Below are positions 1 through 64,000 of a stretch of DNA of 64,000 bases, one piece after another; position 1 is the stretch's first letter; the number at the start of each line of letters is the position of its first letter. Where the stretch lies: NCBI RefSeq assembly GCF_018350175.1, contig NC_058368.1, forward strand, positions 11,656,001 through 11,720,000, written 5' to 3'. A model generated the notes under the pieces. That model was given only the letters and a program-made list of their open reading frames with translations, ran no database searches and was not told the origin of the DNA. The translations under genes and the position numbers were made by a program. The DNA is from Felis catus (Eukaryota).

Positions 1-454
1 AACTACAAAAAAAAAAAAACAAAAACAAACAAAACACAAGCCAAACAAGTCTAGAGAAAATGGTGACATATACAGAGTCTGGTGTCAGTTTCCCAGGCTC
101 TTTCCATATTTAAATAAGCCACTACCCTGGTATCTAGGCCTTTACTCTGGCCCTACAATCCCCACACCCTGCTTGGTCCTGTCTCGTTGGAGAGTCAGTG
201 TCCCCCACGCTGCCCAACCTTCTGTCTCTAAATCCAAACCTGTTCTCTGCCTCATTCCCTGAGGATCCAGCTATTTACATTATAAAGTTAATAATAAATA
301 CACTAATTCATGCAAATGTGTTACCACGTTTATTAAGTCAATGTGTTGCTCTCCTAGGTAACACAATTTCTATTTTGCCTGGGACATTTTAAAGATGATG
401 CTCTAACCCAAGGAGGTATTTAAAGAAATGGAATTAACCCTTCTAAGAGCCTAT

Positions 455-625
455 TATTTTTCAGGCACTATGTTAAGGACTTTGCACAATTATTTTGCTT
501 AATCCTCATTTAATATTCCCATGGAAGGTTGCTATTATAAATCTATCTTCTACACATGAACAGATTGAGGCTCTGAGAGGATAATTTGTTTAAGGTTACA
601 CAGCCAGTCAGCAATAGCTTCAGGA
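455..625. mobile_element. MIR SINE fragment
   Basis: MIR-like core: aggcactatgttaaggactttgc...ttaatcctca...gaacagattgaggctctgagagg...aaggttacacagc. Confidence 0.65.
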
Positions 626-1988
626 TGGGAACCCATTCTCCTTCCAGCACCCTGCCCCACCTCCTTACAGGAGTGACACTAAACACCCTAGCCACCAGCA
701 GGAAGAGAATTTTGAAATAGGCAGGGACTTGAAGTTGCCAAAGCCAACCACATTCACCTGCAACTTCCCTCCTTATACATTTCTATCTACCCCTTGAGGC
801 CCACTAATCAGTACATTATGCCAAACACAAAACAGGGAGGCATGTTCTCATTAGAATTGTAAAAAAAAAAAAAAAAACAACAAAAAACCTGTACATAGAC
901 ATAACACTCATCAAGTTCCCCAACAAGAAAAGATGAATAATTAATAATTAGGGGTGACTGCTCTGCAGGAGACCAGAGGGCAGTTTAGCACAAAGATGGA
1001 AGAGGATGGTCCAAGAAGTGTCCTTGACACAAAACATCCAAATTTAGCTGACAGAAAAGACCCCAAGTTGGCCACAGCCAAATATGTCCATTCTTGTCAC
1101 ACGCTGCTTACAGTGGTGTCACGCTGGGGCTGCCATATGTGGAGGGAGGTGCTGGGGGTGGGGGGGAAGGAAAACACTCCCTTCCTAACTTGGTCCTAAC
1201 GTAAACGCCATGGCAGTTTTCACTGCTATAGCCTCTGTCTATATAGTACAATGTTAGAATTGAGGCAACACAATATTTGTCAAATGAATAAGTGAATTTC
1301 TTTACCTCCTTTCTCTGGAATTCCTCATAGCCTCGTATCCTTTCTCAGACTACTTTTATCCCACGTTTTCAGGTGGCCCCTTCAAATCCCTAAACTCTTC
1401 TCCCAAACCTCTTGTCCTTCTCCTTCTTCTTGCAGCAGAACCAGTTTTAAAACAAACAAAAACATTTTTTACCGAGTATATGTGTATTTCTAGCAGAGGA
1501 ATGGAAACAGAAACCTCTTAGAAATACGAGTTAAAATGAAGAAAGAAAACATATGGGTAAATGCAGAGTGCATTCAATTCTTATCAAATGCAGACACATA
1601 TACACTAAAATCATAGCAGCTGTGTTTATTTCATAATTTAGGCATTTTGAAAAAAGTGCAATGTATTTATTTTAATGTCAGCTTGATGTCAAGTTTAAAA
1701 TATAACATGAGTTTGTCTCCATGTTTTACCTCCTTTCCTAGAGAATCTCCTAATATTTAAATATAACCTATATCCCTAATTCCCAGCTCTCGTCACATAA
1801 CAATCTGGGGCAAAGGGACGGGGGTGGTAATCCCTCATAAACTGTGTGTTAACAGAACGCTGTAAAATATGTTCTAACCAATAAAGTTGGCAAATAAATT
1901 TGGTAACAACCATCTAAGCTTTGTTGTATTTCACAAAAAGATCTACATTTAAAGGAAATAGAAAATCACATGTGCACTAGCACACAGG

Positions 1989-2002
1989 GTTGCTATGGTA
2001 AC
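1989..2002. promoter_or_regulatory. RFX X-box-like motif GTTGCTATGGTAAC
   Basis: Near-perfect match to the palindromic RFX consensus GTTRCYATGGYAAC; motif only. Confidence 0.4.
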
Positions 2003-2142
2003 AGACTACATTTTTTTATATTTACTCTTCAAATTGCAGTACATGGAGCTATTATAACCAAATAATGTCAACATCCACTGCCTTCTGATTGTACTGAGGT
2101 CTCTGGAATAAGTTGTACTTACGGTTCCAGAAATTCTCATTT

Positions 2143-2166
2143 TTAACCAATCTTCTTCTGTCTTTT
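2143..2166 (-). CDS. N4BP2L2: N4BP2L2 long-isoform last coding exon (KRQKKIG*); exon probably extends to 2123
   Basis: Acceptor ataatttctag, then AAA AGA CAG AAG AAG ATT GGT TAA. A consensus donor ACC|gtaagt follows 20 nt after the stop. Confidence 0.88.
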   Translation of the reverse strand, partial: KRQKKIG

Positions 2167-3059
2167 CTAGAAATTATAATTAAAATACATATAATAATGA
2201 TTAATATTTGGCATTGGGGTTAAGACTGCATCATTTAACTCATGTAGGAACTGTCTAAAAATAGCAAAATAAACCTAATAAACACAAATGTCCATTTTAA
2301 CGTTTAAAGTATGGGGGGGGGGGTGTGAGTGTGTGTGTTTAGGTAGCAGTAAGTTCTCCATGGGGAATGAAGAGAAATAAGAAGTTTAGAAAAATGTATT
2401 TGGTTTTATAACTGGGCACACCAAACAAATCTACTTTTCTCACAGGTGTGCTTTTATGAACAGTTAAGAAATACCTACTATCCTGTGATATATAATTTTG
2501 TTTCACTAAACCCTGTTTTTACCATTTATCTCAAAATAATACCCTTAGCATTGCCTCCAGGCACATTTAAATCACTATCAACTAATGTAAACCCTCTCCC
2601 CATTATGTTATATAGTGTGCTACCTTTTCTAGAATTTCTATTACCTTGCTAACTTTCCCCACCAGTCCTCCTCCAGCTACCTGGAAAATTTACAGCCCAT
2701 CAGAATAGTTATGTCTCTCACTGTAGACCAACAGAAAACACCAATAATGAGGTGCTTCCAAGCCAAGTAAATATGAATCTAATTTGTAGCTGTTACTCTA
2801 TCATAACAGGGTAAGACTGAGGGCTAGACAGGAGAAAAGATGTAATGAAGAATAAAAAACTCTCCTAAAACGGGCACCTCAGTTATCCACAATAGGCCCT
2901 TATACCAGTCTACTTTACAGCAAAATTAGGGAATTAAATGCAACTTTATCTTGGGACTTATTGAAAAAACATGCATATATTAGCTACCTATCCACATGTA
3001 TTCTTTCTCTAATTTAATATAAGGGATATAGCCCTTCATATTACATCTGATGAACAGGT

Positions 3060-3063
<4 letters not shown>

Positions 3064-3096
<33 letters not shown>

Positions 3097-3110
3097 GTGC
3101 ATGTGTGTGT
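3064..3110. repeat. (TG)n microsatellite
   Basis: Directly visible. Confidence 0.9.
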
Positions 3111-3166
3111 TTTGTTTTAAAGAAACCAATTGGAGAAGGTCTTCTTTGAAAGCCATAAAAATATAC

Positions 3167-3252
3167 CTCTACTGATATTTTCCACTGCAAATAGATCATC
3201 TTCAGTGTCTTCCAGTCAAGGGAAACCACACAGTCATCAGGCAACAAAGATT
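3167..3252 (-). CDS. N4BP2L2: N4BP2L2 long-isoform exon, 86 nt
   Basis: Acceptor ttttattttcacag, donor GAG|gtatat. Encodes (E)SLLPDDCVVSLDWKTLKMIYLQWKISVE, in phase with the large exon. Confidence 0.92.
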
Positions 3253-3680
3253 CTGTGAAAATAAAAGGGAGCAAGTTTCATCTGTAGTGTCATACAGATT
3301 TTTACCCTACCTGTGAAGATCTGCAAACATGATTATTTGGACTGATATAATAGTAAAAGCCCAGTTTGGAAAATACTTCACTGATGGCTAGAGCAGGAGT
3401 TAGTGCGTCTCAGGTCTTTATTAGTAAACACTATCCTGACTCCTGTAAAACAATATGAATCATAGTTCATATTCTCATTAAGTATAAATACATATATCAA
3501 TAATACATACATAATATTATAACATATGTAACACACATTATATATATATGATAGCTTCAAGTGGTACTGGCAGAGGGCATAGAATTTAGGTCATCCTTTC
3601 CTGTGACGTGTATGAACAGTACAACTATAGCAAGTTTAGTCTTCTTGCAAGTTTTTCCTTCCACATGAGAGTGTCGGGGG

Positions 3681-3759
3681 AAAAAATCCTCATAGACAAT
3701 TAATGATGTTCATAAATTTAAAAAAAATCCTCACAGACAATTACGATGCTCATAAATTA
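3681..3759. repeat. Imperfect ~40-bp tandem duplication
   Basis: aaaaaatcctcatagacaattaatgatgttcataaatt versus aaaaaatcctcacagacaattacgatgctcataaatt. Confidence 0.85.
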
Positions 3760-5224
3760 GTCCAAACACTGACACATACATATCAGCCATACCAAACCAC
3801 ACAAAATATTTTTTCTATACTCATATAAGCCTGGCAACACAGATAGTTTGATTTCTTCAGGCCTGTGTGGCTTTACTATCTAATCCCGCTGTGCCTACAG
3901 AACTCCTAAGGCTAGGATTCATTTGGGTTCCCTGCCCTATTTAGAAGGCCACTGGCCACAGATACAGCAGAGCTTCCCTTGTCCAGCCGGCCAAACAAAT
4001 CAGCTGACAATTTCCACCCTCAGTTTCCTCCTCGCCTTTTTTAAGCGCCCGCCACATCCAAGCGTGAAATTCTTTCCCTCTGTTTTTCTTTTAAGCCACA
4101 TTTGTATAAGCACTGCTTATAATTCACTTCCACATTGAAGTCATCCCCCCAAAACCATAACCCCATATGCTCTTCAACATCCCCTTAAGCACTGCTAACC
4201 TCACTCATAAAATATTCATAAGCTTGTCATTTATATTTTCTATGTGCAATAATTTTGTTTTGTGTTAGTCTTGTCTCCCCATTTAGAAGGTAAGCTATTT
4301 GATGAATGAGGTCTATTTCCTCTAGAAAGCTTTCCAAAGCTTAATTAATGGATGCTTGATCATTATTGCTGATTATGACGGTATTGTGCATTCAAAGGCG
4401 CAGGTTTAGGATCTTTTCACACGAGTGCCTTCATGCTTTCTGATGCTGATCTAAGGCAGTGATTGTTAATCTTTTTGAGTCAAGTGCTGCCACGTCCCCC
4501 TCCCTTGCTCCAGAAGCTGACAAAATCTATAGACTTTCTCAGAAAAAACAGTTCAAAGTGACACAAAAATAGTTGCATATAATTTTAGAATATGGACCTA
4601 GGACTAAGACCTTTTAAATGACTAAAATGACTTCATTTATCTTTTAAAATTCCCTAAATTTTAATTAAATTAACTAAATTAATTAAATTGATCTTAAAAT
4701 TGGTATGTTTCTTTGGTGCATCTAGAAAGATAGCATACTGCACCAAACGGCTAAGATGTGATTATTCACAAAGGTTACAAAAATGATAAACATAACACTA
4801 GAACCTCAAGAGCAGGTGAATAATTGTGACTCACTCGCGCTGAGACTTAGCCAATCTTGGGTCTGGGTTCTGGGCACCAATTTTGTTCACAACAGCAGAA
4901 GTTTAAGAGCAAAGTAAACAACTCTGGAATGAGCTGTGAGCCAGGAGCAGGGCCCAGGCAGCTGGTAGGTGCAGAAAAGAAAAAGTATCAGGAAGATAGA
5001 GGAGAACTTCAGGGATTGGAGCTTTGACTTCTTGGCTCTTACAATTTCTGTCCTCAAGGAAGGGGACACATTCAACTCCATGAAATCGCTTAACACATGC
5101 AATTGACTTACAGATAAGGAAAAATTGGGATATGAGTTAGATTCCCTGTTTAAGACATTTAGCATCTTAAATATATTTATTATTTAGAAGAGATTTACTT
5201 AGAATTTTACTTAGAATATTAAAA

Positions 5225-5286
5225 TTTCATGTGTTTTATTCACAAGTGGATTTTTCATGTGTTTTATTCACAAGTGGATTTTTCAT
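5225..5286. repeat. Perfect 28-bp tandem duplication
   Basis: tttcatgtgttttattcacaagtggatt twice, followed by tttcat. Confidence 0.95.
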
Positions 5287-5858
5287 TTCCAAAAACAACA
5301 GCAGCTGGAAGGAACTTTTCAAGTCAACCAGTCAGACTCTGTAATCTTCTTTTCAGTATCCTTCTCAGTCTTTAAAAATTAAACTCAACTTATTTCAGAG
5401 GATATGTTTTCATCATTTAATCTTCACTGTCCCCCCACCTTACTATTCTCATATCTATGAGCCATACCATGGAGGAGAAAGGGAAGGATCATGCTCCAAA
5501 CAATGAAAATGTATAAAATAGATTTTTTACAAAAGGAGGGGGGAACCCATCTCTATTTGTTATATAATTACTGTTTGCCTGTCTCATCCTTTGTTCTTCT
5601 CAATATCTATTTATACTGAGAATCCAAGTATTCTAAGTGCTCAAAGATATTTAAGACTATGGTTCCTGGAAGTGGAGGCAGGCACATGACTCTGAAGGTC
5701 AAGCACCATTTGATATGGGTCCTTTACTTCCATTGCTGAAAAGCATCACAAGATCAATTAACTGCATGAAATCACTAATGCAAGGTAGACACATTTCAAA
5801 AAATTACTCATATATATTAAATTGGACTTTTTGTTTGTAGCAAGTAAACACAATTTAC

Positions 5859-7612
5859 CCATTGGAACTCCAGGGGATCCAAAAAGCTTTACCAGTTGAA
5901 AGGCAAACCCTTGTGATAATTGTAGTTCAAGGGAATCAAAGCCAGTGCTCGTCAAATCTTGGTTATCTTCAGTTTGTAAGAACTGTAATGGCTTAGGTTC
6001 TTCCCATGTCTTCAGCTTTTCATCAAAACTTTCATTTAAAAAGTGAAGATCAGAAGTGACCCTAAAAGAGTACAAAGTATCAGATTGGCTACTTAAAATT
6101 TCTGAAGAACTAAACCCTAGGTCATGTAGTTGGTCATCTACCCTTGTCTGAGATTTGAAAGTCAAAGATGGTTTCTTGCTCGTAAAAGATACCATCCAAA
6201 AGCTGAAGGTATACTGTAGCACAAGAGAAGGAATAGGGTTTTTATAAAAGTACACAGAGCGCCTTAGTCTACTAAATGGCAGGTAATGAGAATAAGACTG
6301 TCTACCAAAATTTAAAGGAGGATCTTCGAAAACAGCAAAGCAAAACCATGATGGATGATGATCAAAGGTCATAAGTTTTTGCTTATTCTCTATATTGCTT
6401 ATTTCTGACATTCTATCTTTTTCTTCTTCCAAAATAATTTTTAGTCCGTGGCTTTCTGTTATCACGCCACATTCCCCTCTTTCTTTCACACTGATATATC
6501 TCTGTCCCAGTAAGTTAAAGTTTGGTGCCAAATTGAAAATCCTTTTCTCCCTCCTTTTCTTATTCTTTGTTGAGCATAAGTCACTCTTTGGGATATGCAG
6601 GTTAGGCAAGCAGCTTCTAAAGACATTTGTTTCTGTTTCTATGATTGAATCTATATTCTCAGTGGGAGGTGACAAATCTTCATTTTCTATCAACAGCTTC
6701 TCCTCTACCAGTGTTTCTGGACTGCTTCCTGGTCCTGAAGTTCCTTCAGGAGTGGAGATCAACTTAATCAATTGTCCCCTGCTGTCCGGAGAGGCCAGCC
6801 TTTGCCATCTTTCTCTCTTTGGTCTTTGTTCACATATAAACTTATGAGGTCCTTCAGGCCAGCTCCCAAAATAGGGTTGCCTCTCAGAGCTCAGCTGTAA
6901 TTCTTCATCAGAAAAATTGTTTGAAGAAAAAGCCCAATAATCGTTTTTAGCTGTATTTACTCCTTGTTCCTTTCTTAAACTTTTATCTGAAGTTCTGGAT
7001 CCATATCGATTGCACAGAAATGTTTCATTCAGGAGTCTTTTATCTACCCTCTCTCTCTTCTGCATCAATGAGCATGGGATGGACGCAGATCCACCCTGGA
7101 CGTCTGACGCTGTGGGATGCCTACTTCCAGTGTGCTTTCCTACATTCGTGCCAGACCAGTCATCACTTGCCATGCAGGAAAGACTCTGAGTCATTGTCGG
7201 GCAAGTAACAGCGTTTTCATGCGGCATCAATGACATATTTGGAAACAAATCATCGTGTTCTTTAGGGAGGTAATTTTCTGGTGTATTGTCCAGCTCAACT
7301 GCAGACATAACATTTGGAAAACCATCTTCAGGATGTATGCTTCTCCATATTTCATCTTGGTGGCTATTTACTAAACCTCTTAGTTCATGTCCCAGTCCAC
7401 CAGTGAAGGTGCACGCCGATTCTCTGTTGGTGTCTTCCAAGTCTTCCTCTGCACTCTGAGAGGGGTCCTGGTCTCCTGGTGTATAACTTAAGGTTTCAAA
7501 TGAGTTTTCTCCCATGATTTTGCCATGACTGTTCTGCTTTTTACTTCTTTTTCTGCTTCTCTTCTGTTTGTTTTTGCTGAACCTGGGCCCAGTTTTCTTC
7601 AAATCGCTTTCT
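5859..7612 (-). CDS. N4BP2L2: N4BP2L2 long-isoform large coding exon, 1754 nt
   Basis: Lies inside the 626-aa ORF 5758-7638. Acceptor ttttgttatatttcag|AGAAAGC, donor ATGG|gtaaat. 584 full codons, from ESDLKKTGP to FQLVKLFGSPGVPM. Confidence 0.92.
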
Positions 7613-7813
7613 CTGAAATATAACAAAATTAAGGACATTTATAACTTAATTTTTTTGTATAACACTAGGAAACTAAAACATTGTACTCTTAATGTGAAAA
7701 GTTACAAATCATTAGGACAAGAGATTCTAAAGTGTGAATGTACTTTGTAGTATATTTTTAAATTACTTTTAAAAAGAGATATACTTTCTCTAAGTTAAAA
7801 ACGAGTACACTTT

Positions 7814-8021
7814 GGGGTGCCCGGGTGGCTCAGTCAGTTGGGTATCCAACTCTTAATTTTGACTCAGGTCATGATCTCATGGTGCATGGGTTCGAGTCCC
7901 ATGTCAGGCTCTGGGCTAGATGGCACAGGGCCTGCTTGAGATCCTCTCTCTACCTTTCTCTCTCTCTCTCAAAGTAAATAAATAAACTTAAAAAAATTTT
8001 TAAATGAAAATAAAAATAAAT
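7814..8021 (+). mobile_element. Can-SINE (SINEC)
   Basis: ggggtgcccgggtggctcag head, (ct)n, A-rich tail; TSD gagtacacttt. Confidence 0.9.
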
Positions 8022-8282
8022 GAGTACACTTTGAGAAAGTTACAACTCATTTCCTCGTACCTGTTTCATAAACCAATAACTTTATGAAAACTTAATATGT
8101 TCCTTGAAAAAAATATTATATATGTGAAACATTTTATACATACACACATACATATACCTACACACACATATGAATACATATATACATATGCATACATAAA
8201 CCAAGATGTTTATTGGTACATTTATATATTTTTTTCTTTTTTTTTGAGGGGGGGTAGTGATATTCTTCTAATTGCCTACCTA

Positions 8283-8480
8283 GCCATGGCTCTAAATGAG
8301 ACGTTCCACCACTATTTTGTGGGGTGTTTGTAAATGTGTTAGGTATTTTTGTGGTCACAATGACTGGAGACATGTTACTGGCACTTGGTACTGAGGCCAG
8401 GGACGTTTAGCATCCTATGATGCCACGGATAATTCCATAGTACAAAAGTATCCCATCCAAAGGAACAATAGTGTTCCCCA
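8283..8480. mobile_element. hAT-Charlie MER20-like fossil
   Basis: tttttgtggtcacaatgactgg...ttactggcacttggtactgaggccagggacg resembles the recalled MER20 consensus. Confidence 0.55.
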
Positions 8481-8558
8481 AAAGTTTGCAGCTCCCCTAA
8501 ATTGAAGATTAACTTCGATCCTAACAGAAAAAAGAGGATTTAGAACATTTTCTAATTT

Positions 8559-8769
8559 AAATTTGTTTAATGTTTATTTATTTTCGAGAGAGAAAGAGAC
8601 AGCGTGTGAGCAAGGGAGGGCATGAGAGATAGGGAGACAGAATCTGAAGCAGGATCCAGGCTCTGAGCTGTCAACACAAAGTTTGATGTGGGACTTTAAC
8701 TCATGAACCATGAGATCATGACCTGAGCTGAAGTCAGACACTTAACCGACTGAACCACCCAGGTGCCCT
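8559..8769 (-). mobile_element. Can-SINE (SINEC)
   Basis: Reverse head ccacccaggtgccc; TSD gaaca(t/c)tttctaattt. Confidence 0.9.
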
Positions 8770-10376
8770 GAACACTTTCTAATTTGAAATATAAAGATCT
8801 AGTCATTTTCTATAAGGTACAGATAGAGAATATTAAAATGCAGTGGAGGGTGGGGGAGGGACAATAAACACCGCTGAGGAAAAAAAAAAAAGTAACAGGA
8901 TAGAGGATAAAAAAAAAAAAAACAATTAAACAAGCAAACAAACATGGAAGCCAAAAGAGATAATGAAGAAACCATTGATCAGCTGGGGGCTGGACAAAGG
9001 AACTTGCTTTGGCCTGGTTTATTCCATCCCGTGACATTGGGCAATTTTCAACAAGTAGGAGCCCTGAACACCTTGTTCTTTGGCATCTAATTGCTGCTGC
9101 CCTTGTTTACAATTCCTGGATTTTAGTTTAAAAGAACATTAAGGAATGCTAAATTACAGACAGGCAGTTGTAATGGGACTTCTATAAAAAGGATAGCAAA
9201 TAAAGAATCCAACTTTGGCAGAAATTTCTCCTCATAGTCAGTTCTATCTGACTCTAGTGAGAGCCTCAGCTGAAGCCTAAGGTGCAATAGTTGTTACAAA
9301 ATTCATACTGAAACTAGGATGTTACTCTGGAAACAAGCTCCACTGTCTTCACCGAAACATGAACCATCCTGTTGCAGGGAAAGGACAAAAGGAATGCATA
9401 GATGGCCTAAACCTTAGATAGGCCAATGGACATAAGGGCCTTCTGGAGTTAATTCATTTGTCACAGAGTGGAAGCAGTGAGAAATGATCCCATTCTGGAT
9501 ATATTTTAAAGGAAAACAAGATTTAAAAATAAATTGGATATAGAGTATAAGAAAAAGATGAAGTATGGGTAAAAGGAGTTGAGCCTGAACAATTGAAGGG
9601 ATGAGTGGCCATTTACTGATTTACTGAGACACAGAAGCCTATGAAAGGTCTGGGTTTGGAGACAGGGTTGCCAAATCAGTTGCCACAAAATTCGGTTCAG
9701 AGTTTGAACCAATAAGCTAATCTGTACTTACAGCAGAGGTTAGAAAGTAGAAAAGATGAGGGCTTTGCTAATATTCCTCAAGGGTTCTTTCGTTTTCTGA
9801 ATGCACTACAATCTAATAGAGATTGTATCAAGTAGATCTCAACCTACTTAGAGAAAGGATCGTAGAAACCGGCTAATGATGAAAATTCACGATACCTGCA
9901 GAGAAGTTAACACGGATCATGAAAGAGTCAGGTAGCTTAAAAAAATAAACTATCAGGGAGATCAGGCAATGTATGAAGGTGGTTTGCCAAAAGAGATAGT
10001 CAGAGGAGACCCTACGGATTGGAATTCCAATTGAAAATACAACACAATGCCAAGAAGTGTGAAAATCAGAAGACATCCCCCCACAGGGAAATGTGCCTGA
10101 GACTTGTACTTGTTCCAGGTCTCTGGGAAGGAAACACAAACCAGTAACAGTGACTTGTGAAGCACTTGGGAGAGGAGAGAAGGGAGGGTAGTGGTGATAA
10201 CTTCTGTTGGAATGTGTATGCATGGGATGTGGCTTATCAGTAGACATATTTACAAAGTGTGGGAAGCTCATTAATGTGTCAAGGCTCATTAAACTTGATC
10301 TCATTTGTGCTGATTCATTTAGGAATGAATGGCACCATTAAAAGAAAAGAAACATCCCTACATAAAAGGCATGGAG

Positions 10377-10618
10377 GGGGCGCCTGGGTGGCGCAGTCGG
10401 TTAAGCGTCCGACTTCAGCCAGGTCGCGATCTCGCGGTCCGTGAGTTCGAGCCCCGCGTCGGGCTCTGGGCTGATGGCTCAGAGCCTGGAGCCTGTTTCT
10501 GATTCTGTGTCTCCCTCTCTCTCTGCCCCTCCCCCGTTCATGCTCTGTCTCTCTCTGTCCCAAAAATAAATAAACGTTGAAAAAAAAATTAAAAAAAAAA
10601 AAAAGAAAAAAGAAAAAA
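10377..10618 (+). mobile_element. Young felid Can-SINE (SINEC_Fc-like)
   Basis: CpG-intact ggggcgcctgggtggcgcagtcggttaagcgtccg; long A tail; TSD aaaaggcatggag. Confidence 0.95.
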
Positions 10619-11515
10619 AAAAGGCATGGAGAAGAAATCAGGAGAGTTGGAGGCACAGGCTGTAGCTTTAGAAAAGAAAGGAGTAAGAAATGAACAAATA
10701 GTAATATATTTCTAATTAATCAAATATTCTGTTTTCTAGGTGGTAGCTGAGAATCCAAGCTCCTGGGCAGTAATAAGTGTACCTCTTAATTATGAGAAAA
10801 AGAGTGTTTGCTCAGAAACAAGCTAACCTGACCACGTAAGCTGTGACTTGAAGACAGAGATGAGAGAACATCCAGATAAAGAAAAAACTACCTGCTAGGG
10901 AGAAAAAAAAAAAAAAGGATTGTAAGTGCCTAAACTTCATGAAAAAAAAATTTATTAAAGGGGTAGAAACAGTATTTTCCACTGCAGAGGCCTGTACACT
11001 AATTCATAAAGCATGATCGATAAATGAAGTAAAATTCAATTAAAACACATGCAGGTTGTAAAGGAAAGCTCTCACAGCTTTACAGAATGACCATGGTTGA
11101 GGTAATCCAGGCCTAGATCTAGTTTAGTAATAAGCTAGTGGTGGGAGCTTGAGTAAATCAGATCGCCCTTCTAAAATGAGGATAACATTACCTCCTTATA
11201 CAGTTATAAAGTTTGTTAATGCAGAGGCTCCTAAATGACCTTTACTGAACTGATAGGGCAGATTAAATAATTCTTCCCACTGCCTCTGTACAATATAATG
11301 ACTGATCCAATGGTACAAAAAATGTTCCCAGCTACATGGCTGCTTTCTAGTACAACCACACCCTTCTGCTCCTATTGTTTAGGGCTGTATATTTACAAGA
11401 AGACAGATGAGTTTATTCTCCTCTGTTTACACAATCATAATTGTTACCATACTATGTATTTTAATTAAACATTATGTAAACATTACATCAACCAGTGGAA
11501 TAGGAATACAAGAAA

Positions 11516-11762
11516 GTTTCTTTTCTTTTCTTTTTTGTAGAGAGAGAGACTACATAAGCAGGAGAGAGGGGCAGAGGGAGAGGGAGGGAGGGAGGGAGAG
11601 GCAGAGGGACAGAGAGAGAGAGGGAGGGAGGGAAGGAATCTTAGGCAGGCTCCATACTCAGCATGGAGCCCAACACTGGGCTCAATCCCATGACCCAGGG
11701 ATCATGACCTGGGCCAAAATCAAGAGTTGGACACTCACCTGACTGAGCCACCCAGGTGCCCC
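11516..11762 (-). mobile_element. Can-SINE (SINEC)
   Basis: Reverse head gactgagccacccaggtgcccc; (ga)n/(ggga)n tract. Confidence 0.9.
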
Positions 11763-12559
11763 CGATTTCTATAAAAATTTCTCTAAATTTTCTATAAAAT
11801 TTCTATAAAAAATTAAAGTAAGTGACTCAATAAAGATGAGGCATTAAGCAATTGTTATCAAATGAGGTGTGGGCAGAATAACTATGCAGTTTGGTTCAAA
11901 ATCATAAAAACCTTTAATTCTGCACTCATAGTGCTTTGAATATTTCTTTGGGTTCTCCCTCCAATTTACATCAATAGAAACTAGAAATTGTTGACGATGC
12001 ATTACAGGTGTGGTTTATACATTAAAGAAATAAACTCCATGAAATAAACTTCCAATAAACAGACTCATACATAAATATTGGTGAATGGATGTGTATGCAA
12101 GCATGCATTTTAAGTTCAAATAAAATGTTCATAGTATGTATCATTTCTTAAAGATTCCCCACTTTAATCAACTTTTTCAGTGAACTAACAACCTACTTGT
12201 CCCAATTATGTTAGATAAAAAGACTTTTATTGTAAATAAAGCATCTAGCACAATACTTGGCACCTGGTGAATATTTTGTAAATAGCAGCTTTTATTTTTA
12301 CCACATATGAACAACAACAAAACAATCTTATATATTTCACTGAGACTCGAGGATTCTATTCAAGATTAGAATGTGAAAATGGCTAGAATGACTTATGCAA
12401 AAAAGAACAGTTGAGATAGAAGAGCTGGAAAGTTCTCAAAATGTGATTTATTTAATATGTTTGCACATTATTCAAAGTAGAGAAAAAATTTTCAAGTGGC
12501 CAAATACAGACAAACTGACCAATCCACCATCTTTATCAGAGATTAATACACCTTTCTCA

Positions 12560-12985
12560 GGGGGTGCCTGGGTGGCTCAGTCAGCTAATCATCTGACTTC
12601 AGCTTAGGTCATGACCTCACTGTTTGAGCCCTGCATCCAGCTCTGTACTGATGGCTCAGAGCCTGGAGCCTGCTTTGAATTCTGTGTCTCCCTCTCTCTC
12701 TGCCCCTCCCCTGCACACTCTCTCAGAAATAAATAAACATTTTTTAAAAATTAAAAAAAAAAATACCTTTCTTGGGGCACCTGGTTGGCTCAGTTGGTTG
12801 GGCAACTGACTTTGCCTCAGGTCATGATCTCACAGTTTGTGAGTTGGAGCCCCGTGTCAGGCTCTGTGCTGACAGCTCAGAGGCTGGAGCCTACTTAGGA
12901 TTCTGTGTCTCCCCCTCTCTCTAACCCTCCCCTACTCACACTCTGTCTGTCTCTCTCTCTCAAAAATAAATAAAAATTTAAAAAA
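12560..12985 (+). mobile_element. Two tandem Can-SINEs (12560-12761, 12774-12983)
   Basis: Two complete heads and tails, separated and flanked by aataccttt-like target copies. Confidence 0.9.
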
Positions 12986-12989
12986 TACC

Positions 12990-14225
12990 TTTTTCAATAG
13001 TTGATAAAACAAGCAGACAAAAAAAATCAGGATATTAAAGTCATAAATAGCACAATTAATAATGTTCAATATAATGACTATGGAACACTACATTCAAAAA
13101 TTAAAGAAAACATTCTTTTCAAACCATATGGAATATTTAAATAAATTAACAGGCCATCAAACTAGCCTCCACAAATTTCAAAGAATTATTAATGTATAGA
13201 CCACACTCTTTGACCATAATGCAATTAATTTTGAAATTAGTAATAAAATTTTGGGGGAAAATTTTTAAAATATTGAAGAATTCATAGGTAGAAAACTTTG
13301 TAACAGAAATATATAAAAATTAATCATAGTGAACAATAATTACATATAAAAGCTTCCCATATATATATATATATGTGTGCGTGTGTATATATATATATCC
13401 ATATATATATATATATTTCCCATAAATGTACCTTCAAAAAAAAAAGGCAAGGTACAAAATTAAAGAGTTAACCACACAATTGAAGATGCTAGAAAAACAA
13501 AAGCAGAAGAAACCCCCAAAAAGTAGAAGAGAAGGAATCATAAAGAATCAAAAAGATAACAAAGAGACTAATCAGGACCAACAAATTCATAAGTTGGTTA
13601 TTTGAAAAGATTAATAAAATTCACAAACCTTAGTAAGATTAATCAAAGGAAGAAGGAAGCAATTAGTCTTAGGGATGAAAAAGGAGGTACAAATACAGTT
13701 CCAGAAGAGATTTTAAATGATAAAAGGATTGTGGCATTATTTACAATAACCAAGACAAGTCTAAGTGTTCATCAATGAACGAATGGATAAAGAATATATA
13801 TATATTTTTTATATATATGCATATTATATATACACATATATATTATATATACACTTATATATATGTATATATGTATATAGTAGGTATATATGTATATACA
13901 TATTATATTATATATGTATATATGTATATAATATGTATATATTATATATACGCATGTATATACACATATATATGTATATTATATACACACACATACACAC
14001 AATGGAATATTACTTAGCCTTAAAAAGAAGGAAATCTTGCCATTTGTGACAACATGGTTGGACCTTGAAGGCATTATACTAAGTGTAGTAAGTCGGAGAA
14101 AGGCAAATACTATATAATCTCACTTATATGTGCATTCAAAAAAAAAGAAAAAGCTCATAGATCCAGAGAACATGTTCATGGTTAGCAGAGGAATAAGGTG
14201 AGGGGTGGAAAATGGGGGAAGGTGG
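12990..14225 (+). mobile_element. Old L1 fragments (degraded ORF2 piece, then an L1M 3' end with a TA-rich simple repeat at ~13790-14000)
   Basis: cacaatggaatattacttagccttaaaaagaaggaaatcttgccatttgtgacaacatgg is typical L1 3' sequence. Confidence 0.75.
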
Positions 14226-16535
14226 ACAAAAGGTGCCATGGCAGGAAGCTGTGCAAGTGTTCCAGATGTAGCTTGCACATAGTTTGCAGAATCTATGGTG
14301 AGCAAAAAAGATCTTTTCCCCAAAGATAGGGATTTGTGTTCTGATCACTAATTGCTGCTTCTAAGCATACAGGCACAGACAAAGAGAGTGGCCATTATTG
14401 TTGCAAGCCCCGCCCACTTCACTGTTGCAAGCCACTTCTCTAGCTCAAGTAACTTTCAAGAGATTTAAAGGGCTGACACCCTTTTTCCCTCCTTTGATCT
14501 TTCTTTTTTTCTCTTTTTGGGAGCCAGATATTAAAGACTAGGACGCTCAAAAACAACTTTATATATGGGAAAAATTAGAAAGTGACTGCATGTACTCAGG
14601 GAAAGGCACAGACTCAGAAAAGACTTGACAAAACCTTAACTTTACACCATAGGCTGATGGTTGGCACACAGACTGCCTAAAACAACATTAAAAAACAAAA
14701 ACAAAAAACTCAGCCAACACTGATGAAATGGGGAAAATCTGATTTCCAGAATTACATTATTATATTCAAATGTCCAGTTTTCAACCAAAAATAAATAAAT
14801 AAATCACAAGACATACAAAGAAACAGAAAGGTATGGCCAATTCAAAGGGGGAAAAAATCAACAGAAATTGTCCCTGAAAAAAAAATTTTATGGCAAATCA
14901 AGTAGAGTCTTCAAACCAACTGCCTTAAAAATGATTGAAGAACTAAAAATGTGGAGAATGTCACAAAAACTTTGTATGAACAAAATAGAAATACCAATAA
15001 AGAGATCAAAAACCCAAAGGAAAGAGAGAGAGAGAGAGAGAAGAGAGAGGAAGGAAGGAGAAAGAAAGAAATTCTGAAACTGAAAAGTATAATAAGTGGA
15101 ATGAAAATTTCACTAGAGAGATTCAAAGGCAGATTTGAGTAGGCAGAAGACCTTGAAAATAAGGCCATGGAAATTATCAAGTGTGAAGAACAGAAAGAAA
15201 AAAGATTGAAGAAAAGTGACAGAGCCTAAGAGACTTGTTGAATACCATCAACTGAACAAACACGCAAATTGTGGAAGTCTCACAAAAAGAGGGGGGAAAA
15301 GGCAGAGAGAATATTTGAAGAAATAATGGCAGAACCTCCCAACTTTGATGAAAGACATGAATATAAACATCCAAGAAGCTTAATAAACTCCAAGTAAGAT
15401 GAACTCAAAGAGAAACACAAAAAGACACGTTATACTCAAACTTTAAAAAGACAAAGAGGAAATCTTGAAGAGAACAAGAGAGAAGCAACTTGTCATACAC
15501 AAGTGATCCTTAATAAGAATATATGCAGAGTTCTCATCAGAAACTAAATAGACCAGAAAGTAGTAGGCTGATATGCTCAAAGTGTGAATAGAAAAAAATT
15601 GTTGATCCAGAATCCTATATTGAGTGAACTATCTTTCAAAAGTGAAGGAGAGATTAAGGCATTCCCAGATGAGCAAAAGGTAAGGAGTCTGTTATCACTA
15701 TACTCACCTTGTAAGAAATGCTCAAGGGAGTCCTGCTAAGTGAAATGAAAGGATACTAAACAAAAATGTGAAGTTGGATGAATAAATAAAGATCTGAATA
15801 AAGGTAAATGCATGGGCAATTATAAAAGCTAGTATTATTGTAACAATGGTATGTAACTCGACTTTTTGTTTTCTACATGATTTACACGACTAATACATTA
15901 AAAAAAACAATTATGGGTTTAAAAGCTAGCATTATTGTAACTATGGTTTGTAACTGCATATTTTGTTTTCTATATGAGACTAATGCATTTAAAAGATTTT
16001 TTGTTTATGTTTGGGTCACACAATGTATAAAGATGTAAGTTTGATACATCAACAACCAAAAGGAGTGGGGATCAAAACATAAAGGAGAAGAGTTCTTGTA
16101 TGTTATTGAAATTAAGAGATGGTAGAAATTCAAATTAGAATGTTATAACTTTTGAGGTTAAGATGCACATAATAACCACAAAGAAAATATCTATAGAATA
16201 TACACACAAGAAAATGAGAAAGAAACTTAAACATTTCATTGCAAATAATCAAGTGAACACAAAAGAAGGCAGTAATGCAGAAAAAGATGGACAAAAAGCT
16301 ATAAGGTATACAAAAAACAAATAGCAAAATGACAGAGGTCTCTCCTTATAAGTAATTATTTTAAATGTAAATGGCTTAAACTTTATAAACAAAAGATAGA
16401 GATCGATGGAATGGAAAAAAAATATGATCCAGCTACATACTATCTACAAAAGACTCACTTTAGCTCTAAAGATACAAATAGGTTGAAAATGAAAAGATGA
16501 AAAAAAGATATTCCATTTAAATAGCAACCAAAAGA

Positions 16536-16768
16536 GGGGTGCCTGGGTGGCTCAGTTGGTTGAGCCTCCAACTTTGGCTCAGGTCATGATCTCACAGTTC
16601 GTGGGTCTGAGCCCCCCATCGGGCTCTGTGCTGACAGCTCAGAGCCTGAAGCCTCCTTCAGATTTTGTGTCTCCCTCTCTCTCTGTCCCTCCCCCACTCA
16701 CGCTTTGTCTCTCTCTCCCTTTCAAACAAAAATAAAACATTAAAAAACAAAATTAAAAATAAATAAAT
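16536..16768 (+). mobile_element. Can-SINE inside L1
   Basis: TSD aaatag(c/t)aaccaaaagag. Confidence 0.92.
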
Positions 16769-17518
16769 AAATAGTAACCAAAAGAGAGAAGGGGTGCCTA
16801 TACTAATATCAGACAAAATAGACCTTAAATCAAAAAAGTTACAAGAGAAAAATGACCCTATATATTAATAAAAGGTTCAAGTTAACAAGAACATATAACA
16901 ATGGTAAACATGCACATATCAGACCATTAAAGTATATGAAGCAAAAGTTAACAGAATTGAAGGGAGAAAGAAGCAGCTCTACAATAATTTTGGAGACTTC
17001 AGCATCCCACTTTCAGGATTGGATAGAACAACCAGACAGAAGTAAGGAAATAGAGAATTTAACATAGTAAACCAACTGGATCTAACATACATATGCAGAA
17101 CACTGTATCCAACAACACAGCACAAACATTCTTCTCAAGCACACATGAGACATTTTCCAGAACAGATTATAAATTAGGCCACAAATTAAGTGTCAAGAGA
17201 TTTCAATAGATAGATATCATACAAAGTATCTTCTCCTGCCACAGTGGGATAAAGTTAGAAATCAATAAAAGAAGTAAAAATGGAAAATTCACAAATTTGT
17301 GGGAGTTAAACAACATACTCTTAAATAAGTAGTAAATCAAAGAAAAATCACAAGGGAAATTAGAAAATACTTTAGATGAATGAAAACAAAATGACAACAC
17401 AGTAAAATGTATAGCACGTGGTGAGAGCAGTGAGAAGGGGAAAATTTTAAGTTATAAACACATTAAAAAAAAAAAAAGACTTCAAATCAACAACTTAACT
17501 TTAAAATTTAAGGAACAA

Positions 17519-17738
17519 TGGCGCACCTGAGTGGCTCAGTCAATTAAGTGTCTGACTTTGGCTCAGGGCATGATCTCACAGTTTGTGGGTTTGAGCCCCG
17601 TGTCAGGCTCTGTGCTGACAGCTCAGAACCTGGAGCCTGTTTCAGATTCTGTGTCTCCCTCTCTCTTTCTGCTCTTCCCCCACTCATGCTCTGTCTCTTT
17701 CTCTCCTTCAAAAATAAATAAACATTAATTTTTTTTTT
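17519..17738 (+). mobile_element. Can-SINE inside L1
   Basis: Head gcacctgagtggctcagtc; flanking ttaaggaac repeats. Confidence 0.9.
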
Positions 17739-18432
17739 AAACTTAAGGAACTAGAAAAACAAACTAAACCAAACGCTAACAGTAGGAAGAAAATAATAAA
17801 GATTAGAACACAGACAAATGAAGTAGAGAGCAGAGAAACAATAGAAAAAAATTAATGAAATCACAAAGTCTTTGAAAATATTAACAAAATTGGCAAACTG
17901 TTAGCTAGGGGACTAAGAAACAAAGATGATTCAAGTTACAAAATCAGAAATGAAAATGGGGACATTACAACCAATTCTACAGAAATAAAAAGAATAAGAG
18001 AATATTATTAAAAATTGTATGCCAACAGATTGGATAACCTGGATGAAATGGAAACATTCCTAGAAACACAAAACCTACCAAAATTGAATCACTAAGAAAT
18101 AGAAAATCTAAATAGAACTACAACTAATAAGGAGATTAAATCAGTAATCAAAAATCTCTGAACAACAAAAAAATCTCTAGACAAAGAAAAGTCCTGGACC
18201 TGATGGCTTCACTGATGAATTTTATCAAAAAATTTTAAGCGCCAATCCTTCTCAAAGTGTTCCAAAAAATCGAAGAGGGGGAAACACTTTGCAATTAATC
18301 TGTGATGCCAGTATTATCCTGACACCAAAGCCAGACAAAGACACAAGGAAAGAAAACTGCAGACCAATATGTCATATGAACATGGAAGCAAAAATCCTCA
18401 ACTAAACCCAACAGCATATTAAAAGGATTATA

Positions 18433-18757
18433 GGGGTGCCTGGCTGGCCCAGTCGATAGAGCATGCAACTCTTGATCTCAGGCTTATAAAGCTGGGTGTA
18501 GAGATTACTTAAAATTAAAATATTTTTTAGTTTTCAAAGTTTATTTCTTTATTTGGAGAGAAAGGGGGGGTGGAGAATGAGAGAGAACATGAATGGGGGA
18601 AGGGCAGAAAGAAAGGGAGAGAGAGAGAATCCCAAGCAGGCTCCACGCTGTCCGCACAGAGCCTGACACGGGATTTGATCTCACAAACCACGAGATAATG
18701 ATCTGAGCTGAAACCAAGAGTCATATGCTTAACCAACTGAGCCACCCAGGTGACCCC
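18433..18757. mobile_element. Short + strand SINE (18433-~18520) abutting a - strand Can-SINE (~18530-18757), followed by (taga)n
   Basis: ggggtgcctggctggcccagtc head and, at the other end, reverse head actgagccacccaggtgacccc. Confidence 0.85.
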
Positions 18758-18770
18758 AAAATAAGATCTT

Positions 18771-18801
<31 letters not shown>

Positions 18802-20443
18802 ATGGATTATAAGCCATGACCAAGTGGGATTGATACATGGAATGCAGGGATAGTTCAGCATATGAAAATTGACCAATGTCATATACCATGAAGGGAAAAA
18901 AAAGATTAACATGATCATCTCAATGATACAGAAAAAGTATTTGACAAAATTTAACATTCTTTCATGATTAAAAAAAAAAAAAACACTGAAGAAATTAGGA
19001 ATACAAGGCATCCAAACTGGAAAGGAAGAAGTAAAATTATCTCTGTTTGCTGATTATATTTAGAAATTCTAAAGATTACACAAAAAACTGTTAGAGCTAA
19101 TAAATTAATTCAGTGAAGTAGCAGGATACAAAGTCAAAACCCAAAAATTAGTTACATTTCTATACACTAACAATGAAAAATCTGAAAAGGAAATTACAAA
19201 ACAATTTCATTTACAATAGCATCAATAACAATAATATATTTAGGAATTAACCAAAGACATGAAAACCAAAGACTTGTACAATGAAAACTATAAGGCATTG
19301 TTGAAAAAAATTTAAGAAGACATGAATAAATGGAAACATCCCATGTTTATGAATTGAAAGACTTAATATTGTTCAGTGTCCTATAGATTCATTGCAACTC
19401 CTAAATCCCAATGACTTTTTTTTTGTAGAAATAGAAAAACCTATCCTAAAATTCATATGGAATTTCTAAGGGATCCCAAATAGCCAAAACAATTTTGAAA
19501 AAAAAAAAAAAAAAGAAGAAGAAAAAAGAATAAAGCTCCCACAATCAAAACAGTGTGGTATTGCATAAAGACAGACATATAGACCAAAAGAATAGGGAGC
19601 CCAGAAATAAACCCTCACATATATAGTCAAATGATTTTGATAAGATTGCTAAGATGATTAATGGAGAAAAGGCAATCTTTTCAACAATAGTACTGAGAAA
19701 ACTGGATATTCACATGCAAAAGAATGAAGGTGGACCCTAATTAAGCACCATATACAAAAATTAACTCAAAATAGATCAAAGACTCAAATGTAAAATCAAA
19801 ACGTACAAAAATATTAGACTATAACTGAGACAAAGTTTTACAACATTGCGTTTGGCAGTGATTTCTTGGATATGACACCAAAGCCCCAGGCAACAAAATA
19901 ATATAAAAATTGGACTTTATGAAAATTAAAACATTCTGTACATCAAAAGACTATATGAACTGAATTAAAAGGCCCATAAAACAGCAGAAAATATTTGCAA
20001 ATAATATATCTGATAAGAGATTAATATGCGGAATATATAGAGAACTTCGAAAACTCACCACCAACAACAAAAAACAAACAACTTGATTCAAAAATGAACA
20101 AAGGACTTGAAAAGACATTTCTTCACAAAAGATATACAAATGGCCAATAGATATGAAAATATGCTCAATATCACTGATGATTAGGGGAATCCAAATCAAA
20201 ACTACAATGAAATACTAGCCATTAGGATGATTATTAGAAAAAAACGAACAGAAAAGACAAGTGTTGGTGAGGATATGGAGAAATGAGAACTCTTGTGCAT
20301 TGTTGGTGGGAATGTAGAAAGGTGTACTCTCTATGGAAAGCATTATAGCCATTCCTCAAAAACTTAAAAATCTAATTACCATATGGTCCAACAATTCCAT
20401 TTCTGCATATATACCCAAAATGTATCTTAAAGAGATACATGAA

Positions 20444-20680
20444 GGGGCGCCTGGGTGGCGCAGTCGGTTAAGCGTCCGACTTCAGCCAGGTCATGATCTC
20501 GCGGTCCGTGAGTTTGAGCCCCGCGTCAGGCTCTGGGCTGATGGCTCAGAGCCTGGAGCCTGTTTCCGATTCTGTGTCTCCCTCTCTCTCTGCCCCTCCC
20601 CCGTTCATGCTCTGTCTCTCTCTCTCCCAAAAAAATAAGTAAATGTTGAAAAAAAAATTTTTAACCAAAAAAAAAAAAAA
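20444..20680 (+). mobile_element. Young felid Can-SINE
   Basis: CpG-intact body; TSD aaagagatacatgaa. Confidence 0.95.
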
Positions 20681-21684
20681 AAAGAGATACATGAATATAT
20701 TTAACAAGGAGTAGAACCCACCTATTAATACTTTAAACAGAATCCAAATAAACAGGTAAAAGTAGACAGAAAGCTGATCTGATTGAAGACTGTGGCCAAA
20801 GCCCCAGATACCCAGATTCCTGCTACCTGCTTAAAGAAGTAATTAAACTCTCCCCCACCAACCAACTTTATTAAGATATTGATTGAAGACAAAACTGAAA
20901 GTCTTCTATGGAATATTTGAAGCGTACTGTTTTGAGGGCATCATCCTTCTCTCACATCCTTCATCCTTTATGAAGAAGCCTCAGATTCATTCACATTCTG
21001 ACCCAAATTACTTTCTCTAATCCATTTTTCATTCTACTACAAACTTATGCCAATATTCATTTATAGGCATCCAAGACTTCATAGGATCTGTAAATACCCT
21101 GAAATTGGATCAAAGTATAAATATGTACATGTGTGTAATTTTTATAGGAACAAGGACTATTAGCTTTCATTGAATTCTGAAAGTAGTCTATTACCCCAAA
21201 AAGGTTGATGCCTGTTTCTGGCTCATCATATCATGGCTTTAATTCACACCTCAATTAATACTCAGGACCAATTTCCCTGTTTTTTCCTTTGCTTTCCTCC
21301 TTGATCATTATTGTTTCTTCTGTAAAGACCTCATTCAGTCTAGCTCAGTCTCTGGAACTTTATATCTCAATGCAGATGGTGACCCTCTTACTACAGCCTC
21401 TGGAGCTAAACCCAAATGTGACCCATACTGTCTTTGTTTTGTGTAATGAGTTTCATAGTATAACACAGTTCATAACTTAAATGTGTTCACGTATGTGTAT
21501 ATGTCAGTAAAAATATATATAATTTAAACCCTCATGGCTCTGTTGCTTCTATCTTCTAGGGTAAGGGTATGTATATGGAGACCTTCAACAATATTTATGG
21601 ATGGCCTGTGAATAGATGGATAGACACTGTTGGCTTACTCTTATCTTTTATTCATTTCTTTAATATTGCATTAAATTGTTGATA

Positions 21685-22112
21685 AGGGCACCTGGGTGGC
21701 TCAGTCAGTAAGCTTCTGACTCTTGATTTTGGCTCAGGTCATGATCTCACAGTTCATGAGATTGAGCCCCGCATCAGGCTCTGCACTGGCAGCACAAAGC
21801 TTGCTTGGGATTCTCTCTCTGTCTTTCTGTGTCCCTCCCCTGCTCATACTCTCTCAAAAATAAATAACTTGGGGCACCTGGGTGGCTCAGTCGGTTGAGC
21901 GTCCGACTTCGGCTCAGGTCATGATCTCGCAGTTCGTGAGTTCAAGCCCCGCACGGGGCTCTGTGCTGACAGCTCAGAGCCTGGAGCCTGCTTCAGATTC
22001 TGTGTCTCCCTCCCTCTGCCCTTTCCCCATTTGTGCTCTGTCTCTGTCTCTCAAAAATGAATAAACGTTAAAAAAAAATTTTAAAAACACGAATTTAAAA
22101 AATAACTTAAAA
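21685..22112 (+). mobile_element. Can-SINE with a second Can-SINE (21871-~22099) inserted in its tail
   Basis: Two heads; aaataactt duplicated around the inner copy. Confidence 0.9.
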
Positions 22113-23265
22113 AAACAGTCATACAAAACTTAACCAAATAATACTCTCCAATATCCTAGAATATAACCAATGACTGATTTTTAATAGGTGATCAGCAGTA
22201 ATTTAGTGAATAAGTAATTTAGTGAATAACTCTTATTCATAGTGGGTTTAGTTGTTATATCAGATTGTCATTATAGTTAGATGATAAAATGCATTGATCT
22301 TTCATGTAGCTGAATACATACAATGAGTTGTATTATAGTGGGGCTTTACACATCCATTGTGATTACACATAGATTGCCTATAATTAAACTCTTTACTGTC
22401 ATCTTATTTCATATAGTTTTCCTGTCAGGGGGTAGATGAAAAAAGGGCTGCTTCTACCCTGAATCTTAGAGAACACAAGTAGAGAATATAAAAATAAACA
22501 GTTTATATACATGTTCGCGTTATTTTGTCTGTCCTTATAAGAACAGTTACATGTTTCATTTTGTTTGGGATACAAAATTTAAATTTCTCTTACACTAATT
22601 GCATGCAACAATATTATCCTTTGTGTTGAATTTGGTAATTGGTTCTATATACTGCCAGTTTGTCAAACATGCATTCAGACTTTTATGTTTAAATCAGTGT
22701 ATTCTACATTCGAATACTTTTTCAACTTTTAAGAATTTTCTTCTAATTATTTCACTATGGTGATAAATCTAAACACTGATGTCGGAAGCACTAGCCATTA
22801 TTTAGGCTTACTAGATCACTTATAGCCTGGCACTAATGTTTATGAGCAAAATCAAGTTTCAAGTTCTTACACATGAGTCTACACACATATACAGAGACTT
22901 TCATGACCAGCATTTTCACAAATGAGTGTAGCTGAAGGTGAGTCCTGTGGGAGCATGGAATAAACAAAGCAAATCCGTCTAGGTACTAGAAAAATAAGTC
23001 AAGTTCATATGCTGCTGATGGGGAGAAGTGCCATCTTGTTTTTGAAAGAACAAAGAAAGAACAAAGATGGCATTTGATAACTAGACTGTTTTTCTTCAGC
23101 TAATTAGTTATAACCCAGATAATCTATATTCTTACTAAAATTTTATTAAAACTATGCTTCTTGCTAGTAACTACTTAGCAAGACTAATTAGTGCATAATA
23201 ATACAATTGATTTTTATACTCTGCCCATCATTAAATTTCAGACACATCTTGGCATCTAGACTGGC

Positions 23266-23267
<2 letters not shown>

Positions 23268-23318
<51 letters not shown>

Positions 23319-23705
23319 CCTCCCTCTGCCCCTCACCCCTGCTCGTGCTCTCTAAAATAAATAAACAAATAAACAAATAAATGTGTGTGTGTATTTTTTT
23401 TTCCACTATGAAAATGCTTTAATGGTGGCATCTGTACAGCATGTGATGTCAAGACAGGAAAAAGCAAGCGCACAATAAATAAATAAATTTTAAAAATAAA
23501 ATAAAGTAGGGTTCCCTGGGTGGCTCAGTTAGTTAAGCATCTGACTCTTGCTTTCAGCTCAGGTCATCTCACGGTTTTTAAGTTTGAGCCCTGTGTCGGT
23601 CTCCATACTTTCAGTATGGAGCCTGCTTGGGATTCTTTCTCTCCCTCTCTCTCTGCCCTTCTCCGGCTAGCTCTCTATCTCTCTCTCAAAATAAATAAAC
23701 TTTTT
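23268..23705 (+). mobile_element. Can-SINE 3' fragment with long (ct)n (23268-23380) and a full Can-SINE (23509-23705)
   Basis: SINE tail motif tctgcccctcacccctgctcg...aaaataaataaac; head gggttccctgggtggctcag. Confidence 0.85.
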
Positions 23706-24284
23706 TTTACAAAAAGTTACTTTTGATGATTATGATCTAAGATAGTAATTACTACTATATAAAAAATCTAATATTTCAAAGTATATGAAATACTATATTA
23801 ACTACATTGGATCATTTCTACTTAGATAACCTCATAATAAGTTACTGCCATAATTAGGACACCCTTTAGCTATAAAATTAAAACATAAGAAACAGAATAT
23901 AATAATCAATGAGGATACTTAAAATGCAAGGAATTTTCAACTCACAAAATAGCTGTTTTCTAAATGGCTGTGAGGGTTTTGTTTTGTTTTGTTTTTTTTA
24001 CTTTCAAACAAAATTGAACAATGCTATAAAATGACATTATTATTTTCGTAGGCCAACCACAAAAACATTTCATTGAAAATGTGTGGTTTGTTTTCTCTAC
24101 TTCCTTTATTCCTCTTTATTTTTTGTTTTGTTTGTTTTGTTTCGAAAGGGGTTTAATATAATTATTTTTCTTGTCAAATAAGATTAAGGTCATTCTTTTC
24201 TACTCACACAAGGAATGCGAAAGAGTTCCTGAAGTAAATTAAAAACAGTTGGAAGGAAAAGCAAACTACATTTCAGAAGATGTT

Positions 24285-26690
24285 CAGAACTTCCCACAAA
24301 GAAAAGCTCAGGCCCAGATGACTTCACAGATGAATTCTATCAAGTATTTAAAGAAGAATGATATACCAATTGTTCATGAACTCTTCCAAAAAAATAAAAT
24401 GAGAAAAACACTCCTATTTATTCTATGAAGGCAGTACCAGTCTTATACTAAAACCAAACAAAGATACCACAAGAAAACTACAGACCAAGACTTCTTAGGG
24501 ATATATTTTCAAAAACGTAAAAAAAAGGCAACAAATAAACAAAATAACAAACTGGATCCAGCAACACACAAAAAGAATTATATACCATGATCAAGTGGAA
24601 TGTATCCCAGCAATGCAAGGTTGGCTTAACATCCAAAAATCAATTAGAGTAATACCCCATATCAATAGGATAAAGTACAGAAACCACATAATCATTTCAA
24701 TAGATGCAGATAAAAGCTTTATAGAATCCAACATTCCTTGAGACAGAAATACTTTAAAAACCAAGAACAGATGGAAACCTCCTGAACTTGATATTAGACT
24801 TGTATGAAAAACTACAGCTAATATTAGAGTTAATGATGAAAGGCTGAATGTTTTCCCCCTAAAATCAAAAGACAAGGATAGGCGCCTGGCTGCCTCAGTT
24901 GGTACAGCATGTGACTCTTGATCTCAGGGTTGTGAGTTCAAGCCCCACATTGGGTGTGGAGCCTACTTAATTAAAACAATTTTTTTCTAAATGAAGAAGA
25001 CAAGGATGTTTGTTCTCACCATTCCTATTCAATATTGTACTAGAGGTTCTAGTCAGAGCAAATAGGCAAGAAAAAAATTTAAATCACCCAGACTGGAAAG
25101 AAAGAAGTAAAATTATCTCTAGTCACAGATACGATCTAATATATAGAAAATCTTAAGGAATATATTAAAAAACTATTAAACTAGTTTAGCAAACTTTCAG
25201 GGTATGAGAACAATATACAAAAATCAATAGCATTTCTACATATTAGCAATGTACAATCTGAAAATTAACAAAATTCCTTTTACAATATCATCAAAAAGAA
25301 TAAAATACTTAGGAATATATTTAACAAAAGCAACTGAAACATTGCAACAAAATTGAAACAAAAGCAACAATGAAACATTGTTGAAAGAAATTAAAGAAGA
25401 CCTAAGTATATGGAAAGGCATCACATGTTCATGAACCAGAAGATACAGTATTGTTAAAATGGCAATGTTTCCCAAATTGCTCTGCAGATTCAGTGCAAAC
25501 CCTATCAAAAATCTTGCCTGCCTTTTTTGCAGAAATAGGCAAACCGATTCTAAAATTCATATAAAAATTCAAGACTCCCAGGATGGCCATATCAATCTCA
25601 AAAAAAAAAAAAAAAAAAAAAATGGAGGACTCAATTTCCTGATTTCAAAATCTGCCATAAAGCTGTAGTCATCAAGGCTGTGTGGTACTGGAATGAGGAT
25701 AAACATAGAGATCAACGGAACTGAATTGAGCCTTCAAATATAAACTCTTATATTTATGGCCAATTGATTTTTGTCAAGTAATTCCATGAAGAAAGACAAG
25801 TATTGTAAACAAATGTTGGACAACTGGATATCTATATGCAAAAGAATCAGGTTGGACCCTACATCATACCACATACAAAATTTAACTCAAAATAAAGGCC
25901 TCAATATAAAAGCTAAAATCCACAAAATTCCTATTAGAAAACATAGGTATTAAAAAAAAGAAAAGAAAATAGAAAAAAGAAAAAAAGAAAACAGGTATAA
26001 ATCTTTATCATCTTGAGTTAGAAGTGGTTTTTGAGATGACAACAAAAGCACAAGCAACCAAATAAAAAAGAAATAAATTGATTTCATCAAGATTTAAAGA
26101 TTTTGTTTTTCAAAGGATTTCATCAAGATGGTGAAAAGACGGGCTGCCTGGGTGGCTCAGTAGGTTAAACGCCGACTTCAGCTCAGGTCATGATATAACG
26201 GTTCCTGAGTTCTAGCCCCACATCAGGCTCTGTGCTGACAACTCAGAGCCTGGAGCCTGCTTCAGATTCTGGGTCTCCCTCTCTCTCTGCCCCTCCCCCG
26301 CATGTGCTCTCTGTCTCTCAAAAATAAATAAACGTTAAAAAAAAAAAAAAAAGATGGTGAAAAGACAATCCACAGAATGGGAGAAGATATTCTCAAATTA
26401 TATATCTGACATGAAATCTGTACCCAGACTATATAAAGAACTCTTACAACTCAGTAATAAAAAGACAAATCCAATTTAAAAATGGACAAAGAATCAGAAC
26501 AGACCTTTCTCTCCCAAGAAGATATACAATGACCAGTAAACACATGTAAAGATGCTCAACCTATTAGCCATCAAAGAAATGCAAATCAAAGCCACAATGA
26601 TTTCACACCCACTAGAATGGCTATAGTAAAAAAAAGATCCACAATAGCAAGAATGGGTGAGGAAGTAGAGAAACTGAAATTCATAAAATG
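24285..26690 (+). mobile_element. Decayed L1 ORF2 fragment (RT and C-terminal region)
   Basis: ggcccagatgacttcacagatgaattcta; gatcaagtggaatgtatcccagcaatgcaagg; MAMFPKLLCRFSANPIK peptide. Confidence 0.88.
26141..26350 (+). mobile_element. Can-SINE inside L1
   Basis: 16-bp TSD aagatggtgaaaagac. Confidence 0.93.
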
Positions 26691-27019
26691 CCTGAATTAT
26701 GTACTCTGTGCTGAATGATGTACCTTGTTTGCAGTGACAAAATGTGTTTGAACATAAACCTTTTTTACATGCAATCAATAATTATTATAGTTACAATTAA
26801 AGTTTATATAAGTCATTATTTTAATTAAACATTTAAAAATAAAAGATAAAATAATCAGATAATAAATTTCAGTTAATAAAGTAGGAAATATCATTCAGAA
26901 AAATAAAGATTGAGCTTGTAAAAATGCTTACAACATATTGAAGTAAAAAAAAAAACCCTATACTACAAAAAAAAAAAAACACAAAATACCTATACTACAA
27001 AACAGCAATAATGGCTCAT

Positions 27020-27250
27020 ATTTCCTGCATAACTGCTATGGGGCAGATATTTTTTATGTACATAGAATTTCATTTAATCCTACCCATGAACAACCTGTGA
27101 GGAAAGTACTACCATCATCATCTTCCTCATTTAACACATAAAGAAACTGAGGCTCAGAAATTTGCTCAGTTCACATAATAAATAAATATGTGGAGTTAGA
27201 CTTAAACTCAAGTCTCTCTAATTCCAAGGTCTATGTTCTCAATCATGCTA
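27020..27250. mobile_element. MIR SINE
   Basis: catttaatcc...caacctgtgagg...aagaaactgaggctcagaaatttgctca core. Confidence 0.7.
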
Positions 27251-28399
27251 CGTAGCTATCAAAGTTATAAATCCCACAATTAAAATAAAGATATATATAT
27301 CAAAATGGCAGTGGTGATGAATTATGGCATTGATTTCTTTGTGATTTTCTGTGTGTCCAGAACTCCCTACATTGAGCATGTACTACTTTTTTAATAGAAA
27401 AAATACACAAATGCATCCCTAAGACCTTCTTCAATGAGTAGACAAAGAAAAAAATATAAATGTTTAAAGTTTTTTCAACATTTAAGCTTTACCGTAGAAT
27501 AATACCATTATGCGTTGACTGAACATGAACGTATCCCACACAAAAAAGTCTGTGTGCAAATTCAGTTCTAGTTAATAACACCCCCCAATTATGGTTAACT
27601 TCCATCTTGTAAAAAAGCTCTTTATTACTTAACGACTTCTTTATGTCCTCATTGGTCATGAACAAGAATAATTCCAATTAGAACTACAGAACAGTGTACT
27701 GAATCCATTTTCCTGTTTCTATAATGGGAGGTCTGAAGCTTCCACTTTGCTTTAAATTTTATTATTGCCAGTAACGATAACAAACTGCAGATCCTCCAAG
27801 TTAACATCAAGCTTGTTCTTAAATATATTGATTTCATTATGTCTATCCTCAAATTGTTAAAAAATGTATAAAGAGACAAAGCAGCATATATTTTAAATAT
27901 ATTGGATAAAATTCACTGTTTCCCTGAAAGTTAAATTCCCCAAGGGAACTAGTTAATTTCAAATCTTCTAACACCTTTTCAAATAAATTCTCATTACTGC
28001 ATAGGGATTGCTTCAAATACAGAAAAGCCTTTTTACTTTCCCTTGACAAGATCATGCTGCTGCATGCATAAAATTCATGATTAACAAGGTAAATGAGCTC
28101 AATATTCTAACATATTAACTCCAATTTTATCAATTACATTTCTCATCTTCTATTACAAATCTACTTTAATTGCCAAGATTTGGGCCATTCTAATTCTTTT
28201 TAAATGATCCCTGAGGTTAATTTTCATTGCTAAGAAATGATTTACACCGACAGTAGTACCCACTATTCAGTAAGAAAAACATACAGCTAATTATAATTTA
28301 TTTTGTTATATGGTCATATAATAAACACTAAAAAACTTGGCTTGGACTTTATGTTGTTCAAAAATCCCCTTGATAACTGTTTAAACCAAGATTGGGAAA

Positions 28400-28700
28400 T
28401 CTAAGTCACTTACATGTCACTTTCTCAGGTAAAGCCTATCCTGTCCCCAGAGTTTAAAATTGCAACCACTCCCTCCCTCCCCCACCCCCAATACATGTGC
28501 TCTTCTTACCCTGGTCCAGATACTCTATATTTTCTTTCTCCTGCTTTACTTTTCTCCTTAGCACTTATCACCTTCTAACATAACATAGGATTAATTTGTC
28601 TTCTTTGAGTTCTTGTGAAGTGTTTTCTGTTTTGCTGCCAACTGACCCCCCAGTACCTAGAATAGTGCCTGCGACATAGAAGGCGCTGTTAAGTGAATAA
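28400..28700 (+). mobile_element. L2 3' fragment
   Basis: tagcacttatcacc...ccccagtacctagaatagtgcctgcgacatagaaggcgct. Confidence 0.65.
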
Positions 28701-29091
28701 TTTTACCACTAGGTTTATGGTGGGAGCTGTTGCTCTTGTCTGAGCTTATCTGGTGACTTATACATGTCCAGAATGCAATGGTTAATTTTCTAATTAGAGT
28801 AAATCTTCATTTTTCACCCTGTTTAGAGCAGGAAAACATTTTCTCCAGGAGCCTCAACCAATGCCTTCACAGTTGAAGAGAGGCTTATATCCCTAGGACA
28901 GTGGCTCAGAACCTGAAAATACAGAACTCAGAAAATTCATAGGTATGGAATTTTGCAAGGAAAGAGGGCAGGGCTTGTTTTTCCTTTTTTATATTCTTTG
29001 GGTCTCAAATAACTCTTCTTAGTTATTAATCATATCACTATTTTTCCTTAATGTGCTTACTATACATACTTTCCATGTACTATCTTAAAAA

Positions 29092-29309
29092 TATTTTTTT
29101 AATGTTTATTTGTTCTTGAGAGAGAGAGAGAGAATGTGAGCAGGGGAGGAGCAGAGGTTGGGGTGGGGGGGGAGACACAGAATCCGAAGCAGGCTCCAGG
29201 CTCCCAGCTGTCAGCACAGAGCCCGATGCAGGGCTCAAACTCAGGAACCTTAAGATCACGACCTGAGCCAAAGTCCTACGCTTAACTCACTGAGTCACCC
29301 AGGTGCCCC
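29092..29309 (-). mobile_element. Can-SINE
   Basis: Reverse head cacccaggtgcccc; flanks atgta(c/t)tatctt. Confidence 0.9.
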
Positions 29310-30167
29310 ATGTATTATCTTTTCAAATCTTCACAACAAAACTCTAATAGGTAGATGCTATTAACAACCCCACTTTTAAATTTGAGTAATTTTCCCAAAC
29401 ATCTGGTAGATGGTAGAGGTCTCTGGCATTTAAAGTTTGCACTCTTAAACACTATGCAATGGTGCTCCCCCATTCATCATGACGTATTACATGCTCATGA
29501 TGAATTCTACAAATTCATAGATCTCAACATCACTATTATTACCTAACTAACCCTGTTCATTTTATATTAAGCAGACACAAAATATAAAAGAGAGAGAGAA
29601 TTTCTGTAGGTTTTTCTAGTAAAAAGTTATAGCAAAAAGTTCTGGCAATTTGAAATTAACAATATATTTTGATGGACAAGTCACACAGAAAAAAGCTTAG
29701 GCTACAAAGTAGCTAAGCCAATAATCAAATGGGAAAATAATAAAACAAAAAATCCAAAGAGTCATAGTTTATCATTTAAAAAACTGCAAAAAGTTGTTAC
29801 TTTACCAGAAGTTCTTCCTAATTGAAATGGTCATTTATTATGGAATTTTGCAAATGTGGTAAAAAAAAAAAATATATTACTTTGTAAAAAAAAGTCTTTT
29901 TACTTATCCCTCTCAAAAGGCCTAACTCTGACAATTTGAAAAGCAACAAATTAAATAGTAAAGCTAAACAACTTTCTGAAAATTATAGGAAAAGAAAAAT
30001 ATATTATGAAGCTTTTTAATTATACTTCTTGCCTGAGCCTGAAATGAGATATGTGTTGCCCATACATGATCTCATATGCACATCACCCTTACTGCCTTAG
30101 GATTTAGCACTTTCAAATGATGCTTATTTTAAACACCCCAAACACCAAGATAAGATTTTAAAGTGAA

Positions 30168-30378
30168 TTTTTTTAAGTTTATTTATTTTGAGAGAGAGAG
30201 AGAGCAAGCAGGAGGTGCAGAGAGAAAGGGAGACAGAATCCTAAGCAGAATCCTAAGCAGGTTCCGCATTGTCAGGGCAGAGCCTGATGTGGGGCTCAAA
30301 CTCATGAACCGTGAGATCATGACCTGAACCCAAACCAAGAGTCGGACTCTTAACCAACTAAGCCACCCAGGTGTCCCC
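30168..30378 (-). mobile_element. Can-SINE with internal 12-bp duplication (agaatcctaagc twice)
   Basis: Reverse head agccacccaggtgtcccc. Confidence 0.9.
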
Positions 30379-31539
30379 AACATAAAATTTAAAAAATTAT
30401 TCTTACTACATGTATCTTACAAGTACTTTTAGATTCAACATCTGTTTTCTTATCAGAAATTAATATGATTAAAGTGAGAATTCATTAGTTTAGTACGCTT
30501 GAAAAGGATATTAATAACATTTCAAACTACAAACTTAAATCTGCTTGGTAAATCCCATTAATAGCAAGCAGGATTAAGATATCTCTGATTTGCTACAACT
30601 TTTCAAGTTCTTAACATGTTTGACGCATTCAAAAGTCACAGCTGTTGTTTTAAGATAAATATAGTAACTACACAGCTAAATCTTTCCAAACATGAAGAAG
30701 TATCATCCCCTCTAAGAATAAACAATTTCCAAAACTGGATGGCCCATAAGCAGAGATTTAAAATTTCATACACTTAAAATTGGGGGTTTGTTTTTAACCC
30801 CATCATTTATACAAACTGGTAACACTGATGGAAAGCAACAAAATGTGTGCGTTATTGAAGCCTTTATTTTCTAACACACACAAAAAATCATATACAACTT
30901 GGTCAACTGACAGACATCAATAATTCTACTCACTGGAAAATGGTTAATAACCCTAGATGTTTTTAAACAAATGTTTATGTCGATTACTGCCTTCTATGTG
31001 ATGTCACTGCAAATAAGCTACCATTACTGTACTGAGCTCTTGTTATACCTTAAATGACATCAAATATATTGGAACTACATTTTAATGGCTCTCTTTCAAA
31101 CGGCCCCACATGGTTGAGATTTTTGAGTTCTATCTGCATTTTATAGTATTTTTGTATCATCAAATGTTTTCAGGATATCAGATCTAATTTCTTATTCTGA
31201 GATGGCCCCAACTTTACCACCACCTGCTACTGCTGAAATATTTGTGGTAGGTAAACCATTAAAATAGCCTTATTGGAATTTTGTACAAAAAATGCAAATC
31301 GCCTCATTAAGAGAGCCTTTAAAATAGGGACGTGGGTGTACAGAACATGTATCATCTCCCTTAGCAAATCAGAACTCTTCTTAGAGACTTTAGTCATGCT
31401 CCAAACAAAGTGCATAAGGAAATGACTCCTGAATGAGTGAACTGTTTTTGTATTTCTGACTTCTTTTTGGAGTGAAAGAACATCTAGAACAAGATCTGGA
31501 ACACAATAGATCCTCAATTAACGTTCATACAGATTGCCT

Positions 31540-31575
<36 letters not shown>

Positions 31576-32730
31576 AACATAAACACAAAAAGGGCCTGAA
31601 AAATGCACATCAAACTGTTAACTCTGTTTATGAAGCAGAGTGTGAAGGGGATTAGGAATAAAAAGGACTGTTGCTTTTTCTTCGCTTTATGTGCATTTTT
31701 TAGGTCATGCTTGAATTATCTATACGTATAATTTATATCCCAGTTTGCATATCCAAGAAGACAATTCAAGCACTACAGATCATTTCCACACTACGTCCTT
31801 GGGAAGACTGTCCTCACCGTGTACGTGCCAGTCACACTTGACAAAGTTCTCTCTTCTTGCCACAAGAAATGCTCACATGGAGCAGCCCCTACGTGTGAAA
31901 GCTGCACAGCATATTAACCAATGCTTTTCCCTCCCTCGTGTCTCAGTTAGGTAGCAGCTTGAGTACAATGGTAGATTTTTTACTTTCCTGCTTGCAGTTG
32001 TTCACCTTTTCCTTCATGACATATGACTTAAGTGGATCCTAACACATATAGTACCAGTGGATTTAATGATCCAGACTTTAGAATCTTTGTGATGGGCTGG
32101 CTACATTCCTGGACCTCACCAGTGACTTTATTTTTCCCTTTAAGATTGTGTTCCAAAGGAGAAACTGTCCGAAAACTTCAATCTGGGATCATCTAACACT
32201 ATGGCCATATAGGTCAATGGCATTCTTCTATAGACCTCTGGCTACTTCCTTTTGAAGAGATAGTTCATAACACATGTTCTGGCTGTCTTCCAAGCAGCAG
32301 AAAGTTTGACTTCTTGGAATCAGTTTTCACTTCTCTATTCCACGCATCACTATGTTGCACATGTAGAATTGTGGCTTTGTGACAAGTAGAATTAACTGGT
32401 GTGAAAGTAACATATATAACTTCTGGTGTCCTTATGACTATCTGAAGAACTTAGGATGCTGAGCATTGCTGAATTGGCTAAGTGTCCCCACCCTACCCCT
32501 AAATTATAACAAAGTCTCTTGTCAACATTTCCTATTTAAAATGTTAAATGTAGCTAAAGACGTGACCAAAACTGAGCCTATTTTCGTTCAATCATGCTTT
32601 ATGCTGCTTTTAATATATAAATTATGAATGAATTCAATTTTCATGTAAGTGCCTTTAAAAATCTTCATGAATTTCTCTGGGTAGCCAACTTGGCAACTGC
32701 CAAGGATGAACTATTAAAACACTACAAGCT

Positions 32731-32929
32731 GAGGCACCTGGTTAGTTCAGTCGGTTAAGTGCCTGACTCTTGATTTCAGCACAGGTCATCTCACGCATGG
32801 TTCCTGGGATCAAGCCCTGCACTGATAGCACAGAGCCTGCTTGGAATTCTCTCTCTCTTCCTCTCTCTCTGCCCCTCCCCCACCCACACTCTGTGTCTCT
32901 CAAAAAAAGTAAATAAATTTACAAAAAAA
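32731..32929 (+). mobile_element. Can-SINE
   Basis: 16-bp TSD taaaacactacaagct. Confidence 0.92.
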
Positions 32930-35900
32930 TAAAACACTACAAGCTAATGTTACTCACCATAAATACTTACTAGGAAAGAAATGACTGGAAGCCAGGAGTC
33001 CTGGATGCTAGTTCTAATACTTCTACTGAATTTTAGGTGGTATTTCACCTCAATTTCTTCATCTCCAAGATGTGTTTTTAGCTAGATGTCCTGTAAATCC
33101 CTTTTGGCCCTAACATTCCATTTCTTAACATGTTAAATACTCTGCCAAATAGAAGCCAGCAATATGTCTAGTATTTTTTTTTTTTGCAGAATCCAGAGAA
33201 TACCATAAATAGCACCTCATTAATATTCACAGTATTTGTAAGAAAATAAAAAGGTATTATCTTTATATGCAATTATTTGAGTCATGAACTGGGACAGTAA
33301 TGTCACCAAACTGTAGTATAATGAGAACAACGGTTCTAATTTCTTGATTGTAGTATTCTATTCACTGTACCATCTTTGTTGTTTTGTTATACTTAGAAAG
33401 CAGTATATTTTAACCCTTCTCACCCCCAATCAGCCAATCTGCTCTCTAATGTACTCAAAACTACCCTGCTCAATTTCTTACTGAAGTGTTCACAGCATTC
33501 TCTTTCCCCTTCAACTCTTTCATTTGAATAATTTCACCAATTATACTTTCTCAGCTGTTTCCTATGGACATACTTTTAGAGTTCGGGTACAGTATCTGTC
33601 TCGTTTTCTACATAATATCTATAAATTTTCTAATAAATTTCACCCACATACAGAAATATGTCACTACCTTCTCTACATTCACCAGTATCCGCTTAGAATT
33701 TTTACCTTTACACAGACCCAATAAATCTAAGTATCAAATGGTTGACAAGGACAACAGAGATTCTTTGTACTATTTGCTTCAAAGATTTGGGAGCTTCCTC
33801 TCTCTGTGGCCTTTCTCACATTCCCTTCTAGAACTCCAAACTCTTGGTCCTTGAAATCAATTCATGAAATTGGTTTTCCACACTTTCCAGGCCCTTCTGC
33901 ATCAGTCCTGGCTTACCTGAGCAAACTATCTTGCTCTGGCTGTGGTCTCCAAAACCTAAGCTCTCTCACTCACCTGTCTGACCACAATCTCAGCCAAGTC
34001 CATTTCCTCTCACCTCCCTACACAAGTTTTCAGACTTGTCCCTAAAACTAGCAGACACAGAGACACTGTTAATTCAACATGTGCACGTGAGAGGCACACT
34101 GGGCTCCCTGGATACAGGAAAGAGAGTGCAGGAGACAAATTCTAATCAATTCCAGCGAATAGCAGAGGTGAGGGAGGTGCTATTCACCTAATACTGGGCA
34201 TTCTGATCTCATATTCTCTCTGGGACACCACCCATCCCAGGAAAGAATTAGGAGAAAACTGGAGAACCACACAACTTCCTTACATGAATAAAAACTGCGG
34301 GTCCATGACTCTCAGACCTCAAAGAGCTAAAATAATGTGGCCAACACGGTTTGCTAAAATACTCAAACTCTTCTGTACCATTTAGTATATAGTTACCCTG
34401 GGACCCTTCCAATGTGCAGCCCAGCCCCTTCTCTAGGACCCCCACTGACCCCCCAACCAGCAGGTTAGTGACTGGCACCACAAACGGCCCACAGGTTTCC
34501 GTTCTAGCACAGTGACCAGCCTCAATTATGACCAGTTGGTGCCCATGAAATCAACCCCCAGAAATCTTGTCTCCTGGACACAGCTATTGGCTCCCTTCAA
34601 GAGTGGACTCCCAAGGGCAAGCCTGTGCTTTACCTGCCTTTCCTACTCATTCCTGGGGAAACTCAAGTGAGTCTTGACCCAGAACAGACCTGGCATTAGC
34701 CGCCAGAGCAGTCAGCCACCCAGACCCTGTTCCTCCGTGTCCCCTCTGCTAGAGCTGGCCTGGAAGACAGTGGGAGATGAGATGAGATACCAGCAGCAGT
34801 AGCACTGGCACCCCAGTAGGCAAAGGTCTGGTGCTCTTTTGGTCCTCTGACCAAAAGGCTGTTACTACTCACCACTGATTCCCTCAGGATTTTTTCTGAG
34901 ATAGAGAGATGTGCAAGGTGGCCAACTGGCTGACCACACCGACGATTAAATAATTTGAATATTACCTCTGCAAAAACATATATGCAATCACACCACCTCT
35001 GGGTTTTGACCACCCTTCGGACATACCAGATACACACCCCTGGCAAGGAAGATAAAGATACTCATCGACTGTGCCAAGGGGCAGTTCAGTTAGCTGACAT
35101 GCCACCAAATCCCAAATTCTGACTGCATATTCAAGAGCCATCTTGCAATGACTCCCTCACTCAGAGTGTATTTCTATCAATAAGAACTCTTGAATCTATC
35201 AGCTTCCTTAAGAATATGGGTTCTGACCCGATAACGCCTTCTCACTATTCTTGCCCAAGACTTGATCGGACAGCCCAAGTTAGGAGGGGTAGGGTTAGGG
35301 AGGGGTGTGGTGAGGAGTCCATACCAATGGAAGTATACTTGTGCTTATCACAGACAAAAAGGCCCTTTTTAAACAAACCAAAAAAAAGTTTGACTAAATA
35401 ACATACTTGGTGACCCTGTCAGATGGGTATATTTACTTCCAGGGGGCAGCTCGGGTCCTCTCAAATAGAGACAGAGAAACATAACATGGGTTCAGGAGGA
35501 CTCCATCTTCTTCCGATAAATACTGATATTTTTATTAGGGGAACAAAAACAGAAAAACAAGGAACAGTGGCTCTCCTAGGACAAGGGTAGCCTTCATGCA
35601 CTAACTATGCAGAACAGTGAATCATTCCACTCATCTTTAATTGTAATCAATTCAGAAAGGCCTCCTTGCTCCTCCTAAAAGTTTTTAGTTTTTTATAACC
35701 TATATATCAGACATCTAAAACAACCCAGGTGGGTTTTTTTTTTTTTGCGACAACAATGGAAAACAGGCGACAACAATGTCACTCTACCATGTTCCACCCA
35801 AATCCTTTGTAACCATCTGGTCACCATGGAAACTAAAGCAAATAATCAAATTTTACCTACCAAGAGATGGTTAAACATAAGCTATGCTTGACCAAGTTCA

Positions 35901-36169
35901 GGACAACCCTGGAGGGCTCCCCAAAAGCAGAATGCTGGCGAAGAAATGGAAGAGACCACGCTATCAGAATGGCCACTGTACTTATCAGTAGAGTAAGCTC
36001 TACCCCGAGTTTTAGACCTCTGTCAAACCACTGCCTTGGGAGGCTGCCTCAGGCCACCCCACCTATTCAACAAACACAACAAAAGGTTTGGTGGCTTTCC
36101 AACTAACTGACAAGATGTCTACAGATGTTTCTTTCTATTACTTCTCTGTCAAGTATACTCCATTCCAAA

Positions 36170-36425
36170 CACTGCTACTCAAAAGTATCATCCGCACTGA
36201 TGCCAGTCCATGAGCAGTCTGCTACTAGCCCACAAAAGGATAAATACAGAAATTGGCAGTAAGTTTTACAAACTTGTATAGCAATCTGGATTTTTATATC
36301 TGTTGAAGTTAATAAAATATTTTACCTAAAATTTTTTTCTAGTAATTCACTTCACTAAGGTATCAGACTGTGATAGATTAGAAATTTTTAAAAACTAATT
36401 TTTCACCATAGTTTGAAAGGTGCCT
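36170..36425. mobile_element. hAT-Charlie (MER5-group) DNA transposon fossil
   Basis: cactgctactcaaaagt... start and ...catagtttgaa end resemble recalled MER5C termini. Confidence 0.5.
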
Positions 36426-36849
36426 ATCTAAAACAAATGCAACTATGACACATTTCTGCTGAAATCTCTTTGGTGATAACCATTATCTGCAAGACAAAGT
36501 CTTAGCTCATTAACACTGTGTCAGGCTCTCCTAGATTTGACCCCTTGATCTGACTATTTCTCTAGAGCAGAACTTCCCAATCTGTGTGCTTGGCAATGCC
36601 TCAAATGGGTAAAAGAGGAGACCACTGAATGGAGCCTATGGCAGGTGGAGCTCCCAAGCCCTAGGACCAGGAGCCTTGGGAAGAGTAGGCTGGTCCATTT
36701 ACTCCAGCAAATCCTGCAAATTTTGTTTTCTGTGTCATGAGGAAAAGACTGAGAACTGATGCCTGGAGTTATCTTCCACTACTCTATACCTCCATCAAAC
36801 CACTGCCAAATGTTGTTCCAACAACAAAAAACCTGCTTTCCCACCCATA

Positions 36850-37800
36850 CCCAAATTTGTATTTCTAGCCCAGACCTCTCCCCTAAGCACACGACATATT
36901 CTTCATCTCCATTCAGATGCATTCCAGAGGCAGCACCTCAAACTTAACATGTCGAGAACAGAATATCTGTTTTCCTTTCCAAATGTGCTCCTCCTCCAAT
37001 ACATCATTTCCCAATAAACTGCAACTTTTTCTCTCTCATATCCATGATTTGATCTACTCAGCAAATCCTGACAACTCAGCTTCAACAATCCTCACCACCA
37101 TCTTTACCCCCTGGTTGAAGTCACAATCATCTCTCACTTGCATTATGGCAAGAGCCCTGCTTCCACTCTTGCCTAAAACTGATTCTCAAGACAGCAGCCA
37201 GAAATGACTTGTGTAACTCAAAACATAAGTTCTGAGCATACTCAGAACTCTCAGACAGTTTCAAGCAGAGTAAAGGCCTATGTTCCTTCAATAGTTTTCA
37301 AGGCTCATGTTATCTGGTTGCTTCTTCCTCTTGGACTCTCTTCTATTTTGCTCTATGATCAATGGCTCCAAGCAAATGGATCTCCTGGAGTCCTTAACTA
37401 CACCAAGCACAGCCCCACCTCATCTGGGCCCTCACTTGTAGGATCCACTGTCTGAATTGCTCTTCCCTCTCTGCTGTCTTTGCTAATTCACTCTCTTCAA
37501 GTCTTTCCCCAAATGTTACCTCTTCAATTAGGCCTTCACTGATGACTCCAGGTAAAGTAGCACCCATTCCCCTACACCCCACCTCCCTGTCCCATTTATG
37601 CTGCTTCAACTTTTCCCATAGCACTTATCATCTGACCTATTTGGTACTTATTTATTGGTATACAATCTGCTTCCCTACACTGACTCCAAAAGGGCAGAGG
37701 GTTTGTCTATTTTGTTCACTGCTGTATCACCTAAAACAATGCCTGGCACATAGTAGGCACTCACGAAATACTGAGTAAATATGCACATGAATAAATGCAT
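36850..37800 (+). mobile_element. L2 fragment including 3' end
   Basis: caaatttgtatttctagcccagacctctc...gcctggcacatagtaggcactca. Confidence 0.8.
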
Positions 37801-38944
37801 TACTGTTTGCTGCTTCCGAGTCCTTAATCATTCAGTGGCTATTGCCTTACAAGCCTTTTCCTATACTCTTTTCCTTGCTAAATCCCACTTTTAGACGAGG
37901 CTTAGCCATCAACTCCTCCAGAAAGACTTCCCTGAACCTATTCTTCCACATTTCACTCAATGACAACCAACTCATTAACTGAACAGTAGAGAAGTAACTC
38001 CACTGCTACACGTTGATGCACAAACACCTTACTGTCTCTTCTCACTACTGGCTCATATTTCCCAACCACATTCCTCCAATAAGAAACCACCACTCCATCC
38101 CCAGTAGCTTCTGTTTCCACCTATTTCCCTACTGCACTAAGTCCATCTACTACATGTTTGCATAGATTGTCCCAAGGGTCATGATACGGCTGATGTACTT
38201 AGGAAAAACATAAAGCATTCTGATACGCAGTAGGCAAGACAATTCAAGGAAGAAGCCTTGTTTTCCTAGTCCAATTCTGTAACTTAAAAGTAGTCCATTG
38301 CCCACCAAGGAATGATATGGCCAACAACCAGTAAAGCAAGCCTCCAGTATTTCAACACCACTCATGACTTCTTGTGTGGAGCCCACTGTACTCCATTCCA
38401 TTTCAGGTTCTGGTTCCAGACTCTCTGTGGCTTCCAGTTTACCATACCTTGCTTCATATTTATTGACTGAACTTCTGTCTCCTCAGCATAATCTTAGTGT
38501 TTTCTCAGACTTAAACTTAAGACCCACTACGGCTCTCATTACTGCCATGGGCAAGATGCTCCCCTGAGCTTCTGTTCTGAAGAACTACTAGAGGCTCTGT
38601 GCCCTCAGTAAGTCTAACCTATAAAGGGAGAGTTCAAAAAACCGAACACACAGGTCTTGAACATTCCACAAAATTTCCATACCACAACAATTTATTGACA
38701 TCTTGCTTGGAAAGTCTCAAGACTAATTAAAAACTGCTATTTATTCTGATTTCCCTTGTCGAATGGTATTTATTCTACTTACAGATAACCTTATTTTTCT
38801 ATAAGCAAATTGTTTCTAAATATAGTAATTTCTTCTTCACTGTAAGAGTACAAAATAATCTGAGTCAAGAAGAATGGTATGTTATTAAAAAGTTAGAATG
38901 CTATATTTGAGGTACTACTAATTGTGTTTTTTAGTCTGTTTGTT

Positions 38945-39128
38945 TGTTTATTTATTTATTTATTTATTTAGAGAGTGAGCATGAACAGGGGAGGGGCAGA
39001 GTGAAAGGGAGAGAAAATCCCAAGCAGACTTTGCGCTAACATGGGGCTTGATCTCAAACTGTGAGATCATGACCTAAGCAGAGATCAAGAGTCAGATGCT
39101 TAATGGACTGAGCCACCCAAGCACCCCA
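38945..39128 (-). mobile_element. Can-SINE
   Basis: Reverse head gactgagccacccaagcacccc; (ttta)n tail. Confidence 0.88.
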
Positions 39129-39824
39129 AGGTACTAGTAAATTACATCTTAAAATATTACAAACTGCTTCTTACCTTCCAACATAAACCTTCTTCCCGTT
39201 TGTCTAATGAATCCTGTAACAACTCTAACTGTATTACAAAAATAGAAAGCTGACATACACTCAAACTGATGTTCCCATCTTGAATAATTCATTTCATAGA
39301 AGCCCAGGCTGCAATGAACTGTTTCACAGAATTACAGGTAAGCTAGTATCACACACCATTACATGAACATTATATAGAATGTCATGTATGAAAAACAAGG
39401 GGAAAATTGTCACCATGAAGACCAAGGTGGGATGGGGACAGAGCCTCACTACTTTTATTATGCTTGACATTAAAACAAACCAAAAAAATCTTTCTTTCTT
39501 CTTTTAAAGAAATATGTTTGCATGGTCTTGCCAATACACTGCTCTGTGAAACTAATCATACTAAATTTATCAGTAAACACGGGAATATCAAATTGATTGG
39601 ATCGTACCAACAGTCCACACAACACAGGTGAACCAATAGTGAACTGTAGGAGAAAAAGGCACATGCAGCAACATAAATTGTTTTGAGCTATTCTACAGCT
39701 TAACTCAAATGTCTTTGTTAAAGAAGAATATGAATATCTTTGACAAATTTAATAACTAGAACACCAAACTTTTCCTTCTAGGTATCTCTCAGCACTTCTA
39801 ACTGGTATAAAAATCCATTGGTTT

Positions 39825-40028
39825 GGAGGTGCCAGGGTGGCTCCGTTGGTTCAGCCTCCAACTCTTGATATCCATTCAGGTCATGATCTTGTGGTCAGGA
39901 AATCAAGCCGCACTTTGCACACTCAGTGTGGTGCCTGTTTGGGATTTTCTCTCCCTCTTTGCGCCTCCCTGGCTCTCACACGTGCACGCGCTCTCTCACT
40001 CAAAACAAATAAATATAAATTTTTAAAA
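39825..40028 (+). mobile_element. Can-SINE (diverged)
   Basis: ggtgccagggtggctccgttggtt head; caggtcatgatct motif. Confidence 0.85.
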
Positions 40029-40578
40029 AATCAATTTGTTTCCTTCTCTGCCTATTCCTAGTATATATCAAAAGAGATGAAATTATCAAAAGGCAAAACA
40101 AAATCATGGAATCTCAAGGCTAAAAGAGCTATTTCAGTTAAAATTCTAACATAGTCTTCTCATTTAATTCATCCAATAACCCTACATTATAGATTGGAAA
40201 GGTACTGTCCTTAAACTTACAAGGAAAAGTTTCAGAAAGTTAAGTGGCTTACCCAAGCTGCAGTCAGAACTGCAACTTATCTTCTAATTATGCAATTTTG
40301 AATTCTGTGCTCTACTACAAGTGGAGGTTTCCGTCCTTCACAACAGTCCCTAAGGCGCCTTGAAGGAACAGTCTGAAACACAGAACTCAATTATACTGTG
40401 AACACCTCCAGTGTCAGGCAATCCACTGTATACTTCTTAATGAAACCCACGCTATTTCCAAAAGAAGTCTTTGAATTAAAACTTAAGAACCAATGATCCA
40501 GTCAAGTATCCTTATTTTACACATGAAGGACGCAAAAGAGAGAAGGAAATGCCTCTCAGCTAGCTAGTGTAATAGCAG

Positions 40579-42905
40579 TGTATTAGTTTGGTAAGGCTAT
40601 GACAAAGTACCACAGACTGGGTGGCTTAATCAACAGAAATTTATTTTCTCAGAATTCTGGAGGTTTTGAGTCTGAGAATGAAGTGTCAGCAGGGTTGTTT
40701 TCTTCTAAGGCCTCTCTCCTTGGCTGGCAGATGGCTGTCTTCCTCCAGTGTCTTCATATGGTCTTCCTTTCTGTGTGTCTGTGTCCTAATATCCTCTTTT
40801 TATAAGGACACCAGTCATATTAAATTAGAGCTCATCCATATGACCATATTTTATCTTAATTACCTCTTTAAAGGCCCTATCTCCAAATATAGTTACCTTC
40901 TGAGGTACTGGGTATTAGGAGTCCAGCATATAATTTTGAGGGAACTTAAGTCAGCCAATAACACTCTACCGTCTCCATAATTCATGTTCTTCTCATCACA
41001 AAATATATTCACGTCATCCCAACAGCCCCCCAAGTCTAAATTCATTCCAGCATCAACTCTAATAAGTCATCTAAATATCATTTACATCAGGTATGGGTGG
41101 ACCTGAGTTGTGATTCACCCTGAGGTAAAATTCCTCTCCAACTGTGAACTGTGAACCTAGTTAAGTTACCTGCTTTCAAAATACAATGGTGGGACAGGCA
41201 TAGGATAGACATTCTCATTCCAAAAGGGAAAAATCAGAAAGAAAGGGGTAATGGTTCCCAAACAAGTTCAAAAACTAGCAAGGCAAATTCCATTAGATTT
41301 TAAGGCTAAAGAATAATTATTCTTTGGCTCCATACTCTGTCCCCTGGGCCCCCTGGGCTGGAGGCCCTGCCTTTCTGGCCCACAAGTGCGGTAGCCCTAC
41401 GTCCTCAGGCTTGGGGCTCCGATCCCATGATGGCAGTGGCAGCCCTGGCGGCAGCCTCTGAACAACATTTAGGGACATTCTTCTATGTTCTTGAAGGATA
41501 ACACATGATCACAACCATGAGGACAACACAGGATCACAGCCAGCCGGTTCTACTGACTTATGGAAACCCAGAAGTCTGAGCACTTCCCCTCATTTCATTC
41601 TGTTTCATCCTTTCGGTCCAAGCTGTTAGGGTTTCTGCTAGCATTACTTCAGCTCTAGTTCTGCTGAGACAACTTAATGCATCCATAAGTCACATGCCTG
41701 TATTCTCTTTAGCAAATAGTTGTTTAGCAACAACCTTGATGTTGTCTCGAGAACACATACTTTCTAAGTCTTCATAATAAGCACAGGCTGAGAACTTTTC
41801 ACACAAGTTTGGTTCCTTTTTGCTTAACAATTCCTTCCTCAATTTCTCTCTCTTGCATTTTACTATAAGCAAGGAGAAACCAGGCTGTGCTCTTACACTT
41901 TGCTTAGAACTCTCAGCTAAAATGGGGCGCCTGGGTGGTTCAGTTGAGCGTCCAACTTCGCTCAGGTCATGATCTCATGGTTGGTGGGTTTGAGCCCTGT
42001 GTCGGGCTCTGTGCTGACAACTTGGAGCCTGGAGCCCGCTTCAGATTCTGTGTCCCCCTCTCACTCTCTGACCCTCCTCTGCTCTCTCTCTCTCAAAAAA
42101 TAAACATAAAAAAAAAAAAAAAAAGAACTCTCAGCTAAAATATTCAAGTTCATTATACAAGTTCTATTTTCCACAAAACACTGGAATACAGTTCAGTCAG
42201 TTCTTTGCCACATTCTAACAAGATCACCTTTTGTCCATTCTCCAATAACACTTCCATCTGAGGCTTCACCAAAACATCTTTCACATTTCTACCAACATTC
42301 TGTTCATGAGCACGTATGTGTATCTAAGACAACAGAAGCCATTTCAATAGCTCTTTCTTTTCATGGCCCTTACCAGAATCACCTTTAACGTCCACATTTC
42401 TACCCACAATCTCCTGGGGCAACCTTGGCTTTCTCTAAAATGCACCTCAAAATTCTTCAAACCTCTACCATACCCAGTTCCAAAGCTACTCCAATATTTC
42501 TATGTATTTGTTAAAGCAGCATACCAATTCTCAATACAAAAATCTATTGTTAGTTTGCCAAATCTACAAGGTACCACAGATTGGGTGGCTTAAATAGCAA
42601 AAATTAATTTTCCCACAATTCTGGAGGTTAGAATTCCAAGATCAGGATTGTTTTCTTCAAAGGTCTCTCTTGTTGCCTTTTAAGGTTGGCTGGCTGTGTC
42701 TTCACAAGGTCTTCCCTTTGTGTGCATTTTATCCTAATTTCTTCTTATAAGTACACCGGTCATATTTGATTTGGGCCCAACCCATATGATCTCATTTTAT
42801 TTTAATTACCTTTAAATGCCCTGTATCCAAAGAGTCACATTCTAGGTACTGGGGATGAGGACTTCAACACATGAACTTTGAGGAGACACAATTCAGCCCA
42901 TAATG
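40579..42905 (-). mobile_element. Two-LTR MaLR element (MLT1A/B-like LTR, internal region, LTR)
   Basis: Two homologous direct LTRs (40579-40963 and ~42545-42905) share gtaccacaga.tgggtggcttaa, ttctggagg and tcagcc.ataa. The internal region is MaLR-like (ttcaaaatacaatggtgggacaggcatagg). Confidence 0.85.
41924..42123 (+). mobile_element. Can-SINE inside the MaLR internal region
   Basis: 18-bp TSD agaactctcagctaaaat. Confidence 0.93.
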
Positions 42906-42919
42906 GGCTGACAACCACT

Positions 42920-44250
42920 CATATTCACTTATTTTATGAATACTGAATATCACTTTTTCCTAGCCACTGTGCTAGCTGATGACTATGTAATGGTAAGCAA
43001 AACAGATATAAAGACGCGCTCAAAATCTCTGATTTAAAAATAATGAGTGGAAACAATCATCTACTCATACAAATTGGTAAAGAAAAAGTACATGAGAACA
43101 TATAACATGTATTTTGGACCCCACCAAGCCTGCTATGTCCAAAATGGCTTCCTTGAAGAGCTCAAATCTGAAGGATGAGTATGGAGGGGGGGGGGGGTGT
43201 GCACACAGAACTCTCCAGGAAGGGAAACTGAACAGCACAGTCAAGGAACTGAGAGGTGGTCAGTAGGGCTGGAATACAGAAAGTAAGAAGAGTAATAAAA
43301 CATGAGGTTGGATAGGAAGGTAGGGGTCACATCACCCAGGGTCTTTAGCCTAACAGCAATGGAAAGCATCTGAAAAGTTTTACATGTGATTATATTTTCT
43401 TTTTACAAAGATCACTCAGGCAAGGTAGGTGCTGGTAATGTTCTATTTCTTGAGCAGAACTCTGGTTACATAGATATGTTCACTTTGTGAAATTTTGAGC
43501 TGTATGCTTATAATTTAAGTACTTTTCCATATGTCCATTATACTTTAGTCTGGTTAGACTGTGCAAAGAAAGGGTAGAACAGAGCAAGTACTGATGTGGG
43601 GACGCTAGTCTCAGTAAGAGATAAACCAGATGATAATTCAAACTAGAAAGATGGCAGTCAAAAATGGAGAGAGAGATTCAAAAGGTATTTTTTAAGTGAC
43701 AAAATCCACAGACCCTGGTTGATGAACTGAATATGAAGAGGGAAAGGAAGCATTAAAGAAGACTCCCAAGTTTCTGGCTTGCAGAAATGGATGGTAGATT
43801 GATTCACTATGCAAGGAAATCCTAGAAATCCAGAGATGGGAGAAAAGATCACTGCTCAATCTTTCAAGACGATCACTGCTCATCTTATTAGCAGAAATAT
43901 CAGGTAGGCAGTTAAGTAAACAGTCAAAGGACTCAAAGGACAGGTCTGTAGAAAATACACTTGGGGATCAATATTGTTAATACAGAAGCAGTGGGTACAC
44001 CATCCTTCAGCCAATATTTAACGAGCTCCTATAGTATTACAGGCACTGGTTTAGATTCTGTGGATATAGCTGTGGACAAAATAAACAAGTTCTCTTGGGA
44101 CTTACATTCTTGTTCAGGAAGACCCTCAACAAACCAGTACCAAATAAGGTAACTTCAATTACTAGTAAGTACCATGATGAAGACAAAACAGGACAATGTA
44201 ATAAGAGTGACAGGGATGGGGCTATTTCACATTAGATTGGAATAGTCAGG
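42920..44250 (-). mobile_element. Degraded L2 fragments
   Basis: aagaagactcccaagtttctggcttgc...ggatggtag and caaatatttaacgagctcctatagtattacaggcactg resemble reverse L2. Confidence 0.6.
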
Positions 44251-44675
44251 GAAAGTTTATATTAATTTTTTTTTGAATTATAGATTAGTTGCTCTGTTGA
44301 TAAAACTACAGGGCAGCGAAGAAAAAAGTGAGACTACTATGTCCAAGTAAGAAATGATGAAATCTCCTAGGGAAAGCGAAGAGTAAGAACAGAAGGTGGT
44401 CTAGAACTAAAACTGAAAAGAATTTGGAAAAATAAAAACCAAGAAAGGCAGCAAATGAGACCGAGAAGTATGCAGAGATAGGAACAAAAACCTCATCAGG
44501 GAAAAATATTTTAAGGAAAAAAGTGATCGAGTCAAATGCTTGCTGAGTCATCGTATGGGAACTGAAAAAGGCTCATCAACACAGAGGAACATTCTGGAAA
44601 CCTTAAAATCTAAAATGGTAGAGGAAGAAGCTAAAACGGGAATGGGCTGAATAGTATCAAACGCAGCTGAGGGGA

Positions 44676-44898
44676 GGGTGCCTGGGTGGCTCAATCGGTT
44701 AAGCATCGACTCTTGATTTCAGCTCAGGTCAGGGTCTCATGGCTCAGTGGTTCAGTTTGTGAGATCCAGCACCTTCTGCGGTCCTGCTCTGAGGCTAACA
44801 GCACAGAGTTGGCTTGGGGTTCTCTCTCTCTGCCCCTGCCCTCCCTGCTCACATGCTCACTGTCTCTCTCAGAATAAACAAACATTAAAAAAAAAAAA
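44676..44898 (+). mobile_element. Can-SINE
   Basis: gggtgcctgggtggctcaatcggttaagc head; A tail. Confidence 0.9.
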
Positions 44899-45293
44899 TG
44901 GTTGAAGGGAACATGACAATAGGTGTGCACAGTTCTTTAGAGGAGTCTGGCTATAAAGAAGTGGTGACAATAAAGAGGGGCTTTAAGAGATGAGACCTGA
45001 CCACGTCTGAATGTGGATTTAAGGAAAGAAAGCAAGATTGAAATTACAGAGAGAAGGAATAATTGTCAACATATAAAGATTCCTGAAAGTAGTTAAGAGA
45101 TGTAATCCAGACTACAGGTATACTTATTTACCTTAGATTGGAGGAGGGCTACCCTCTCCACTGAAATAGAAGAGAGAATGGAAGTAGAACTCAGACTGCC
45201 CGACTCTTGCAATGATGTGTTCTTTCCACTAAAATCATGCCATAAATATTCTGAAAAGTGTTCTAAGTAGGACAACAAACCAAAAAAAGAAAA

Positions 45294-45488
45294 GTTTTTT
45301 TTAATGTTTATTTATTTTTGAAGGTGGGGGAAGGAGGGAGACAACAGAGGATCTGAAGCAGGCTCTGTGCTGAGAGGAGAGAGAAGTGAGGTCCAAACAT
45401 GGGGCCCAAACTCACAAACTATGAGATCATGACCCGAGCCAAAATCAAGAGTCATAGGCTTAACTGACTGAGCCACTCAGGCGCCCCT
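45294..45488 (-). mobile_element. Can-SINE
   Basis: Reverse head gactgagccactcaggcgcccc. Confidence 0.88.
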
Positions 45489-46540
45489 GATTTTTTTTTT
45501 TTTCTAATTAGACTTAGGATCACAGTGCTTCAGAAGAAGGGCTCTGAAAAATGACTTTAGGACAAATACCTGAAGTATTTTTCACAGGTTGTCTAAGAAT
45601 TCTGCAAAGGGTTAAAGCAAAAAGCAAGAGAATAATCTCTAAATGACCCTAAAAGAAATGGATAATCAAAAGCCTCAAGGTTGCCTTATTTATCTGTATT
45701 CTAGGATTTAGTTTCTTGATCATAAATCACAAATCTAAAGACCACTGGTACAAAATCCAAAACAAAAGGCTCTGATGGCACCAGATGCACCAAGTGAAGT
45801 GGAAGAGGACTCCTCCCTGCTGGTCTGCACACTCTGGTCCTAGCAAGCAGCAAATCCAACTAATTCACACTCCAGCTCCAGGTTTCCTAAATTACAAACT
45901 ACCCTGTAAATTACTCTACTTAGACCAATGTGTCCTTGATATCAAAAGGTAGTTTTAGGAAGGATACTCAACAAATATTTTATTGACTCTTTTTAAAGGA
46001 CAAAGATCCAAAGACCCAGTAGTGACCAAAGATGACAAGGAAGACCCCGTTTCATGGCATTTAGGGTACAAGATCATCTTTCTTCATAGCTTGGGCTCTA
46101 TTGGTTCTTAAAAAGCAAAGGGAAGATAAGGAGGGAGAATACCACTTTGGACCACTAGCCTATCCTTCTAGCCTTAACAATTTCTTTCCTAGCATTCCCC
46201 AGAATTTTTTTTAAAAGCTGTTTTTTTTCTCATTAATTTTTAATGAAGTCAAAATGACTAGCCCAGGCCCCTACCACATTTCCTGTACATACTTCAATTT
46301 ACTTACATTTGAATTGAAATGTTTTAACTACATCTTTGCTAGTATTACATTGTACTATATTTCAATAACCTCAATTCCACAATATACTGCTTTCTAGGTC
46401 CTGAACTGAAAACTAATTTAATCTATTAATGAAATCAATGCTCTTCCTGTTTCCATGAAGTCTTTCTTGTTCTAACAAAACTTCTACCTCTGATAAAATA
46501 AAAAATAAACATATCACAATCTGAAGATTAAAAAAAACCA

Positions 46541-46760
46541 GGGGCGCCTGGGTGGCGCAGTCGGTTAAGCGTCCGACTTCAGCCAGGTCACGATCTCGCG
46601 GTCCGTGAGTTCGAGCCCCGCGTCAGGCTCTGGGCTGATGGCTCGGAGCCTGGAGCCTGTTTCTGATTCTGTGTCTCCCTCTCTCTCTGCCCCTCCCCCG
46701 TTCATGCTCTGTCCCAAAAATAAATAAAAAACGTTGAAAAAAAAATTAAAAAAAAAAAAG
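46541..46760 (+). mobile_element. Young felid Can-SINE
   Basis: CpG-intact body; TSD aaaaacca. Confidence 0.95.
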
Positions 46761-46799
46761 AAAAACCAAACAAGATCCAGTCCTTCTATTTAAGTTAAC

Positions 46800-49700
46800 T
46801 AAAACAAAATAAGGCAATAATCAAGTTAGAATTCTTCATTCCATACTTAAAGGTTTTCCTTGGAGAATCTAATTAACTCAAGATATTAGTTATATAGTAA
46901 ACTTAAGTAATTGCCTCTTCTACTGTTCTTTAATTTTGGAGAATTAAACAACACAGAAGAAAATGCTATTTCAAAAGACAGAAATGCTTAATTTTTCAGA
47001 AATTCAAAAAACTGATGTAATTGCCATAATATCTACTACTACAGCACACTCAGTAATAAGTGAACAGTTAAAGAAAAATCAATTAAGACCACTTACACAT
47101 AGTGTTGACCTTTTCTGGGAAACATTGCCTCAAACTTAATCAGTGTAACAAACAGCTTATGTAATTTAACAATCCATTTATTGAATACTACACACTTCAC
47201 AAGCTCATTGATATTAGAAATTAAATTTTAAGCATTAAAGCACAACAGCATATGTAAAAATTCAATTGCAAAGATGTTGCTGAAACATGATTATCAATTA
47301 TATCAATGTATATCTTATAGAAAATATTAAATACTAAATGGTATCTTACTTGTAATCTTGACTCTTAAAAATAGCACTGTAGATAAATGGCCACTTACAG
47401 GTTTCTTTACTCACTTTTGTTGATAAATCAACATACCTTCAATCCTACAAATTCAAAGGTACCATTAAAGATGTATTCAATGCTTCACCGGAATTTCTTT
47501 CCTACCTTAAAAAAAAAAAACCCTAAATTTATAATATTTTTTTAAAAGAAGGCTGTGTTTAAAAGATAAAATGGGATATAGTAAGGAATATGCCTGACCT
47601 AGATTTTGATCCCAGTTATCTCTCTCCCTAGGGAAATTATGTTGGCTAAGTTGCATAACCTCTGATAAGTTTTTGTTTCTTCTTCATAAAACCCTTGTAG
47701 GACTGTTATGAAAACTTGAGAGACTGTTAACAATCACATTTACAACACAGCCTGGCATTGACAGGCATTAAATAAATGGCAGCTGCTTAAATGAACATTA
47801 TATTAAGACTTATTGCTATTCAATTCCTGTTGTTCATTGTAGCAGCACTGCCCTATATGAAGATCCACTTGTAGAGGTCAAACTCAAAATACCTATCAAC
47901 TTTCCTTCGAAATCACTCAGTTCTTTAATAAAGGTGGACTGCAGAATCATGATGTAATAGTGAATTCTACAATACTGAATTCCCAACTACTACTTACCAA
48001 CAAGTCTATCATCATGATGCTTAAGTGTTATAAAATACTTTTTCTCAAATTCAAACATCCAAGTCCTATGCCATGTTTATGGGATTCTTAACCATGAGTA
48101 ACCATTGGTAGACTTTTACAAATCTTTCCAAGGATTTTCATATCTAAGTTCTAACTAAACACCAGGGTCAGGAAACTTAACTGCAAAGCTGTTGGTCTAT
48201 AAATATAACATGGTGAAGTAAGTTTCATAAGGAACAATGAGTTCAGTAAAACATAGGAGGGGAAAAAGTTACCTCCATTTTTGTCAGCCACTTACCATCC
48301 CATCATCTTCATTAAAAATGTTATGAAGTTACACAAGGATAGCTGAGCAGAAAATGGACAGAAAATGTGTATGGGAAAAGACTATGAAAGAAACAAGAAA
48401 CACAATTTCTAATACTAACAAGACAGAAAAAAAAAACAAAAAGAAAAAAGAATAAAGGCAGAGGAAAAACCCACAATCCCGTCCCAAAATCAAATTTCAT
48501 TTTGTTATATTAAGAAACTGAAGAGTTCAGAATTACAACTGAAGAGATAGTACGAAGTTGTACAACTGCAATAAATAGTTGTAGATGAACTACCCCAAAG
48601 CGCAAAGCTTTGGATTTATATGTCCTGAGAATGCAGTTAGAACTGCAAAACAAGAAAATAATCTACATAAAGTTATTTCAATGGACTCTACTGAACTTGC
48701 ATGCAATTTTAACCATGAATGAACAGATTATTCTTACTTTTTTCCTTTAGTCACTAATAAAGTTCAGAGGCAAAAAGCCCCTGTGTCATCTTAAAAATCT
48801 CTCAATCTTCCCATTAATTTACAAAAAGTTCAATTAAAAAAAAAAAAAAAAAAAACAAACACTGAAATATTTACAACTGGACAACACTCCCAGATAAAGT
48901 CTTCAGTTACTCACCAAAGCAGGTACAATGCTTCTTAATGTGACTGGGTCTAGTTCTAAGACTAGGAGTCAAACTATAACTGTGTCCATACTAAATAATC
49001 TATTTTATTCATACTTAAGACAGCCTACTGACATTAATGGGCTCTACACTGGGAAGTATATTATAGTATGTGATTACTGCAGTCATCACACCTGGAACAT
49101 GACACGGTTATCCAGAAAACAAAATTTGTTTGGAAAAAGTAGAAGATTATTTCTAATCTAAATCACTAAAATAAACTACTATTAAATGTATCAAGAAGTC
49201 AAAACTTTCCAATAGACACAGCCCTAGCTTGAGGTTCTTTCTTCAAAAAGTTATTTGGGCTACTCTTTCCCTTTGTTTCTGTGTGTACGGTGATAATGCA
49301 CTAAGAATTTCCACAGGAGATATATTAAAAATTCAGCTTACAAATGTATATTCTATTACAAAAATTATGTCCTTTACTATAGCCTAAATAAAGATAGTGA
49401 GGTAAATGACAGCCATTCTATTACAAGTTTTTGCAAAAATCATAATTATAAACATCTTAAGTCTTGCTCTGCAATTTATAAAACATGCAAAAAAATGAAA
49501 ATTTTTTAGACTCAGGACACTTAGCAGTTTGAATCAGCTGAACTGATTTAAATGTTTCTTTGCAATGTAAAAAAAAGGAATCAAAAGACACAGGAGAAAA
49601 TCAAGAGTCACTCCTCCTTGAAGACCTAGTTCAACAAACTTAATAGTACTTTTTACCATTCTAAGGCTATTTTAAGGAAAAATCTGATATACAAATAAGG

Positions 49701-52700
49701 AGGCCAATTAGTTTAACAGTAACCTTAATTTTAAAAATAAAATAAAAATTGGCATGCCAATTTTAATCAGTAAAGAGAAAGAAAACCATTACCAAAGAAG
49801 ATATTCATTAATCCCTTAATATAATCCCACCTTTCTCTGTAAATTCACAAGAATTACAGCTAACAATTTTAGTGAAAAAAAAACTTTTATTAACCTATAA
49901 AATTGATCTTCAAAAACCAGTAACTCAACCTGCTTTTTCTGCTACCACCAAATACTTATTCTGACTGATCATTGTAACAAAAGTAAACAATACTTTGTCA
50001 TGATTCTAGATTAAGGTGTTACTCTATGTATATGGGTTGCAAATGTTAAAAACATACACACACAAATCTTCAGCCCTAATAATGAATTCTCAGTGACTGC
50101 ATTCATGTTAGAATACTACATAAAACTTCAATGAAGACAACGAAACCATCCAGTCAAGGCACTAATGTATTAACAACATTTCTTCAACATTTTCTGAAGA
50201 GAACACCAGCAATTTTCTTTATAAATACTTAAAAAAAACTAGACTCAGAAAATCAGATATTTCTGCAATAACAAAAACTAGAATTTGGTCAAAACAAGTA
50301 TCTCACGTCCTTTGAAATCATGAATTCTTTCAAAACTTACCTATACATAAAACTAGAAAATTCCACAATCTATATTAGACAAGAAATCAGCAAACTTCAA
50401 ATACTTAAATCCACCCTATTGCTCCAACAGAACACAACCCAATCTTTTGTAAACAATCTTACTTTAAAACAGACATAAAATATAAAAAAGTTAACATTTC
50501 TTTTGAAAAGTGAACACTGAAAATAAAGATTACCTACCTAAAAAGCAGTACCAGAATTTTGACTGAATTACCACATAAGTATTTTTGTTAGCAGGATTAT
50601 GACATATAGAAAATTATAAATCTGCTTATTAAAAGGAAAAGCATTTTTACACCAAGCCTATGAAAAAACAAAGCTGCATTCTGTGTAACTAAATGTATTT
50701 TACCTTATTTAAATATGAGGACCAATGCCTCCTTTATTCTTTGGGATAGAGACCTACTACTCATAGCATAGCAACTGGGGGCTATTCCATTAAGAATATA
50801 ACTGAATTAAAAAAAAAAAATATCTGAATAGAAGAGAAATTTTGATGAAAATATTTAATCAGTAAATTTCATATTTTTATAGATTTTTAACATCAAAGCA
50901 ATGACTTCTAATAGTGACTACGGTATCTTTTATTGCATATTCATAGCTCGTTCTGTTATTGTTCAAATAATAAAAAAATTAGCCAGAATGCTAAGGGGGG
51001 AACTACTGATTTAATATGCTTAGTGGAACTATTAAATTAATTTTGTCTTTAAAAAAAAAAACAAAAAAACTTCAAAGTCTTTCAGAATTTAATTCTCCTG
51101 CCTCAATATGGATCTATAATTTAAAAAATCAGCAATGATTAATGATCTCTACATGATTATTTAAGTACTCAGAAGTACTAAAAGATGAAATTGATCCATT
51201 ATAAAATCTGGAAATTTATTTCAGGCTACTAACATGAACATACTTCCTTATAACAATAATCTTTCAAAGGCAATTCTCTAATTCCTTGAAAATGTGCTTA
51301 ACAGATATTAAGCATCTATTAATCAAAATCTATAGATTCACAGCACTATTCCTCTCAACAGTTTTATAAAGACAGAAGGAAAGGAACACATAGTATATAT
51401 ATCTAACAGATTTTTCATCTGTCCCCAAATTAAATTCTTCTGTACTATTCTCAAAATGTGCTAACTTACATGATAAATAAAATAATGGGAAACGCAAGCC
51501 CAAATACTAAGAAGTGTTACCCTTAAATAAAAAAAAATACGTGAAAATACTGGATGAAGAAAATGTGTATATATATAAATATATATACATTTACACACAA
51601 AACATGGGTTAGCATATTCCTACTATATCACATTTAGTTAAGATGAACAAATACATACAAACACACGTGTTAAACAAAATAGAGCAAGATAATATTCAAA
51701 TGTAAACAGCACTGAATAGTACAAATAAATAGAAATCATATTCTTATCTCACAAAGGGCAATGTAAAACAGACCTTGTTGAGAGTGCTATATTTAGTTTT
51801 GTGCCTTGCACTTAGTATTACTTAAAAAGTAATATATAGATGTGGGACAACATTTAAAGTAAAGTTGAAAAGAACAGCAAATGCTTTTAAACAACATATA
51901 AAGGCAGATTATTAGGTTCAGGATGGGCTGGTTTAGGAGTCAGTTAATGGACCATGAAATATTATGTAAAACATTTGAAGGATCAAAACATTATTTTTTA
52001 AAAAGCATGTAATTAGCTGGGGTTTTTTCCTAAAAAAAGAGCAAACCAAAGATTAGGATGAATTACAAAATCTCTGAAATGAATTCCATCTCAGGTTTTA
52101 AATTTTAAGTGACAGAACACAATCTAACAAAGAAAACTCTCCAGTGAGACATCTAGTTGGCCTACAGAAAAATTAAAACCAGAAGAAATAAAATATCCTA
52201 CAGGACAAATCTTCTCACAATTAATGCTAAGACCTGTCCAAAAAATTTTAATATTAGAATTACACTGTGTTAAATTAAATAGAGAAAAGTGATTTATTAT
52301 CAGAATAACCTGAAGAGCTTTTTCTAAATATACAGTGATTTCCCTATTTATCCACTCCAGAATTGGGGAGTGTGAAGGGGCAGGGCAATGGTTTGAGAAG
52401 AGTGATGAATATGTATATGATATATTATGAATATGTACATTGTGGAGAAAACCACCCAGGTGGTTGACATACCTACTGCTATATAGTATTTAATGGAGAA
52501 TTTAAGCAATATGCTCTAATTAGCTTATAAATATTTTTGTCACACAGACGAATCTGCAGAAACATAATTTTACCTGTGTACTGAATAGGGGAATCAACTG
52601 AGGTGCCTATAAAAAGTTAGTATTTCTTACATATTTAAATGTAGGAAAGGTAGTTAAGAAAAATTACTAGCATTTTATGCAAAGTTAGATTTAGATATGA

Positions 52701-53022
52701 GCTATAAAACTGTTCAACATTATCTACAAAATAGCTAAAATTAGTTTAAAATTCAGTTGTAGAAAAACCATTCTAGGTCCTACCCACACTACTCAGATAT
52801 TTTCATAATAACCAAGGGAATTACAACAAAAAAACTATAAAAACATTTAAAAAACCATTTTATATAATTTTTATTTACACCTTAGGATTTAAACAACTTG
52901 CTGGGAACATCCCTTGTGGGACAACGTAGTCTTTTTTTATTTGAAACTATTTAAACTTCAAGATAGGCTCACTAATTTTTTTCAAGGGCAAGCAACAAAT
53001 GTGTTAGCTGAAAATAGCCAAC
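46800..53022 (-). other. N4BP2L2: Probable long 3' UTR region of the short isoform (3' end not defined)
   Basis: Directly follows the TAA. AT-rich and free of recognisable Can-SINE/L1 for about 6 kb. Several minus-strand AATAAA (tttatt on +, e.g. ~52293, ~51215, ~50929, ~50733, ~47177). Confidence 0.5.
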
Positions 53023-53224
53023 TTAATGATTATTTGTAACACAGACTTGATTAGGTGAGCCTAGAGATCCTCCCCACCTCTGTCTCCCCTGTGAAGGAGG
53101 AGGTCTTTGTGTGCTTTTGTGTGGCGGTTCCACTGAATTCATTACAATAGAGATGGACATTTCGTATTCGTAACGATCCAACATCTGAGCAATCTTCTTT
53201 CGAGATACACCATGTTTATTCCTC
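53023..53224 (-). CDS. N4BP2L2: N4BP2L2 composite exon: terminal CDS of the short isoform (TAA at 53023-53025); 53078-53224 serves as an internal exon of the long isoform
   Basis: Acceptor ttctttttggtag. Encodes RNKHGVSRKKIAQMLDRYEYEMSISIVMNSVEPPHKSTQRPPPSQGRQRWGGSLGSPNQVCVTNNH*. Internal donor CAGAG|gtgggg at 53078/53077 is phase-compatible with the acceptor at 7612. Confidence 0.93.
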
Positions 53225-54803
53225 CTACCAAAAAAGAAAAGGATTTAATTCTTTAGGGTAACAAAGTAAAGATTCTAAATTATATTTTACAAATAAACAC
53301 TAAAAGATATACCTCATTCACACACATTTTGGACAAAAAAAATTTATACTGGCTCTCAAAAATTTTAACAATATTTTAAAAATACTGAAAGACACCATAA
53401 ATCACAACAAAATGTTAAAAGATAGTATCTTCTTCACACAGAACTAACTACCAATTTGCTGAACCATGGAGTTAATCTCCCCCTGGCTTCTAATAACAAA
53501 TCAAAGATTATAAGACAGTGTTTTGGGAATTATAGAGGAATTGAGTGGACTTCTAGGACTTACAAAAGTCATATGAATATTTATCACTTTTTAAGTTATT
53601 TTAGGACACTTCCTACTGTATTTTTAGAATTTATTATCAACACCAAATTATTATTAGAGATAAAACAACTTGGACGTATTTTACAAAACAAAATGTTGAG
53701 TGACAGAAATTAGACACAATGAATATACATTGTATTTTATTTATATAAAATTTGAAAAAAGCATTAAACCATGGTGTTAGGCAAAAGATGTTTTAGAAAA
53801 AGATGCATTAAAAAAAAAAAGAAAAGAATAAGATGCATTAAAGAAAGGGAAGTAATTACCAGGAAATTGTTACTAGGAAAAGGAATTGGAAGAACTTTTG
53901 AGGTGTTAATAATATTCTTATAATGTGGCTAAGGTTAAATGAATATTTACCTCACAGGAAATTTGTTAAGTTGTATATTTACATTTTACATAATTTTGTG
54001 AGTTTAATTACGACAACAAAAAGTGGTTTAAAAATTACTCTTGACCCTCAAAAAACTTTTAACATTTTACCCTTGTAGTTTTCTGTAACTTGACTTGGAT
54101 ATGGCAAAACACACAAGAATATATTTTACATTTAAGATTATAGTTCTAGATTTACTAATGTTAATTAATTTTTCTCAGAAAAGGGACACAAAGGAAATGT
54201 TTATGCTTTAAAACTATTGCTATTATGGTCAAGATGAGAAGAGAAAGCAAAAAGGACTAGAAGACAAAAAAAAGGGCCAGGGGAAGGATGAGGTTGAAAT
54301 GGCAAGATATAACTAAATCCACAAGATGTCAGAATTGGTAATTCAATCAACTTACCAAAAAAAATCTGTCAAACTATACTAGACATCAATTAAGCTCACT
54401 TTATTTTATAAAGTCAATTATATTAAGAATTCTAATAAATTTCAACAGTCCCTCAAATGTTAATGAAGCCTAACTGTATTTGTATTTCATCAATTCTTTT
54501 ATTCTGCATAACCCAAACAGCTTTAGTTCTTAAACTTGTCTCTTCTACTTGAGGTGAAATATACACAGAGAAGCAAGCAAACAATACTGAATATTAATAA
54601 ATCTATCAGTTTTATCTACATATGATCACAGTATGCAAATCAGAAAGGGAAAGGGGTAACCAAATGAATAAAAGGTAAGGGGAAAAGAAATTAGTTGAAC
54701 ATCATACAGAATAATAGCGTTAAGCTGGAAGAGGGCAAGCTGAAGTGGGGGAAAAAAAACTGGTTTTTAAAAAGGAAGCGATGGCTGCACAACTCTGAAT
54801 ATA

Positions 54804-55125
54804 CAGTTGACCCTTGAACAACACAGGTTTGAATTGTGCAGATCCACGTACATATGGCTTTTCAGTAAATACAGTGCAGTACTGTAAGTGTACTTTCTCT
54901 TCCTTATGACTTTCTTAGTAACACTTTAATATATATAACATACAAAATAGGTGTTAATTAGGTGTTTATGTTACCGGTAAGGCAGCAGGCTATAAGTAGT
55001 TTGGGGGGGCGGGGGGGGAATCAAAAGTCATTATCAAAAATGGAATCAAAATTCCATTATCTGTGGATTTTCAACTACACCAGGGGTCAGCACCTCTATC
55101 CCTTTCATTGTTCAAGAGTCCACTG
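54804..55125. mobile_element. Tigger2-like non-autonomous DNA transposon nested in an L1 3'-end fragment
   Basis: TIRs cagttgacccttgaacaa / ttgttcaagagtccactg (2 mismatches), preceded by TA. Flanks rejoin as L1M 3' sequence. Confidence 0.85.
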
Positions 55126-55309
55126 CACTGAGAACCATGAATTGTACACTTTTAATATGTAAATTGTAAGGTATGTGAATTATATTTCGAAGTTGTTACC
55201 AAAAGCAGAGAGAGGAAATAAAAAACAAAGAAAGAAAAAGAGTCATAGGAAAACCAGTGACATGAGGGGAGAGAGATTAAGGTAAACACAAATGGAAGGC
55301 CAGGGTTGA

Positions 55310-55656
55310 AATCCACAATCCCTCACCACAAATTTTGAAACTGACAATGCTCTGAAAACTCAGTCTTATGTTGACTCAGATGGCAGCAAAATCTAATCAA
55401 ACCTGTACTCATCTGGCAGTACAACAAACATTAGATTATGCAGAACCTTTCTTATCTAATTACAGGACTAGTCATGATTTGCCACAGAAAAATTAAGATC
55501 TGTGATTATGACATGCTGCCCCAAACTCTGCTAAGCGTATGATGATTGCATATACGCACTGTATCACCTTTCTTGAAAAAACAAACAAAAATAACCAAAA
55601 CCTGAATTCTAAAACATACTGATTACAAGGACCTTGGTTATAGGATTATGAATCTG
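55310..55656. mobile_element. Tigger4/MER46-like fossil
   Basis: tccacaatccct...gctctgaaaac start; ataggattatgaatctg|ta end. Confidence 0.5.
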
Positions 55657-56099
55657 TAGTAGTAAAGATGGAAAAGAGAGAGCAAGCCGAAAACCCCAGG
55701 TAAAAAGGTGATGGGAGCTAAAATGGGAAGAGAAGTCTGAAGGGTAGTGCAGATAAGCGGCCTCACTAAACACCAGAGGAAAAGTTCTAACTTTTTCTTG
55801 AAAGTATTCTGGATCTCCACTAGCATTCAATAAACTATGAAACAGTGGTAGGAATTCACATAAGAAAAAGTAACACACTTAACAAGGCAAATTTAATAAA
55901 ATCTACCAAGGGAAGGTGCCCCAAGAAGCCTTGAAGTCAATGCTTCTCTTAACAGAAAGTGAGTAGTCCCTATTCACAAGCAGCAAACATAAGACAAGCA
56001 AAAGCTAGTGAAGCAATTGTGTAAAGAAGAAAGAAAAAAGAGAAAGATTCAAAAAATGTTTTCAAAGATAAGGATTCAAAAACAATTTGAGTGCCTTAC

Positions 56100-56176
56100 T
56101 TTTCTAATTCTTCAGGATCAAATTTCCACCAAGTTTCAGGTTCATGAAACTCTACTCTGTATCCTTTTCCTATGGC
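56100..56176 (-). CDS. N4BP2L2: N4BP2L2 coding exon, 77 nt
   Basis: Acceptor ttcctttgtgtag, donor AA|gtaagg. Encodes AIGKGYRVEFHEPETWWKFDPEELE(K). Phase 0 to 2. Confidence 0.95.
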
Positions 56177-56567
56177 CTACACAAAGGAAAGGAAGAAAAC
56201 AAAAACCCAGAGAATACTTCTTAAAGTAAAAAAGAAGGCAGATAATTAGGAGTTTCATTTAGACAATACTTCTAAATTTGCTCTACCAAGAAAAATTCTA
56301 CTTTTAAATAACATGGTCTATAAATATACTAAGACAACTTAACTGGACAATTTCAAATTACTATCCTCAAGTCCAGGCAAAACTAACAAGATGAACATAT
56401 TTCTTTATAAGTACTATTCCCAGGTTTTAAAAACTAAGTAAATGAATACACCTCTTTATAAAATAGGGACAAATGTGTATATAATACATATCAAAGCAAC
56501 CAAAATTTCAGAATATGAAAAAACTGACAGGATAAAATATTAAAATTCTCTCATATCTTATATTTAC

Positions 56568-56656
56568 CATTTCCACATATGGTTTCATTTCCCAAGCTTG
56601 TGTATTAGTGTTGTCTATTATAACTGGAGATCTCCCTTGATTGATAGCTTGTTTTG
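56568..56656 (-). CDS. N4BP2L2: N4BP2L2 coding exon, 89 nt
   Basis: Acceptor ttttatttcag, donor ATG|gtaaat. Encodes (A)[29 protein letters not shown] with the family IIDNTN motif. In frame with both neighbours; absent from the ORF track. Confidence 0.95.
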
Positions 56657-57271
56657 CTGAAATAAAAAATAAATTTAAAAAACAAAAACAAAAACCAGAG
56701 AACTATTAGGTTAAAATATACAAAATAAAATGTAAACATTCATATTAAGAAATTTTCTATATCTCTGTACTTAAAACTAAAATTATGCAACCTCCTGAGT
56801 CAGTGCCATGAAAAAAAAGGACTCCACATTTATTAAAAGGGAATTGAGAGACATAACCACGGACAATGTGTATTCTCTAGACTGGATACTGGTTTTGACA
56901 AACTAACGGTAAAGAACATTTGGGGGAAACATTTTGTTGAACTTACAGATAAGGAAGCCTTCAGTCTAGAGCTAACTTTCATGTAGAGGAAACACTGAAT
57001 ACAGTCTGACTATGAAAAGAGGTGAACATTTACTGACATGGCAAGATGAAAACTGGTAACTAAAAATGGCAAATTATAACATAATATGTAAGTATGACTT
57101 TATTTTGGTCAAAATACAGAGATCCTGGGAGAGTTACTAAATATCAAAAGTGGGCATCTGAGGATAACGGGAATATAAGCAATATATGCTTACCTTTATC
57201 TGTATTTCCCAGTGTTCTATAATTACAAATAATACCTTTGAAATAAGAAACTTAGGGTTTTGTTTTTGGGG

Positions 57272-57498
57272 TTTTTTTAATTTTTTTTTCAACTTTTTTT
57301 TTTATTTATTTTTGGGACAGAGAGAGACAGAGCATGAACGGGGGAGGGGCAGAGAGAGAGGGAGACACAGAATCGGAAACAGGCTCCAGGCTCTGAGCCA
57401 TCAGCCCAGAGCCTGACGCAGGGCTTGAACTCACGGACCGCCAGATCGTGACCTGGCTGAAGTCGGACGCCTAACCGACTGCGCCACCCAGGCGCCCC
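57272..57498 (-). mobile_element. Young felid Can-SINE
   Basis: Reverse head aaccgactgcgccacccaggcgcccc. Confidence 0.95.
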
Positions 57499-57657
57499 TG
57501 TTTTTTTTTTTTTTTAAAGAATGCTATGGATATATTATTACTTGCCAGCAAAACTTTATATACCAAGTAGCTAAATACCAGTTAACTGACTTTGTAAATA
57601 TTTCTTAGGACTAGAATTCTCGAATTAGGAGCTGAGATCACATGGAACTTTTCTAAA

Positions 57658-57888
57658 AAAAAAAAAAAAAAAATTTTTTTTTTTCCAACGTTTATTTATT
57701 TTTGGGACAGAGAGAGACAGAGCATGAACGGGGGAGGGGCAGAGAAAGAGGGAGACACAGAATCGGAAACAGGCTCCAGGCTCTGAGCCATCAGCCCAGA
57801 GCCTGACGCGGGGCTCGAACTCACGGACCGCGAGATCGTGACCTGGCTGAAGTCGGGCGCTCAACCGACTGCGCCACCCAGGCGCCCC
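57658..57888 (-). mobile_element. Young felid Can-SINE
   Basis: TSD cacatggaacttttctaaa. Confidence 0.95.
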
Positions 57889-58716
57889 CACATGGAACTT
57901 TTCTAAACTACATCTCCCCATCCCTTTGCCATCTCTTCCCCATGAGGTAAGAATCACAGCCACAGTGAGCCACTGTTAATGACAAGAGTGTGCATACCCC
58001 AAGTGTAAACAGACAAGAAACGTAATTAAGAACCTACAATAAAATTTAAAAGGCTGAGGCAAAAGGCAGTGGTATGGAAGTTTTGTTGGTGCTTAGAATT
58101 CAAAACATTAAGTTCTACATGATGAAAACATTTATACAGATGTCTAAGGACAAACAATTCCAAAGGTTAAGTAGTAATGACTGTCGTGGAATACATATTT
58201 GGAAGATGTCTCTAACTAACAAAAGAAATTTTGAATTTGGGTCATAAATAGCCTACCAAAATGCTATCATCTCCCATTGCTCTATCCCGAATCATAAACA
58301 GTGATCAAATCTTTCATTAAAAAAAAAAAAAAACTTACTAATTATCTTAAATGTCTAATAGTAAGGCTATCACCTCCAAGGAGTTACATTCCAGAAGAGG
58401 AACTTAATAACCAAATTAAATCTCTGATTTCAAGAATGGGAAGATTATCCTCTTTCAATGAAAAGGCATCATGTAATACCACATTTCAGTACACCCCAGG
58501 AAAAAAGTTCCTAAGTAAACAATGTTTGAATACCCAAATAATGAGAGTCATTTCTTAAACAAAATAACCACCATATTTTAAGAAACAGTAATGACACCTT
58601 GGAGACGTTTTTAATTTACAGACAATCTAACATGAATTTAGAGTCTTCTAATAACACACACATGAAGCAGACAGATATTCCCAGAATGGTACCTGGCATT
58701 TAAAAGTATTCAATAA

Positions 58717-59154
58717 GGGGGTGCCTGGGTGGCTCAGTCGGTTAAGGGTCTGACTCTTAACTTCAGCTCAGGTCATGATTTCATGGTTCATGGACTTGGG
58801 CCCCACACTGGGCTCTGTGCTACAGTGCTACAGCATAGAGCCTGCTTGGGATTCTCTCTCCCTCTCTCTCTGCCCCTCCCACCTCTCTTTCTCTCTCAAA
58901 ATGAATAAACATTAAAAAAAAAAAAAGTATTCAATAGGGGTGCCTGGGTGGCTCAGTCAGTTAACCCTTCGGCTCAGGCCATGATCTCATGAGCCCCGCG
59001 TGAGCCCCGCATCAGGCTCTCTGTGCACAGCCTGCTTCAGATTCTCTGTCTCTGTCTCTCTCTCTCTGCCCCTTCCCCATACATGCACAGGCTCTCAGTC
59101 AGTGTTCTCACTCCTTGCTAAGTGCCTGGAGCCTGCTTGTGATTCATTCATTCA

Positions 59155-59252
<98 letters not shown>

Positions 59253-59268
59253 TAAACTTAAAAAAATA
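58717..59268 (+). mobile_element. Two tandem Can-SINEs (58717-58922, 58937-59268); the second is rearranged and carries (ttca)n(ct)n(ca)n
   Basis: Two heads; target aaaagtattcaata present three times (third copy has one mismatch). Confidence 0.9.
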
Positions 59269-60302
59269 AAAATATTCAATAAACATCTGTTAAAAAGAGA
59301 AATTTAGTCCTAAGTTAAGTCATGACTGTTAGTTATCATTACCTTGAAAACATTTATGTTATACTGATAATAAAACCAGCACTTTATCTAAGCACTATTC
59401 TTTGTTCAGCAAGTATAACTCACATGACATAAACATTTTAATGTAATATTCTAGACCAGTACTACAAAGAGAAAAAGATGTTCCACACAAATTTCACAGT
59501 CCACCAAAGGTATACTGGCTTCATTAAAGAAAATGTTTCAGTAAGGAAACAATTCACTATTGGATAAAACCATTAGATATAAGGTTGATGGAGAACTTGA
59601 TTATGGAGTAGACTGCCCTTTTGAAGCTACTAATCAATCTTAGCATCACTAAAATTGGGACAACTAGACATATGGTTACATACATACATACATACATACA
59701 TAAACCTAACAAATCCTCCTGTCTAGAACTAACCTCTATTTAAATACAGGAGAAAGAACAGGTTAAATAGTTACCACAAGGAAGCAGACAACTACAAAAT
59801 ATGGGACATTCTGTAGAACAAATAACCAAGCTCTACAACAAATTAATGTTATGAAGACAAAAAGAAGGGATAAAAGAGGATACAGATTAACATAATTAAA
59901 TGAAACATAAAACCAAATGTATTGCGAGGAACTAGCTTGTACCCTGATTCAAAGAGAACAACCGTAAAGAAATACTTACGACAACAGGGAAAATTTCATT
60001 ACAGGGTGAGTATTACATGATGTCAAGAAATTGTTTTTTTAAGTGTGATGATGGCATTGCAATTAAGTAAGATGCCATTAAGAAAAAGTTAATTTGAAGT
60101 GCATAAAATATGATATCTGCAATATACTTTAAAAACCTTAGCAAATAAAAGTTGGTGGGGGGGGGGGTGGGTAAAACAAAAAGGATAAAGCCAATAAAGG
60201 CAAAATCTCAATAACTAATAATAATTCTGAGTGATGGATGTATGGTGTTCATTGTAATCTCTCTACTCTAGGCTTAAATTTTTCATAATAAAAAACAATT
60301 TG

Positions 60303-60500
60303 TGGGGCACCTGGGTGCTCAACCAGTTGAGTGTCGGACCCTTGATTTTGGCTCAGGTCATGAATTCATGGTTCATGCGACGGAACTTTGCATCAGGCTC
60401 CATGCTGACAGTGTGGAGCCTGCTTGGGATTTTCTCTCTCTTTCTCTCTCTTCCCCTCCCTCTCCTGCTCACTCTCTCTAAATAAACTTAAAAAAAATAA
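60303..60500 (+). mobile_element. Can-SINE
   Basis: ggggcacctgggtgctcaaccag head. Confidence 0.88.
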
Positions 60501-60783
60501 AAATAGAAATAATGTTGAATCATCAATGCATTCTTCATCTTTTTAAAAAGAAATTAACTTATAACGTAAGCACTTACTAGTTCTAGATCAAAAGTTTTCA
60601 ATCTTGACTGCAACATCAGTCAAGTTGACTGCAACATCTGATGACTGCAACATCAGACAACTTTCTAGTTATCTGGTATCTAGCATCGGGATACCAGTGC
60701 TCAGATCCACTCCAGGCCAACTAAACCACAATCTGTGGAGCTAACATTAACTTACAAGTTTTTTTTTTTTTAAGTCCCCAGGA

Positions 60784-60990
60784 GGGGTGCCTGGGTGGCT
60801 CAGTCAGTTAAGCTTCTGACTCTTGATTTTGGCTCAGGTTCATGGGATCAAGCCCCTCTTCGAGCTCTGTACGGATAGTGCACAGCCTGCTTGGGATTCT
60901 CTCTCTCCCTCTCCATCTGCCCACCCTCTCCCCCAGCTCACATGTGCACACACATTCCCTCTCTCTCTCAAGATAAACTTTACAAATAAA
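60784..60990 (+). mobile_element. Can-SINE
   Basis: ggggtgcctgggtggctcagtcagttaagc head. Confidence 0.9.
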
Positions 60991-61508
60991 AATATGTGTG
61001 CCTATGTTATGAACCACCAATCTAGAAAGAGAAAAAACTGACTCATGTGCTTCTAAAAAATGTATTAAGTAGATTTTTTTTTGTAGAATAATGTCAATGT
61101 GAAAAACTTTTAATATTCAAAGGTATTATATGAAGACTTAACATTACCATTATTCATAGAAAAATACTTTTTGGGAATATACAACAGTTTCAAGAGTTCT
61201 TTGAAATTTATTCCTTAGGTATAAAATAAAGGTTATCAAAATAACCCGCATCTCTATTTTGCCAGCCTATACTGGTACACTATTTACAGTTTACAAAATA
61301 TACCTTTCTAAATTCTCTAATTTCTTAACAACCTTGATCAAGTAAGGCAAATATAACTATCATTGCCTTTAACAGATGAAAAAATTGGGTCTCGAAGCTA
61401 TTTAATGGCTTGCCAAAGTCATTCTGCTGGTAAAAGTCAAGTTGAGAATAAAAACTCAGTCTTCTCCTAGTCAAATATTCCATCCCAAAGACGTGGCCCA
61501 AAACAAAC

Positions 61509-61633
61509 CTCTGTTCTGGTTCCAGTCATGGGCATCACCAAGTTGATTAACATTATACCTGTACCCATCTTGATGGTGAAAATAGTCATCAGTGCTGAAC
61601 ACAATGCCATCACGACTCTGACCAAGCAGAATT
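61509..61633 (-). CDS. N4BP2L2: N4BP2L2 coding exon, 125 nt (P-loop kinase-like domain)
   Basis: Acceptor ttcttttattaacag, donor AG|gtttgt. Encodes (R)ILLGQSRDGIVFSTDDYFHHQDGYRYNVNQLGDAHDWNQNR, matching the recalled N4BP2L2 segment just after Walker A. Phase 2 to 1. Confidence 0.95.
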
Positions 61634-62634
61634 CTGTTAATAAAAGAAATCATAAGGTGCCATTTATAAAATTTATAACCATCAAAAATAAGCCACACAG
61701 GAATGAATCTCTGGTACTTACTTGTAAATATATAGCAAACATAATAGCACGGGAGCAGATTTCAGATTTCAAACATCACTTCACACTTAAATCTATACAA
61801 TTACAACCAGTAACGTTTGTAGGTGGCATTTGTATCACCACTTTTAAAAACATTCTTCAACCAATCCCCAAATTATGTTAACTATTATCCATGTTTTAAC
61901 TTTAGTGTGAACTTATATTTATAGTTTCTAAAATTGCCTAAATTTAGTGCAATAAGTAACCTAAAAGGCAAATAAGCCTAAGCAATTCATCTGAGGAAAA
62001 CTTTATTTGACCTAAGATAGCTTTGATAAACTCATTTCCACAAGGCACAAATACATACGACCTAAAAGTGGAAGTCAGAAATAGCTTGAGGCTTAAGGTT
62101 GTGAAATAACATGCAATCCTCCAAAGTATAATCAAACTTTAAATCTGCTAAGAGATTAAATTATAAATGAAGTCAATTACTAAGCACTAAATAAAAAACA
62201 CACTCTTCAAATAAGTCAATGATAATCAAACTTTGTTCTCACAATATGATACTACCTTAAATTTCTAGGCACAGTGAGATTAACTAGTGTTCAGATTGTC
62301 GGAGAATTCCCCAAACCAGTGACTCATGAATTAAACTGGGGCGGGGGGTGCTGAGAAAAGGTAAAAAACAGTGAATATAATTTGGATCCAACAATAATAG
62401 AAGTATTTTTTTGTTGTTGTTTCTCTCCTCCCTCTCAGCCATTAGGCAAGTGGATATCATTTTATAATTTTTTTAGATGGGAAGAGAGTGGAAAGTGGTG
62501 GAAGGGATTGAAAATAAGAGTATTGTCATGGGATGATTCAAGAACACATACCTCCAAATCAAAGGAATAGGAAGGACTCCAACTATTAAGACAAACCTAT
62601 CCCTCCTTTCCTCAGCTTATTGTAAACCTGTAAA

Positions 62635-64000
62635 CAGGCATACCTCAGAGATATTGCAGGTTCAGTTCTACACCACAATAAAGGAAGTCAAATTAATTTT
62701 TTGGTTTCCCAGGGCATATAAAAGTTATTACTAAAAAAACAATACATATATATATACATATATATATACCTTAATTCAAAAATATTTTATTGCTAAAAAA
62801 TGCTAACCATCATCTGAGCTTTCAGTGAGTTGTAATCTTTTTTGCTGGTGGAGGGTCTTGCCTCAATCTTGATAGCTGCTACTGATCAGGATGGTGGTGG
62901 CTGAAGGCTGAGTGGCTGTGGCAATTCTCTAAAACTGGACAATTTTGTATTGTATCGACTCTTCCTTTTGTAAACAATTTCTCTGTAACGTGATGCTGTT
63001 TGATAGCATTTTACTCACAACAGAACTTCTGTGAAAATCAGATTTAATCCACTCAAAACCTGCCACTGCTTTAACAATTAAGTTTATGGAATATTCTAAA
63101 TCTTTTGTTGTCATTTCAACAATGTTCACAGCATCTTCACTAATGGACTTCATCTTAACAAACCACTTTCTTTGCTGTCCATAATAAGAAACACCTCATC
63201 TGTTAAAGTTTTATCATGAGATTGCAGCAATTCAATTACATCTTCAGGCTCCACTTCTCATTCTCTTGCTCTTTCTACCACATCTGCAGTTGACTTCTCC
63301 ACTGAAGTCTTAAATCCAAAGTTATCCATGAGGGTTGGAATCAACTTCTAAATTCCTCTTCATATAGATATTTTGACCCCATGAATCATGAATATTCTTA
63401 AGGGCATCTAGAATGGTGAATCCTTTCCAGGAGGTTTTCAATTTACTTTCAACTTACTTTGATCAAAGAATCACTATTTTTGGCAACTACAGCCTTACAA
63501 GATGTATTTCTTTTTTTTTTTTTTTCAACGTTTTTATTTATTTTGGGGACAGAGAGAGACAGAGCATGAACGGGGGAGGGGCAGAGAGAGAGGGAGACAC
63601 AGAATCGGAAACAGGCTCCAGGCTCTGAGCCATCAGCCCAGAGCCTGACGCGGGGCTCGAACTCACGGACCGCGAGATCGTGACTTGGCTGAAGTCGGAC
63701 GCTTAACCGACTGCGCCACCCAGGCGCCCCTGTATTTCTTAATAATAAGACTTGAAAGTCAAAATTACTCCTTGATTCACAGGCTGAAGGATGAATGTTG
63801 TGGTAGCAGGCATGAAAACAACATTAATCCTATTCTACATCTCCACTAAAGCTCTTGGGTAACCAGGTATACAGTCAGTGAGCAGTAATAATTTCAAAAG
63901 AATCTTTGTTTCTGAGCCATAGATCTCAACAGTGGGCTTCTAATATTCAGTAAACCATGTTGTAAACAAACATGCTGTCATCCATGCTGTCTGCTCAGGC
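62635..64000 (-). mobile_element. Tigger1 DNA transposon (3' part, decayed transposase), continues beyond the window
   Basis: Terminus caggcatacctcagagatattgcaggtt; ORF 62929-63153 gives [29 protein letters not shown], resembling the Tigger1 transposase C-terminus. Confidence 0.9.
63513..63730 (-). mobile_element. Young felid Can-SINE inserted in Tigger1
   Basis: TSD tgtatttctt; CpG-intact body. Confidence 0.95.

What the first reader, a model, noticed from the sequence alone, without database searches (positions are those of the whole stretch)
53078..61633. Four exons would back-splice into a 438-nt circle with an endless, stop-free ORF
Seen: exon lengths 125+89+77+147 = 438 nt = 146 codons. 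The block starts and ends in phase 2, so joining the donor at 53078 (CAG AG) to the acceptor at 61633 (A ATT CTG) makes AGA and re-enters the native frame with no stop. The frame has five AUGs, one in good context (GAA AUG GCC, across the 56568/56176 junction). It covers the kinase-like domain without Walker A. Established, from memory: a circN4BP2L2 is reported in human; its exon content needs checking. Inference: a candidate template for rolling-circle translation of a repeating, P-loop-less domain. Caveat: phase-symmetric coding blocks give this property automatically, so it need not be selected.
Basis: partly seen in the sequence, partly recalled or inferred. Interest (0 to 1): 0.7.

Follow-up and report, generated by a model that had tools for sequence, protein, structure and literature searches.

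The report
Cat ortholog of known circN4BP2L2
Four coding exons of a cat-family N4BP2L2 gene are the same exons that form a well-studied human and mouse circular RNA, and their endless circular reading frame follows from the exon lengths rather than showing a new translated product.

Summary
On the minus strand, exons 61633-61509, 56656-56568, 56176-56100 and 53224-53078 measure 125+89+77+147 = 438 nt. All have AG/GT borders. The circularised native frame has 0 stops and 5 ATGs.

The gene is N4BP2L2. The block encodes the AAA_33 kinase-like domain without its Walker A.

The predicted back-splice is the ortholog of human circN4BP2L2 (hsa_circ_0000471, "exons 3-6"). That circle was Sanger-validated, RNase R-resistant, cytoplasmic and AGO2-associated, and has a listed mouse counterpart. 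Published human primers and junction-targeting oligos map onto these cat exons.

The endless frame follows automatically from two phase-2 borders. Three of the 10 contiguous blocks of these exons are 3n. About 14% of human circRNAs have such frames.

It also depends on splice choice. A conserved internal donor at 61559 gives a 388-nt circle with a finite 163-aa ORF.

No felid RNA could be examined. I found no paper linking this circle to translation.

Verdict: a real but ordinary feature of a known circRNA; translation is untested.

The parts
61509..61633 (-). Exon A (125 nt; human 'exon 3' by inference). Its AG acceptor lies at 61635-61634. It begins with the third base of a codon (phase-2 border).
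   Evidence: The human primer CATCAGTGCTGAACACAATG maps at 61587-61606 with 0 mismatches.
61559..61633 (-). Short form of exon A (75 nt), ending at the internal donor CAG|GTATAA after 61559.
   Evidence: exact motif, followed by GT. The reverse primer for hsa_circ_0000471 in PMC10075099 spans this donor joined to the start of exon B. Eight annotated 138-145-aa isoforms use this junction. Its consensus match is 6/9, the same as the full-length donor.
61608..61610 (-). ATG (context gtcgtgATGg) in the +1 frame of exon A. It is the start of the annotated P-loop-less 138-aa isoforms. It opens a 163-aa ORF in the 388-nt circle and only a 46-aa ORF in the 438-nt circle.
56568..56656 (-). Exon B (89 nt). 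It holds the VIIDNTN stretch of the AAA_33 domain.
   Evidence: Pfam AAA_33 matches weakly on this exon alone (E 0.0015, 19.3 bits, below the 27-bit cut-off).
56100..56176 (-). Exon C (77 nt).
   Evidence: Human sequencing primers map at 56157-56176 and 56124-56143 with 0 mismatches.
53078..53224 (-). Exon D (147 nt), with donor GAG|GTGGGG after 53078. It ends after the second base of a codon (phase-2 border).
   Evidence: Long isoforms stop matching the read-through query exactly here (74% cover = 49 of 66 aa). Human primers map at 53093-53113, 53121-53140 and 53194-53214.
53023..53077 (-). Read-through extension of exon D, which ends the short (~570-590 aa) isoform. The stop TAA is at 53025-53023. 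The nearest AATAAA signals start at 52941 and 52875.
   Evidence: sequence. (short isoforms cover 100% of the read-through translation). (poly(A) signal scan).
7613..53077 (-). Downstream flanking intron of 45,465 nt. It joins donor 53078 to the large long-isoform exon that starts at 7612.
   Evidence: tblastn of P0031. (acceptor TATTTCAG|A at 7614-7613).
63558..63740 (.). Carnivore SINE arm in the upstream flanking intron, about 1.9 kb 5' of the exon A acceptor.
   Evidence: pair I2: 183 nt, 97% complementary to 46531-46713. (SINE head at 63702-63725, minus strand).
46531..46713 (.). Inverted SINE arm in the downstream flanking intron, about 6.4 kb 3' of donor 53078.
   Evidence: pairs I1-I3. 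(duplexfold about -410 kcal/mol with the upstream arm).
57326..57888 (.). Two SINE copies inside intron A-B (57326-57509 and 57716-57888). They pair equally well with the downstream arm and would favour a B-C-D circle of 313 nt, which is not 3n.
   Evidence: pairs I1 (184 nt, 96%) and I3 (173 nt, 97%). (BCD = 313 nt).

Best explanation
The four exons are the internal coding exons of N4BP2L2 called 'exons 3-6' in human. They encode residues 420-565 of the felid long isoform, which is the AAA_33 kinase-like domain minus its first strand and P-loop. In human these same exons back-splice, joining the exon D donor to the exon A acceptor, to give the abundant cytoplasmic circRNA circN4BP2L2 (hsa_circ_0000471). 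A mouse counterpart is listed. The cat-family locus keeps the same splice sites and junction bases. It also has a very long downstream intron and inverted SINEs in both flanking introns. The circle is therefore most likely made here too (inferred, not shown). The endless reading frame is an arithmetic by-product: both flanking introns are phase 2, so the block is 3n and the protein frame closes on itself through an AGA codon. There is no sign that this was selected or that it is used. The roles reported for the human circle are non-coding (AGO2 association and a proposed miRNA sponge). The endless frame exists only when the full 125-nt form of exon A is included.
For: Shown. Exon anatomy and frame. 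Gene identity: 226 proteins at E<=0.001 among 234 candidates, with the listed names being N4BP2L2. Exon map against a Panthera uncia isoform. Domain limits. Human circle identity: 'backsplicing of exons 3-6' (PMC13612239, passages); coordinates; Sanger-reconstructed sequence, RNase R resistance and cytoplasmic location. All 8 published human primers tested map to cat exons A, C or D in the divergent orientation, with 0-2 mismatches. A ninth oligo's half-site maps at the internal donor. The human junction-targeting oligo contains the end of cat exon D followed by the start of cat exon A. Mouse counterpart mmu_circ_0012369 was assayed by qRT-PCR (PMC12540953, passage). By-product argument: 3 of 10 contiguous blocks are 3n, and 14% of full-length human circRNAs carry host-frame rolling ORFs (PMC9242994, passages). 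In-frame indels cannot break 3n, so conservation of the property says nothing about selection (inference). Permissive biogenesis features: the 45,465-nt downstream intron and an inverted SINE pair of 183 nt at 97%.
Against: No felid RNA was examined, so the circle is not shown in this species. The human and mouse circles both come from one superorder, so they do not bracket carnivores. The SINE pairing is not specific. There are 24 SINE heads in 64 kb, and two internal copies pair equally well with the downstream arm. Against 'by-product only': the human circle is abundant and cytoplasmic, which translation requires. Fan et al. report that rolling ORFs are over-represented among circRNAs with junction peptides. 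The junction is flanked by arginines, so ordinary tryptic proteomics cannot see it. The absence of N4BP2L2 from their peptide table is therefore uninformative.
Confidence: 0.78

Rival explanations
1. The 438-nt circle is translated cap-independently from one of its five in-frame AUGs. With no stop codon, ribosomes go round repeatedly and make concatemers of a 146-aa (about 17.2 kDa) P-loop-less kinase-like unit with some cellular effect.
For: The stop-free 3n frame and 5 in-frame ATGs are real. The unit mass is 17.2 kDa. The human ortholog is abundant and cytoplasmic. Rolling translation of endogenous circRNAs has been demonstrated for circPSAP, circPFAS and circABHD12 with reporters (PMC9242994).
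Against: No paper found links this circle to translation. N4BP2L2 + rolling gave 3 papers; in the 2 I read the co-occurrence is incidental. N4BP2L2 + circRNA + Ribo-seq gave 0 papers. circN4BP2L2 + open reading frame gave 14 papers; I opened 2 (PMC12540953; PMC9727202), and neither links the two terms. Nine of the 14 ATGs are out of frame with short ORFs. The unit lacks the first strand and the P-loop of its fold, so concatemers would probably misfold and be degraded, as Fan et al. saw for two of three cases. The frame is lost if the 75-nt form of exon A is used.
Confidence: 0.07
2. The circle is made mainly with the 75-nt form of exon A, giving 388 nt. It then has no endless frame. Instead, the conserved ATG at 61610-61608 opens a finite 163-aa ORF that runs 1.27 turns. 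Its first 121 residues follow the annotated 138-aa P-loop-less isoform, and a 42-residue tail is created by crossing the junction.
For: The internal donor is followed by GT and matches the consensus as well as the outer donor (6/9 each). Eight annotated isoforms from placentals to a monotreme use exactly this ATG and junction. The published reverse primer for hsa_circ_0000471 spans the short-A/B junction (PMC10075099, primer table; mapped). ORF arithmetic.
Against: A primer design shows only what sequence its authors assumed. The accessible text does not report whether the assay worked. The main coding isoforms include the full 125-nt exon. The T-ALL paper gives no exon lengths.
Confidence: 0.2
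3. No such circle is made in felids. Back-splicing at this locus depends on lineage-specific repeats (Alu or B1) in primates and rodents, and in carnivores the four exons are used only in linear mRNAs.
For: No felid RNA evidence was obtained. The competing internal SINE pairs could divert pairing.
Against: The splice sites and junction bases are conserved. The downstream intron is very long. Eleven plus-strand SINE heads in the downstream intron are inverted relative to the one upstream SINE. The circle is present in two mammalian orders.
Confidence: 0.1

Closest known systems
Human circN4BP2L2 (hsa_circ_0000471; hg19 chr13:33091994-33101669; 'exons 3-6')
   Same: Same host gene and same four exons. 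The same 11+11 bases flank the junction. The genomic span is similar (9,676 bp in human, 8,556 bp here). The encoded block has the same length: 146 aa in human P0002, inferred from domain offsets.
   Different: The cat circle is predicted only. The flanking repeats are carnivore SINEs, not Alu. Human studies treat the circle as non-coding (biomarker, AGO2-associated, miRNA sponge). None that I read discusses its reading frame.
Mouse circN4bp2l2 (mmu_circ_0012369)
   Same: PMC12540953 lists it as the conserved counterpart of hsa_circ_0000471 and assays it by qRT-PCR in heart.
   Different: I did not see its exon content or sequence.
Endogenous rolling-circle ORF circRNAs (circPSAP, circPFAS, circABHD12; Fan et al. 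2022, PMC9242994). Also circEGFR (recalled from memory) and circRUNX2.2 (title seen in the listing).
   Same: A 3n exonic circle in the host frame with no stop codon and internal ATGs.
   Different: Those have junction peptides and/or tagged-reporter ladders. This circle has no translation evidence at all. Its junction cannot be seen in tryptic digests. Its endless frame depends on an alternative donor choice.
Annotated 138-139-aa P-loop-less N4BP2L2 isoforms (for example P0003, P0012, P0017)
   Same: They cover exons B-D in the native frame and also lack Walker A. They start at the ATG in exon A that would also open the ORF of the 388-nt circle.
   Different: They are linear-mRNA products ending in the read-through tail of exon D, not circle products.

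Membership tests
Ortholog of circN4BP2L2 / hsa_circ_0000471 | Host gene is N4BP2L2 | tested here: met
   named hits; the felid long isoform is 100% identical over exon D; exon map.
Ortholog of circN4BP2L2 / hsa_circ_0000471 | Same exons are included (human exons 3-6) | tested here: met
   Human divergent and sequencing primers map to cat exons A, C and D, and one spans the start of exon B. Which form of exon A is included (125 or 75 nt) remains unresolved.
Ortholog of circN4BP2L2 / hsa_circ_0000471 | Same back-splice junction sequence | tested here: met
   The human junction-targeting oligo holds the last 11 bases of cat exon D followed by the first 11 of cat exon A. This is a match at DNA level only.
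Ortholog of circN4BP2L2 / hsa_circ_0000471 | Back-splice reads or an RNase R-resistant product in this species | not testable with these tools
   No RNA holder was listed.
Rolling-circle-translated circRNA (rcORF class) | Circle length divisible by three, with no stop in one frame | tested here: met
   The 438-nt form has 0 stops in the native frame. This is not met by the 388-nt form.
Rolling-circle-translated circRNA (rcORF class) | In-frame start codon | tested here: met
   5 of 14 ATGs are in frame; one has -3 purine and +4 G.
Rolling-circle-translated circRNA (rcORF class) | Evidence of translation (junction peptide, junction footprints, concatemer ladder) | not testable with these tools
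   None was found in the literature searched. N4BP2L2 and its coordinates do not occur in the 7 readable supplement files of Fan et al. (file 8 had no readable text; one further large file could not be read).
Rolling-circle-translated circRNA (rcORF class) | Cap-independent initiation element (IRES-like or m6A) | not tested
   No tool here scores such elements.
AAA_33 P-loop kinase-like domain (the block as an intact domain) | Walker A / P-loop present | tested here: not met
   AAA_33 spans 403-535 of P0031 and Walker A is at 408-415. The block starts at 420.

The most novel reading that the evidence does not exclude
circN4BP2L2 is a conserved, translated circle whose coding output is switched by the alternative donor inside exon A. 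The 125-nt form gives an endless frame that makes repeats of a P-loop-less kinase-like unit. The 75-nt form gives a finite 163-aa protein from the same ATG that the annotated 138-aa isoform uses. On this reading, some phenotypes ascribed to miRNA sponging in human cells are in fact protein-mediated.
Probability: 0.05. Interest if true: 0.6.

Novelty: already known. Interest (0 to 1): 0.2.

Why it matters
As it stands it matters little. The molecule is the carnivore counterpart of one of the better-known human circRNAs. A stop-free circular frame is expected for about a third of internal coding-exon blocks.

Two points could be useful to people working on circN4BP2L2. First, none of the papers I read on the human circle considers that it carries an endless host-frame ORF, or that arginines on both sides of the junction hide any product from tryptic proteomics. 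Second, the conserved internal donor in exon 3 changes the circle's length class from 438 to 388 nt. Primer designs and ORF predictions therefore depend on which form is present.

Tried and rejected
RNA evidence in felids. The look-up of sequencing runs listed 24 runs, and no holder is on record as RNA. No statement about expression can be made.

Proteins assembled from public runs. None of the 120 proteins stored carries a D-to-A junction motif. This is uninformative, because only the best 120 of 226 hits were stored and circle-derived contigs may not have been called as genes.

Fan et al. supplements. N4BP2L2 and five coordinate strings (two from the papers, three recalled) have 0 occurrences in the 7 files that could be read. 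File 8 had no readable text, and one large xlsx was not readable.

Literature searches. circN4BP2L2 gave 106 papers. A six-term search on N4BP2L2 plus rolling and translation terms listed 25 papers, none with N4BP2L2. N4BP2L2 + rolling gave 3 papers; I read 2, both incidental, and did not open the third (PMC12510048). Adding Ribo-seq gave 0. Adding polysom gave 2; one used the circle only as a reference in polysome profiling and gives no numbers in the text. circN4BP2L2 + open reading frame gave 14, of which I opened 2 (PMC12540953; PMC9727202). N4BP2L2 + circRNAs + pig gave 5, none about a pig circle judging by title. 'circAtlas 3.0' + cat gave no catalogue paper.

Other checks. Rfam over the whole window gave 0 matches at gathering score. 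Earlier findings of this scan gave nothing. Per-exon Pfam gave only a sub-threshold AAA_33 hit on exon B.

Considered and dropped. I do not count the inverted SINE pair as evidence of selection for circularisation, because at 24 SINE heads per 64 kb an inverted pair is expected by chance.


Full report
**Observation.** The gene runs on the minus strand. Reading and computing, the four exons are:
- A: 61633-61509 (125 nt)
- B: 56656-56568 (89 nt)
- C: 56176-56100 (77 nt)
- D: 53224-53078 (147 nt)

Each is preceded by AG and followed by GT, and they total 438 nt. Exon A begins with the third base of a codon and exon D ends after the second base, so both flanking introns are phase 2. Joining D to A gives AG+A = AGA.

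Read as a circle, the native frame has 0 stops in 146 codons. The other two frames have 13 and 8 stops. The circle holds 14 ATGs, of which 5 lie in the endless frame. One of these, across the B/C junction, has a purine at -3 and G at +4.

**What the exons are.** I translated exon D together with its read-through and searched the protein collection. That gave 226 proteins at E<=0.001 among 234 candidates, and the names listed are NEDD4-binding protein 2-like 2.

The hits fall into two isoform classes:
- Short forms of about 570-590 aa cover the whole read-through tail. That tail ends at the TAA at 53025-53023, with AATAAA signals 84 and 150 nt further on.
- Long forms of about 1,186 aa match only as far as base 53078.

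tblastn with the Panthera uncia long isoform (P0031) maps to exons A-D and then directly to a large exon at 7614-5764. That exon's acceptor places its first base at 7612. Donor 53078 is therefore a genuine splice donor, and the intron after it is 45,465 nt long.

P0031 is the closest stored relative of the large exon (93.4% over 621 aligned positions). Hyena and meerkat follow at 83-84%. The window therefore comes from a felid, but the species is not determined.

Pfam places AAA_33 at residues 403-535 of P0031 (E 2.3e-17). Walker A sits at 408-415 and the four-exon block covers 420-565. The exon carrying Walker A lies beyond the window.

**The circle is already known in human and mouse.**
- A 2026 Leukemia paper (PMC13612239; passages and supplement read) describes circN4BP2L2 as generated by "backsplicing of exons 3-6", at hg38 13:32517856-32527532. 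Sanger sequencing was used to reconstruct the full circRNA sequences and validate the junctions of the candidate set. circN4BP2L2 also shows RNase R resistance, a mainly cytoplasmic location and enrichment in AGO2 immunoprecipitates.
- PMC10075099 gives hg19 chr13:33091994-33101669 for hsa_circ_0000471, with thousands of junction reads.
- The human span is 9,676 bp; the cat span is 8,556 bp.

I mapped the published human oligos onto the window.
- Forward primers fall in exon D facing the donor: 53093-53113 and 53194-53214, 1 mismatch each, and 53121-53140, 2 mismatches.
- Reverse primers fall in exon A facing the acceptor: 61559-61579 and 61587-61606, 0 mismatches.
- Two sequencing primers fall in exon C with 0 mismatches.
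- The junction-targeting shRNA oligo in the Leukemia supplement contains the last 11 bases of cat exon D directly followed by the first 11 bases of cat exon A (compared).

PMC12540953 lists a mouse counterpart (mmu_circ_0012369) and reports qRT-PCR of it in mouse heart.

**Is the circle made in this animal?** This is inferred, not shown. In favour:
- The splice sites and junction bases are conserved.
- The downstream intron is very long.
- An inverted SINE pair flanks the block: 63558-63740 in the upstream intron and 46531-46713 in the downstream intron, 183 nt and 97% complementary, with a duplex energy of about -410 kcal/mol.

The SINE pair is permissive rather than evidential. The window holds 24 SINE heads. 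Eleven plus-strand copies in the downstream intron are inverted relative to the single upstream copy. Two copies inside intron A-B pair with the downstream arm just as well (pairs I1 and I3), which would favour a 313-nt B-C-D circle.

I could not look at felid RNA. The run search listed no holder on record as RNA.

**Is the endless frame more than chance?** No. A coding frame has no stops by definition. The only free conditions are that the block is 3n and that the junction codon is not a stop.
- Of the 10 contiguous blocks these four exons can form, 3 are 3n: D, ABC and ABCD. That is the expected one third.
- Fan et al. (PMC9242994, passages) found that 14% of full-length human circRNAs carry a host-frame rolling ORF.
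- In-frame indels keep a block 3n. Conservation of the property across species would therefore follow from protein constraint alone (inference).

Exon A has an internal donor after 61559 (CAG|GTATAA). It matches the donor consensus as well as the outer donor does, 6 of 9 positions each.

This donor is in real use. Eight of the 12 stored proteins under 200 aa, from cattle, bats, manatee, shrew, rodents and echidna, share one structure. They begin at the ATG at 61610-61608 in the +1 frame of exon A. They read 17 codons to this donor. They then continue in the native frame of exon B. The 50-nt deletion restores the frame.

The reverse primer published for hsa_circ_0000471 in PMC10075099 spans exactly this short-A/B junction. 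The accessible text does not say whether that assay worked.

With the 75-nt form the circle is 388 nt, which is 3n+1, and has no endless frame. Instead that same ATG opens a finite 163-aa ORF covering 1.27 turns. It has 121 residues before the junction and a 42-residue tail after it. In the 438-nt circle that ATG gives only 46 aa. Which form the circle contains is not stated in any text I read.

**Translation.** I found no evidence for it in any species.
- The searches are listed under Tried and rejected. None of the papers I opened links circN4BP2L2 to an ORF, ribosome profiling or rolling translation.
- One paper used the circle only as a reference RNA in polysome gradients and gives no values in the text.
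- N4BP2L2 is absent from the junction-peptide table of Fan et al.. That absence is uninformative. The residue before the block in the linear protein and the residue at the junction are both arginine. A tryptic digest therefore yields the same peptide from the circle and from the mRNA.
- A unit lacking the first strand and the P-loop of a P-loop fold is unlikely to fold (inference). Fan et al. saw proteasomal loss of two of three rolling products.

**Verdict.** The sequence observation is confirmed. The feature is the carnivore ortholog of a known circRNA. Its endless frame is an expected by-product that also depends on an alternative splice choice. The rolling-translation idea remains an untested possibility of low probability.

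Noticed in passing
window 61559-61633 (minus strand): The first 75 nt of exon A are read in two frames. One is the native kinase-domain frame. The other is a +1 frame that starts at the ATG at 61610-61608 and supplies the 17-residue N-terminus of annotated 138-145-aa P-loop-less isoforms in 8 mammals, including a monotreme. The internal donor at 61559 restores the native frame in exon B.
   Followed up: partly
window 7612-5764 and 3167-3268 (minus strand): The long-isoform part of N4BP2L2. A coding exon of about 1.8 kb is joined directly to donor 53078. A probable last coding exon lies at 3268-3167 (88% to residues 1146-1179 of P0031). Pfam DUF7818 matches residues 1124-1163 of P0031.
   Followed up: partly
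window 53023-53077 and 52875-52941 (minus strand): The short isoform ends by reading through donor 53078 to a TAA, with two AATAAA signals within 150 nt. Back-splicing and long-isoform splicing therefore compete with intronic polyadenylation at this exon.
   Followed up: no
whole window: There are 24 carnivore SINE heads in 64 kb, 15 on the plus strand and 9 on the minus strand. Several are young copies 96-97% alike (46530-46713, 57326-57509, 57716-57888, 63558-63740).
   Followed up: partly
window 59160-59250: A compound microsatellite, (TC)22 followed by (CA)24, lies in intron A-B.
   Followed up: no
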